This document shows, one piece after another, positions 1-64,000 of a DNA stretch of 64,000 nucleotides (position 1 is its first letter; each line of letters starts with the position of its first letter). Under the pieces are notes generated by a model. The model was not told the DNA's origin. It did not search any database and saw only the letters and a list, made by a program, of their open reading frames with translations. A program made the translations under genes and the position numbers. Origin of the DNA: a virus (lineage: Duplodnaviria > Heunggongvirae > Uroviricota > Caudoviricetes); the IMG/VR virus record IMGVR_UViG_3300000228_000007; one strand, given 5' to 3'.

Positions 1-993
1 CCAATAACTACGAGTGCAGTAGCAGATCAAAAAATGATAGCTCCTCCTTACTATGGTGATTCAAATATAAAATATAACTATAATAAGACTGATGTAAAAA
101 ATCTATTAAATAAAACATCATGATTATATGAAATTAAGTGTAACGGGGATGCTTTATTAAATAAAATATGATTTAAAGAATTAGTAGGTAAAAAAGTTTC
201 AAATATAACATTTGAACTAAATGGATTAGATGTTAATGCTGATATAAAGAATTGTAATTTAAGTGGTTATAAATCATCTGAGCCGTCAAATACTGATATG
301 ATTACTGAAGAAGATGCTAAAAAAATAGCAAAAAGCTTTGTTAAAAATAAGTTATCAATGTTACAACTTTCATTAGGTGAACCTATAATTATAAATAAAT
401 CAAATTACAACTCTCCAATGTATAAAATCATGGGAAAACGATATTCAAATATGACTATGGAAAACGTTGTTGATGAACCAGAAATTATATCTGATGAAAA
501 CTCTGATATTGAGATTTGAAATGAATATTCTAACGTAGAATTCGTTTTTCCAATATTGATAAATAAAAATAAAGTATATGACCAATATGGTAATATTGTA
601 GGTCTTACATTATCTGTATCATGAAAGAAAGAAGTTACAAATTTTGATACTTCTATGGTATCAGTAAAACTATTAAGTAGAAAAGCTAAAAAATTAACTG
701 AAACTCAATTATATTCATTAATTGATAACTGATGAAATTCTCCATATTACAATTATATCTATAATGAAAATGGAAATGATAATACTTTATATAAAAAAAA
801 TATAAATTTAAATTCTGTAGAAAAAGTATACGTTATGTTTACTTATGACTATAAAGGAAAATCTATTACATATATTAGTAATTGAATACAGTTAAATAGT
901 GATGAAAAACTCCCTTACAATAATTCAAAAACTTATTCTCAAGTAATTTCAGACTATGTAATTTGAAATACTCAAAACACTGTTAGATACTAA
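1..993 (+). CDS. hypothetical protein, 5'-truncated by window edge (TGA=Gly reading)
   Basis: Frame 1 is open from nt 1 to TAA at 991-993 when TGA is read as sense, with several in-frame TGA. No recognisable motif. Confidence 0.45.
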
Positions 994-1260
994 TAAACTA
1001 ATTCAAAAAAATTATGGAGATTTAGAAGAATTGAGATTTAATGTAAAAAAATGTGTGATGGAAATCTTGATTTGTATTTTATTATTTTAATAATTACTTG
1101 TAATTTTGTTTAATTGATAAACATAATAGTAAGGAAAAACTATATTAGTTTAATTATAAAAAATAGCAATTATTAAAGATTTTGTTTTTTTAATTGATTT
1201 TTTAATATTAAAGATTAATATATATAGTAATTTCATTACTTATTAATTAAAATTATAGAT

Positions 1261-1794
1261 ATGAACTCATTAAACGAAGTAAAATTTATTTGAAACATTA
1301 TAAAAGAAAAAAAAAGTAAAACTGAAATATCTTTAGAAGAATTTAGACCTGCAATAATTCCAGAAAAAGATAATTGAAATTTAGTTTTAATTAATAAATG
1401 ATTTAATGATGCTGTTGAATTATCATATTATATTTCAACAAGAACTCGAGATTGAATTATTTTAGAATTAAAAAAAATAGCAGAAAATCTAATTATTCCT
1501 CCAAATTGAAAAACTAAAATAGTAATATCAAATTGATGATATCATTCAATTATATATAAATATAAAAATTCAATTTCAAGAATATGGTATTTTTGATGAT
1601 TTAATCGGTATGATTGAAATAACTTCTTAGCAATATGAGAAGATCAAGGTAATTATAAATCATCTTTGAAAAAAGAAACTTTTCAGAAATCGAATGATTT
1701 ATTATCTGTAAAAAAACAAATAATTAATAATATTCATTTTAATGATTATTTTGAAGATTTTATAAAATATCCGTGATATAATATAAATTACTAA
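1261..1794 (+). CDS. hypothetical protein (~177 aa)
   Basis: ATG at 1261, open to TAA 1792-1794 with in-frame TGA codons. No recognised domain. Confidence 0.45.
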
Positions 1795-2010
1795 TTGTAA
1801 GTTCTTTTTTAATATAAATTATTATTTGTTTAGACTGAATATACTGAAAAAATTGCTGAAATTGTTTTAGAAAACGCTTAATAAAAATTAAACCTGAAAT
1901 AATAAATACGCTTTGTAAAACAATAAAATTGTTATTAACAAGCGTTTTTTAATCTTTAATTATTAATTTTATATATGATAATAAAAAAAACTATAAAATT
2001 CATAATAATT

Positions 2011-3330
2011 ATGATACTATTAATTTTTTCTTTTTCTACTTTTGCTACTTGAAGTATTGAAAATAATACTTGAAGTATTGAAAATAATACTTGAAGTATT
2101 TTTGATATAAATACTCAATTAACATCAACTTGAAAAAGTGATATGAATATTAAGGAATGACTTGAAGAACTAAATAAAAAAAAGAACGAGTTAATAAATG
2201 ATTTAGCCTGAAAAGATGATATTTTTAAAAAAATAGAAAATCTTGAAAATGAAAAAAAGAAAGCAGAATTAAGTATTGATATGTTGGAAAAAATGAACTC
2301 GGAATATCAGTTACAATTAGAAAAAATTAAATTAGAACTAAAAAACATATATAATGATAAAAAAACATTATTAAATAAAATTAGCGAATATAAAGACGCT
2401 ATTTCATTAAATAATCAAGAATTAACAAGGTTAAAAGGGGAAAAAATAAATAATGCTATGATTCTTGAAAATCTTTCAAAAATGAAACTTTCTTTAATTG
2501 ATAAAGAAAATGAAATATTTTTTTGAAAACTAAAAAATATATGAATTATTTTTTGAATTTTGATTTTTATTTTTATAGTTACTGAAATAATATATAATAC
2601 TACACAAAAAGAACTGGATTATTTAAATAATTATTCAAAAAAAATAGCAAGATTAAATATTATAAATGTAATAACGATATTACTATTAATAATTTTATTT
2701 ATATTTTCAGCCTTATACTTGAAACCAGAATTAGCAGTATGATTTTTATTTTTTTGATCAGCATTAATTTTGATATTCAAAGATATAATACTTTCATTCT
2801 TTGCATCAATAATTATATTATTAAATTATGATATAGGGGACGAAATTTGAATAGAGGAACTATGAATTAATATAAAATGAAATTTAGTTAAATTAACACC
2901 TTTGTATATGGTAATGAAAGAATTATGATCTTGAAATTTATGATTTTCTTGAAGAATAATAAAAATACCAAACAAAGCTGTATTTGAAAAATTATTAATC
3001 AAAGAAACTTCAAACTATTCAAAATATTTAAGAGATTCTATCAAAATAATACTTTCTACTAGTAGTTCTTTTGAAAAAACAGAAAACAGAGTAAATTTGA
3101 AAAAACAGATGGATAAGATTAAAGAAATTGAAATATTACTAGAAGAAAGGTTAATAAAAATTCCTTTACAAGAGTTGGGAATCTTTAGTGACTTTAAGGA
3201 TTTGAAATATAAAAAACATTTTTATACAGATAATTCTGGATGTTCCTATGTTGATATTTCTTGGATTTCAAATAAAGAAGAAAGTAATATAATAAAAGAA
3301 AAAATTTTAAATATTTTATTTAATGAATAA
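2011..3330 (+). CDS. MscS-family mechanosensitive channel with N-terminal signal/coiled-coil extension
   Basis: Continuous frame-1 ORF joining track ORFs 2281-2526, 2560-2742 and 3097-3330 through TGA codons. The C-terminal region ...NYDIGDEIGIEELGINIKGNLVKLTPLYMVMKELGSGNLGFSGRIIKIPNKAVFEK... matches the MscS signature (GDxI...G..G.V..I....T.....dG..v.IPN). Hydrophobic TM helices precede it. Confidence 0.65.
2047..2105 (+). repeat. 21-bp imperfect tandem repeat (acttgaagtattgaaaataat x ~2.7) inside the MscS-like gene, encoding TGSIENN repeats
   Basis: Direct visual repeat acttgaagtattgaaaataat acttgaagtattgaaaataat acttgaagtattt. Confidence 0.7.
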
Positions 3331-3400
3331 ATTTATTTGAAATAAATCACTTATGTTATTATTAATATTATTATAATTTAATTTTTAATATAAACTTATT

Positions 3401-4231
3401 ATGATATTTAAAAATCCATCTGAATTATTAAATAAAATAAATTCCTTTGAAATAAACACATCAATATTTGATTTAGCTATTATGGAGTGATATAATTTTG
3501 ACGATATGTATAATAATACAGAATTCATAATATTAGATACTGAAACAACTGGTCTTGTTTGAGAAATTATAGATTTGGGTGCTGTAACTGTAAAGTGAAA
3601 TAAAATCAGAATGAAGAATTGAAAATTTGAAAGTTTTGATTCTGCTATAAAACATATACATGATGTTGATTTTTTTGGTTACTTAATTTTTCCTAAACCT
3701 ATTATTAAAAATGATGGTTCAAAAAAATATGTAATTCCAGAACTTATAACTGAATTGACTCATATTGATTTAGATTTGTTATATAACAATCTTAATAGTT
3801 CTATGCCAAATAAATCTTCTTATGACTTTGTTGGTTGTTTTGATGATTTTATAGATTATGTTGGATGTAGACCTATGGTTGCTCATAATTTTAAATTTGA
3901 TATATGAAGAATAAAAGATGCTTTATGAAACATATATTTAAGAGAAACTTATGAAAGAATAGACCATGAAAAATTAAATAACTTTTTATCATTAGCAACT
4001 ATTGATACATTAAAAGATGCAAAAAAAATATTAAAAGTAAATGATGTTAAAAATCATAAAAATTCCATATTAGCTGGTAAATATTGAGTAGAAGCAAATA
4101 ATTCAATGCTTCATAGAGCTTATTACGATACATTTTTTACTTGATCTGTTTTCTTTTGATTACTACATGACGCTAAAAATGTATTTAATGAACTTGATAG
4201 CATAGTAACTAATATAAATACAAAGATTTAA
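3401..4231 (+). CDS. DnaQ-like DEDDh 3'-5' exonuclease (DNA polymerase III epsilon-like)
   Basis: Exo I motif FIILDTETTGL, Exo II AHNFKFD, Exo III HRAYYD, in canonical order. ORF is open with TGA as sense. Confidence 0.75.
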
Positions 4232-4250
4232 TATTTAATTTAATAAAATT

Positions 4251-5303
4251 ATGAAAGATTTACATATACTTGGAAATAGTATTGCTATAATAGGACGTAA
4301 AAGGATATGAAAAAATTTCTTTGCTTGACGCTTAGCTAAAGTATTATACGAAAACTGAATAGAAGAATTAACTGAAATAAGCATTGCATATTCATTAAAA
4401 AATTATTCTCATAAACCACAAGATTTTGAAAATGATAATTTTGATTATAATTACTTAATGATAGATTATGTTAATTTTATAAAAGAAATTATTTATAGAA
4501 ATTGAAGTATTCAATTATCGGATTTATACATGTTTTCGAATCAACTTTGAATGAATATTTGTAAAATGGTAGAGTCACAAATATCATATTATGGTTATGA
4601 ATTATTAACAGATTCGGAAAAGATGGAATTGATTGAATATTTTAAAACTTTAGAAGGGTATAGAACAAGACTATCTTTACAAACCTTTTGAGATAATATA
4701 AAATTAAAAACAAATGATCCGTTTATATTAACAACAATGTTATTAGATTGAATAAAGCTAAATAAATATGCTCCAATTGTAGGATATATAAATACTGATA
4801 CCCGTTTTATATCAGAATTAATAGATTTTATAATTGAATGATTTTATATTATATTGCTTGAAAATATTGATCTGAATAGAGAAGCACCCTGGTGAGAACA
4901 TGTTTCAGAAATAGAACTATGATTTTCAGAACTTAAAGTTTGACAAATTATAGATATTAAAGGTCCAGAAAATGGTGAAATAATAGATGGTATTAAAAGA
5001 ATACCTATATCTGAATTTGATAATAAAATACAAAAAATAATACCTCATTTATTATCTTTTAGATGATATTCAAAAGAAGATATTGATGAAATCAAAAAAA
5101 TTAAAGAGTTCTTAAAAAATTGATGATATAATTTTTTTGATTTACAAAAACAATTAATGAAAGCTTTTGTTTCTTATAAAAACGTAGATTCTTCTGAATA
5201 TGAAAAAAATCTTGAGAATTTAATAGATATATATAATTATTATAGTATAGCGAGATATGATGTTTTAAGTAAAATAAACAACATATTGGTAAAATATTAC
5301 TAA
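4251..5303 (+). CDS. hypothetical protein (~350 aa)
   Basis: ATG 4251 to TAA 5301-5303, with many in-frame TGA. No recognised motif. Confidence 0.45.
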
Positions 5304-5316
5304 TAATTTATTATAT

Positions 5317-5958
5317 ATGAAAAAAGACTTTATAGTTTTTGAATGAATTGATTGAAGCTGAAAAGATACACAAATGATGTTGTTTATTGAAAAGCTTAAA
5401 AAATTTAATAAGTATGAACAAATATTAATCACAAGAGATCCATCAAATACTACTAAATCATGAAATCAAATAGCTCAGTCACTGTTAAATGGTTGATTTA
5501 AATCACCAAATGAAACACTTGAATTATATGTTAGTGATAGAATTGAGCGTTCGTCAATATATGAAAATATAATAAAATATGCTACTATAGTAGCATCAAG
5601 ATATGATTTATCAACATATGCATATCAATGAATACAATGATTCTCTTATGATGAAGTATTTGATTTTCATCAAAAAAAAGCAATAGACTTAGAATGATTT
5701 TTATTTGAACCAAATATCACTTTTCTTTTTGATATATCTCCCGAATTAGTTATGGAAAGAATATCTTTAAGATGAGAAAAAAAAGAAGCTTTTGAAACAT
5801 TAGAGCAGTTAAGTAAGGCAAGAGATAAATATTTAGATGCTATAAAATATTTAAGTGAAAAAACTTGAAGAAAGACTATAATAATAGATGCTTCAAAATC
5901 AATAGAAGAAGTTTCTAATAGTGTATGGGATGAATTTTTAAAGATAAAGTTAAAATAA
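5317..5958 (+). CDS. tmk: thymidylate kinase
   Basis: N-terminus MKKDFIVFEGIDGSGKDTQ is the classic Tmk P-loop. All three P-loop glycines are TGA codons (5344-46, 5353-55, 5359-61). LID/DRx-like region follows. A hairpin follows the stop. Confidence 0.85.
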
Positions 5959-6065
5959 AGACTCTTGAAAAGGAGTCTTTATTATAGTAACGTAAAAATA
6001 AAACTTGATTTTACATACAAATTTTTTATTTAATAATTAAAAAATTATTTATTAAATACTAATTT

Positions 6066-6677
6066 ATGGCAGTTAGAATTATTTCATTTTTATTATGAAT
6101 AATAGTCGGAATAAGTTTTTTCATTTATGATGAGATTGTTAAGAAAAAAATGTTTATAAATGAAACAAATATTATAAATGAAAATGTTATTCAAAATCTT
6201 GAAAAAAAGAAACAAGAAAATTACACAAAACAAATAGAAGTAGAAAAGGCTTTTTTATTAAAGAGTTTATGAAATCAAACGAAACCTGTGGATAAAAAAC
6301 TTATTATATATGATAATATGTTAAGTTTTGAAAACTTATATAAATCAGTATTGTCAAATACATGATTTTTTGAAAAAAGTAAGCGTTCTGATTTTATAAT
6401 CAGTATTGAATATATAAATTTGGAAAAATTAAAAAAAGAATTATTAAAAAGTAAAATAATTTTTGGTTGAAATAATACTGATATTGTATTATGAATACCA
6501 AAGAGTATATCATGTGATATGTTTAAAATAAAATCTCCATGTTATCATTATGAAAGTAATGGTAATTCAGATATAGTATTTAATAATAATGAAGTATTTA
6601 TTATTAGAGGAAATAAGGAATATTCACAAGAAGAAGCTTTGAAAATAATAGATTGAACGAAGCCGTTAGATTTATAA
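6066..6677 (+). CDS. hypothetical membrane-anchored protein
   Basis: N-terminal hydrophobic helix (ISFLLGIIVGISFFIY). Open to TAA 6675-6677. Confidence 0.45.
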
Positions 6678-6703
6678 AAAAATATTATTTAAAAATTTTA
6701 TTT

Positions 6704-7030
6704 ATGAAACAAAGTGATTGAACTATAGAAAATAAATACATAAAAAAAATACAATACTCATTATTTTATAATTATTTTACAGTAATTATAATGGCATGAT
6801 GAAGTTTAGGATTGTCTTTCTTTTTTGATATGAATATACAAATAATGCTATTTGGTATTGCACCAATAATTTTATTTATACTTATATTTATCAAAAGAAA
6901 TTCCAATATAATAACATCGGTATGAATATATAAATATTCTGAAATATTTATGGAAATATTAAAAAGTGTCCTTATTAAAAAAAAAGATATTAACCAATTA
7001 AAAGTTTTATGGAAACAAAAGACACGTTAA
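6704..7030 (+). CDS. small hypothetical membrane protein (~108 aa)
   Basis: Two predicted TM helices. ATG 6704 to TAA 7028-7030. Confidence 0.4.
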
Positions 7031-7065
7031 AAATTTGAAAGGTTTTAACTTTCTTCGTTATTATA

Positions 7066-8283
7066 ATGTTCCTAAATTATATATTTGGGAGTTTATTTGA
7101 TCTTAAGATTATTTGATATTTTAATTCCGAAATTAAATCGTTTATTACAGACTCAGAAGTCTTAAAATTATTTTCTTTGTTGTTCTATCTATTGTATGTA
7201 ATGATATATGCAATATTTGTTACATGAATATTATATAGAATTTTTTCAGTTTGAAAATGGTTTGTATTAATACATTTAAATTCATTATTAATATTGCTTT
7301 TAGTATCAAGTTTTTTATGGATAAATTGACTGTCATTAACTTATCCCTGAAATTACTTAAAAATAATGCCATTTATCAGTATAGGTAGTTTATTATTTTT
7401 TTGAATAATAAACTGAAAACTTTCATTATTTGTTGATAATAATATTAACGATACATGATTAATAAATTCTATAAAATGAGATATCAAATATTCAAAATGA
7501 GAAGCTAAATGATTTTTTCAAAGTATAAAAGATGTTTTACAAGATAAATCAAATACGGTTGATATCAGATATAAAGATGAAAATGAAAACAATAATGTAG
7601 ATATTATGACACAACCTAATGTTTTCCAATCAAGGTTTAATAATATGGATATGTTTAGTAATGACGATAAAAAAGGTATAATAGATAATGATTATATAGA
7701 ACTTCTTTGAGATTGAGAAACCAAAGATAATATAAAATTAAAAGAGATAGATAATTTTGATATTAAACCAAAAGATATAAAAGGTCTTCTTAAAGAAAAT
7801 AGAGAAAGAATAATTAATCCAAGTTCTAACGGTGTGTATAAAGATATTGTTGAAAATCCATTTGAAAATATTAATGATTTGAATGATATTAATAATTTTT
7901 GAATTGATATTAAAGAAACTGAAAGTCCTGATATTGATACTGATTATATAGATATAAATGAAATAGAGGAAGATGATTATATAGAGGATAATTTCAATGA
8001 TGAGTATGGTAATCAATTTTCAAACACAATAAATACTGTTAATAGAGGTTTCCAGCAAGAAGAAATTTGAGAAAATGTGTTAATAAATGATGGTTGAGAT
8101 AAAAATGAAACTTGAAAATTATCTACAATGGAGATATTACAATCATTAGGATGATCTATTGAAACTATAAAGAAAAATGATGAAAATACACTGCAAAATA
8201 TAGACCAAGAAAAATATTATGTAACTTGATTTATTACAAATAGTGAACAAGCCGTATTAACTGACTTAATAAAGAAATTATAA
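7066..8283 (+). CDS. hypothetical polytopic membrane protein with acidic D/E/N-rich C-terminal region
   Basis: Continuous ORF with TGA sense. Multiple hydrophobic helices are followed by a low-complexity acidic tail. The opposite-strand track ORF 7738-8016 is judged spurious. Confidence 0.45.
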
Positions 8284-8299
8284 ATTAAAACTTTAAAAT

Positions 8300-9391
8300 A
8301 TGAAGTTGAAAATTAAAACTTTAAAATATTATATAGCTATTCGATTAATAATGGTATTAAATATATCATTGTTTTTAAGTGTTTTTGCTAATACATATTT
8401 ACCTAATCTTGACGAATATAGAGGTGTTAAAGAGTATATTATTGAGAAACCATATAAAGAGTATAAAAGTAATGTTATTCAAAATACTATCGAGAGTGAT
8501 TTTAGTCAATGAACAGAAGTACTATCTTGACAAGTTCAAGTTAAAACAGTTTTTGATTTTTATGCTGATAAAAGAGCTGAAAGAATAGAAAGTATAAAGA
8601 ATACTTTAATAGAGAGTATTAAAAATAAAGATCCTATAAAGACTTGATATGATCCTATTGATACAATGATTACAAAACTTGAATCTCCTTGAAAATATTT
8701 TGTAATCAAAACCGAGGGTGATGTTATACCTATAAATGAAGACTTAGTTTTATACCTATTTGATTATAAAATAGTTTGAAAAGATGAATTTATAGAAAAG
8801 GTAAAATCACAAATATTAAACTTAAATGCTACTGCAAAAAAAGAGAAAATGTCATTAGATGAAACAAACGAAGACTTAAAAAATATTATTAAAACACTTG
8901 ATAATTATAAAATAAAATATAAAAGAATTTCAAAATCAATAGATTGATCTTTTTATATATGAAAATGAAATTGATTAAAAGTTGAGGGGAAGGAACAATT
9001 TTTTATAAATAAAATATTTACTACACCTGAATTAAAAGAACAGATTGATAAAAATAATAATAAAATAGTGTATTTTTGGACATTTGTATCAAATGATGAA
9101 TTAAAAACTAAGTATTACAGTGAAAATAATGGTATTTGATATGATGTTTTCGTAAAAATACTTTGAGATCCTATTTTTGCCTGAAATATAAAAAATGAAC
9201 AAAAAATATACCAATCATCACTATATTCATCAAAAAAAGATATTTTCATTTATAATATTGAAAAAAATAAATACGAATATTTTATTATAATAATACTATT
9301 TGTATTTTGAAATATATTAGGAACTTATTTAACATTTAACTTTGTTAATAACTTTAAAAATAACTTTAAAAAAACTCCTGAAGAATTGTAA
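8300..9391 (+). CDS. hypothetical secreted / C-terminally anchored protein (~364 aa)
   Basis: Signal-peptide-like N-terminus (IAIRLIMVLNISLFLSVFA) and a C-terminal TM helix. Track ORF 8300-8512 is extended through TGA. Confidence 0.45.
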
Positions 9392-9417
9392 AATTAACTA
9401 TATAACTTTATAATATT

Positions 9418-9849
9418 ATGATAGAAATGTTTAAATCTTGAGATTATGGTTCAATATTACTACAAGTAATAGATTTTTTTACGAAGTTTATTGCATATAC
9501 ATATGACTATTTGTATATAATCTTTTTGAAATATGCTATATTTATAGTAGAACATTACATAATATTCTTTTCATTAAGTATTCCATTAAGTTTATTTTTT
9601 TATTATATAAATAATAAAATGACTTTTCGAGAACGTTCATTTTTTTGATATTTTTTTACTTTTTTATTTAATCCTATTACTCTAATATTATATTTTATAA
9701 TATTTTTAAATATTTTTTTTGAAAAATTTATTTATTATAAGTTATTTGGAGTTAATTATTTGCTTGATTTACCAAGAAAAAAACGTGATTATGTTTTGGA
9801 AACAAAATATAGAAAAAATTTACAATCAAGAGACATAACCTTAAATTAA
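9418..9849 (+). CDS. small hypothetical membrane protein
   Basis: ATG 9418 to TAA 9847-9849, verified codon by codon. Very hydrophobic. Confidence 0.4.
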
Positions 9850-9867
9850 CAATTAATATAATAAAAT

Positions 9868-12270
9868 ATGCCAAGTCAAAAAGTAAAAACATTCTTTGAG
9901 GAAAATAATATAGTAAAATGAGTATGAAAAGAGAATCAATATTCATTATCAGTTATTTGTAATAATCCTAACCTTTGATGAAAAGGTGTCTTTTATATTG
10001 AAGATGTTGGTTGAATATGACAAAATAAAATGCATAAATATCTTATCAATCAAGATGTAAAAATGACAGCCAAAATCTTTTTTAAAACAAATAAGGTTGA
10101 TTTTTCAAAATTTGACTGATATATGTGAATTGACATTGAAACATGAGAACCTTTTGCTGTAAATTTTATAAAACAATTACATACATTAATTGGTTGAGCT
10201 ACTGGTTCAGGAAAATCAGTTACTTTATATTTCATATTATATCAATTATTTTCAAATCCATATACTGAACTATATATTCTTGATAAAAATGATTTTTCTT
10301 TTCTTGCTTGAACTAAAAAAGTTATTTATCGTGGTTCAGCATTAGAAGTAAACGGAAAAGCATTTTTTTGATTTATACGTTATTTTTGGCTTGAACAAGA
10401 TAGAAGAAATAAGATTTTTAGAAGATACTGAGCTCGTGATTGGGCTGAATATTCAGCTAATGTAATGTGACAAGTTGAATGAGCACCAATTTTAAATTAT
10501 ATATATATCATAATGGACGAGTATCAAACATTGAGAAAAATGGTTTCTGATACTATTGGAGAAGATAAATTTGATAACGAAATGAAAAAATTACTGGATA
10601 CCGTTCGTGCGGCATGAATGTGTTTTTTCTTTGGTTCTCAAGATTATCAAAAGAAACAAATTTGAGATATGAGAGATTCTATTAGAAATAGTTTTTTTGG
10701 TAAAATGTGATATTGTGATGTATTAAATGGAAAAGAATTAAACAATATTAAGTTAAATATAGAATGAACATATTTATTTTATCATTCTTTAACAAAAAAA
10801 TTTTTAAAGATACCTTTTGTTGAAGATACAACTAATACATTAGTTGCTATGTCAAACGATCCTGCATTTAGAATTAAGGATAATGTAAATTACCTTACGA
10901 TACATGAAATGCTAAATGACCTCCTTGATGAAGCTGATTCTGATATATTTTATGATATTGAAGGGCTTGTCTCATATTTACAATTAAAACCAATGTATAT
11001 TGAAAAATTAAAAAAAACATCTGATTACCTTTCTTTTATGGTATTAATATACATATTATGACGTTGAATTCAATGATGAACTATGAATAGAACTTTTAAT
11101 ATATTTTCACAAATTAACTTTGAAAAAGAAATAGATCAACAACTTTTCGTAGCAATTGATTTTTTCAAAAAAGAAGATAAATTCTTAAAACTATTAACTG
11201 AAACTTTTGAAGCATCATGAGACGAAGAAGAGTTTATTGAAAAATTATCAGATGTATTAAATAATTATTTGAAGCATATTCTTTGAGATACTAGAATTTC
11301 TTTTACAAAATGAGATAATACACTACTTGTAAAGAAAGAATTAACACCAGAACAATCTTTATTGAAAGAAAAAGCTATATTGGAAGTTTCCTACTCTTGA
11401 GAGATAAAACCACAATCAGTAAACTCTATGTATTTTATTGATAAAAACGATAATTTTAGAAAATCATCATCTGCTGATAATTATGAGGATAAATTAAAAA
11501 ACCTTATAGTTCAAAGAATGCAAAGCCGTGAAATTAACCAATATTCGGAAAAAGTGATTCTTGATATTGGTTTTGAAGTTGAACTTTCGGAAAAGAAAGA
11601 TGGTAATTTATCTTGAAAATGAAGACTTGACTTAGATAATTTAATGAAAGCTACTATTGATAGTATAAGTAAGACTATAATAAAAGATGATAACTTAGTA
11701 TATGCTATTAAAGCAAAAATAACATACAAACCAAAATCTGATTCTATATTAACTAAAAATAATAAAGTCATAATAAAAGTATATCCATACGATAATGAAG
11801 TATTAAGTATATTTGAAAATTCTTATTCTTGAGAAAACTTTGTAAAAAGAGACGATTTTAATTTTATATTGCCTTTAGATAGTAATATTACCATACCATC
11901 ATTTAATTCAATGTATAATATTTTAGGGGGTAAAAAAGTAGCTTCTCCGAATGCTACTACTTATAAAAGAATGGTTAAAGATGCTTTTATTAAAGATAAT
12001 GGATTTTCTGAGCCTACAAAATCAAGTATGGCATTACTATGAACTATAGGAGTTTATAATGATAAAGAAAGAGATCTTGATAATATGTTAAAAGCAACAA
12101 TAGATTCATTTACATGAACCGTATATATTGATGATAAACAAATTTTAGAATTTTTTATAAAAAAGAAACATATTAATGGTAATGCTGGAACATTAGAACT
12201 AAGTTTCTTTGAAATAAACAATGATACTAAACATTTAGTTAAAAGAAAAGAATCTAATAATGAAAATTAA
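9868..12270 (+). CDS. FtsK/SpoIIIE-HerA-type P-loop ATPase fused to two tandem RusA-like Holliday-junction resolvase domains (~800 aa)
   Basis: Walker A LIGGATGSGKSVTLYFILYQL and Walker B YIIMDEYQTL resemble FtsK-like DNA translocases. The C-terminal third carries two copies of the RusA signature: GRLDLDNLMKATIDSI...DDNLV and RDLDNMLKATIDSF...DDKQI (DxDNxxKxxxD...DD). The frame is continuous through track ORFs 10849-11061, 11428-11616 and 11644-11832. Confidence 0.65.
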
Positions 12271-12305
12271 ATGTATCAGAAAATAATTAATAAATAATAA
12301 ATAAT

Positions 12306-13067
12306 ATGTTTAAAGTTATATGAAATAAAATTATTTCTTCCGACTGGCATTTGTTTCATAAAAATATTTTACTATATGAATTTGAATATAGAAAGAAATA
12401 TTTGAAATGAACGATTTTAGAAAATATAAATTCTGTAGAAGAATTAGAGTTAGAATATAAAAAATATGCTGAATTAGAAAAAAACGGTTGAAATTATGAA
12501 ATAGAAAAAGCAATAGATAAAGCAACTGAAAATTTTTTATTGGATGTTATTGACGCTTTACTATCTATTGATTTATCAAAAATAGATGAATATTATAATT
12601 TAGGTGATTTTTTATTTAATCCTAATGAATTAAGATTGCAAAAAATAAAGTCTAAACCTTATAATATGCTAATTAATAACATAAATGAAATCTTAGATTT
12701 TTATCATATAAAAAAGTTTTTTTGCATTTGAAATCATGACCTACCAAAAAAAGTAAATGAAAAAAATAAAGAATTAATAAAAGAATCTGATATTTATAAA
12801 TATTTAAATTCAATATTTGATGATATTTTTGATTATAAAATAGTTTGAACTGAAATATTCTCACATATGCCTCTTTGAGTACAATATTCAAAATATACAT
12901 CTTGAAGTTATCATATGGAAATTGATAAATACCTTATTGATATAATTAAACACTCTAATCAATGAGAAGTTATAACATGTTATCATGGTCACACTCACTC
13001 AAGTGATCCTAATATAATACTCGATGGAATTAAATATATTAATTGTAGTGTTGAAAAAAACTTATAA
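12306..13067 (+). CDS. metallophosphoesterase (calcineurin-like phosphoesterase, YfcE/MJ0936-like)
   Basis: N-terminal IISSDWHLFH (DxH motif) and C-terminal GHTHS motif. Confidence 0.6.
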
Positions 13068-13137
13068 TTTTTTTTGATTAATTTTAAATTAATTCAATAG
13101 TAATAGTTACTCACTTTAATTATTAATACCACATTTA

Positions 13138-13392
13138 ATGAAGAAAATAGCACTTCGTGATTGGCATAATGCCATAGTTAAAATATATGAAGTTGATGAT
13201 AATTATGATTTGTCAATTCTTGAAAAAATTAATGATAGTATTCACTCAATAGAGGAAATATCAGATTTAGAAATTCAAGAACTCTATGAAGAACTTGATT
13301 TTTCAGAGTTATCTTGTACTGATGAAAATATTAATTTTATTATAAGAAGTAAATTAGAGTGATTATATGATTGATATTTTTGATTTTAATTA
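13138..13392 (+). CDS. small acidic hypothetical protein
   Basis: Track ORF 13138-13362 extended through TGA to TAA 13390-13392. Confidence 0.35.
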
Positions 13393-13410
13393 TTATATAA
13401 ATATAATATT

Positions 13411-13608
13411 ATGGATGAAATATTTAACATAAAATGAGAAAGAAGAGAGCAGAAAAGAAAAACTCAAAATCAGAAATGGGTAATTCATAAAACCCTTTGA
13501 GTAGTAAGAAACAGGATTGGTAAAAAGAAAATGGACTTGCTTTATTGAAAAGCTGATAAATATTGAAAAAGAACAAAACCAAAAAGTAATAAAGACAAAC
13601 AAGAATAA
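13411..13608 (+). CDS. small basic (K/R-rich) hypothetical protein
   Basis: ATG 13411 to TAA 13606-13608, 65 codons, highly basic. Confidence 0.3.
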
Positions 13609-13626
13609 TTTTTAAATTGATTTTTT

Positions 13627-13678
13627 ATAAAATCCGTATATATAATTTATATTAACTTATAATTAAATACGGATTTTA
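13627..13678. promoter_or_regulatory. perfect 13-bp inverted repeat ataaaatccgtat / atacggattttat; the right arm abuts the ATG of the SPFH gene
   Basis: Exact reverse complement read directly. Right arm 13666-13678, start codon 13678-13680. Confidence 0.45.
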
Positions 13679-14631
13679 TGGATTCAAAAGATAAAAAAGT
13701 TGAAAAAACTGAACAAAGTGAATTAAAAGAAAATAAATCAGAGGCAATTGCTTTGGAAAAAGATTTTTGAAAATATATGAAGTATTTTTCAATTTTAATA
13801 CTTATTACGCTTTTTGGGTATTTATTGTATCCATTTTTTAACGTACCAGTTTGAAAAATTGGTATTATAGAAAATTTTTTTACAAAAGAGATAAAAATAG
13901 TTAATACTTGATTTCATTTAATAAATCCATTAAGTTCAAAAACTTTATTTAATGGTTGATATGAAGTATTAAGTTTTAATTGATCTATTCCTGAAAAAAG
14001 TAATAACTGAATATATGATAATATAAAAGTTTGAACTGATTATACAAAATTACCATTAGCACAGGCTATAACAAAGGATTGAAATAATCTTTCTATAAAT
14101 ATGGATGTTACTTTTAAGTTAAAATCTAATAATGAATTATTAAAGAATATTTACTCAAAATCAAAAGATAAATACCTTGATATATTTATAATGCCATTGA
14201 TTTCAAAAGCAATGGGTGATGTATTTGGTCGAAAAGATTTTTATTCGGTAGTAAGTTCGCAAGAATCACTTTCTGAAGATATTAAAAAAGCAATTTCAAA
14301 AGAATTTGAAGGTAATGGTTTTGAATTAATAACATATTCTTTTAAGAAGATAGCATATTCAAAAGAACTTGAAAAAAGGGTTGAAGAAATATTTGATTCA
14401 CAAAAAGATAAAAGATTAGCTGAGATGAAAAAAGAAACAACAGAAGCTTTACTTAAAGTCCAAAAAATGGATAGTGATTCAAAACTATCATTATTAAAAG
14501 AGTTGAAAAACTCATGATTAAACGTAGATGATTTTGTCAAAATTAAAACAGTAGAAACTTTTAAAGATAAGTGGAATTGAAATTTTATACCAAAAACATT
14601 GGAAACTATCTTTACGGATAGTAAAAAATAA
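13678..14631 (+). CDS. SPFH/band-7 (HflK/C, stomatin-like) membrane protein
   Basis: N-terminal TM helix followed by a band-7-like core and a coiled-coil C-terminus (EKRVEEIFDSQKDKRLAEMKKETTEALLKVQKM). Track ORF 14101-14517 lies in the same frame. Confidence 0.6.
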
Positions 14632-14726
14632 CAATATATAGTTTTCTTTTTTGAAAAAAAGATATAAAAGATTATATTAAGGATTAATTAAGTAATAAAA
14701 TTTTAAACTTTAATCATATTATAAAT

Positions 14727-17700
14727 ATGTTGAAAAAGATAATATTATCATTCATGACAATCCTTTTGGTAACACAAGGTATTTTTGGTATTGCTAAAGC
14801 AGATGAAATAGATGAATTAAAACAAGAATGGAGAAATATATGAAATCAAATATCAACTATACAAGTTAAGTTAGATAATGATTGATCTTTGTATATGCTT
14901 CCTACATATGCTAATATAAAAAATTTATGAGGATTATTACCAGGTTGATGTATTGATGCGGATCTTTTATCAAGTTCTATTGAAGATAAAACAAATGGAG
15001 CTTATCGTATTAACTGTACCAATGAAATAACATTTAAAAATCTACTAAAATTATTACAAGTAACAACCACTCATTCAATTTATGGTAAGGAATTATCTGA
15101 TTTATATATTCCTAAATACTTTATTCTTGAACAAGAAATAAACGTTAAATCAACAAAGGTTTCTATAGATTCTCTATGAAGAATTTGGTATAATAATCCT
15201 GAAAAACAATCTATCATAAAAATTTTTGATCCAGATTTTTGAAATGATTCAGATTGAAATGAATGAACTTATGAAAAAACATTATATAAATATGATTCTT
15301 TTACTCCAAATACTTGAATTGAAGTATTTTGATTAGATTGAGATAGATTATCACCAGAAACGTTAAGAATGTGAACTTATTCAATAGAGCATTATATGAC
15401 ATCTGATGAAAGAGATAAAGCTTATGATTCAACACCATTATTTTGAAGTTCTACAAATACCTTAAAATACACATTAAATTATTTTAATGATTTAATGGAA
15501 GAAAAAGCATTTCGTGAAATTTGTAATAAAAATACATTAACAAATTTATATAAAAATGATGATTTAGCAAATACTATATCTATTAGTTTTCGTAATTTTT
15601 TAGGAGAATTAGATGATAGAGTTTCTATGATTAATAGTTGAGATTGCGGTGGAATAACATGATTAAGAACAACAAATTGAAGTGCAAATTCAGCATATAT
15701 AAAAGATAATTGATCTATAAAAATAAATGTCAGTGGAACAACGCCAGTATTGGATATACTAAGATCAACAACTAATGATTGGAATTCTACAAATAAAGCC
15801 GGATGAAAAGTATGGTTGGCTAATATTGATAAAAATCAATCAGATGGTGATTGGATTAATATTAATGTTCCTAATGTTTGAGTTATATGAAATAAAAGAA
15901 ATTATAGTTCTACTGATAATTCTTTTATTAAAGAATGGTTAAGTGGTAAAACGGTAAAATTATATTATTTAGTTAAAATGACTTCCTATTTTCCATGAAA
16001 ACCTGATTTATATAATAAATATACGTCTTGATTAGATCCCATGAATAATGATTGGTATGATTATAATAATCACTCATGAAATTTACCAAAAAACTATTTA
16101 TATGCATGACACGTTTCAAAAGTTTCAGGAGGTCGTGATTGAGTTTGAGATGCTAACTATTTCGTAATGTTATGATCTAAAAGTCTAGGTAATCCAGAAG
16201 CATCAACAATATATGCATTATCAGCACCTTGATATTCTCAAAAATGAAGTAATATTAGAGATCGATTAACAGATGATAATACTGCTGCTAAAACGCGTGC
16301 TCAGAATTTACATTTAAATATATCTCAATGATATATGGAAACTGAAAGATCTAATAAATCAAATAAATGACCTGACATTACGTTATTGAGTCCAGTTCGT
16401 AATATACCAGATCCAAAAGGTAATACTGTTCATCATTTATTTAGAAATTATGATGCAGATATGGAACTTAATCCAACGTCTAATACTAATAATTATGAAC
16501 AAAATTTAAATTATGTATTAGCTTATGTTTCAAATACTTCAACATTAGCATTTGCAAGAAATTCATTCTCTGCAGACTGATTATTAAATTGAGTGTCTAT
16601 TGCTTCAAAATTTTGGTATAATACATCACAGGATAATGAATTAATTCAAAGAAGTTGAAGCGATGTCTGTTCACCAGATATTAATAATGGAACTTTCTGG
16701 GGTTGATTATATTCATTATATGATTCTTTTAGTGCAAGTTCATGTCCTGATATTATTCAAAAACAAACAATAAGTTCAAATTATAATTGATCAAATTTTT
16801 ATCAACAATTTGAAGCTTGATTAACAAAAGAGTTATGATGATCTCAAACATCAGAGGGTTTATTGCTACAAACAATATTAAATGCTTGAGATGTAGAAGT
16901 TTATAATCAAATTTACACTAATACAAACTATGTTGTTTGATTACCCAACAAGGACCCTATAAAATGTAAAATAGATTTATATAAAATCCCTGTAAAAAGC
17001 AACTTTTGATATGATAATATTTTTACAAGTAAAAAAGATTTATCTACTGATTTGGTTTATTCTACTCCATCAAATATATTTACCAGTAGCCCTGCATCAT
17101 ATGTAGACACTACTATATTAAATTCATTAATGTGAAAAACTTATAATAAACCTGCTGAAACTGCATATAATAATTCTCAATACAAAGGTTCTTCTTGAAA
17201 TGAGCAGGAGTGGCTTTATGGTGAAAAATGAATTGTCACATATAAATGTATGAAAAACAATCAAGATGATGATAATATTGCAGTAACTGTTGTTACATCA
17301 GATAAAAAATACATAAAAACTTGAACAAAGTTTATAGAACAAGCAAATACAAATAAATTATCAACACCACTATTTACATTTAATACAGGGTCTTACTTAG
17401 GTTATAAAAGTAGTGTAATAGAAAGTGATTCAACTGTTTCATCATGAATTCCTTTTGATAATACAAATTGTTCAGCGTGATTTAATAATAATTATATAAT
17501 AAATAACACAATATGATGATTTAATTATACAAAATTAAATGATGCTACATCATGAATTCCCGCTTGAAACACAAGAATTCTTTGAACTTGTCAGGTTGGT
17601 AGATTAACAAAAAATCAATGATTATTTAGATGAGGTATTGAGGTGCAAACAGCAGCGCAAACAACTTTTTGAGCTGTAAAAACTTATGGTAAAATTGACG

Positions 17701-20700
17701 TAATTATTTATGATAAAAATCGTCCATGACAAATTATTGATCAAAAAAGTTATTATATAACTACAACAAAAAAAGATTCAATGGTTATAAGTGCTGATGG
17801 AAAAAATGCTAAATGGACTGACACTACAGCTCGTGGTTCAATAAACCATACTGATGGTATTACTTTCACTATGCAAAATAATTCAACATCTACTATAAAT
17901 TCTACCGACACAACAACATGACTTAATTTAATCATATTTCCTATACAAGCAGCAAAAAAAGCTACGTCAGGAACAATTAATAATTGAGCTTGAATTATAG
18001 GTGCATTAGCATCTTGTACGGCTAATAATGTTGATTGTTGAAATTTAAATGGTTATACAAATACAACTAACTGAATAAAAACTTATTCACAAGATGGTAC
18101 TGCTTATTTAGATTGAGTTTTAGGTGCATGAAATACCGCTTCTCCAAAACTTTCTATTGCTATAAAATCACGAAATTGAAATATTATAAATAATACAATA
18201 GTTTATAAAACAACAAGACATGCTACATCTATTGCCTATGCAATATGAATATCTTGAACACCAGCAACCGAAAAATTTTTAAGAATAATTTTACCTGCTA
18301 ATTATTCAAAATTATGACCTGGTGAAAAAATTGAAGTAACATTAAAAGCTAATACAAATGCTTTTACTGCTATAAATTGGATGAGACCAGAGCAATCACA
18401 AGAAGTAAACCAAGCAACTGCATTTACAGTAATTTGATTAGATGGTTCTACTTTTTTACCTTGAATTAGTTATGCTAATTATAAACCAATAATTATGAAA
18501 ACCATAGCAAATGCTGCTAATCCAGCCGTTTGTAATATGGAATTTCCAACTGTTTGTAGTTGAACAAAATGTATTTGGTCGAGTTGAGATGGTAGAAAAC
18601 TTTACTTATCTGAAGAAGGTATTAGAGCCATTACTGGTGTTCCAACTGCAAAGTGTTGAGATAATATAGGTTGAATAGTTCGTGAATGTATTATTAAAAC
18701 AACACCTAATATATATGCTTGAAATGTAGCCGAAACTACGCCTTATACAGTGCCTTCAAGTGTTTCTTCACCTCAAAAATGAGCATTATATAACTTTTTG
18801 GTTTGATTTGAGTATAAAATGAGGAATTATATAGCGCCAACCTGATATCAATTTGATGCAACAAGATTGTCACCAAAAGCATTCGAAGCAATATATCCAT
18901 TAAAATGAACACCTAGAGTTGTATTTAATGATATAAGTTCTATTGAAAAGAGAAAAGTCATAAAATTTACACAAAACAGAAATAAAGCAATATGACTATC
19001 TCAAGCATCTACATCATCATCTTTAAGTCACACTAATTTTGGTTGAACACCAACATTAACTGCTAAGTCAGTAGCATGATTAACTTCTTGAACTCAAACT
19101 GCCGTAAATAGTATATTTAAGTATCCGAACTTCTGTAACGGTTCAACTGCAAATTGTGATACGACTGCTACTCCATTATGAAATATAAATAATAGTATTT
19201 ATTATTGAGTAAAATGAGTATCTAATGGTAATTCACAAGCAACGGCTTTTATTGAATTTTCATGAGATTCATCTAATTTAATAAACGGATTAGATTTTAG
19301 AAATACTACATGTAAAGTTTGAACAGTAGATTTCGTTACGGCAGATCCACCACCATCACATGGTTATTGTAATGTTTTAAGTCAAGAAGTTCCTAACGGA
19401 TCTAATAATATAAACGTATGTGACCCTAATGCTTCATGAATAGCTACAAACAACTCAATATCACTTGAAGAAGATTTTATACCTTGAAATTATGTTAAGT
19501 ATATACTTCAATGCTGAAATGATGGTTGACAAGATTTTGAATGAGATTTAGAATTTAATATCTCAAATTTTTCAAACTATGCATTAAACGCTTCGTATTT
19601 AATAAGTAATGGTTGAAGTCCATCTATATCAACAACATCAAATTCAGTTAAATTAGAAGGTGTTACTATCCCTTGAAATTCAACATCAAATGTCGAATTA
19701 ACTGTAAACCTAAAAACAAGAACTCCAAGTTGTCCTGATAATTTGCCTGATATGACAACAAATGCAAAACTAACATCTGCAACTTTTCAAAGTGATTTAC
19801 CTTCAACAACAAACTCATTATCATTTAGGGAATGTAAAGTTCCAACATTAAACCTTAACTGAGTTAGAGTTACTGACTGAAATGTTAATAATGATATAAT
19901 TCAAGACAGTTATACTAGTGCTTATCCATTTGAGTTTTCTCAATGTGGAAATCAATTAAGATACGAACTAGAGTGAAACTATGAATGTTATGAACCAAAC
20001 TCTGCTAAAATAAGTGTAACATATGATGTATGAAATAAAACTGATGGAATATGATTATGAAGAGATCCTGTATCAAGTATTTTTGCTTGAAATTTATATA
20101 CAGTTGCTCCAAATATAATATGAACCACATGAGTTAATTGGAATATGTGATGATATAATCATGTGTGAAGCCCATCAGGTTCTTTTTGACCGAGTGTATC
20201 AATTAATCCAACAGCATGATGAGATTTTAGAATGACAAATTCTTCATTTACGGTTTCAAATGTTGGTTCTCCTAATACGAAGATTAAATCACCTACTGGA
20301 GCATTTACTAAAATAAATTCAACACAATGGTTATCTTCACCTATGAATATGCAAATTGGTTTAGACCCAGTAGTTTCAGGTCAAAAAATTTATGATAATT
20401 GAATATATCAAGATACAGACTTTAATACTGTAAAATTACATAAAGAAGAAATTGATGGAACATCAAAAAAAGTTATAAAAACTTGAACTGGAAATTATGA
20501 ACCTATTATATTTGAGGCAAAAGTTGATAACCCTATAAAAAACCAATCAACATATTGAATGAGCCAATTAATGTTTGATATGTCATTAAATCCAAATACA
20601 GCTTCTTACTTTGATAAGGTTGATACAAATATTCCTACTTCTTGAAGCAATATATATGTAAAATATTGAGAACCATTATGGCAAAATCAAATTTTAGCGC

Positions 20701-23700
20701 CGGGGAATTCAATAAGTTATAAATGATGATTTAATGTAATACCTAATTTAAAAACACCTAATTTAACTCCTGCAAACACTTTATATCAAGCAAACTGAAC
20801 TCCTATGTTAAAATTTGCCAATGATCAAGGTGTGGCGTGTAATTTTAATCAATGATTTACGAATTGGACAAGTGAAATAATGAAAAATCCTATAACTATA
20901 TCAAGTATAACATTTGCCGATGAAGCACCTAATTCTATAACACCTGCTACAGATGAAATATCAGGAACTCCATTTGAACAACACTTACCTTGAGATACTA
21001 TATTATTAAACATATTGTTTAATAACAATAACTCTACAAGAAACTTTAATGATACTTATGTAAAATTTACATTTGATAATACATGAAGTTGAAAAATTGA
21101 TGTTCCTGCTATGAACTTTGATTTCACAAAAATATTTACAGTTCAATGAGTAGAATCTTGAGGGTGGATTACATTAAATGATAATTCTGCAAAATGTAAA
21201 GTTACGGCTACAACATTAATGTGTCAATTGATAGATAAAATAAATTATCAATCTACAAAAACATTAAAAATACCTTTACTTATAAATATAGAAAGTAATT
21301 TCTATCAACAATTAAAAACACAACCAAATACTAAAAATTGGAAATATTGGTATCCTACTGTGATTTCAAAAATTGAATATGGAACTCCTGATTTGAACTT
21401 AATAAATAATGTTGTTTATTATACTTCTTGAGAAAATGAATTACCTTCTGGTTGAATAAGAGATGATATTGAAACAGATGACTTCAATAATCCAATAAAC
21501 AAAACTCTTCCTGCTGAACCATTAGATTGAAAATATTCTTTCTATGTAGGTATGCCATATGCATCTATTGTAACAAGCTATTATAACGCTTCCGTTTGAA
21601 ATATATCACCTTGAGATATCTTGGTTTATAAAACTAAGATATCTAATATAGGTAAAGCATCTTTAAAAAATCCATATATTTTACAAAATCTATTTCCATT
21701 AGGATTAAAGGATAATTGGGTCGATGTTGAAGTTAATAAAGTAAGATTTACACCAAGATTAAATAAAACAAATATTTGACCTGAGGTAACAATAGACTTT
21801 AAAGCATTGAATACTGATGCTAACGCTACTAATGATGTTGATGTAAAAAATATTTGAATAATAGCGTTTAAAGAATGATTAGATGTCGATAAGTTTGATG
21901 TTTCTGTTTGAAATAGAATTGATACAAAGGCTGATAAAGAATTTGTTTTAATAGACGGTTCAAATACATTAACTGACGGTTGAGATATTGAACTTACTAC
22001 TGAAATGAAAATAGTAAAATTAAAAAATGGGAAAAGACCACAAATTGATTGTACTTCTCCTACCTCATGTTTGAGAGCAAATAAAAATCCTAAATCAGAA
22101 GAAGTGAGATGAGCAATAGATTTACCATTTGTATGAACATCAGTAGATGAAAATGATACTAAAACATATAGTGTTCATTTTCCTATATTAAAATCACAAT
22201 TATTTGCTAAATCATGAAATGATTATAGATATACTGACTGAGCAAATGCTGAAATTAAAGGTATGTTAAATAATGATAATACTACGGTAACATATAGACT
22301 TGATAACTTTATATCTCAAGAGTATACAAATCACAATACTGAAAAAATAGGTAAAGCCAGAAATGTTAAATCATACGTAAGACTTCCTATGTGAGTAAAA
22401 TATGTTCCAGGTAGTGTTAAAAGAATTGATAATATAGTTGACGGTGTTAATGATCCCTTATATAATACGATAACTCCTTTAGTAACAGATCCAATAATAA
22501 CAGAATACTCTGATTATGGACTTATTAATTGGACTTCTACAAATACATTTGATAATACGTTTTTAACAAACACTGATTGGAACAAAGTTCCTGGTTCAAA
22601 TGATAATCAATTTCAATATATGAAATGAACGCCATTTAAGTTTAATTACTTTAATAGAAATTATAACTATTATAGAATTACTGATGATGGTGCATTAACA
22701 TTGGGATATGTTGTAGATCCAATAAATCCTACAAATTTGAATGAATCACAATTCTATACAGATAAAAGAAATTGAACAATGCATACTACGTGACCAGTTA
22801 GTATTACTTTTGATAGAATTAAACAATGATTAATAATACCAAACGGATTACAATATACTAACGAAAAATGAGAATATAAATTGTCAGATGGTATAAATCC
22901 TATTACTGTATGAAAAAATTCTACTATTACTTTAAATGGTAGTAATACGGTATCGTTTACACAAGGTCTTGAAGGTGTAACTTACATTTGAAGTAATGTT
23001 GATATATTTAAATCAAATATTGATTATAATACCATTGCTACACAATGGAAAAATTATGCTATAATATCACCTGCTTTCATAAAACTTGATTTAACTAAAA
23101 AATCAGAACATGGTGTTTATGAAAAAGTAGTTAGAGATTGAGCTTGAAAAGTTACGGAAATATGGTATCAATGGTTTGGTTATGTTGAATGAACTAATAA
23201 AGAGGTTAAGTTTGGTATAGTATTATATAACTGAACTAAATATAATAATATTAAATTTATTTATGGTGATATAGATAATACCTTAACTATACCTATAATA
23301 TCTTGATTATCTTCATGAAGATGAAATGTTTCTTGAACATATTCTTTTAGTTCTTATAATGGATTACAATTAAGAAATCTTTCAAATAAGGATGATATTG
23401 AATTTGATGCATCACCAGTAAATGTGTATCAAGAATTAGTATTTGATGTATGATATCCTGCAGATTGAGCAGATGCTGTGAGTGATCCAGTAGTAATGTA
23501 TCAAGAAAAGAATTCATTAGGGGCTTATGTAAAATGACCTGGTAAAGACCAAACTTCATACATATTCCAATTCAATGTAAGAATTACTACAACAGATTTA
23601 GTATGTTGAAGCGAATACTCAACATCAGATGGTTGAAATACTCTTTCTTGGGGTAAAATATCTTCTTCAAGAAGTGATAAGGATGATATAGACCAATTCT

Positions 23701-26015
23701 GTTTTTCTTCATTAAAACCTTCTATAAAAATACTGGATAATGGTTCTTATTCAAGATGAGGTTATAAAACATCATCAAATAACTGTACGGTTAATCACTT
23801 ATCTCTTATGTGATTTAATGCAAGAGCAATCTGATGGAATAAATCATTGACATCAGCATGATGTTGGCTAACTTATAATATTCAAAATGTTCAAAAAGAC
23901 CTTTCAATAAATACAATATCTCCTTATGACTTATTGGCAAAATTCAAAGAAAAAACTGATATTAGACCAGTAGATACTTCACTAACATTGAATGATAAAA
24001 AAATAACATTTACATTATCAAAAGATATAAAAGTTAAAACTTCAATGTGAACATATATAGATATAAATACTTATATTCCATGATTTCAAAATCTTGGTTT
24101 CAAAATCTTAGCAAAAAATGTATTCTTTATATATGGTAATGATTCTACTAATTGATACTTATTAAGAAGTTCAAATGAATGAGATTCTTATGATATAATA
24201 TATAAATCAGTATGAAAGAAAATAGTAAAATCATATATATCAGATATATTAAATATTATATTCTTCAATGATTGAAAATTTGTAAGAGATACAAATGGTG
24301 GTTCTTGACCTTGGTCTTCAATGATGACATTGGTTGATTACAATTGAATAAATGATATATGATTTTTAAGTAGTATGAATTGATTTGTGTTATGAAACAA
24401 TTGAATTATGTGGAAAACTCAAGATGGGGGTCAATCATTTGAAAAAATTAACTTAAAAGTTACTAATAATCTTTGAATAGGGGAAAGTATTACAAGTATT
24501 GATACGTATGGATGAAAAGATATATGGTTATCTACCTCGCTTTGAAATGTATTATATAGTTCAAATGCATGAACTCTATTTACAAAGAAAACTTCATGAG
24601 CTAGTGTTGATACTAAAATATTCTGATATGAAGATTGAGCTCAAACAGCTGTTAATGTTAGTGTAAATAATGTAGTATGAAATACTATGCAAGGCGTAGA
24701 TACTATTGATAATGGGATGTCTATTAAATTTGACAACCTTAACTTTATGCTTACCGGAAAATGATACAAATGAGTATCAACGATCATCCCCGCAAATGGT
24801 GAAATGTTGCATTATACAACGACTAATATAATTGACTTTACTCCCTATATTACAAATAACTATGTTAATGCCGATTTATATTTAGATGTTTATGTTTCAA
24901 ATATAGAAAAGACAGGAGATTTATGAGATATCGTATTTAAAGATAATGGTCAGACAACAACTTTGTGAATAAGTGATGTTAAACAGTTCAATATTGATGG
25001 TTCAAATACTTTGAAAACTTGATGGAATACCATTAAAGTTCCTGTAAGAAATTTAAATACTCCTTGAAAATGGGATCAAAGTTGAAATAACTGGGCTAAT
25101 ATAAGTCGTATTGAAATATGGAATATTCCTTCCGCAAATAAAAATATGCAAGGTTCATACTTTGTAGTAAGTAATCTACGCTTAGCACCTATTACAAATC
25201 TTTCGAATATACAAACTGTATATTTATTTCCAGATTGAAATATGTCAAAAGTAGTTCAAGATGAAATTATAAGCTTTAATGGTGTTGCTAATACAAGTAA
25301 TAGATTTTCATTATCTGCATTCAAAAAATCAGATAATACATTAGACTGATACTTAACATTAGACTTATATGTTTCTGATACATCTGCTGAATTTCCAAGA
25401 GCATTAAAGTTATGAAATTCTAATAATAATGCTATTATATGGAATAATCTTGCTACGTTTGTAAAATGATGAACAGTTAAATCTTGATGGAATACTTTAA
25501 TATTACCATTTAAAGAAACCTGAAATTCAAATATTACTTATACTAATAAGTATGATATAAATTGGTGAAGTATTGATTTATTTAAGATATTCATGTATAA
25601 TACGACTCATACAAAATATTCATTATTCGCTATTGATAATATAATATATTCATCAACTGCAAATACTTCGTTTAATTTTATAAGATTCTTTAATACAAAA
25701 GAATGAGTTGCTTATGACCAAAATAAAACATATATAACATCTGATAATATTACTTGGTGAAATAATGAAGTTCATACAGAACCATGATTATCATTCATTA
25801 ATATAGTTAGATTGAAATGACGTGAAGTTTATGGAGTTGCAAATTCGTCAAATGGTTGGATATCATATTACTCATTAGACAAATGAAAAAACTCAAAAAA
25901 ATATTCTTCTGCTTCTTGAATTAACTTTAACTCTTTTGATGCTTTTGACTATGATTATTGATTTTCAATATCAAGTAATAATAAACTTTATAGAATGGAT
26001 TTAGTCCCAAATTAG
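14727..26015 (+). CDS. giant secreted surface protein (~3,760 aa), N/S/T/G-rich with repeated C-terminal modules
   Basis: A single frame-3 ORF from ATG 14727 to TAG 26013-26015 when TGA is sense; track fragments 16386-16580 and 21219-21431 share the frame. Signal peptide MLKKIILSFMTILLVTQGIFGIAKA. No TAA/TAG was seen on manual read-through. C-terminal modules repeat the motif G(W)NT(I/L)..P... Confidence 0.7.
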
Positions 26016-26076
26016 AGATAATAAAAAGTCACTAATTTAAGCCAAAAAAATTAAAATTTTAGCTCTATAAAGCTAA

Positions 26077-26106
26077 AAAAGACAGATGTAAAAACCTGTC
26101 TTTTTT
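26077..26106. terminator. rho-independent-type hairpin (gacag...ctgtc) with flanking A/T runs, bidirectional
   Basis: aaaagacagatgtaaaaacctgtctttttt lies between the giant gene (+) and a convergent small gene (-). Confidence 0.5.
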
Positions 26107-26117
26107 ATAAAAAAGTT

Positions 26118-26146
26118 TTGACTTTGATAAAAATTTTTATATACTA
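26118..26146 (+). promoter_or_regulatory. sigma70-like promoter candidate TTGACT-16nt-TATACT
   Basis: ttgactttgataaaaatttttatatact. TTGACT boxes recur at 26625, 33901 and 59647/59676. Confidence 0.3.
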
Positions 26147-26216
26147 ACTTTATCAAATCAAGAGATAAATTTTATTAAAAATCTTAAAAATTGGATACGA
26201 AAAAAAAGAAAAAGAA

Positions 26217-26516
26217 TTAAGCGAAAAATAAAACAAGTAAATAAATTAAAATCATAACTTCAGAAAAATTAATCAAAAAATTTTTTGAAGAACGTAAAAT
26301 ACTTACACTTAATAAGACACTTAAAATTACAGAAGCAAAAAGTATTAAACCAATTCCAAAAAAAGCAAAAACGATTTTTACAAAAAACGGAATAAGTAAA
26401 GATAATAAAAACATTAAGGCTGTTTTATTAACTTTAATATCACCAGCTCCAGTATGACTTATATTGGAGTTTTTTACGTTTTCATATGTATAATTTTTTG
26501 AATGAAATGCTGACAT
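26217..26516 (-). CDS. small hypothetical membrane protein (~99 aa)
   Basis: Track ORF, two hydrophobic helices, genuine TAA stop. Own TTGACT/TATATA-like promoter upstream on the minus strand (~26560-26590). Confidence 0.5.
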   Translation of the reverse strand: MSAFHSKNYTYENVKNSNISHTGAGDIKVNKTALMFLLSLLIPFFVKIVFAFFGIGLILFASVILSVLLSVSILRSSKNFLINFSEVMILIYLLVLFFA

Positions 26517-26698
26517 ATTTTTTAATATTATTAATATAATTAAGAGCGCACCATTAGTAATCGTAGATAATATATACGAGTTAACACAAAAGTCAAGAGT
26601 TTTTTTAACTTTTTTACAAAAAGATTTGACTTTTAGTAAAAACGGTGCTTATCTCTTAATTTTTATATTAGGTAGTTTTTAATAATTAAAATAATGAA

Positions 26699-26728
26699 AA
26701 ACTGGAGTAATTACTCCAGTTTTTTTTA
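26699..26728. terminator. perfect palindromic hairpin aactggagtaattactccagtt + T8, bidirectional terminator
   Basis: Read directly. Lies just downstream of the minus-strand phosphatase gene. Confidence 0.6.
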
Positions 26729-26758
26729 TGAGATAAGTTTATTATAATCAGAAACTTC

Positions 26759-27799
26759 TGAAACTTTTCATTCATTAAATGTATCAATTCTTACATATCA
26801 TATATTTCAAAAATCATAAGATCTATCACACCTTATAACAACATCGTATAATTCTTTAACACTTGGCTTTTCGTGATTATAGTAACTATCTGCTTGGTTT
26901 CACCAATGTCAAACAAGCATTCTTATTATACCTTGAGATTTTAAGTATTTTTTTAATGTATTTATATAAATAGTGCTATCTCATTCTTTACCCCAATAAT
27001 ATTTACTGTTATTATACCACGTTGGAATAAAATGAGTTATATTTCACTTCATACTTGCTGATTTAGCTTTATTAATGATTTTTCATTCATTTTCCATTTT
27101 TTCATATATAACTTCTGCCATCCAATTATCTATTACTGAAAGTCTATATAAAACTTTTTCATCAAGTCTCTTAAATCATGCATTTATTTTTTTATATAAT
27201 CGATTCAATCTTCATAATTATCACCTTCAATCCACTCATATTTTTCCCCTACAATAGGAACCGTCTGATAAAATAGGTAATCATCGATGCACTATTAAAT
27301 GTTTGTCTTGAATGTTTAATATATTTCATTTTTCAAACAAAAAATCAGCAATAAAATCAGCATAGTCTTCCCATTTTTCAAAAGTGTCTTCATATCAATA
27401 CTCATGAGTAAAATCAGCATTTTTATAATTAGCTTTTATCGATTCAAGAGTTCTATCCCACCATTATAAAATAATTGGTCATAAAAAATTCACTGTAATA
27501 TTTCACGAGATCTTTCATCTTTTATATTCTCTATTGATAATTTTTTTATTTTACTATTTGAATTTTTTATGCATTCACCATCAAAGTATGAAAAATAAAT
27601 CATGATTACCTAAAGTAATAGTAATTTTATCATTTTTTGCCATTTCTAAGACAGTTTGAAATACTTCATGGATGTTTAGTCATCTATCAAAAATATCTCA
27701 CGCTAAAACAAATTTTTCATCATTTCAGTATTTTTCTTCAAGCATTTTCACCATAGGTTTGAAATTTGGGCTTGAGTGTATATCTGCTATCACTATCAT
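26759..27799 (-). CDS. PPP-family metallophosphatase (Ser/Thr phosphatase or ApaH-like)
   Basis: MIVIADIHSS (GDxHG-like), LAGDIFDRG (GDxxDRG) and LGNHD (GNHE) motifs in order. Stop TAG confirmed at 26759-26761. Confidence 0.6.
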
Positions 27800-27849
27800 A
27801 TATAGTAAAAAATCAAAATAAAAAGAATAGGTTTATATTTTCCTTATTA

Positions 27850-29769
27850 TTAGTAATAATTTCAAACATTATGTATATATTTTTCAGGTATTTCATTAAG
27901 AAATCTTGAAGGTTGTTGGTATTGATAGTTTCAAAAAATCATTCTTTCACCAACATAACTTAAAAATAAGTTTTCTTTTGCTCTTGTCATAGCAACATAC
28001 ATTAATCTACGTTCTTCCTCTAATCAAGTTAATGTTTCAATTGAATTTTTACTTGGTAAAATACCATCCTCAACAGCAACTACTGCTACGTTTTCAAATT
28101 CAAGTCATTTTGATTTATGAATAGTCATAAGACTTACAAATTCAGCATTATCATCTTTATGTTCATTAGCATCTTGCATAAGAGCTATTTTTTCAACGAA
28201 TTCTATAATTCCTTCATAACCAGGAAATCATTCATAAGACATTCACATCGATACAAGTTCTCCTAAGTTTTGTTTTTTATCATCAAATTCTTCTCAATTA
28301 TAGTTTTTCTCAAGATATTCAAGATATCCTATTTCTTTTATAACCATAGAAATTAAATCACCTACAGACACTGAATCAGATGCTTCTTTCAAATTTTTCA
28401 TAATATTTATAAATTCTTCAAATCAAATTTTTGCTTTACCTTTTAATGAATTTGATACTATTGATGGTTCTTCAATAACTTTGTGAAAATTTCCAGAGTA
28501 TTGTTGTTTTACTATATCTAATATATCAGCTACTCCTTTTGCTCATAATCAACGAGTAGGAGTATTAATAACTCTTTTGAATGAGTTTGAATCTTTTTTA
28601 TTTACTATCAAGTTAATGTATCACATAATATCTTTAATTTCCATTCTTTCTACGAATACCAATCAACCAAAAACCCTATAAGGTATTTTACTATTAATAA
28701 GTGATTGCTCTATTATTCTTGAAATATAATTATTTCTATATAAAATAGCCCATTTTTTAGGCATTCAAGTTTTTAGAATTTCTTTGGCTATATTATCGGC
28801 TTCTTGCAATGAATTATTTAGATTGAATACTTTTATTGGAGTTCAAATATCTCACATTGAAAACAATTTTTTATCAAGTCTAATAGTATTGTTTTTAATA
28901 ACTTCATTAGCTGAATTTACAATAGTTTGAGTTGAACGATAGTTTTGTTCAAGATTTATTACAACAGCTTCTGGATAATCTTTGGTAAAGTTCAATATAT
29001 TTTTCATATCAGCATTTCTAAATGAGTAGATAGACTGATAATCATCTCATATAACACATAAATTTCTCGTATGTGCTGATAATAGTTTCATAATATTATA
29101 TTGTATCATATTAGTATCTTGATACTCATCAACGAAAAAATACTTAAATTGTTTATTAAACCTACTCATTACTTCTGGGATTTTTAGTATTTCAAGAAAG
29201 TTGATTAACAAATCATTAAAATCCATAGCATTGTCATTAAAGATTCTTTTTTGGTATTCTTGATAAAACTCAAATATAATTCTATCTAAGTCCTTTTTTA
29301 TATTTTTTTCTATTAATTCTAAAGAAAATCAAAAGGTTTTAAATTTATCAATTTTATCCTTAAAAAGAGATACATCTAAATCTAACTCTGCGAGTTCCAT
29401 TTCTTTGAATATAGTTTTCATAAGTTTTGTAACATCTCAATCGTCATAAATTGAAAAGGCTTTATCATATCATAATAAATTTCAATAAGTACGAAGGTAT
29501 CTTGCCGCTAAACTATGGAAAGTTCATAAAATAGGCATTCAGGAAATTCATTCAGTTTGTATTCTTGTTGCAATTCTATCTTTCATTCATTTTGCTGCTT
29601 TATTAGTAAATGTTACAGCAAAAATTTCTTCGGGACGGGCTTCTCCATCCAAAATTAATTTTATAATTCTTTCAATTATAGTATGTGTTTTGCCAGACCC
29701 AGCACCAGCATTTATAAGTAATGGTCATTTTATATGATCAACTGCTTGTTGTTGTTGAACGTTTAACAT
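27850..29769 (-). CDS. UvrD/PcrA/Rep-family superfamily-1 DNA helicase
   Basis: Motif [15 protein letters not shown] with the G before PLL as TGA. Motif [18 protein letters not shown] with G as TGA. Further FTNKAA, TFHS and the C-terminal helicase motif V/VI region VAMTRAK. Confidence 0.85.
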
Positions 29770-29977
29770 TTTTAATATAATTATTGTTATAAATAATAAT
29801 ATTATATATTATTATTTTTATTTTTAAAATCAATAGAAAATTATATATAATTATAACAATAAATCTCCTTTTATTAAGCATTCACCTATTTTGATTAGTT
29901 CTTCAAATATTCTTTTTCTTCATTTTTCATTTTTATATCACTCATTTTTCGATATATTATTTGAATTATATATTTTA

Positions 29978-30667
29978 TTAAATTAAAAATAACTTTTCTA
30001 TGGCTTGTTTTTCTCCAGTATTTTTTGTTAAACTACTATTTACTGATTTTTCCCAAACGCAAGTAAAATCTTCTGGTGCATTATATTCACTAACAAATAT
30101 TTTATGTCATTTCTTTTTCATATTTCTACACCATTGCCAAAATTCATCATGATTAAAATTTCAATTCAAATATTTCGTAGTTCATTTATACGGTGGATCG
30201 CAATAGATAATACTTTCTTTTGGTATTTTTAATTTTTTATAATCTATATTGTAAAACTTAATTCATTGTAATGATGGTTTTTGTTTATCTATATTTTTTA
30301 TAGCCTCTTTTGCATAATCCCTTTTTCAAATAGTATCTTTTCTATATTATCAAAAAAACTTTGCTCAATATGATAATTGAAATCAAGTAAATCAAACTAA
30401 CCAATTTGAATATTCACTTTTATTATCTTTAATTTTTATATATTTATCATGATTAACATATGGTGTTTTTTTATTCTTAAGCATCCATTTGAGTAGTGAT
30501 ATTAAATATTTATTACTATCATTTCCTATTCTATTTCAAGTTACTTTATCTATAACATTTGCTCATCAAACAAATGATTCAACATACCATTGTCAAATTA
30601 TTCTATCTTTAAGTATGATTGGTAATATTTCATTTGCAAATTTTCATTTGCTTCACATATATTTCAT
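29978..30667 (-). pseudogene. Dam/D12-family N6-adenine DNA methyltransferase interrupted by an in-frame TAA (30347-30349)
   Basis: N-terminal half MKYMGSKGKFANEILPII...FVGGANVI...NDSNKYLISLL and C-terminal half ...IIYCDPPYKG...IFVSEYNAPEDF are in the same frame, separated by one TAA. That TAA aligns with the Arg of the conserved FNVPFGRYK block. No ATG follows the TAA. Confidence 0.55.
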
Positions 30668-30809
30668 GTTTATAACATATTAATCATATAATTAGATTAT
30701 AATTAAGTATTATATTAAAAAACTAAAGAAAAAATAATCAAAAATACTCTTGAATTTAAATAAAAAATGTTATATATTAAATATAAGTATTATATAACAA
30801 AGATGCTTT

Positions 30810-32882
30810 ATGAAATTACTTATATTTGAAGGATCTTGAAAAGAGGCTACGTTAAAACAACTTATGAACTCCTGAAAAGTACCTAAATGTGATTTTGCTT
30901 ATACATTAGGTCATATTTATGAGTTGAAATGAAAAAAAGATTGAAAAAAAGAATCAATAGCTGTAAGTATGGAAAATCTACGTCCAACATATTGAGTTAT
31001 GTCAGATAAAAAAGAATTAGTATCAAAACTTCGTTCAAAAATTGAAAAAGCAGATGAAGTAATAGTTTTTACTGATAATGACTTTGAAGGAGAGGTTATA
31101 GCATACAGTTTGTATAAAGAATTCAAAGAGTACGCACATAAAATGAAGCGTGGTTACTATACGGAAATCTCTGAAAAATGAATTAATCAATGATTAGAAA
31201 ATGCAACAGCTGATTTCAATTTTTCACTTGCTGATGCTTGAATGGCTCGTGCTGTTCTTGATAGAATTATTGGATGGACATATTCTCCAATAGTTTATCT
31301 TCAATGAAATGGAATAACAAATGTATCAGCAGGACGTTGCCAAAGTCCAACATTAAGATTTTTAGCAGAAAGAGAACGTGAAATTATAAACTTCTCCACA
31401 AGAAATTATTATACAGTTAACGCTAAACATGATAGTTTTACATCTCATCATGTAAAAAATAAAACACTTGATGAAAATGAAAATTTAGTATTTTCAGAGG
31501 AAAATGCTGAAATATTAAAAAATAAATTATCTACGGTTTCAGAGTGAAAAATAGAGTCTTATGAAGAAAGTTCATTTCAAACAAATCCAAAAGAGCCATT
31601 TAATGGAACTACATTTCAAGAGGCATGCTCAAATGTATTATGACTTGGTGTAGATGAAATTACAGAAATTTGACAATCTTTATATGAGAAATGATTACTA
31701 ACTTATATTCGTACAGACGCTATCGTATTAGAGTCTGAAAAAAATGAAGAAATAAGAAATTTAATTAAGAATAAACTCGGTTGAGACTTTTTACCGAGAG
31801 ATGTTGTAAAGTATAAAAATCCAGACTCTGCACAAGAATGACATTGTTGAATATCTCCAGTTGATGTAAACTTATTGCCGAAAAATACACCAGATACATT
31901 AACCCCAAATGAAAAATTAGTATATGAATTAGTTTGGAGAAGAACAATAGCTTCACAAATGCCACCTGCTATTTACGATAAGCAAAGTATAATTATAAAT
32001 ATTGTTGATGAGTTATTTTCATATTCAAATGCTAAAAATTCATCATTATGATTTTTGAAAGTATGGAATTATAATGTAGAGGAAGAAGATTCTGAAAGTG
32101 ATTGAGATTCTAAATGGATTGATAATATTAGTGAAAGCTCTATTATTAATGTAAAGTGAATAAATACTACGGCACATAAGACTAAGCCAAAATCAAGGTA
32201 TAAATTAGCATCTTGTATAAAACAAATGGATAAAATACGTGCTGGTCGTCCTGCTACCTTCAAAAATATATTAAAATCATTAGAAAAAAGAGAATATATT
32301 ATAACTAAAGGAAAACAACAAGTAATAACAGTTACTGAAAAATGACTTCAAGCCGTTGATATAATTATGTGATTTGCCTGAAATGATATAATGGATTATA
32401 AGTTTACTGAAAAAATGGAAAATGATAGAGATGCTTTATCAAAATGAAAATTAACATATGATAATTTCGTTAAATCTTTCTATGCAAATATTAAATATAC
32501 AATGGATAAATATAAAATATACATTGATGATAACTGATTTGTAAGATCTTGAAATAGTAATCAAAATTGACAAGCACCAGTAGTAAAAACTGGGCATGAA
32601 TGCCCTTTATGTAAAAGTGAATTAATAAAAAAACAAACATCAAAATGAGAGATAATAAGTTGTTCAGCTTCAAAATATGAATGATGAAAGAATTCAGGAT
32701 GTAAGTATTTTAATTTTATTTGAGATGCTGAAAGAACTTGAGAAGAATGTCCTTTATGTAAAGGAGAACTTATTATAATTACAACTAAAACAGGCTTAAA
32801 ATTGAAAAAATGTGAATATTCAACTTATGATTCTGTAGAAAAAAAGAATATAGGTTGTTGGTTTAAGGCTATAAAAGTGTAA
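30810..32882 (+). CDS. topA: DNA topoisomerase I (type IA) with C-terminal zinc ribbons
   Basis: Toprim VIVFTDNDFEGEVIAYSLY. Active-site block LYEKGLLTYIRTDA with the conserved Gly as TGA (31692-31694). DRIIGWTYSP...SAGRCQSPTL. Two CPLCK...C..GC modules at the C-terminus. Confidence 0.85.
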
Positions 32883-32891
32883 ATTATAAAT

Positions 32892-32922
32892 AAAAAGAGT
32901 GTGAATTTATTACACTCTTTTT
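32892..32922 (+). terminator. hairpin agagtgt...acactct + T-run after topA
   Basis: aaaaagagtgtgaatttattacactcttttt. Confidence 0.5.
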
Positions 32923-33110
32923 AATATTTTTCAAGAACTTTTTTTTTGAAAGACAAAGATTTTTCAGGGTTGTATATAATAATTTTATTATATATTTTAT
33001 TAAATATTTCATCATTCATTTCAATATGCATGGAATAACTTCATGCTTTTATATTTTTTTTGTAATATCAAACTGTTAAAGAAATTCATAATACGCTAAA
33101 TGTTTTATTT

Positions 33111-33670
33111 TTTATAACTCTATGTTGAAATAAAAATTGATATACATATCAAAATTCTAAACTTAGAAATAAATGATTTAATTTAATATCGTTTAATTTA
33201 TTTTTTATATCTTTACTTATTCATAAATTATTTTGAAATAAAAAGTTTTTATATAAATTAACAAACATAATCTTATAAGAATAAATTAAATAACTCATCC
33301 TATAATCTATATCTTTATTTTTCATTTCTATAACATTACAGTGTTCATTATCTATATCTAATATAATATTATCAATATCGTTCTCCAAGACCCATAAAAA
33401 ATATGATTTTATATAATTCTTTATATCATTAAATTCTATTGTTGTAAATTTTTTTGTTGAAATATATTTGTCATTAAAAATAAATTTTATTTCATTACTT
33501 GATAATTCATCGAACACACTTAAATTTATCTTATCATTATCAAAATATTCATTTAGTAGAATTTTACTTTGATTTATAAAGTAATATAATACTGAAAATA
33601 AAGATCTTTCTTCTGCATTCTCGTTGATAATTAATGTTCAAAGCAATATATATCTATTATTATTCTGCAT
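33111..33670 (-). CDS. hypothetical protein (~186 aa)
   Basis: ATG at 33670. Track ORF 33221-33517 extended in both directions through TGA to TAG 33111-33113. Confidence 0.4.
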
Positions 33671-33679
33671 ATTTATAAT

Positions 33680-33713
33680 AAAAAACTAATATACTTGATT
33701 ATATTAGTTTTTT
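33680..33713. terminator. 10-bp perfect stem aactaatata/tatattagtt flanked by A5 and T6
   Basis: aaaaaactaatatacttgattatattagtttttt. Confidence 0.4.
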
Positions 33714-34083
33714 ATTAATTTTCAATTTTTACATTAATATTAATTAGAAATTTTTATTTTAATGCTTAAAATTTATCATAAAAATGTTATTAATTTATTA
33801 AAATAAACTTTATTTTCATACTTTTTTAATATAAAAATCCAGTCTTTATTCTTTTTATCAAAAGCATTTTCCATAAAAATTTGAAAATTTATATGTTTTT
33901 TTGACTTGAAATTTTAGAACCTTTACTCTATATATTTTACACAAAGGTTCATTTATTGGACGTTTTTTGTTTCATGTCTTATGGTGGTAAAGACATTGAT
34001 TCGTTAAGTATATTTTTATAGGAAGCTGTTTTATATAAATGGAGCAATATATTAATATTCTTTTTAATACCTAACTATTTTAC

Positions 34084-34923
34084 ATGTATAGATACAAAAT
34101 CGTTTCACTGATCGTTCTATTTTGAACTTTTGGGTTTTTGGATGAAACATTTGCTATAAATAGCGTAGCAAATCAGTCAAACTTAAATCAAGAAACGGTT
34201 GTTCAAAGTAGGACAATACTTGAAAAAGATAATGCTTTAAATTTATTTATAGAAGAAAATGAAAAGCAGATTAACTATAATAATAAAATCGAAGTAATAT
34301 TAGAACTTGAAAACGAAATAAAAAAAGAAATATCAAAAAATGTTAACGAAATAACATATGAAGAAAAAATAGATCTTATAATTAAAGGTTTATTTACTAT
34401 TTGAATGAAAGACTATAAAAATATTTATGTTTCTGAAAATCAAATATTCAAAAAAGTAGCACTCTCATCAATTCAAGAAAATAATATAGATATAAATTCA
34501 AAAATTCAGTCAGAACTTATGGTCGAACCAATTGAAGAACCTGATATGGAAAATAATGATGAAGAACCTGAATATGGAGAAAAATACCCAAATATCTTTG
34601 CTCCGTGATATTGTACTTATTATGTTGCTAATAATAAAAGTGTTTCATGGAAATGACATGCCAAAGATTGGTATTCAAACGCTCAAAAAACTTGAGAAAG
34701 TGTTTGAAAAGAACCGCAAATTTGATCTATTGTAGTTTTTTCTTGAAAATGATATAATAGAAAATACTGACACGTAGCAATAGTTAAATCAATTAATAAT
34801 GATAATAATACGTTCACCGTATCAGAAATGAACGCAAAAAAGAGATGGATTATTTCGGATAGAAAGGTTAAGAACAATGATTATAGAATTATATGATTTA
34901 TATATGCAAAAGATATAAAATAA
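34084..34923 (+). CDS. secreted CHAP-domain peptidoglycan hydrolase (amidase/endopeptidase)
   Basis: In-frame ATG 34084 gives the signal peptide MYRYKIVSLIVLFGTFGFL; track ORFs 34138-34404 and 34405-34608 share the frame. C-terminal GYCTYYVANN...W...GKEPQIGSIVVF...GHVAIV matches the CHAP Cys/His signature with G = TGA. Confidence 0.65.
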
Positions 34924-34932
34924 TAAAAAAAA

Positions 34933-35970
34933 ATGAACTATATATGATCTAAAAAAAAATTATTAGAATTCTTAAATGAATCAATAAACCAAATAACTTG
35001 AAATAAATTTACAAGCATAGCAGATTTATTTGCTTGAACATGAATTGTAGGAAGGTTTTATAAGGGAAAAGGTAAAAAAGTTATTTCAAATGATTTACAA
35101 TATTATTCATACGTATTGAATAAATGATATATTGGAGTTAAAAGCATTTATAACTTACAGTTTGAAAAACTTTGATGATTTGATAAAGTATTTGAATCAT
35201 TAAATGATTTACCAGGAAATAAAGGCTTCATGTATAATAACTATTCACCTTGAGTCGGAGAGATAACGCATTGAAGAATGTATTTTACAAATGAAAATGC
35301 AAAAAAATGCGATGCTATAAGAAGCAAGATTGAAGAATATAAAAATAATTCTTTAATCTCTGAAGACGAATATTTCTTTTTATTAGCTTCTTTAATAGAG
35401 AGTATTGATAAAGTGTCAAATACTGCAGCTATCTATTGAGCTTACTTAAAACAATTCAAAAAATCAGCATTAAAAACTTTTATATTAGAGCCATTAATAT
35501 TTGATGAATGAAAATATGATAATGTAATATATAATAAAAACGTTAATGATTTAATTAGTGAATTAAGCCATGTAGACGTTGTTTATTTAGATCCACCATA
35601 CAATGAGCGCCAATATGCTTGAAACTATCATATACTTGAAACAATCGCTAAATATGACACACCTGAGATTACATGAAAGACATGAATGCGTAAAGAATCA
35701 AATAAATCAAAATATTGTTCAAAATCAATAGTAAAAAAAGAGTTTGAAAATTTAATAATGAATATTAATTCTGATTATATTTTTGTATCTTATAACAATG
35801 AATGATTGTTATCTATTGAAGACATGGAAGAAATATTATCAAAAAGAGGAGAATACGGTCTCTTTAAAAAAGAATATCAAAGATTTAAGTCTGATAAAGA
35901 TGTTAATAGAACTTTTTCTGATAATAAGACTTATGAATATCTCCATTACGTAAAATGTAAAAAAGACTAA
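34933..35970 (+). CDS. Dam/D12-family N6-adenine DNA methyltransferase (intact)
   Basis: MNYIGSKKKLL (YxGxK), DLFAGTG (motif I), VYLDPPYN (motif IV), and a following ...FVSYNNEG block. Confidence 0.75.
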
Positions 35971-36181
35971 CTTTTAAAGGTTAATCTTTTATTATTTTGT
36001 ACTTTATCAAGTCAATCAATTAATGTTAATTTTGTAAATCATAGGGAAGCACTTGATTTCTTGTTCAAATATTTCAGATAAATTTTCAGACATAGTTTTT
36101 TTATTTGATTATTGATTAAAGATAAATATATTGTATATGGAAATAAATTATACAATAGAAAATTATTATTAATAATATACT

Positions 36182-37030
36182 ATGATAAAATTATCATCAA
36201 AACAGGAAGAAGCTATCTTTAATATGGAAAACTTCATATGAATTTCATGAAGTCATAGAATTGAATTTGAAACATATGCTGACTTGAATGAATATTTTCA
36301 AGACTTACAAAAAGAATGTAAAAAAGCAGCGAATTTTAAGAAGGCATTAGTATCAGGGAAAATTGCTGAATGAATCGCAAGAAAAAAAGAAAAAATGATA
36401 GAAAAATTAATAGATAAAAAAGAATTAAAGGATTATGCTTTATTTTATTACTATAAGTATTTTCCATCAAGAAAGAAACTATATAATAAACTTTGCGAGA
36501 AAAATAAAAATCTTGAAACTGTAAATTTGGTAATGGAGGCTGTGGAATCATTAATAACTCCAATTGAGACATCAATGGTAGAAAATAAAATTAGTAATTT
36601 TATTCAATCATGAAAAAACTTCGCCTATATAAGAAACAAAATGAGAGAAAAACTTTTTGAAAGGGATATGGTTGAAAATATTCTTTGTAAATATGAAAAT
36701 ATGAGTATTTTAAAACCCGAAAAGGTAAAAAAGAAAATTATGTCTTTATTACAGAAATGAAAGTCATTATCTATAATTAAACGCTCTATTGTTGAGAATA
36801 ATAATGATGAAGCTGTTTTTGAAGAAGCTTTAATAGAGTTATGATTAAATTGAGATTATAAAACCGAAGATCCAGATTTAATTTCTGTTAGAAAATTGGT
36901 TAAAAAATATAAAATTGATTGATTGGAAGATAAAAAAATTGTTTCACGTATATTAATGAAATGATTTAAGTATGATATATTAAAAAAGGTATTATTAGAA
37001 GAAAAAAATATTGAATACGAAGTTAATTAA
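36182..37030 (+). CDS. helical-repeat protein, RecX-like (tentative)
   Basis: Three repeats resembling RecX helical modules (e.g. ALFYYYKYFPSRKKLYNKLCEKNKNLETVNLVMEAVESL). Assignment is weak. Confidence 0.3.
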
Positions 37031-37809
37031 AAAAGAATCTAAATTAATAGGTTCTTTTATTTTCATTTTTTATAGCTAACTTTATTGAAATAAATCATAT
37101 AACTAATACTATAACAAGCCATATATACATCCATATAAAAGCCGGTATAAGTCAAGAAAAGTTACTTAAATCTGATGATGGTCAAACATTAAAATCCATA
37201 ATTATATATACTAAACTATTAATTCCTAAAAATAATGTAATATCTCTCATTATATTTGGTAAAAATTTTATACATACAAAAATTCATAATGCTAATAATA
37301 ATTGTATTATTGTAGAATACACTGAAGCAAACCAAAAAATTGAACTAAAAATAAGTAATCATAAAATTATATACAATAAATATTTTGAATAATTTTTTGA
37401 TAAACTTCAAAAATATATTAAGAGTCATCAAAAAATAGCCGATCAAATGTATCATCACATTATTACAAAAGATCTAATACCATTATATGTAGTGGCTAAT
37501 CAACTCCCATCGGGATTGATTTTTAAAGATTCGACTCATCATCATGTTATTAAAGCAAAAAAGGAGTGTCAAAATTCATGTAAAAATGTAACAAATAACG
37601 TTATTGGATAAACTATATAATATCAATAAGGTATATAGTTTTTTATAAAAAAGTATATTATAGAAAATATAAATATTTTTATTAAAAATTTCATTAATGT
37701 ATTAGTATTTATTAAATATAAAAGTCATATATATGATATGACTTTTATAGTTTTAATCAAGTAATTTTCTTAATTAGACAAGCTTTCTAATTGTTTAATT
37801 GCTAATTTC

Positions 37810-38076
37810 TTATCTTTTAAATAAAAATTTGTTGTTAAAATTTCTTGTAGTAATTCTAAATGTTTTAATATCTGTAACACAATCTCCAATTTCTACTATT
37901 TGTGTATCTATATTTACAACATAATTGTAAGTTACATATGTTATTTTTTCAAAATTTAATGGAGTTGTTCTGTATTTGACTACAATATCTTTTATTCATT
38001 CAAGTGAATATACATTTAATAGTTCTTTTAAAAAGCTTATAAGATTAGGATTTTTAAAATAAGCTTGAACTGTCAT
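37810..38076 (-). CDS. small hypothetical protein (~89 aa)
   Basis: ATG at 38076, TAA at 37810-37812, read from the reverse complement. Confidence 0.35.
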
Positions 38077-38179
38077 AAATTGTATAATTTTTTTAAAAAA
38101 AATCAAAATTTTATTTGTTTTTTTATAAAAAAGAGTATATGGTAATATACTATATAATATAATTTAATTATTAAAAATT

Positions 38180-38722
38180 ATGGATACTATTAATTATAGA
38201 GGTGATATCCCTCAAATAGAGCTTAAAAATACTATTAAAAAAACATTATTTGATAAAGTACTTCTTTTAACAGGTTCTGCTAAAAGAAATTTTTCACTTG
38301 CAATTGATAAAATCAAAAGTGATTATGATATTAATTTTAATACTAAAAATAGCAATACTGTAAGATGAAATGGCAAATCTATATGAGTAATAAGACCTTC
38401 TTTTTGAAACAATAATAATCAATACTCAAATTCATGAACAGATATTAGAAATAAAAATATTTCACAAAATGAAAGACCTTTATTTTGAAATAGACAGGAG
38501 ATATTTTGAAATTTTAAAAATGATAATGATATAAAAAATCCTATTTCAATGTCAAATAATAGACCAGATTTTTGAGATAATCAATGATATAATTCTAACC
38601 ATGAAATTAAAACTGAGCATTCTGAAAGATTAAAGAGAAAAAATATGGTAAAATCTTGAATATTATATAGTTTAGGTATATGATTAATTTGATATAGATT
38701 ATATAAATTTATAAAAAGATAA
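38180..38722 (+). CDS. hypothetical low-complexity protein with C-terminal TM helix
   Basis: Track ORF 38180-38368 extended through 11 TGA codons; the Gly reading gives FGNNNN / LFGNRQEIFGNF repeats. Confidence 0.4.
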
Positions 38723-38973
38723 TCACGGTTTATTTCAATAGATAATTTCTATCATTTAACCTATTAGTCATGTATAAACTATATTTATTTTTCAGTTCAA
38801 TTAGGAATACTATTTTTCAATTCTAAAAATCTTCATTCTCCTAATTGCTCTATTATTTCATATTACCATTCTACTGGCTCTCTGCAATAATTATTAATTA
38901 ATAATAAATGTAAACTAATTATATCAAATAGGTTCTTTATTTTTTTGATTTTTATAATATAATTATTATTTTT

Positions 38974-39234
38974 ATGGAAAAAACATATAGCATATATGTT
39001 TGAAATAATGGGAAAAGATTATATTCTTTTTATCCTTATGATAACTGAAATGTAGAGAATTTCTTTAATATATCTTCTGATAGTTGAATTGTTTTTAACT
39101 CTATTGAAGATGCTATTAATTCAATTTCTATTTGGCAGAAAACAGTAAATGAAAGAACTTGATTGTCTGAGGAACTAAAAACAAAAGTTATAAAAAGACT
39201 CGAATGATATAAAAGTAAAATATTTATTAATTAA
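38974..39234 (+). CDS. small hypothetical protein
   Basis: ATG 38974 to TAA 39232-39234. Confidence 0.35.
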
Positions 39235-39479
39235 TAATTCTTAATATGTCTAATATGGAAAATACATATATTGATAATTCAAAAAAAATCTTTCATAAAA
39301 AATGAATTATATGAACTTGACTTAATATAGTCTCAAAAAAATTGATAAAAATAGAAAATGTCAACGTATATAAAATTATATAGATTATACTTCTGGTGGT
39401 TGTTGATTTGAAGAAATATATATATTATCCAGCTACAAGAAGAATAGCTTTATTCTACTTTTAGAAAAATAAGTAGATA

Positions 39480-39516
39480 AAAAGAGTATTTAACATTAAT
39501 ATTAAATACTCTTTTT
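39480..39516. terminator. hairpin agagtatttaa/ttaaatactct with flanking A/T runs
   Basis: aaaagagtatttaacattaatattaaatactcttttt. Confidence 0.5.
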
Positions 39517-39530
39517 ATTTGTTACATAAT

Positions 39531-40069
39531 TACTTTATAAAGTATAAAATATAGTCTGAATCTGTGTAATTTTTCAAAAATCAATTCAATTTTTTACATT
39601 TTTCAAATCAATCAATTCAATATGTATATAAATTGTTATCATTCATAATTTCTTTATCAAAGATATATGATCCATAGGGAAGTAATAATGATAATTTATT
39701 AAATTCAATATATCATCAAAATTGACTTACTGTAAAATCATATATTTTACCATTACTTTCACACCAGTAATGTCAACTATTTCACAAAAAATCACATGAG
39801 CCATCATCAAGTCATTCTCTTAAACTTCAACTTTTAATTACTATATCAAAATTATTTCAAAAGTATATTTTACATAATTTATAAAATATATAACTTGCTG
39901 ATATACAATCTTGATAATTAATATTATCATCCACCATATCCCATAAACAACTTCAACCAATGTAATTTGCAAATGATTGAGCGACTGTTTCTATATGCAT
40001 TTTCTTATAGGTTACTAATAAAATTAAATTATATTCTTTACAATAATTTCCATTCTTTCAAAAATCCAA
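39531..40069 (-). CDS. transglutaminase-like cysteine peptidase (tentative), probable TTG start
   Basis: Minus-strand ORF immediately downstream of the RM-like gene. It carries G-N-Y-C-K-E-Y and a later GHYWCESNGKIYDFT resembling the transglutaminase-core Cys ... HxWxE...D signature. The first ATG is internal (40000); the frame opens at a TTG. Confidence 0.3.
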
Positions 40070-40157
40070 TTAACTATATCTACGATTTCTTCATAATAGT
40101 TACCTTATGCTGAAAAATAAATATCATCATAGTGAACGTAATTATATTGATTTGTTT

Positions 40158-42471
40158 TTACTTATTTGTAAGATTATAATTATTAAGATCATCGATAATT
40201 TGATTTATGTATTGTTCAATATAAATCCAATCTGGAACTATATTATTTTCTAAGTCTTTTGTTACAGGTAAATATATTTCTAACTTATTCAATTCATTAT
40301 CATTTATACCTTTATCGTGATTAAACTCTTCTTTAAATTTTTTCATCATTGTAATAATGAATAATCAATGATTTTTATTAAATTTATTATAATTACTTTT
40401 TAATACAATGATTGATGATGTTTTATAAAATTCTTCTTCTTGATAAAAAGCTAATCAAGCAGCGCCATCCCCATTTTTAACTAACGTTAACCTGTTTCAC
40501 TTAAATGGTTGTTTAATACTTTTTATCTTTTTCATTGAAACGGCATTATTATATTTTGCCGCAATCACTAAATTAGTGTTTCATAATTCACTTGATTGAG
40601 ATGATTCAATACCTCAAATTTTATCAATACTAAACATATCCATAATTTTAAATTTATTCCAAAGTACATTAGATTCCTTGTTTGGATATACACAAATGTT
40701 ACTTTCACCTTCTAAAAATTTTAATACTTTATAAGAATTAGATATAATTTCTGAACCATCTTTTTTATAAACTATATTTGAAAGTGGATTTTTAAATAAA
40801 AAATATTCAATTACCGATGCCCTAAATAGTTTTTCATTGAATAAATATTCATTTAATGGTAAATGATATTTGATATCATCAGTAGGTTTAATCCACTGTA
40901 TAGAATCGTCTCCACTTTGTTTATATATAATATCAACCCATTTATTTTCCAATGATTGCCACTTATTATTTATATCTAACCTTCCTTTGTTTTTTACAGA
41001 TACTAAACCATCATCTTTAATCCAACACGTAAAAATATCACTATTATTTTGTGGAACGTGTGCTTTAAAAATAAAAATAGAAGTATTAACATTAGCCATT
41101 CATGAAAAAACATCAGGAAGTTTTATTATTTTTTGGAGTGAATGTTGATTAAATACTTTTTTAATCCAATTAATACCTATCCCGATTGATAATTTTGTAT
41201 CAGGTAAAATAAATGCACAAATAGCACCATTTTCTACATTATCTAATACATTTTTTACTATTTCTAAACATCCATAAGCATTTTCATATGGGGGATTCAT
41301 TAATACTTTTGTAATATTATTTAATTTAATCCAATTTCCAACACTTTCGGTTCTACTATCATCTTGAATTATATTAGTCTTTCAATCTTTATGAATAAGC
41401 ATATTTGCACAAGCTAATGCATATAATTCCTTCGAAAATTCAACACCAAATAATCTTTTTTCTTTAATTATTTCAACAGACTTATTATTGTTTGGTCATC
41501 CAACTTCATTAATCATATAAGACATTGCTTTTACTAAAAAAGCACCACTTCAACAACTAGCATCTAAGACATTATCCGTATAGTTAGTGCCTGTAATTCT
41601 ATAAATTAATGATGTTATATGATCTGGCGTAAATACTTGTCCTTGCTCAGATTTACCTTTATACCTTGTAAACTCATTAAAAAATATAGCCATTACATCT
41701 TCACCATTCCAGTAAGGACTATTTAAATTTTCAGATATATTATTAATACATTTTATAAAATCATTTATAGCATTTTGATTTTCAGTAGAATTACATTGAA
41801 TAATTTGGAACTGATCGGCAACCAAATCTAATTTAATATTTTGTTTTTTAACATCTTGGTAAGATTTTTTTATTGTTGATAAAATTGACGAGTGCAAAGT
41901 TGACCAATCCATATTTATTGACAAACAATTTTTATTATATCTTTGTGCTACTAATGCACAAGCTGTAAAAATCATTCTATGATATAAATTATTAATACCA
42001 AAATTTTTATGAAGATTATGGTTTATACTTTCTGTTAAAGAATATATTTGTTTTTTATTTATAATATTATTGTTATATAACGATATATAGTATTCTTTTG
42101 TAAATAATTGATTTTTTAAATTAACTAATATTTTATTTTTATAAACTATCACATCTATACCATTATACAAAATTCCAATTACTTTATCATATTTTGTAAG
42201 CGAAATATCTATATTTTTAAATAATTCTTGTTTGCAAGTATTTTTATTTATATCAATATCTGAATTTTTAGTTTCTAAAATTATAGCAACATCATCAAAA
42301 TTATTTGGTAAATACCACCCATCTGGTTTGTCAGCAATTCATTTAAACCCCAATTGATTAAATGTTGTTAATTGACCTACATCACATTGGCTATCTTTAT
42401 CTTGATAAAAATTTAATAAAATCCTTGCTTCATCGCGAACCTTGTCTTCTGTTTTTTTCATAATTATATAT
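40158..42471 (-). CDS. single-polypeptide RM-like enzyme: N-terminal PD-(D/E)xK-like motif, HsdM-like gamma-class N6-adenine methyltransferase, C-terminal HsdS-like TRD (Type IIG / Type I M-S fusion-like)
   Basis: One continuous minus-strand ORF of ~770 aa that joins track ORFs 41550-42170, 41100-41300, 40614-41099 and 40158-40349 through TGA codons. MTase core: GQVFTPDHITSLI (motif X), VLDASCGSGAFL (motif I, the G after C is TGA), NPPYEN (motif IV). C-terminal end ...LPVTKDLENNIVPDWIYIEQYINQIIDDL resembles an HsdS conserved helix. N-terminus has DKPDGWY ... ILETKN (candidate PD...ExK). Confidence 0.7.
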
Positions 42472-42506
42472 ATATAATAATATATATTATTATCATATAT
42501 TTTTAG

Positions 42507-42542
42507 AAAAAATCAATTTTTTTTAAAAAAAATTGATTTTTT
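42507..42542. promoter_or_regulatory. 36-bp perfect palindrome aaaaaatcaatttttttt|aaaaaaaattgatttttt in a divergent intergenic region
   Basis: Read directly. It sits between the minus-strand RM-like gene start (42471) and the plus-strand gene start (42596), next to an (AT)n tract. Confidence 0.45.
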
Positions 42543-42595
42543 CTATATTTAGAATATTATTCTCTTAATTTTTATTAAATAAATCAAATTAACAT

Positions 42596-43336
42596 ATGGC
42601 TAATATCGGGAGAATACATTTTCAGTTAAAAGAAAGTAGTGATGAGTCTCTTACAAAGGAAAAATTAAAACTAATAAATGAAATTATAACTAAAAATTCA
42701 AAAAAAGTAGGGTCCAGTACATCTTGAGTGATATATATTACATCTCATTTTTTAGAGGAAAGTGAAATTATGCTAACTAAAGAACAAGAAGAGTCTGACA
42801 AATACACATGGGCATGGATTGATACAAATGAACTATCAGAAGATTGATTAACTTTAGATATTGAATGTTCTACAAAATGGACTATACCATTTTTTGTTCC
42901 AGGACTTATTTCCGAAAAATTTGGGATTAAAATAAAATGTGGTTATTATATGGAGTTTGATTGATACTGAGATGTTGTGTTTAAAAATGGTAAAGCTATT
43001 TCTGAGCATTATTATTCTATGAAATATGAGTATGAAAAAAGTTTAGTAAAGAATTTTTATCCAATAATAAAAAATTGAAACGTTCTTTTTAAGAAAAGAA
43101 AGAAAAGATTAATGAAAAAGATATTAAAATCAATATATGATAAAAATAATATAGAATCATATATAACACCAAAATTAATTTCTGATTATTGATATTCTGA
43201 AATACAAGTGTCAAAAATGTCGTTTTCAAAAAGAGAAAAGTTATTCAATTCGTTACAAAAACTAAAAAATAGTGATAAAAACAATAAAAGAATAAATAAT
43301 ATAGATGAAATTACCATTGAAGATATCCCATCTTAA
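42596..43336 (+). CDS. hypothetical protein (~246 aa)
   Basis: ATG 42596 to TAA 43334-43336. No recognised motif. Confidence 0.45.
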
Positions 43337-43351
43337 AATTTAAGAATACCT

Positions 43352-43882
43352 ATGACTAAAATAATTAACTTAATTTCTTGACCATGAGTTTGAAAATCAG
43401 TTATTGCTGCTGAAATATTTGTTCAAATGAAAATTTTATGATATAATGTTGAATATGTTCAAGAGTATGCAAAAAGCTTAATATGGACTAAAGATTTTGA
43501 AACTTTAAATAATCAGTATTTTGTATCTCATCAACAATATAAACTATTTAAGTCAATGATTGGGAAAGTTGATTATATTATAACCGATGGCTCTCTTGTT
43601 CATGGTTTGTATTATAATCAAATAAATACCGATAATACATCAAATATTGAAAAAACTGATAAAAAAATTAAAGAATATATTTCGGAATTTAAAAATATAA
43701 ATATATTTTTAGATAGAAATCCTGAAATAAAATATGAAGTGGCGTGAAGGCTCCAAAATTTTGAAGAAGCAAAAAGCGCAGATATTGAAATTAAAAATAT
43801 TCTTAAAAGTAATAATTATCCTTTTTTTGATATTATATCATCATTAAAAAACGTAGATAAAATATTAAAAGATATACTGTAA
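43352..43882 (+). CDS. P-loop NTPase (nucleoside/nucleotide-kinase-like or AAA_28-like)
   Basis: N-terminal Walker A LISGPGVGKSVIA and a later hydrophobic-D block DYIITDGSLVH. Track ORF 43556-43747 lies in the same frame. Confidence 0.5.
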
Positions 43883-44068
43883 TTTTGATTAAAAACAAAA
43901 TTATAATTACACATATTTATGTAATATTTAACTATAAGAGTCTGATATAAACATTGACCATTATGTTGAGATGGAACAATGTATGACTTCAAAATTAATG
44001 AAAATAATGAATTAATCTTTGACAAAATATCTGGTAACTGGATGTCTTAATACTTATTTATAAATTGT

Positions 44069-44839
44069 ATGGAAAAAATGCTTATTTGAAGTTGTCTACT
44101 TAAAGAACTATTCCCAGAAGAAAATATTAATATTCATGATATTGATTATGCTATAAGCGAATGAAATTTTTTCGTTGAAAAAGATACTATTACAGGTAAA
44201 AAAATAGAATACCATCCAATACCATGTTTATTTAAGGAAGAATATTCAAATTGTAATAAATTAGATGTTTTATATACATTAAAACTATCACATTCAATAA
44301 GAGATATTAAGTATGATAAAACAATATTAGATATTGACTTTATGATATGAAAGGGAGCTAAAAAAATACCAAATTTATTAAAAGATCTTTTAGATTATTG
44401 GGATGTTATACATTGAAAAAGAAAAACTGCATATTTTATGAAGGAGAATGAAAACTTTTTTGAAGATAAAGTAAAAAGATTAATGCCACATGATGATTTA
44501 CATTATTTAATGAAACTTAATGATGTTGAAATGTATAAAATAGCAAAGAAAAATGATAGTTTAGCTATCATAAATATGGAAATGTTTTTTAATTTAACAA
44601 AAGAACAACAACTTGATATGATTAAAGAGGAGGTTGGTGTTATAGCATTAGAAAGGTATATGTTTTCTTGAATTACAAAAAATATAGAAAGTGCCATTCC
44701 AAAAGCAATGAAAGATCTTATAATAAGAATGTTTTGACCTATAACAGCAATGTTTGTTGTAGAAAACTATCGTGAAATCAGAAAATCAAAAAAAATGAGA
44801 GAAAAAATGAAAGAAATATTTGAAAAATATGCTAATTAA
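44069..44839 (+). CDS. minimal nucleotidyltransferase-fold protein (Pol-beta-like) with C-terminal helical domain
   Basis: LIGSCLLKELFPEENINIHDIDYAI fits the hG[GS]x9-13Dh[DE]h NTase signature. Track ORF 44438-44671 lies in the same frame. Confidence 0.45.
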
Positions 44840-44884
44840 CATTATATAGTATTTACTTTATTATTATAATTAACTAAAATTATT

Positions 44885-45556
44885 ATGGATTATTTAAAAA
44901 TTGTAGAAGCCGTTATTAAAAAACTTAATGACTTTGAAGAAGCTACTTATTGAGAAAATTTACCTTCTGAAAATTATTCAGATATAGAAGGCTTAAAAAA
45001 TGTAGAAAGTCTTGGTGATTATACTGCTCATGGTGGAGGTTTGCACGATGGGGATGATTATGAGGTGGTATTTAAGATAGTTACTACTGACTGAAAAGAA
45101 TTTTTCGTAGCAAAAAATATGACATATTCTTCATGGGATACAGGTTACTCAAATATTGACTTTAGAGCAGTTTCTGAAAAGAAAGACACAAAAACTTTCT
45201 TCGTAGAAGAAGAAAGACCAAATAAAAGAACTGAATCCCAGTTAGCAACTATTTCAGGAGTTATAGCCATACTTAATGCTAATAGTAAATCTGATTATGA
45301 CTTTGACATTGAAAAAGTAAAATCAATAACTGGTGTAAATAGTTTTGAATATAAGTGCGATTATGCTGATGATGGTTGAGAAGTTGGTGATGGCTCTTCA
45401 TACGAAGTTGTATATTCATTAAACCTTTCGGATATTGAAAACGAAATTTTCATTGGGAAAAATATGACATACTCCTCTTGGGATTCTGCATATTCAAATA
45501 CTGAATTTAGAGAATTAGTTAAAAAAGAAGAAACTTATACTTATTACGCAATATAA
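44885..45556 (+). CDS. hypothetical protein with internal domain duplication (KNMTYSSWD(T/S)(G/A)YSN..FR occurs twice)
   Basis: Two ~100-aa halves, each ending in the near-identical peptide, read directly from the translation. Confidence 0.45.
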
Positions 45557-45566
45557 GTATATAAAT

Positions 45567-45600
45567 AATAAAAAGAGTAGATTTATTAAAATCTACTCTT
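45567..45600. terminator. hairpin agagtagat/atctactct with A/T runs, convergent terminator
   Basis: aaaagagtagatttattaaaatctactcttttt. Confidence 0.55.
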
Positions 45601-45700
45601 TTTATATGGTTATTTCATACCAATCAACCAATTTTCTAATGTCATTTTAGAAAACCCTATGAATCAACTACTTCAAGAGACCAGTATTTTCATAGAATTT

Positions 45701-46778
45701 TTATTTTTAATTAATAATTTGTAATTACTAGATGTTCTACATCTTTATTCTTTTCATTTCTCCTACGCACTTCATATGCATATTTTTTATCAAAGAATTT
45801 TATATTAATTCATTCTTTATTGTATAATTCAAATATAAAATCTGTATTTTTTATTACAACCATCCATTTACAATTTATTTTTATAAGACAATCTCTTAAT
45901 CTTACCTGATCGTTTTTATTAAATTCATTGTTATCATATTTTGAAAATTCCGTATCATAAGGAGGATCTAAAAATATAAAGTCATTTTCAGTAAATGATT
46001 TATCATATTTTGAAATAAAATCATAAAAATCAAGATTGTTTATATTAGTATTATTGAATAATTCAATAGTATCCTTTTTTGTTATTTCATTTATTTTTGA
46101 AAGTATATTCTTTCAATTATAAGAAGTTCAACCATAAGGTATATTAAATTCTCCTTTTGAATTATATCTAAACATTGATGCATAACAAAACTCTCTAACG
46201 AAAAACCAATATGCTGAATATTCAATATTAGAAATTCATTTTTTATATACTTTATTGATAATACCTCTAAAATACATATAAATACCTCATTTTACAGCAG
46301 TTTCTATATGATCGTCTAATTCTTTATTATTAAATACTTTTCATTCCTTCACAAATATAGCCAAAAGCCTCTTTTTTTTCGATTTAACAGATTTTATAAT
46401 CTCTTTGTACAGTTCGTCAGTAAAAACATTTGAAGTATTACTAAGCTCAATATTTTGACTTGTATTATCATATGAAAAAAAATCTAATAACTCTTTTTTA
46501 TTACTAATAATAAAATCATTACTTGCATCCCATTCTTTATTTACAATATTTAGGTAATTGATAAACTTAACATCTTTTACAGATGTGTAAAAGTTAATAA
46601 GATCAACACTTCTGTCATTTATATAATATGATTTTCATAATTGTTTATTTTGTAATTGAAAAAATACTCAACCACCTCAAAAAAATGGTTCAAAATATCT
46701 ATCAAACTTTGGTAAAAACGCTTCAAAAAATTTGAATTCATCAAATTTTCATCAAGTCCATTTAAGTAGTGGTCTCAT
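45701..46778 (-). CDS. Dam/D12-family N6-adenine DNA methyltransferase (third copy, intact)
   Basis: MRPLLKWTGGKFDEF (FLKWAGGK-like), EPFFGGGGVFF (motif I), FNIPYGG, FLDPPYD (motif IV). Confidence 0.75.
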
Positions 46779-46898
46779 TGTATTTTTAATTAGTAATTAT
46801 TATTAATTTAATAGTATAAAGCATTATAGGGGTTTTTCAAGTTTTTTTTATTAATTATGAGTATATATAACTTCTTTATAAAAATCAAAAAATAACTT

Positions 46899-46935
46899 GC
46901 AAAATGTTTACAAATCACTTATATTAAACCTTAAT
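46899..46935 (+). promoter_or_regulatory. promoter candidate TTGCAA-17nt-TATATT
   Basis: ttgcaaaatgtttacaaatcacttatatt. Confidence 0.25.
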
Positions 46936-47087
46936 ATAATGTAAAAAATAAAAAATGAATAATTTACCTACTGAATTAAAAGAAATGCTTAATTACTATA
47001 CTTCAAAACTTCAAAGTTAATTTGTAAATCAATAAATATACAGTTTATATAAATATTATTTTTGAAATAAAATAGCATGAATAGTTA

Positions 47088-47342
47088 TGTTAATAGATAT
47101 GCTTGATAAAAGCGAACTTTTTAAGAAAGATTCTTTGTTTTTTGCATACGAAGTTGGCTGAATTAACTGAATAGCAACTGAAGTAAAAAGACTTATAGAC
47201 ATGTTTTTAATAAGACAATCAAATGCAAAACTTCAAGAATTTGCAAAAACAGAGTGGCATACAAATAGTAATTCTGATTTTTTAGAGGGTAATTATTTGA
47301 TTAAAAAATATTTCTTAGTATATAGTAATATACTAATTTAAT
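47088..47342 (+). CDS. small hypothetical protein (~84 aa)
   Basis: ATG to TAA with in-frame TGA codons. Confidence 0.3.
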
Positions 47343-47355
47343 TTTAATAAAAAAT

Positions 47356-47604
47356 ATGGAAAATAAAGAAAGCATTGCTTATGTTATAATTGATAGTGAA
47401 TGAATATTCTGAATATATACTTCACAAATAGGTGTGTTAAGATGACAAAGAGATTTTTTATCTATGTATGGAGATAAAGAAAAAATACTTTTACAATGAG
47501 ATTACACATACATTCAATGATTAAATAAAAATGACTCACAACTTATAAATAATTATGATGAGGTAAAACTTTCAGAAGTTACAGAACCAAGTTTGATTTA
47601 TTAA
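47356..47604 (+). CDS. small hypothetical protein (~82 aa)
   Basis: ATG 47356 to TAA. Confidence 0.3.
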
Positions 47605-47669
47605 AAAATATTTGCTTTTTCTATTTTTTTTAGATATAATATATTTATATATCATATAAATATAAAAAT

Positions 47670-48098
47670 ATGTCTCTATTAGATATTTTTTGAAAATTAT
47701 TTTGAAATGATTACAGTAATTTGAATTATAATTACTACATGGAAATTCTCCCTGATTTAACGGAGGATGAAATAAAGAAACTTACAAACTGAATTGTTAT
47801 TAAAAAACAATTAAGGGTTGATTGAAAAAGTGTATATTATAGAATTGCCTTGCCTAGGACCCAACAAAATAATTGAAACATATCAACATTTATAACTATA
47901 ACTTGTGGTGATAAAAGAATGTCTTACCATTGAATTTTTCATCAAAATAATGGAGATACAAAAAATTATTGAGTTCGGAAATATGAGTATTTAGGTAAAA
48001 ATGATTTGTGATATGATGATTTTAAGTCTTGTTGAGAAGAATGTTTTAAAGGCCATTGATGATTATATGGTGGTAATATAAAAGCAAGCCATAAATAA
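47670..48098 (+). CDS. small hypothetical protein (~142 aa), Gly/Tyr-rich
   Basis: ATG 47670 to TAA 48096-48098, verified by codon walk. Confidence 0.35.
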
Positions 48099-48100
48099 TA

Positions 48101-48367
48101 TTGTATTTATTAAAAATAATATATATGAGAAATACACTTGTAATTACGAATGAAATTGAATTATTGGAAAATATAAAATCTATTAATTCAACAAATTCTT
48201 ACTATATAGAAACAAGAATTAAAAAATTTATAGAAATTTATAATAAACCATTATCATTTGATATAGTAATGTCTATTTATGATTATTTAGATTATAAAAT
48301 GGATGAATTAAACGCAACGTTAAAATGTAAATCTTTACATAATAATCTTACTCAATATTTAGATTAA
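48101..48367 (+). CDS. small hypothetical protein (track ORF)
   Basis: Standard-code ORF with no TGA needed. Confidence 0.35.
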   Translation: MYLLKIIYMRNTLVITNEIELLENIKSINSTNSYYIETRIKKFIEIYNKPLSFDIVMSIYDYLDYKMDELNATLKCKSLHNNLTQYLD

Positions 48368-48703
48368 CCAATATACATATATAAAAATTTTAGAAAACAT
48401 AGACAAAAAACCTAAATAATAAGATTAAATTGACTTAATTTCAGGGATTAGAAAATGTTGATGATGACTATCAATATTCAGAATTTCATTGTTATTTTTG
48501 CTGAAATAGTGAAGATAAAAGGTTTATAAAAAGAGTTTGGTTATGAGACCACAATGAAATATCCTTGTATCTGCGAACATTGTTTGGATAAATTTACAAA
48601 AGTATTAAAATTAGTATAGAATTATTCTTTTAAATCTTTTTTTTTGATAAAATCAAATATATCATTATAATAATGTTATTAATAATATTTAATACATAAG
48701 TAT

Positions 48704-49456
48704 ATGAAAACTAAATTTGGAGATAGAATGAAACGATATGAAAGTGAGCTTAATTATACTGTTGATACAACTAAATATACAGTTTTAAGACTCGACTGAC
48801 ATTGATTTTCAAAATTTACTAAAAAATTTGAAAAACCATTTGATATGAGAATTTATAATATCATGAACAAAGTAGTAGAAGATTTATTTTATGAATTTAA
48901 TCCGATAACATGATTTACTCAATCTGATGAAATAACGCTAATATTCAAACCTTCAGAAAATTTTATATATAATGGTAGAATAAATAAGTTGCTTTCTTTA
49001 ACATCGGCTTTTGCAACTGCTCGTTTCAATTTTTATTTATCTCAAGAATTAATAGGTTCTAATGATGAAATTCTTATTAATAAAATTTGATTAGCATTTT
49101 TTGATTGTAGAATTATGTCTATGCCTAATGAAACAGAAGCATTTAATATGTTGTTATGGAGAATGAAAGATTGTGCTACAAATAGTAGAAATACTTATTC
49201 ACAAGAATATATATCTTATAAAGAACTACAAGGTGTTGCAAGTTATGATGCTATAAAAATATGCAATGAAAAAACTTGAAACGATTGGAATAATTTAATA
49301 GAAGGTCTTAAATATTGAACATTATTTAAAAAAGCAGACTTTATAAATAATGAAGGCTTTTTAAGAACAATCGTTAAGCAGTTTCATATTGATATGTCTT
49401 TTAGTGAAGAAATGGTAAATTTTATGCTTTTAGACAAGATACCCTTAAATAATTAA
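48704..49456 (+). CDS. Thg1-like protein (tRNA-His guanylyltransferase family; 3'-5' nucleotidyltransferase)
   Basis: YTVLRLDGHGFSKFTKKFEKPFDMRIYNIMNKVVEDLFYEFNPITGFTQSDEITLIF matches the Thg1 N-terminal signature (RxDG..FhkF....KPnD ... SDE), with G of RLDG and HG as TGA. Start and stop verified. Confidence 0.7.
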
Positions 49457-49494
49457 TATAACATTTATTTTTACTTTTTAACAAAATTTGTTTA

Positions 49495-49829
49495 TGAAAA
49501 AAATATCTACAAATACAATCGTAAGATTGGCACAAAAACTATATAAAAAATGAAATGACTTTGAACAAAAGTATTGATATATCCCAGATTCTATGTCAGA
49601 GACTTTATATTGAGTTAAGTGAGATATGATATTTAGAACATGGGAAGATACATTAAAAATTTATGAAACAGATTCTGTGTGAAATGATTCTCATATATTT
49701 GATATTGTATTTTCAGCAACACAACCAAATTTATATATTTATGAATTTGAAGAAGATTATGTTCAAAGAAATATATTGTTATATGATATAAATATTAATA
49801 AACTTATAGAAGAATTACAAACAATTTAA
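49495..49829 (+). CDS. small hypothetical protein
   Basis: ATG to TAA with TGA sense. Coordinates approximate. Confidence 0.3.
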
Positions 49830-50515
49830 ATTTTAATTAATTATATGACAACAACTGAACATTTTGAATTACAAAACTTTGGTGGCGTTGATAATACCTA
49901 ATTTTAATTTTTAATTATAAACTTATGAATATAGATTTTGATAGCGTAAATATAACTATTAATGATTTGAAAACAGTAATAGTAGCATTAGAAAATGGAT
50001 GATATAATCCCAATCAACCAATTGATGATTATGAAATAGAATACCAATTAAGTGAAATCATTAATAAAAAAGAACAATTATAATTAATTGTTCTTTTTTG
50101 ATAAGAAATCATATTCTTTTTTTAACATTGAAAATATTTTTAATCCATATTCACTTGTATTGCTTTCATACTTTTCAAACTTTTCAAATTCTTTCAAAAT
50201 TACTTACGGCATTCTCCATATATAAATTTTTAGTAAAATTGATGCTTTTAATAACGATTATTCATTCAAAGAACTAAAAAACTCTTGCATATTAAATATT
50301 AAAATTCTTGTTTACTTTTTAATAATAATTAACTCTCAATAGATGAAATTAAATACTTTTTTAATAGTTTTGAAAATTAATAACAAATCCAAGATCTTTT
50401 ATATAGCTTAAATTATACCATCTTCATTTTACTGGTTGAGAATACGTTCAACCAAAAATACTAATACTAGATCTAATTTTTATATTATAAAAATTACTTT
50501 CTATTATTAATAGTA

Positions 50516-50870
50516 TTAATCTTTTAATGATTTAATTTCTTTATTTTTTTCTAATATTTTTTCACACAGCTCATCAAATTTTGTTTTATTATCACTTGCA
50601 GCTATGAATTCATTATTTAAAATACTTGAGAAAACATATTTATCAGCAAGCTTAAGCAGATATTCAAAATTTTGTTTTATTAAGTGTTTATCTTTATTAA
50701 TCTCAGCAGTTCATTGCATAAAAACGTCTATAAGATTATCTATTCGACTCTCTGTTTCAACAAGTCTATAATCAACCATTTCTTGTTCGAATATTTCTGA
50801 ATAAATAGGTATTCCATCAATAATAGTTTGATAATAAGAAGTAATGTAAGCTGTATGTGTTGTTGCCATA
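50516..50870 (-). CDS. small hypothetical protein (~117 aa)
   Basis: ATG at 50870 (atggcaacaacacat...) to TAA 50516-50518. Confidence 0.4.
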
Positions 50871-51104
50871 TTATTTTATAATTATTAAATAGTAGAAGTA
50901 GATTAACAAATCTATTTTATAGAATAAATATATAAAAAATCAAAAAATATATATAAATTTTGTTTTTTTTATATATTTATTGTATTAAATTATTTAATAC
51001 TTAAAAGTATGAATAAAACTACGTTGTATATTACTCTGAATTTAAGCTATTATTAGTGGATTAACTCCACACTTTACTTTAATTTTAATTGACTAATAAT
51101 ATTT

Positions 51105-51414
51105 TATGAGCAACAATAATAATTATGAAACGTATTATACCATTTTGGTTAATAATAAAATAATACAAAGAATAAAAAGTAATACACTAGGATTATGATT
51201 TATGTCTGATGATAATTTTGTAATTTTGTTTTTAGATAATGATGGAGAAAAACAATTTATGTATATAGATAATTATAGTGCGAATATTGTTTGATATATT
51301 CCAGAACTAGATCTAACTTTATTTTGAGAGCATTTGGAATGAACATCTTATTTAAGGTGAAATCCATTTAATATTCAAATAAATGAAGATTTCAAATTTG
51401 CATATAATATATAA
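51105..51414 (+). CDS. small hypothetical protein
   Basis: ATG 51105 to TAA. Confidence 0.3.
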
Positions 51415-52095
51415 ATTATTATATAGGTTTTACTTAATATCAGCTATGGATGTTATCTATAATTGGATTTTCTAAAGGTGTTGGATAATGTGTTGAAATT
51501 TGTTCAATTTAAGTTTTAAATGATTTTTATAGCTATAAAACCTACAAGTGCATTAAATTCATTTTTGGAATATAAAATTACAAAAGTATTACATAAATTA
51601 ATGAACTTATAAAAAAATGCTTGATTTATAGTCATGAGTAATAAACTAATAATTTAATAATAAATACAATAATTATGCCAGACTTAACGATAGCTAAATT
51701 TGATGATAAAAATTATGGATGTATAGTTTGATACGTAGGAACTGATGAACTTTGTCCAGAAATAAAATCTAATACTATTACTGTTCATGTAGAAGAAGTT
51801 GTTATAAAAACATTACATTGAAGTAGAGATAAAATAAATAATATTTTGAAACTAATATTTGAAGAATATAGATAGTTTTTATCTTAATTTATAATAAAAA
51901 TGTCAAACAATATAAAATTTGTACATGTTGTAAAATAAACTCAAGATTCTGAGTGTTATTATTATGAAAACCTAATAAGTGTTTTCAAAAATAAAGAAGA
52001 CGCTGAAAAAGAAGTAGAAAAATTAAGTGAAGAATTTTCAGAACCAACACACCTCTACGAATATAAATCTTTTAATTTATAATAACTATAAAACA

Positions 52096-52247
52096 ATGCT
52101 TGAAAATACTGAAAATATATGAAATTGAACTTATTGTTCAAAATGTAAAAAAGAAATGGATATTATAGTCGAAAAGAAAATTATTAACTACACTATTCAA
52201 AAATATGGGACAGTTATATGCTACTCTTGCCAACAATATTTATAATA
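52096..52247 (+). CDS. small zinc-ribbon-like protein (CSKC...CYSC)
   Basis: 50-codon ORF with two CxxC pairs. Confidence 0.3.
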
Positions 52248-52255
52248 AATAATAT

Positions 52256-52561
52256 ATGAAACTAAACTATCCACTTATATCGTTTGAAAAAAATGATATG
52301 ATTTTAGACTTCATTAAATGACTTTTTAATAATAATTTTTTATTATCAAACAATTCTGATTGAGATATTGTAGTAAATATTACTTTTGAAAACTTTAATA
52401 AAGCAATGACTATTTCAAATTATGAATTTAGTGATTTTGAAGCCTCTATATTTTTAGATTTTGAATACATAGTAAAACTTATAGAAAAATCTAATGTTGA
52501 AATAGATAATATTAATATAACATTGACAAAAGATATAGAATCGTTACCTTATTATTATTAA
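52256..52561 (+). CDS. small hypothetical protein
   Basis: ATG 52256 to TAA 52559-52561. Confidence 0.35.
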
Positions 52562-52909
52562 CTTACTTACAATAAACACATATGGCTATATTGTGAAAAT
52601 CAGAATAATCTTGTTTTAATTGTTGAAACCCTAAGTGTGATAAAACTATAGAATCTTGTTTAAAGGCTATAAATGAATGTGAATTAAGCGTACATAGGAT
52701 TATAGATAATTGAGAAGAATCCCACATCAATTTACAAATGAAGGGGTAGAGGAGTGGATTAATAAATATGCCGAAAAGTTTAGATTGTTATGGTATACAA
52801 GTACTGACTACTATTACTTAAAGACAAATCTATATGTATAAATATTTGATTTTAAAATAATATTTTATATACTATATACAAGTAAATTAAAATTAATTAA
52901 ATATAAATC

Positions 52910-54526
52910 GTGAAACAAATAACCATAAAGCAATCGTTTGAAGATATTATTATTAATAATAATCTATACATAGATAAAACTAATTCTATTTATAAGTTGA
53001 TTAATTCTAACGATTCTGTCTTTTTGAAAAAACCGAGAAGATTTTGAAAATCTATGCTAATATCAACTTTATATTCACTATTTTCTTGACGTGAAGATCT
53101 TTTTGATTGACTTTATATAAAAGAGCAAACGAATTATGATTTTGCAGAATTCCCTATTATTTATATAACATTTGCTAACTTTAAGGCATCTGAATATAAT
53201 GATAAACTTGAGTATTATTTTAATGAAAATATATATATATCATATGAATGAACTTTATATAATAGACATGATTTTAATATTGAAACAAATACATTGGGCG
53301 AACTTATAAAAAAAATTTATAATAAATTCTGAAAACAAGTTGTATTATTAGTTGATGAATATGATAAAATAGCAACAGAAAACTTTAATAATAGTAAGTT
53401 AAATGACTATATTGATATACTGGATTGATTTTACTCTTGAATTAAAGAAGCCTCTTTACAAAGATACTTAAAGTTTACATTAATCTCTTGATTGACTAAA
53501 ATCCTTTCAAATCATTTACTATCAACACTCAATCATTTAAATGATATTTCAAACGATTATAGTTTTTATTCTATTTGTGGATATACAAAAGAAGAAATTA
53601 TAAATAATTTTGATCAATCAGAAAATGACTATTTACCGTTATTAGCTTTAAAAAATAACAATACTATTGAAAAAGAACTACAAAATATTAAAAACTTTTA
53701 CAACGGATATAACTTTTGAAATGAAAATGATTTGATTTATAATCCATATTCTATAAATTTATTATTTGATAAACAAACATATGACTATTATTGGTCAGAT
53801 ACATGAAGATCCTCTTTAATTGTAAACTATTTATCAAATGTTTCAAAAGATGATTATAATGAAATTATAGAAAAAATTAAGAAATGAAAATTAACAAATA
53901 TTTGAAGTCATGATATTTTAGAATTAAAAAATAGTACTGATAGTACATCTATTTGAACGTTGTTATATATAACTTGATATTTAACTTATAAACAAGGTAA
54001 ATACGTTCTACCGAATAAAGAAACAAGAATTTCTGTAATACAAGATTTTATAAACATAGTTTATTGATATAATTCAAAAAAATCAAAAATATTAAACTAT
54101 GATGGTCGTAATATTATTGAATGATTATTAGAAAATGATAAATATTTACTTTCTGAATGATTAGAATGATTAAAATATTTATTAGTAAAAACAGTTTATC
54201 AATGGCAATTTTGAAATCCTGAAGGTGTTTTAAAAATCAGATTACAAGATATGTTTGAGCTTGGTTTGAATTATAACTTTCAAGAATTACGTATTGAAGA
54301 ATCTACTAATGATGGTGATGCAGATATGATTATAATAGATAAATATAGAAATACTGCTGTTATTATAGAAGCTAAATGATCTGAAAAATTAGAAAAAGCA
54401 ACACATCAAGCCATAGAACAATATATGCCATTTTATAAAGCAGATGGTTATAATGTAATAATTTTTTGAATTAGATGGAATAAAGATAAACAAGAGCTTA
54501 CTTATACTGAACCACTATTTTATTAA
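52910..54526 (+). CDS. predicted AAA-ATPase (PF09820-like) fused to C-terminal PD-(D/E)xK nuclease (PDDEXK_9-like); probable GTG start
   Basis: N-terminus VKQITIKQSFEDIIINNNLYIDKTNSIYKLIN...VFLKKPRRFGKSMLISTLYSLF matches the family consensus (F..i....YVDKT..I..L......FLsRPRRFGKSL). C-terminus NDGDADMIIIDKYRNTAVIIEAKG carries D...D...E.K. The frame opens directly after a TAA; the first in-frame start is GTG. Confidence 0.65.
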
Positions 54527-54970
54527 TATGAATATTAAGAAAATACTTCTAATAGAAGATGAACCAATTATACATAAGTACTTTATAGATATTTTTTGAA
54601 TTGAAAATATTATAATTAAACTTTATGGTATCGATAATATTAATGAAATATTATCTTGTAAATATGTATTTATTGATAGAGATACTCCTTTTATGAATAA
54701 TTGAAACTATCATGAAAACTTCTTATTAAATTTTGAAAAAATTATTGAAAGTAATCTTTTTTATGAAGAATTATTATGGAAAATATTTTTTATTTCTGGA
54801 GAAAGATTAAATAACGAGTTTATAATAAATAAAATCATTCTTCTTTTAGAAAAATATAAAATTATACAGTCCAGGGAAATGAGAATTTATTATGAAGAAA
54901 TATTAAAAAATAATATTTATTGAAAATCAAATAAAGATATCTATGATAAAATAAAAAGATGACTAACATA
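54527..54970 (+). CDS. hypothetical protein (~147 aa)
   Basis: ATG 54527 to TAA. Confidence 0.4.
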
Positions 54971-54988
54971 ATATTAGTCGTCTTTTTT
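54954..54988. terminator. hairpin gatgactaa/ttagtcgtc (one G-U) with A5/T6 flanks, convergent terminator shared with rsr
   Basis: aaaagatgactaacataatattagtcgtctttttt. Confidence 0.45.
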
Positions 54989-54995
54989 CATAATT

Positions 54996-56523
54996 ATCTT
55001 TTTAAGTATTTTGAACCGAAGTTTTCAATTTCTCTTACAATATTATTATCCTTATATGAATCTAAAGCATCAATGTATTGGAATATTTTGTCTGACCAAC
55101 CTTGAACAAGGTAAACATTATTCATGTTTGAAACCTTTGTACCATATCATCCAACATCAAAAATGAAACATTTTATATTAGGATTAACTTGGTTCATGTA
55201 ATTTTTAAGTTCTTTTTCAACATTAGCAACATCACAAGAAGAGTTATACATTTGACTATCAGAAAAGAACATTATTGTGTCTACGAATAGATTTCTTTTT
55301 GTAAGTTCTTGAATTGCCAAGTATCCGTTAGTTGAATAACCAACTTCACCATCTCGATAAGAATCAAATATATCAAAAGCACCAGTAGGATTTTTTAATT
55401 TAACTGAATCACCGAAAACACCTGCAACACTGTATGGAGAAACTGTTGCCGCAATACCAGTATATAACAGTCCTATATCTATCATTTTTACTGTAGATTT
55501 TGGGTGTATATTATCGGTCATAGAACCTGAAACATCTGCAAATACAGCAATTCTATTGCTTAATTTAGTGTTTTTTACAGAATATAAAACAGCCGTAGAC
55601 AATGCTTTTTTAATTACATTAGAATATAAGTTATTTGGTAAATTCTTATATGCAGAATAAAAACGGAAAGGTAATTGTTTTGAATTTTCAACAGCATTTT
55701 CATTAGAAATGTAATTTGCTATCATAGAAACAAGGTTATCAGCGTCATCTCTATTTACTGAAGCAAATTTATCTGCAACTTCAAGAATATTTCTTAGATT
55801 TCTAATTGTGGCCATATAACCAAGTTTTTTGTTTAAAACAAGATCATACCATACATAAAACACATCAGTAAGGTATGTTTCTGTATTTTTTGGAATAGAT
55901 GAAATAATCCTTTCCCAAGTATAAGGTTTTTCTACTGTGCCATCTAATACTTTTTTTGCAAGAACTGAATTTGGATGTATGATACGAACAACATCTTTTA
56001 GATTAATAGCATAGTTTCTATCATATTTTCCAATTTGATACTCATCAAAATTATTAAATGCCTTAGCAAGACCTTTAATTAATGAGTGCGATAAAGCACC
56101 ACTTTTTGCTCTTTTGTTTACTTTACCTTCTGGTAATAGGTATCCTAATATTTCAACAATATCATCAATTCTTTCAACAGAATCAGCAATTAAATCGCTA
56201 AAATAAGCATTTTCACCATTAAAGTATTGTGAAAGTTCACCAATAATCACATGGCTCATTGTACGCATATTATAAACTTGTCTAACGTAAAATGCTAATC
56301 CAAGTACGAAAGAAGGATTTTTATAAGCTAATTGGCTTATTAAATTTTTAATTTTAACAAGTCTATCATCTTCTTTTTCATAAAAAGAGTCAGTTAAAAA
56401 GTTGGAAACAACCGCTCCAAGAAGTTCAAGTTCCAAAGATAAAGAATAAGCCCTTTCTCCTTCATGATTTACTGTAACGTTATTTACAGTATTCATTACA
56501 TTTTTTGATCCGAATTTTGGCAT
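54996..56523 (-). CDS. rsr: Ro60/Rsr ortholog (TROVE domain + vWA/MIDAS)
   Basis: Track ORF 55147-56523 extends through TGA to TAA at 54996-54998 (~509 aa). vWA MIDAS ADVSGSM is present. Overall length and architecture match Ro60. Confidence 0.75.
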
Positions 56524-56574
56524 AGTATATAATTATTATTTAATAAAAAAGAGTTAAAACTATTGATATAGTTA

Positions 56575-56703
56575 TTAACCCTTGGAGTTCAAATATATTA
56601 TCGTACTCTCATATAAAACAATGATCAAAAATCATTATTTCCTACGAAAGCAAGATACATTTTAATTAAAACTCAAGGGAGTGTGTTAGAGACAGATTTT
56701 TTT
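56575..56703. ncRNA. candidate structured ncRNA adjacent to rsr (possible Y-RNA-like)
   Basis: Long-range stem cccttggagtt (56579-56589) pairs with aactcaaggg (56670-56679) with one bulged C. Internal hairpin atgatcaaaaatcat (56621-56635). Followed by a T-run at 56697-56703. No ORF. Confidence 0.3.
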
Positions 56704-57093
56704 GTTTGTTATACAACCAAAGTTATATAACCATATTTTTTTGCTATAATTAATATAGCAAAAGGTTTTGTGAAAAGTATTTTTCAACTCTTCTAAAAAA
56801 ATCTAAATAGATTAGATTAATCAGTAATTTTATACGATGTATCTGATCTCTCTGTCACCTCGAATTGTGAATATTGTTTTTTTACTGGGATTCTTATGGG
56901 ACAAATTTTTTTTATACATAAATTGTGCGATGAATTTGCGACCCCTGTCACCAGATATTTATATATTATGATATAATTAAAAAAATCAAATCTTTTTTAT
57001 AAAATCATAATAATAAGTTTTTTTTACTTTATTTAAAAATATAATAACTTAAATTAATCGTTAATATTATATACCATACGATATATAATATTA

Positions 57094-58728
57094 TTAAAAG
57101 TTGTTTTTTATAAATTCATCAGGGTTTTCATTTAATACAAAATCTATTGTAATTACATTATTCAAGAACTCTTCATCAAGTAAATTATCTCATAAAGATT
57201 TTAATAGTTCATTAAACTTTAATTTTATATCCATACCATAATGGTTTCTATTAATTCTTTCTGCTATTTCTTGATGAGTAATGGTTATATATTTAGCAAC
57301 CTTTGATATATCAAGTTCTTGAACTAATTTTTCTTGATTTTTTATCATATCTCTTAATTTTTTCAAAAAATCTTTTCTTAATCTATTGTATTCTTGAACA
57401 TCACGTCCTGTCATATCAAATGCTTGTTCTTTTGTTAATTCTGGGTATCCTAAATCTTCAAAATTTGAAAAATCTTTAATTTTATAAAAATCAATATCTC
57501 CCTTTTTTAATTCCATAGAACAATTTCTTTTTAAAGAATCGTAAAAATTAGGAATTGAAATATATAAATCTTTAATTTTTTCAAAAAGTTCTTTTCTTGT
57601 TTTTATATCAAAAGAAAGTTCATTTTTAATATATGATGGTATTAATACCTCCAATAATATTTCCTTTTTATTATCATCTATATAATTATCAATATTTCCT
57701 TTCAAGTTTTCATTTCAAATGAGAAATTCATCAATATCTTTATATTTTCAAAGATTGAATACATAAACCATTTTTCATCTTGCATAAAACTTTTTAGCAA
57801 TTTCATACATGGCTCTTGTTCATGCTCAATCATTATCAAGTAATAATGTTACTTCATCAATTCTATTTATAAAAGAATTAATTTGGCTGTCAGATAAAGA
57901 AATTCACAATAATGCTAATGATTTTGTACCTCCATAATTATATAGCTGTATCGTATCAATATTTCATTCACAGATAAAAACATCTCTCGTTAAAAAATCT
58001 ACTTTATCAATATTTAATAGATTATGAGATTTTTCATAAATAAAGTTATTTGTTGAATGTATATATTTTGGTTCTTGATCTGAACGTATTCTTCCTCATG
58101 AAAATGCAACGGTTTTTCAAAACATTGTTTTTACAGGAAACATAATTCTATCAACGAATAAAAAAGAGCCTTTATCATTAAATAAACTAATGTCTTGTAT
58201 TTTTATAATTGAATATTTTTCATCTTTAAGTATACTACTTACATACATTTCAAGATCTCTTCACTTTGAAAATCATATATCAAATCTTTCAATAGTATCT
58301 TGAGAAAGACATCTTTGTTCTTTCAAGTATTTAACTTGAACTAAACTTTTTACTAATGCTGATTGACAAAATTTAATTACTAAATCGTGAATTTCATAAA
58401 TCAATGCTTGTTTTTTAGCGGCTTCTTTATCAAATTCATTTTGACTTAAATCAATATTAAGTCAAAAAATGCTATTAAACTCATTTAATGTTTCAAAAAA
58501 ATTATAACCTTTATATTCTTTAACGAATCTGAATATATCACCTCCTTTTCAAGAAGAAAAGTCTTTCCAAATTCATTTTTCATCACTTGCTACAAGAGAG
58601 GGAGTTCTTTCTTTCTTGAATGGAGATAAATACTTCTGAGTACCACTTAAAGAACTATCACCTTTTAAGTAATAGCCTAATACTTTATTTATGCTTAATT
58701 GTTGCTTTATATCCTCTATATTAATCAT
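57094..58728 (-). CDS. dnaG: DNA primase DnaG with degenerate (Cys-less) N-terminal zinc-binding region
   Basis: RNA-polymerase domain motifs RIMFP, AFSGGRIRSDQEPKYIHS. Toprim VFICEGNIDTIQLYNYG and LLLDNDGAGTRA. The N-terminus LSPFKKERTPSL...WKDFSSGKGGDIF aligns with the CPFHxExTPSF...CFGCGxGG zinc finger but has lost all Cys/His. Track ORF 57190-57705 is the C-terminal part. Confidence 0.8.
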
Positions 58729-59117
58729 GTGTGAATCGCTATAATGTATAATATTATTTTAATACTATTATAATAATTTATTACCTTTAATCAAATCTTT
58801 TTTGAAAAAACTAAAAGATACAATAATTACAAATCAACTATTTACCGTTAATATTAATAATTAATAACTTAAAAATAAGGTTTATAATTTTTTACCCTTC
58901 ATAGAGAGAATACATACTATATATGATGGCAATTTTAAAGAAAATAAAGATTTATTAATCAAGGATTTAAACAAAGCAGCCGAGAATCAATTTAAGGTAA
59001 AAGTAAACTTGAAAAATATATAAATAGTAAGAAAGAAAAATTCTGTAAATAACGATAATAAAAAATATTTACAAAAAATAATGTTAAGGTTAATTTATTC
59101 TTAAATTGAAAAAATAT

Positions 59118-59624
59118 ATGGAATTCATAGGTATAACATGACATAGGGAAAAATTCTTCAATAATAAAGAACAAGATCTTTATAAAAAAAAGATTTTTGA
59201 ATTGTTGTCAAAAATAAAGAAATCCTGAAAGGAAATTACTTTCAACTTAGGAGGTGCTAATGGTGTTGATAACTGGTTTTGATTAACATGTATTCAATTA
59301 GAAATACCTGTTCATTTATATCTACCATATTGAAATGAAGAATTACTTAATAAAAACCTATCCTATTTTAATTTTATTAATATAATATCAGAACAAGTTA
59401 AAATATGGACTGAAAATCAAAAAAAAGAGTTGTTTGAAATTTATAAAAATGATAATGTAAAAGTATCTTCATTTTGAAAATGATATCATGGACGTGATAG
59501 AGAAATTATAGATAATACAACAACGTATATATACACCATTTTTAATGGTGATTACGCAACATGAACTGGTTATACTGTAAAGTATGCAACGAAACAAAAT
59601 AAAAGCATTATAAACTTAAAATAA
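59118..59624 (+). CDS. YpsA-like SLOG-family protein (DUF1273-like)
   Basis: MEFIGITGHREKFF...LGGANGVDNWFGLTCIQLEIPVHLYLPY resembles the B. subtilis YpsA/YoqJ architecture. Start and stop verified codon by codon. Confidence 0.45.
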
Positions 59625-59632
59625 TGCTTTTG
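59601..59632. terminator. hairpin aaagcatta/taatgcttt overlapping the ypsA-like stop
   Basis: aaaagcattataaacttaaaataatgcttttg. Confidence 0.4.
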
Positions 59633-60081
59633 TTAAAAATAATTATTGACTCACAATCATAAGAAGAAAATAACATTGACTTTTTTATTTTATCAATATC
59701 TCTTGATACATATAATCAATTTATAGTTAATAATAGTCAATCATAATCTTGTGATATTTTTTCGTAATCTATTAATTTCATTGTCAATGTTGGAATTAAC
59801 ACAAGATCGTATCAATATGTTTTTATACAATTAAAAACATCAATCTCATTATCTATAATTAATATTTTAGAAGTTTCTTTTATTGAGAATAAAAATTGTT
59901 TTATTTCATTTTCTGAATGATTTCAGTATCATGTATCTTTGCAAAAATCAATCCATCAGTATTCTGAATTTATAGGGCTTCACCACAATCATCATAAAGG
60001 TTTAGGGTGACAACGATTTTTTATATCATGAAAAAGATCACTATTAAAATAGTTATATTTTCAATAGTGAATAAACTTCAT
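59610..60081 (-). CDS. hypothetical protein (~156 aa), visible only under the TGA=Gly reading
   Basis: Minus-strand ORF MKFIHYGKYNYFNSDLFHDIKNRCHPKPLGGLWGSPINSEYGWIDFCKDTGYGN... with 12+ in-frame TGA. Missed by the standard-code ORF track. Confidence 0.3.
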
Positions 60082-60094
60082 ATTTATATCTATA

Positions 60095-60304
60095 TTAGTT
60101 AAAGTATTTTTCATATATTTTAGGTATTATATTTTGTTTGATAAAATCAAGGCATTGAGACTCTGTTTCCATTCATGCATAAGATATATATTTCAATATT
60201 AGCAAAAGATGTTTCATAAAATGAATCATATATCCCCCAGTATTCTCTACATTTTTATTATTTACTGTTAATATAAATGATCATTTTATCAAATATGCAT
60301 TCAT
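60095..60304 (-). CDS. small hypothetical protein (~69 aa)
   Basis: Minus-strand ORF MNAYLIKGSFILTVNNKNVENTGGYMIHFMKHLL.... Confidence 0.25.
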
Positions 60305-60486
60305 TAAATTTCATAAATATATATTATATACTGATACTAATTTTTTAGTTTCTTTATCTTCAATAAATATTAAATATGAATATCAATATAATCTTTTACT
60401 ATAAAATCACAAATATCTTCTTTTTCAGATATTCAAAATAATATATCTTCAAATGGTTCTAAGTTTTCTATACTATGTTATATTAT

Positions 60487-60761
60487 TAGTTAATAAAAAA
60501 TGCTACTAAATTATCCTCTTCATTATAATAGAGACAATCATACTTATTTAAATTAAGAAAAACATATTTATCTTTTAGTTCATCAACCGTACATTGAACC
60601 ATTCTGTTTGAAATATCATTATCAACATTTATTATACTTAACGGGTCTTCAAATAACATATAATAATCCAATAAAGCATCAAATATCTCATCTGATAATT
60701 GATTTTTAAATGGTGAAGCCTCAATTAACCTAACAAGATTAGATTCTTTTCTATTTTCCAT
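60487..60761 (-). CDS. small acidic hypothetical protein (track ORF)
   Basis: Standard-code ORF with a true TAA stop. Confidence 0.4.
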
Positions 60762-60891
60762 ATATTAAAATGTTGTTATAAAATATTATTACAAACATAT
60801 ATTACTTATAACTTATAAATTATCAAATATATTGATTTTTTTATTTAAAAAAAATATAATCGATCTATAATTTAACCATAACTTATAAATA

Positions 60892-61410
60892 ATGTCATTA
60901 AATATAATATATGCTATACTAATAGTTTTATTCGGACTAATTTCATTTATTTGAATAAACAATATTCTTAATAAGTTCATAAAAACAAAATATTGAAAGA
61001 ATGATATTTTACACAGAATTATAATTTTTGCTAAAGTTCTTAATTTTGTAATATTATCATTTATATGTTTATTACTTATACTTAATTTATTTTGAGTAAC
61101 AATAACTAAAATATTAACATGAGTTTGAGTTTGAGGTATTATATTTACAATAGTAGGTAAAGATTTTCTTACAAACATAATAACAAGTATTATATTTTTA
61201 ATGAATTGAGTTATTGAAATTGGTGAAAAAATTAAGGTTGGTATGATAGAAGGTGAAATTGTGGAAATTACTATAAACTACGTAAAATTGAAAGATAAAA
61301 ATTGAAATTATATAAATTTTCCTAATAAGAAATTGGCATGAGAACCCGTAGAACATATTACTCACTTTTCTGAAGAAAAAATTCAAAAAGTAGAAGTTGT
61401 TAGTAAATAA
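60892..61410 (+). CDS. small MscS-like mechanosensitive channel (~172 aa)
   Basis: Three hydrophobic helices, then IGEKIKVGMIEGEIVEITINYVKLKDKNGNYINFPNKKL matching the MscS beta-domain signature (GD.I..G...G.V..I....T......dG..v.iPN). The opposite-strand track ORF 60813-61178 is judged spurious. Confidence 0.6.
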
Positions 61411-61835
61411 CTAATAAACATATATAAAAAAGACATAAATTATTACTTTTTTTGATTAACATTTAAATGTTATACTGATTATAGTTTATGAATTCTTATT
61501 ATTTAATAGGAATTATAAAAATATAAATTTACATATTTATTATTAATATAAAAGAAAATAACTATTTCTCCTGCAAACTTATTTTGAGAATATTGTTGGT
61601 CTTATGATAATAACGATGATTATGTATGTAGTTTTACACCTCCAAAATTTACAATAGCAGATGTACAAAATTTTATACGTGAGCAAAATGAGATTTATCA
61701 TGATATACTATTTCTATAAAAGATTTTTGATTATATAATTTTGAATGTTATTTGGGAAACTATAAAAACAAAATACCTGATATACAAATTGATAACTTTT
61801 TTGACTTTTCAGTGCTTGGTAAAATTAAATTGTTA

Positions 61836-62546
61836 ATGACATTATATCTTTCAGATGGAAATTATGATAATTTTGAGAGTTTATCAAATATTAATATATG
61901 AAAAATTCATTTTATTACAGAAGATATTATATGAATATATAATATAAATGTTAATAGTGATATAAACTTGTATACTAATGAGTTTATGGCTGAAATTATT
62001 ACATTAAATATGACCGGAGAGTGAAAAATTATATTTAATTGAAATATTAAAAAAATGGAGTTTTGAATATCTAACTCACAATATTATAGTAATATATCAA
62101 GATCTGAAGATAGATATGAAGAAGAAATAAAATTATGAATTCAATCTATAATGAATACATTATCTTATTTTTATGCAGATGAAGACTCGACAGTTGATAC
62201 ATTAAAAATAGATATAAAAAATGAGGTATATCCATTTATAAATGAAAGTTTTAAGCATTTAATAATAAATGCAAAAGAAACATATATAACAACCTATATT
62301 AATCAAAATGAGACGTTTGATATAACAATGGATAAGATCTCTGATATAAAATCTAACATAGTCCATATCAATCCATCAATTTCAATAACGAGTCCAGCGA
62401 TAGATATGTTTGAATTTTTACAATTTTTTAAAAATATAAAAGATAAAATAGTTGTTCTTAATTGGGATATAGTAATCAAACACTTTTTTATAATCGTTGA
62501 TATGATTCTTATAAGAAAAAAGACATTATTAATAACTATAAAATAG
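61836..62546 (+). CDS. hypothetical protein (~236 aa)
   Basis: Frame-3 ORF including track ORF 62151-62546, extended upstream through TGA codons to ATG 61836. Confidence 0.4.
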
Positions 62547-62668
62547 TTATAAAATTATTAATGATAAAACTATGAATAAAAATATTCAACGATTTAAATT
62601 AATAAAAAATTTGTAAAAACGTAATAAAAATATAATATATTATAGTTTTATTTTTTAATATATTACTT

Positions 62669-63433
62669 ATGGAAAATTCAAAAACATTACATAACAGCAT
62701 ATATGCTATTATGCCTTACTTTGAAGATGATTTTATCGTTTTTGAGGGTGGAAATAAAAGAAATTACATTATTAGATTTTGGCAAATTGGAGAATTTGCT
62801 AAATATAAAAATATTTTGGAAAATAATCCTTTTTTAAAAGGTTATTTGAAATTATTAAATTCTACAGCTAAAAGAGAATATTCATTTCCATTAAATGAAA
62901 ATGGAGAAGTTGATTTTACACAAATTGATAGTTTAGATTTAGATAAATATCAAGTTAATATTGGTAAAGAAAAAGACTCACATTTATATTTTGAATTTCG
63001 TGGAAATTGAGAACTTCCATTGGGATATGCTTTAAATATAGTAAAACAAATTGTTGATAAAGAATCTTTTGATGTAAAATTTGAAAAATATAATTGAGAA
63101 TTTGATGAAATTGAAGAGAAACTACTACCATTATTGACAAATTCAAATTTTTATCTTTCTGTAAGTATTGAAACAGAAGTTTCTATGGATTATGTTATTT
63201 ACATACCATTGATAACTACAACAGAAATACCTAAGGAACTTTTTTCAAACATAAAATACCATTATTATAATGAAGATGAATTCCGTGTTAAATTAACAGA
63301 TTCAGATATGGATTTAGATATTACCAAAGAGCATATGTTTCTTGAATTAACATCAAGATATGACGAAAATGGTAATTACAGAAATGTTGATAGTGTAGAT
63401 GATGTTTTGAAGTTAGTTTTTCAATTAATATAG
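62669..63433 (+). CDS. hypothetical protein (~254 aa)
   Basis: Track ORFs 62669-63010 and 63134-63433 are in the same frame and joined through TGA. Confidence 0.45.
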
Positions 63434-63954
63434 ATATTTATGAAAGAACAAGTGTGATGAAATAAGTGTCCTGATTGCTGATTTAACACTTATTTCAAAG
63501 ATTTGGGTGATAACGAAAATTATACTTTTTGATATTGGTGTTGAAATAGATTTATTTATCATTTTTGGTTGTAAAATAATATTTGACAATATCTTTAATT
63601 TGTGATATGCGTTTTTATTTATTTTCAATACTTTTTTATGAAAAAATTGTTCTAATTACATTGTTTTGTTATTAATACCAACTCCTATTACAGAATCTTT
63701 TTGATATTCACGAAACCGGAGGTAACGAGATATAAAAACTATAATAATAAAATATGATAGATTATGGCGTAATTCTTATTTTTGACAAATTGAACAAAAA
63801 GATTATCCTGCGTGTGTAAATAGATGGACTTATTTAACAAATATTGAAAGGTATAAACTTTTAAGATATATCAATAACAAAAAATAAAGAGTTTTTTATT
63901 TTACATATATAAGTTATATTATAACTTATATTTGTAAAATTTAATAATTAATTT

Positions 63955-64000
63955 TATGGAAATAACAATTACTGATTGACATTCTGAACCTACTGAAAAA
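63955..64000 (+). CDS. hypothetical protein, 3'-truncated by window edge
   Basis: ATG 63955 (MEITITDGHSEPTEK...) runs off the window. Confidence 0.25.

What the first reader, a model, noticed from the sequence alone, without database searches (positions are those of the whole stretch)
54996..56960. Ro60/Rsr ortholog with an adjacent 570-bp ORF-free structured region: candidate bacterial Y-RNA-like ncRNA(s)
The rsr gene (TROVE + vWA, MIDAS DVSGSM; ~509 aa under the TGA=Gly reading) is followed, before dnaG, by an unusually long noncoding stretch. That stretch contains a ~100-nt domain closed by a long-range stem with a single bulged C (cccttggagtt / aactcaaggg), an inner hairpin and a terminal T-run. 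A long stem with a bulged C is the Ro60-binding hallmark of Y RNAs. A second repeat-rich element lies at 56836-56960 (ctgtcacc x2, tgcga x2, aattgtg x2). Rsr/Y-RNA modules are sporadic in bacteria, and I know of none described for code-25 CPR lineages.
Basis: partly seen in the sequence, partly recalled or inferred. Interest (0 to 1): 0.75.

Follow-up and report, generated by a model that had tools for sequence, protein, structure and literature searches.

The report
Y-RNA genes upstream of a Ro60 gene
The long gap next to the Ro60/Rsr gene of this TGA=glycine (code 25) bacterium most likely encodes two small structured RNAs of the Y-RNA family, the known RNA partners of Ro60, on the same strand as the gene, in a divergent form that the public RNA-family models miss.

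Summary
The rsr gene (54994-56523, minus strand, 509 aa, one TGA=Gly) and the 570-nt gene-free gap are real. The gap lies upstream of rsr and downstream of dnaG; all three are on the minus strand.

This motif opens two tandem minus-strand RNAs:
- Unit A, about 56955-56884.
- Unit B, 56865-56670.

Both have the same architecture: outer helix, bulged U, G:C and A:U pairs, internal loop, inner helix, then an apical domain starting (U)AC(A/U)UCG. This architecture recurs, with compensatory changes, in every rsr locus of the same recoded clade. It also recurs in hundreds of rsr-linked tandem RNAs of Bacteroidota and phages. Some of those carry the tRNA-like arms of YrlA and match Rfam YrlA below threshold.

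The window RNAs have no tRNA-like domain and no Rfam hit.

One of its arms is the 3' strand of unit B's outer helix, so it is not the homology-defined Ro-binding stem.

Verdict: a divergent variant of a known system (Rsr plus Y RNAs) in a lineage where I found none described. Expression and Rsr binding are untested.

The parts
54994..56523 (-). rsr (Ro60 ortholog): TROVE plus vWA/MIDAS, 509 aa, with one TGA read as Gly
   Evidence: An exact 509-aa protein, P0001, is in the public collection.
56963..56989 (-). Sigma-70-like promoter candidate: TTGATT (56989-56984), 15-nt spacer, TAATAT (56968-56963), 10 nt before GGUGACA of unit A
   Evidence: The same TTGATT-N15/16-TA(A/T)TAT lies 9-10 nt upstream of unit A in L001 and L003. 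It is too weak for the consensus scan. Inferred, not shown.
56884..56955 (-). Y-RNA-like unit A (~72 nt).
- Outer helix: CUGG (56954-56951) with CCAG (56888-56885).
- Bulged U: 56950.
- GA (56949-48) pairs with UC (56890-89).
- Loop: CAG on the 5' side, AUAAGAA on the 3' side.
- Inner helix: GGG[UC]GCAAAUU with AAUUUGUCCC.
- The apical loop starts CAUCGCA.
   Evidence: MFE. RNAalifold on 4 A-type units gives 14 pairs, 8 of them compensatory. Second-best PWM hit in the whole window. Partner permutation test.
56670..56865 (-). Y-RNA-like unit B (196 nt).
- Outer helix: AUUCGAGG (56865-56858) with CCUUGAGU (56678-56671).
- Bulged U: 56857.
- GA (56856-55) pairs with UC (56680-79).
- Loop: CAG on the 5' side, AACACAC on the 3' side.
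- Inner helix: AGAGA[U]CAGAU (56851-56841) with AUCUGUCUCU (56697-56688).
- The apical domain is AU-rich with several hairpins and starts UACAUCG.
   Evidence: MFE -52.3 kcal/mol, z=-7.38. RNAalifold with L001 and L003. Best PWM hit in 64 kb on both strands. Duplex analysis.
56595..56661 (-). Hairpin C: a long AU-rich hairpin with a UUU loop. The optional closing stem 56679-56670 / 56589-56579 competes with unit B's outer helix.
   Evidence: -24.5 kcal/mol alone, -36.7 with the closing stem. Minus strand z=-5.27. Hairpins sit at the equivalent position in L001 and L003 but not in L238, L007 or L361.
56545..56582 (-). Terminator-like AU-rich hairpin plus UCUUUUUU, ending 21 nt before the rsr ATG
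   Evidence: -10.2 kcal/mol. A hairpin with a U-run lies at the same place in L001, L003, L007 and L238 and, by eye on the printed sequence, in L361. The consensus scan misses it because it has fewer than 3 G-C pairs.
57094..58728 (-). dnaG (primase), the upstream neighbour on the same strand. A perfect 12+12 palindrome (57062-57093) follows its stop.
   Evidence: Pfam Zn_ribbon_DnaG and DNAG_N on the identical gene in L235. Inverted repeat I21. Fold result.

Best explanation
The gap upstream of rsr carries a small ncRNA operon on the rsr strand. The order is: a sigma-70-like promoter, Y-RNA-like unit A (~72 nt), unit B (196 nt), a long hairpin (C), an intrinsic-terminator-like hairpin, then rsr.

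A and B are divergent members of the rsr-linked Y-RNA family (the YrlA/YrlB class). In each unit the 5' and 3' ends pair into a stem / internal-loop / stem module:
- an outer helix ending in GG;
- a bulged U;
- G:C and A:U pairs;
- a loop with CAG on the 5' side;
- an inner helix.

By analogy with characterised Y RNAs, this module is the Rsr-binding site. The apical part would be the effector or gating domain: a simple loop in A, four or five AU-rich hairpins in B.

What is shown:
- the conserved architecture with covariation;
- positional and strand linkage to rsr;
- sequence homology of the 5' module to rsr-linked RNAs elsewhere, some of them YrlA-like.

What is inferred:
- transcription, and processing from a common precursor;
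- binding to Rsr;
- tethering or gating of Rsr (for example with PNPase), as in Deinococcus, Salmonella and phage phiLo.
For: 1. The bipartite motif GGUGACA-N13-C(A/U)UCG occurs 2-3 times, with constant spacing, upstream of rsr. It is on the rsr strand in the window and in L001-L006 and L238. Relatives with GUGAYA...UUACUUCG occur in L007, L360, L361 and L362. All of these loci are from recoded organisms.

2. Unconstrained MFE gives the same architecture in 8 of 9 units. Unit B has z=-7.38.

3. Covariation within the clade:
- RNAalifold on A-type units predicts 14 pairs, 8 of them compensatory.
- On B-type units it recovers the outer and inner helices, with compensatory changes.
- Swapping 5'/3' partners among the 9 units at anchor-defined positions: inner helix own pairs sum to -91.8 against -40.6 +/- 8.8 kcal/mol (0 of 20000 permutations as good); outer helix -42.9 against -16.2 +/- 5.9 (1 of 20000).

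4. The same 5' module (consensus aGGUGyCGUAGaaaAGaGuUACUUCG, identical spacing) occurs in 505 unique instances. These form tandem arrays on the rsr strand in Bacteroidota and IMG/VR phage loci.
- A PWM trained without the window clade puts unit B first and unit A second among all positions of the 64-kb window, both strands. B scores 16.4 bits; the null maximum is 6.7 +/- 3.0, and 1 of 100 null sets reaches 16.4.
- The same PWM scores L001 B at 22.9 bits and the L007 unit at 24.8 bits.

5. 31 short units from those other lineages show the same two-helix, bulged-U architecture. 86% of cells are paired against 55% in shuffles. The covariation score is 0.77 against 0.21 (0 of 500 shuffles). 16 of 17 pairs show compensatory changes, and sliding the register destroys the signal.

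6. A covariance model built only from window-clade A units finds full-length, same-strand matches at independently defined units: phage loci L200 (E=0.0016), L233 (0.0034) and L181 (0.005) in a 526-kb search, and L362 (E=1.7e-4).

7. Link to YrlA:
- Units with this 5' module in L359 and L010 match Rfam RF02553 YrlA (39 and 38 bits, E=1e-5 to 4e-7, below the gathering score).
- By eye, units in L359, L010, L007 and L360 carry T, acceptor-like and D arms.

8. Published biology fits. Bacterial Y RNAs lie within 4 kb of rsr on the same strand, there are at least 2 per species, and they are often processed from one precursor. [quoted passage not shown] The phage phiLo Yrl1 and Yrl2 lie upstream of Ro60 and have a stem / internal bulge / stem form (PMC12135203).

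9. The cassette (promoter, units, terminator, rsr) is kept while the flanking genes differ between the window, L001, L003 and L361.
Against: - No Rfam family (Y_RNA, YrlA) matches the window, even at E<=10.
- A covariance model trained on 31 Bacteroidota/phage short units fails to find units A or B, even with filters off and in the 577-nt gap alone.
- The PWM support for B is only about p=0.01, and A scores just 4.8 bits.
- Unit A alone folds no better than shuffles (z=-0.18).
- The literal GNCGAAN0-1G / CGAA motif is absent. The window has GUGACAGAG, with CA in place of CG.
- There is no tRNA-like domain within +/-6 kb of rsr.
- The clade has few independent sequences: 8 loci, and three of the groups are internally identical.
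- The 31 units of A6 were picked by duplex energy, which inflates the percentage paired.
- When B is folded together with hairpin C and the terminator, the MFE rearranges B's base.
- There are no expression or binding data.
Confidence: 0.75

Rival explanations
1. A and B are not stand-alone ncRNAs. They are cis-acting parts of a long rsr leader, for example Rsr-binding sites that autoregulate rsr through the downstream terminator.
For: Only 21 nt separate the terminator U-run from the rsr ATG, so rsr probably depends on read-through from the same promoter. The 3' strand of B's outer helix can instead pair with 56589-56579. A similar alternative exists in L001 and perhaps in L007.
Against: In Bacteroidota the homologous units lie downstream of rsr, in arrays of up to 8, so the family does not act as a leader there. 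A terminator-like hairpin separates the units from rsr in every clade locus. The alternative pairing is absent from L003, L238 and L361.
Confidence: 0.12
2. One reading: the ~100-nt domain 56579-56680, closed by the stem with a bulged C, is the Y RNA, and that stem is the Ro60-binding site.
For: The stem and the inner hairpin exist. The minus-strand fold is strong (-37.4 kcal/mol, z=-5.27). [quoted passage not shown] L001 has an equivalent hairpin with a closing stem.
Against: The plus-strand fold is not distinctive. The hairpin shows no similarity to the family's 5' module (PWM). The closing stem is missing in L003, and the whole hairpin is missing in L238, L007 and L361. Its 5' arm is needed for unit B's conserved outer helix. 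Including the terminator removes part of the closing stem from the MFE.
Confidence: 0.05
3. GGTGACA-N13-CATCG is a DNA signal: an ECF-like promoter (GTGAC-N17-CGTA) or a repeated operator. On this view the gap is only regulatory DNA between dnaG and rsr.
For: The motif is bipartite with fixed spacing and resembles a -35/-10 pair. The consensus scan lists GTGACA-18-CACAAT. Copy B reads GTGAC-N17-CGTATA.
Against: The 13-nt spacer differs in every copy, and each spacer is complementary to its own distal partner 20-170 nt away. A promoter would not require that. The motif is homologous to the 5' end of RNAs whose ends pair and which carry YrlA-like domains.
Confidence: 0.04

Closest known systems
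Bacterial YrlA (Rfam RF02553; Chen et al. 2014, PMC4201824)
   Same: Encoded next to rsr on the same strand. The 5' and 3' ends pair into a stem that carries a conserved 5'-strand motif. Several copies occur per locus. Clade relatives L007 and L360 combine the same GUGAY 5' module with T, acceptor-like and D arms.
   Different: The window units have no tRNA-like domain and no RF02553 match. The conserved motif reads G[U]GACAG rather than GNCGAA(N)G. The window units also have an extra outer helix with a bulged U, which the Rfam model does not cover (alignment).
YrlB / Yrn2-type second Y RNAs (Salmonella, M. smegmatis, D. radiodurans)
   Same: Short Rsr-linked RNAs without a full tRNA-like module, encoded in tandem with another Y RNA and processed from a common precursor. 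Unit A fits this description (~72 nt, stem-loop). Hairpin C also resembles it in outline.
   Different: There is no detectable sequence similarity, and these RNAs have no curated model to test against.
Yrl1/Yrl2 of Thermus phage phiLo (PMC12135203; protein structures 9KOP, 9L5Y)
   Same: Two Y-like RNAs lie directly upstream of the Ro60 gene. Their form is stem / internal bulge with a conserved motif / stem. phiLo Ro60 is the closest solved relative of the window protein.
   Different: phiLo uses a CGAA motif. I could not compare the RNA sequences. The window looks chromosomal or of unknown mobility, not a recognised phage.
Metazoan Y RNAs (Rfam RF00019)
   Same: A terminal stem with a bulged pyrimidine in the 5' strand next to G-rich conserved bases (GGUC[C]GA in metazoa, GG[U]GA here). 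The architecture is modular, with a binding stem and an effector loop.
   Different: No Rfam match. Different polymerase and different 3'-end biology. The motif resemblance is recalled from the literature and was not tested here.

Membership tests
Bacterial Y RNA (YrlA/YrlB class) | Encoded within about 4 kb of an rsr/Ro60 gene, on the same strand | tested here: met
   Units A and B lie 361 and 147 nt upstream of the rsr ATG on the minus strand. The same holds in 8 clade loci and about 160 other loci.
Bacterial Y RNA (YrlA/YrlB class) | Long stem formed by pairing of the 5' and 3' ends, interrupted by a bulge or internal loop | tested here: met
   MFE, RNAalifold, permutation test, and family-wide covariation.
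Bacterial Y RNA (YrlA/YrlB class) | Conserved 5'-strand motif GNCGAAN0-1G (CGAA) | tested here: not met
   The window reads GUGACAGAG or GUGACAGGG, with no CG. Bacteroidota relatives read GUGYCGUAGA at the same positions. The window motif is a positional counterpart, not a literal match.
YrlA (RF02553) | tRNA-like effector domain (T arm, acceptor-like stem-loop, D arm) | tested here: not met
   ARAGORN finds none. Rfam finds no tRNA or YrlA match within +/-6 kb. The domain is present in relatives L007, L360, L359 and L010.
YrlA (RF02553) | Score at or above the Rfam gathering threshold (69 bits) | tested here: not met
   The window has no hit at E<=10. Even the clear YrlA-like units of L359 and L010 reach only 38-39 bits.
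Bacterial Y RNA (any) | Bound by Rsr, and dependent on Rsr for accumulation | not testable with these tools
   Needs RIP, EMSA or genetics.
Metazoan Y RNA (RF00019) | Match to the curated model | tested here: not met
   No hit.
Ro60/Rsr protein | TROVE (HEAT-repeat ring) domain | tested here: met
   Pfam PF05731, E=7.8e-21. Aligns over residues 17-489 with phiLo Ro60.
Ro60/Rsr protein | C-terminal vWA domain with MIDAS DxSxS | tested here: met
   DVSGS at residues 330-334, invariant in 6 homologs. Homologs carry PF25045 vWA_Ro60. The window protein itself did not reach that Pfam model.

The most novel reading that the evidence does not exclude
This would be the first Rsr/Y-RNA module in a code-25 (Gracilibacteria/Absconditabacteria-type) lineage. 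Its RNAs have dropped the tRNA-like effector domain entirely and use a variant binding motif (GG[U]GACA).

In addition, the 3' strand of unit B's Rsr-binding stem can pair either within the Y RNA or with the hairpin just before the terminator. Rsr occupancy of the Y RNA could then set read-through into rsr, giving an RNP-sensing feedback switch.
Probability: 0.1. Interest if true: 0.6.

Novelty: new variant of a known kind. Interest (0 to 1): 0.45.

Why it matters
- It extends the Ro60/Y-RNA ribonucleoprotein to small-genome, recoded candidate-phyla bacteria. I found no such module described there: no paper in the searched library combines Ro60, Y RNA and Gracilibacteria.
- Rfam's YrlA model misses most rsr-linked RNAs in the loci I scanned. 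No match reached gathering in 12 Bacteroidota loci, 18 IMG/VR phage loci or the recoded-clade loci L001, L003 and L007.
- The analysis yields a compact, covariation-supported consensus for the presumed Rsr-binding module: outer helix, bulged U, G:C, N:N', internal loop, inner helix, then UACUUCG. This could seed a better model.
- The window locus lacks any tRNA-like Y RNA. That is a natural test of whether the tRNA-like domain is needed for Rsr function.
- RNA-repair genes lie nearby in the window and in relatives: Thg1-like in the window, T4 Rnl1-like in L362. This fits the proposed role of Rsr in RNA surveillance and repair.

Tried and rejected
- Rfam at gathering on the whole window, and in E-value mode on 56400-57200 and 50000-62000: no Y_RNA, YrlA or tRNA match.
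- ARAGORN on the window, L001, L003 and L007: nothing.
- nhmmer with a 42-nt profile: unusable, because my first training filter kept only 23 sequences and nhmmer's seeding is poor for such short models. I replaced it with a PWM scan.
- Viral-collection scan for GTCTCTA-N5-8-TCCCTTG: more than 120 hits, none with the 5' motif, so chance matches.
- Own-versus-foreign duplex energies across 150 units of the large family: weak (mean z=-1.2), because the 5' modules share conserved bases and the downstream windows contain other units. A pattern test was clearer: 64 of 250 own modules against 2 of 250 foreign ones.
- MAFFT on hand-trimmed 5'+3' modules misregistered the 3' halves (A2), so I did not use it for pair counts.
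- Covariance model R1 (Bacteroidota/phage short units) against the window: negative.
- Rfam at gathering on 18 phage loci and 12 Bacteroidota loci: no YrlA at threshold, so no above-threshold anchor for the family.
- Genome and metagenome scans with the protein alignment returned only Bacteroidota relatives at ~35-41% identity. No closer species-representative genome carries this protein.
- Reviews PMC10870794 and PMC6542706 are not held in the library.
- I considered the sigma-54 and ECF promoter readings of the bipartite motif and rejected them because of the covariation.
- Flavo-1 RNA hits near rsr (L093, L091) do not overlap the Y units.
Full report
**What is at the coordinates**

The window has 23% G+C. 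It reads as coding only if TGA is a sense codon: 83% coverage by ORFs under code 25 against 9% under code 11. TGA falls on universally conserved glycines. Examples are the thymidylate-kinase P-loop (FEgIDgSgKDT), UvrD (VIgDDYQSIY), the DnaG Toprim motif (DNDgAg) and Thg1 (RLDgHgF). The single TGA in the TROVE gene aligns with Gly in homologs. Code 25 is therefore supported.

The TROVE gene lies on the minus strand at 54994-56523 and encodes 509 aa. Pfam TROVE scores E=7.8e-21, and the MIDAS-like motif is DVSGS. The closest solved relative is the Ro60 homolog of Thermus phage phiLo.

The 570-nt gap (56524-57093) is upstream of rsr and downstream of dnaG (57094-58728). All three are on the minus strand.

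The two arms and the inner hairpin exist. However, the plus strand folds no better than shuffles (z=-0.83). The minus strand folds at -37.4 kcal/mol (z=-5.27). The whole gap is also more structured on the minus strand (z=-7.5 against -3.7). Rfam finds nothing in the window, and there are no tRNAs.

**Related loci**

The exact protein (P0001) and relatives at 40-61% identity come from other recoded contigs: L001/2, L003-6, L007, L238, L360, L361 and L362. The next relatives are a large Bacteroidota clade at about 35-41% identity and IMG/VR phage contigs.

Upstream of rsr in the window, L001 and L003, and always on the rsr strand, I found 2-3 copies of GGUGACA-N13-C(A/U)UCG with constant spacing. 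A block GUCUCU-N-UCCCUUG follows, and a hairpin plus U-run lies just before the ATG.

**Architecture**

Duplex and MFE analysis of nine units shows one plan. The units are window A and B, L001 A and B, L003 A0, A and B, L238, and L007. The plan is:
- an outer helix ending in GG;
- a bulged U;
- two pairs, G:C and A:U;
- an internal loop, with CAN on the 5' side and 6-8 A-rich nucleotides ending before UC on the 3' side;
- an inner helix, often with a 1-3-nt bulge in the 5' strand;
- an apical domain beginning (U)AC(A/U)UCG.

In the window, unit A spans about 56955-56884 and unit B spans 56865-56670. Unit B's MFE is -52.3 kcal/mol (z=-7.38). Unit A is thermodynamically unremarkable (z=-0.18).

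The 13-nt 'spacer' differs in every copy, and each is complementary to its own distal partner:
- RNAalifold gives 14 pairs, 8 compensatory, for the A-type units.
- It recovers both helices for the B-type units.
- Exchanging partners among units at anchor-defined positions abolishes the complementarity. For the inner helix, own pairs sum to -91.8 against -40.6 +/- 8.8 kcal/mol (0 of 20000 permutations as good). For the outer helix the figures are -42.9 against -16.2 +/- 5.9 (1 of 20000).

This argues for an RNA structure and against a promoter or operator reading of the motif.

**Link to known Y RNAs**

In L359 (code 11, Rsr 40% identical), four tandem RNAs upstream of rsr start (A)GUG(A/U)AGAUAAC(A/U)GUUACUUCG. 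Two of them carry T, acceptor-like and D arms. One matches Rfam YrlA over the whole model (39.2 bits, E=4e-7 to 1e-5), which is below the gathering score.

The same 5' module (aGGUGyCGUAGaaaAGaGuUACUUCG) occurs in 505 unique copies with identical spacing. The copies form arrays of up to 8 on the rsr strand: downstream of rsr in Bacteroidota, upstream in phage contigs.

- **PWM test.** A PWM built from these copies, with the window clade excluded, ranks unit B first and unit A second among all positions of the 64-kb window on both strands. B scores 16.4 bits. The null maximum is 6.7 +/- 3.0, and 1 of 100 null sets reaches that value. The same PWM scores L001 B at 22.9 bits and the L007 unit at 24.8 bits.
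- **Family covariation.** Thirty-one short units from those lineages share the two-helix, bulged-U architecture with strong covariation. 86% of cells are paired against 55% in shuffles, and the covariation score is 0.77 against 0.21 (0 of 500 shuffles). 16 of 17 pairs are compensatory, and register slides destroy the signal. The caveat is that I chose these units by duplex energy.
- **Covariance models.** A model from those 31 units does not find the window units. The reverse model, trained only on window-clade A units, does find full-length, same-strand matches at independently defined units in L200, L233 and L181 (E=0.002-0.005 in 526 kb) and in L362 (E=1.7e-4).
- **tRNA-like relatives in the clade.** L007 and L360 combine the GUGAY module with canonical T, acceptor-like and D arms.

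Together, the homology chain, the linkage to rsr and the shared architecture place A and B in the rsr-linked Y-RNA family.

**Differences from YrlA**

- The window has no tRNA-like domain anywhere within +/-6 kb of rsr.
- The literal GNCGAA/CGAA motif is replaced by G[U]GACAG.
- The RNAs have an outer helix that the Rfam model does not cover.
- Unit A resembles the short 'second' Y RNAs (YrlB/Yrn2 type). Unit B has an AU-rich multi-hairpin apical domain that is not conserved with L001 or L003.

**Surroundings of the units**

A TTGATT-N15/16-TA(A/T)TAT element sits 9-10 nt before unit A in the window, L001 and L003. Only about 20 nt separate A from B, so co-transcription is likely. Published work reports processing from one precursor for M. 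smegmatis and D. radiodurans Y RNAs (PMC4201824).

After B comes hairpin C (56661-56595, -24.5 kcal/mol), then an AU-rich terminator-like hairpin with a U-run (56582-56545, -10.2 kcal/mol), ending 21 nt before the ATG. Terminator-like hairpins occupy this position in the other clade loci.

Hairpin C has positional counterparts only in L001 and L003, and perhaps in L362. The two pairings are therefore mutually exclusive. The closing stem is absent from L003, L238 and L361. Whether this competition is regulatory is speculation.

**Verdict**

Y-RNA-like genes do sit beside rsr, but on the other strand and at the other element. This is a divergent variant of a known system, in a lineage for which I found no description. 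The main weaknesses are:
- there are no expression or binding data;
- independent clade sequences are few;
- Rfam and the R1 model give negative results;
- the statistics for the cross-lineage sequence match are only moderate.

Noticed in passing
window, all ORFs (e.g. 5317-5958, 27850-29769, 57094-58728): There are 691 in-frame TGA codons among 17,796 codons in 56 ORFs. TGA occupies invariant glycines of the Tmk P-loop, the UvrD motif, the DnaG Toprim motif and Thg1. This is direct evidence for genetic code 25 (TGA=Gly) rather than code 4.
   Followed up: yes
window 48704-49456 (+): A Thg1-like protein (tRNA-His guanylyltransferase family, Pfam E=1e-33) lies about 6 kb from rsr. This is a possible RNA 5'-end repair theme near the Ro60 module.
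   Followed up: partly
L362 4447-5529 and 962-1050: In a recoded relative, a T4 Rnl1-type RNA ligase gene lies two genes downstream of rsr. A tRNA-Tyr gene lies about 300 nt upstream of the two Y-like units.
   Followed up: no
L088 579-1723; L093; L106 1-2417; L228; L203; L188 and L207: Many Bacteroidota and phage rsr loci carry tRNA gene arrays. L188 and L207 also carry a tmRNA next to rsr. In L106 the Y-like units are interleaved with tRNA genes.
   Followed up: partly
L088 4186-5085; 159 loci overall: The rsr-linked RNAs with the GUGYCGUAGA...UUACUUCG module form tandem arrays of up to 8 copies per locus. None of the 12 Bacteroidota or 18 phage loci scanned reached the gathering score of Rfam YrlA. 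The best matches were 38-39 bits against a threshold of 69.
   Followed up: partly
L360 2400-4908: The Rsr homolog P0121 (635 aa) has an N-terminal extension of DUF4116 repeats, visible as ~100-nt DNA repeats. It sits between TerD and TerC genes, and its three Y-like units lie about 1 kb upstream.
   Followed up: no
window 9868-12270 (+): An 800-aa ORF combines an FtsK/SpoIIIE ATPase region with two RusA-like Holliday-junction resolvase regions. This is an unusual fusion that hints at mobile-element or phage-derived DNA in the window.
   Followed up: no
window 14727-26015 (+): A single 3,762-aa ORF with an N-terminal signal-like segment. It is presumably a giant surface protein.
   Followed up: no
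window 57055-57093 (-): A perfect 12+12-nt AU palindrome lies directly after the dnaG stop (-11.8 kcal/mol). It is probably the dnaG terminator, although no U-run follows immediately.
   Followed up: partly
L093 4043-4120 (-); L091 5977-6077 (+): Rfam Flavo-1 RNA (function unknown) lies within 0.1-2 kb of rsr in two Flavobacteriia loci. It does not overlap the Y-like units.
   Followed up: partly
L007 305-345: A truncated second unit (CCUUGGUGACUGAAAUCGG) runs directly into the terminator hairpin before rsr. It looks like a decayed Y-RNA copy.
   Followed up: no
window 53054-54526 (+): The gene two genes beyond the rsr stop codon (convergent, on the opposite strand) encodes a PF09820 AAA-ATPase-like protein. 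A 147-aa ORF with a response-regulator-like N-terminus but no Pfam hit follows it and lies directly next to rsr.
   Followed up: no
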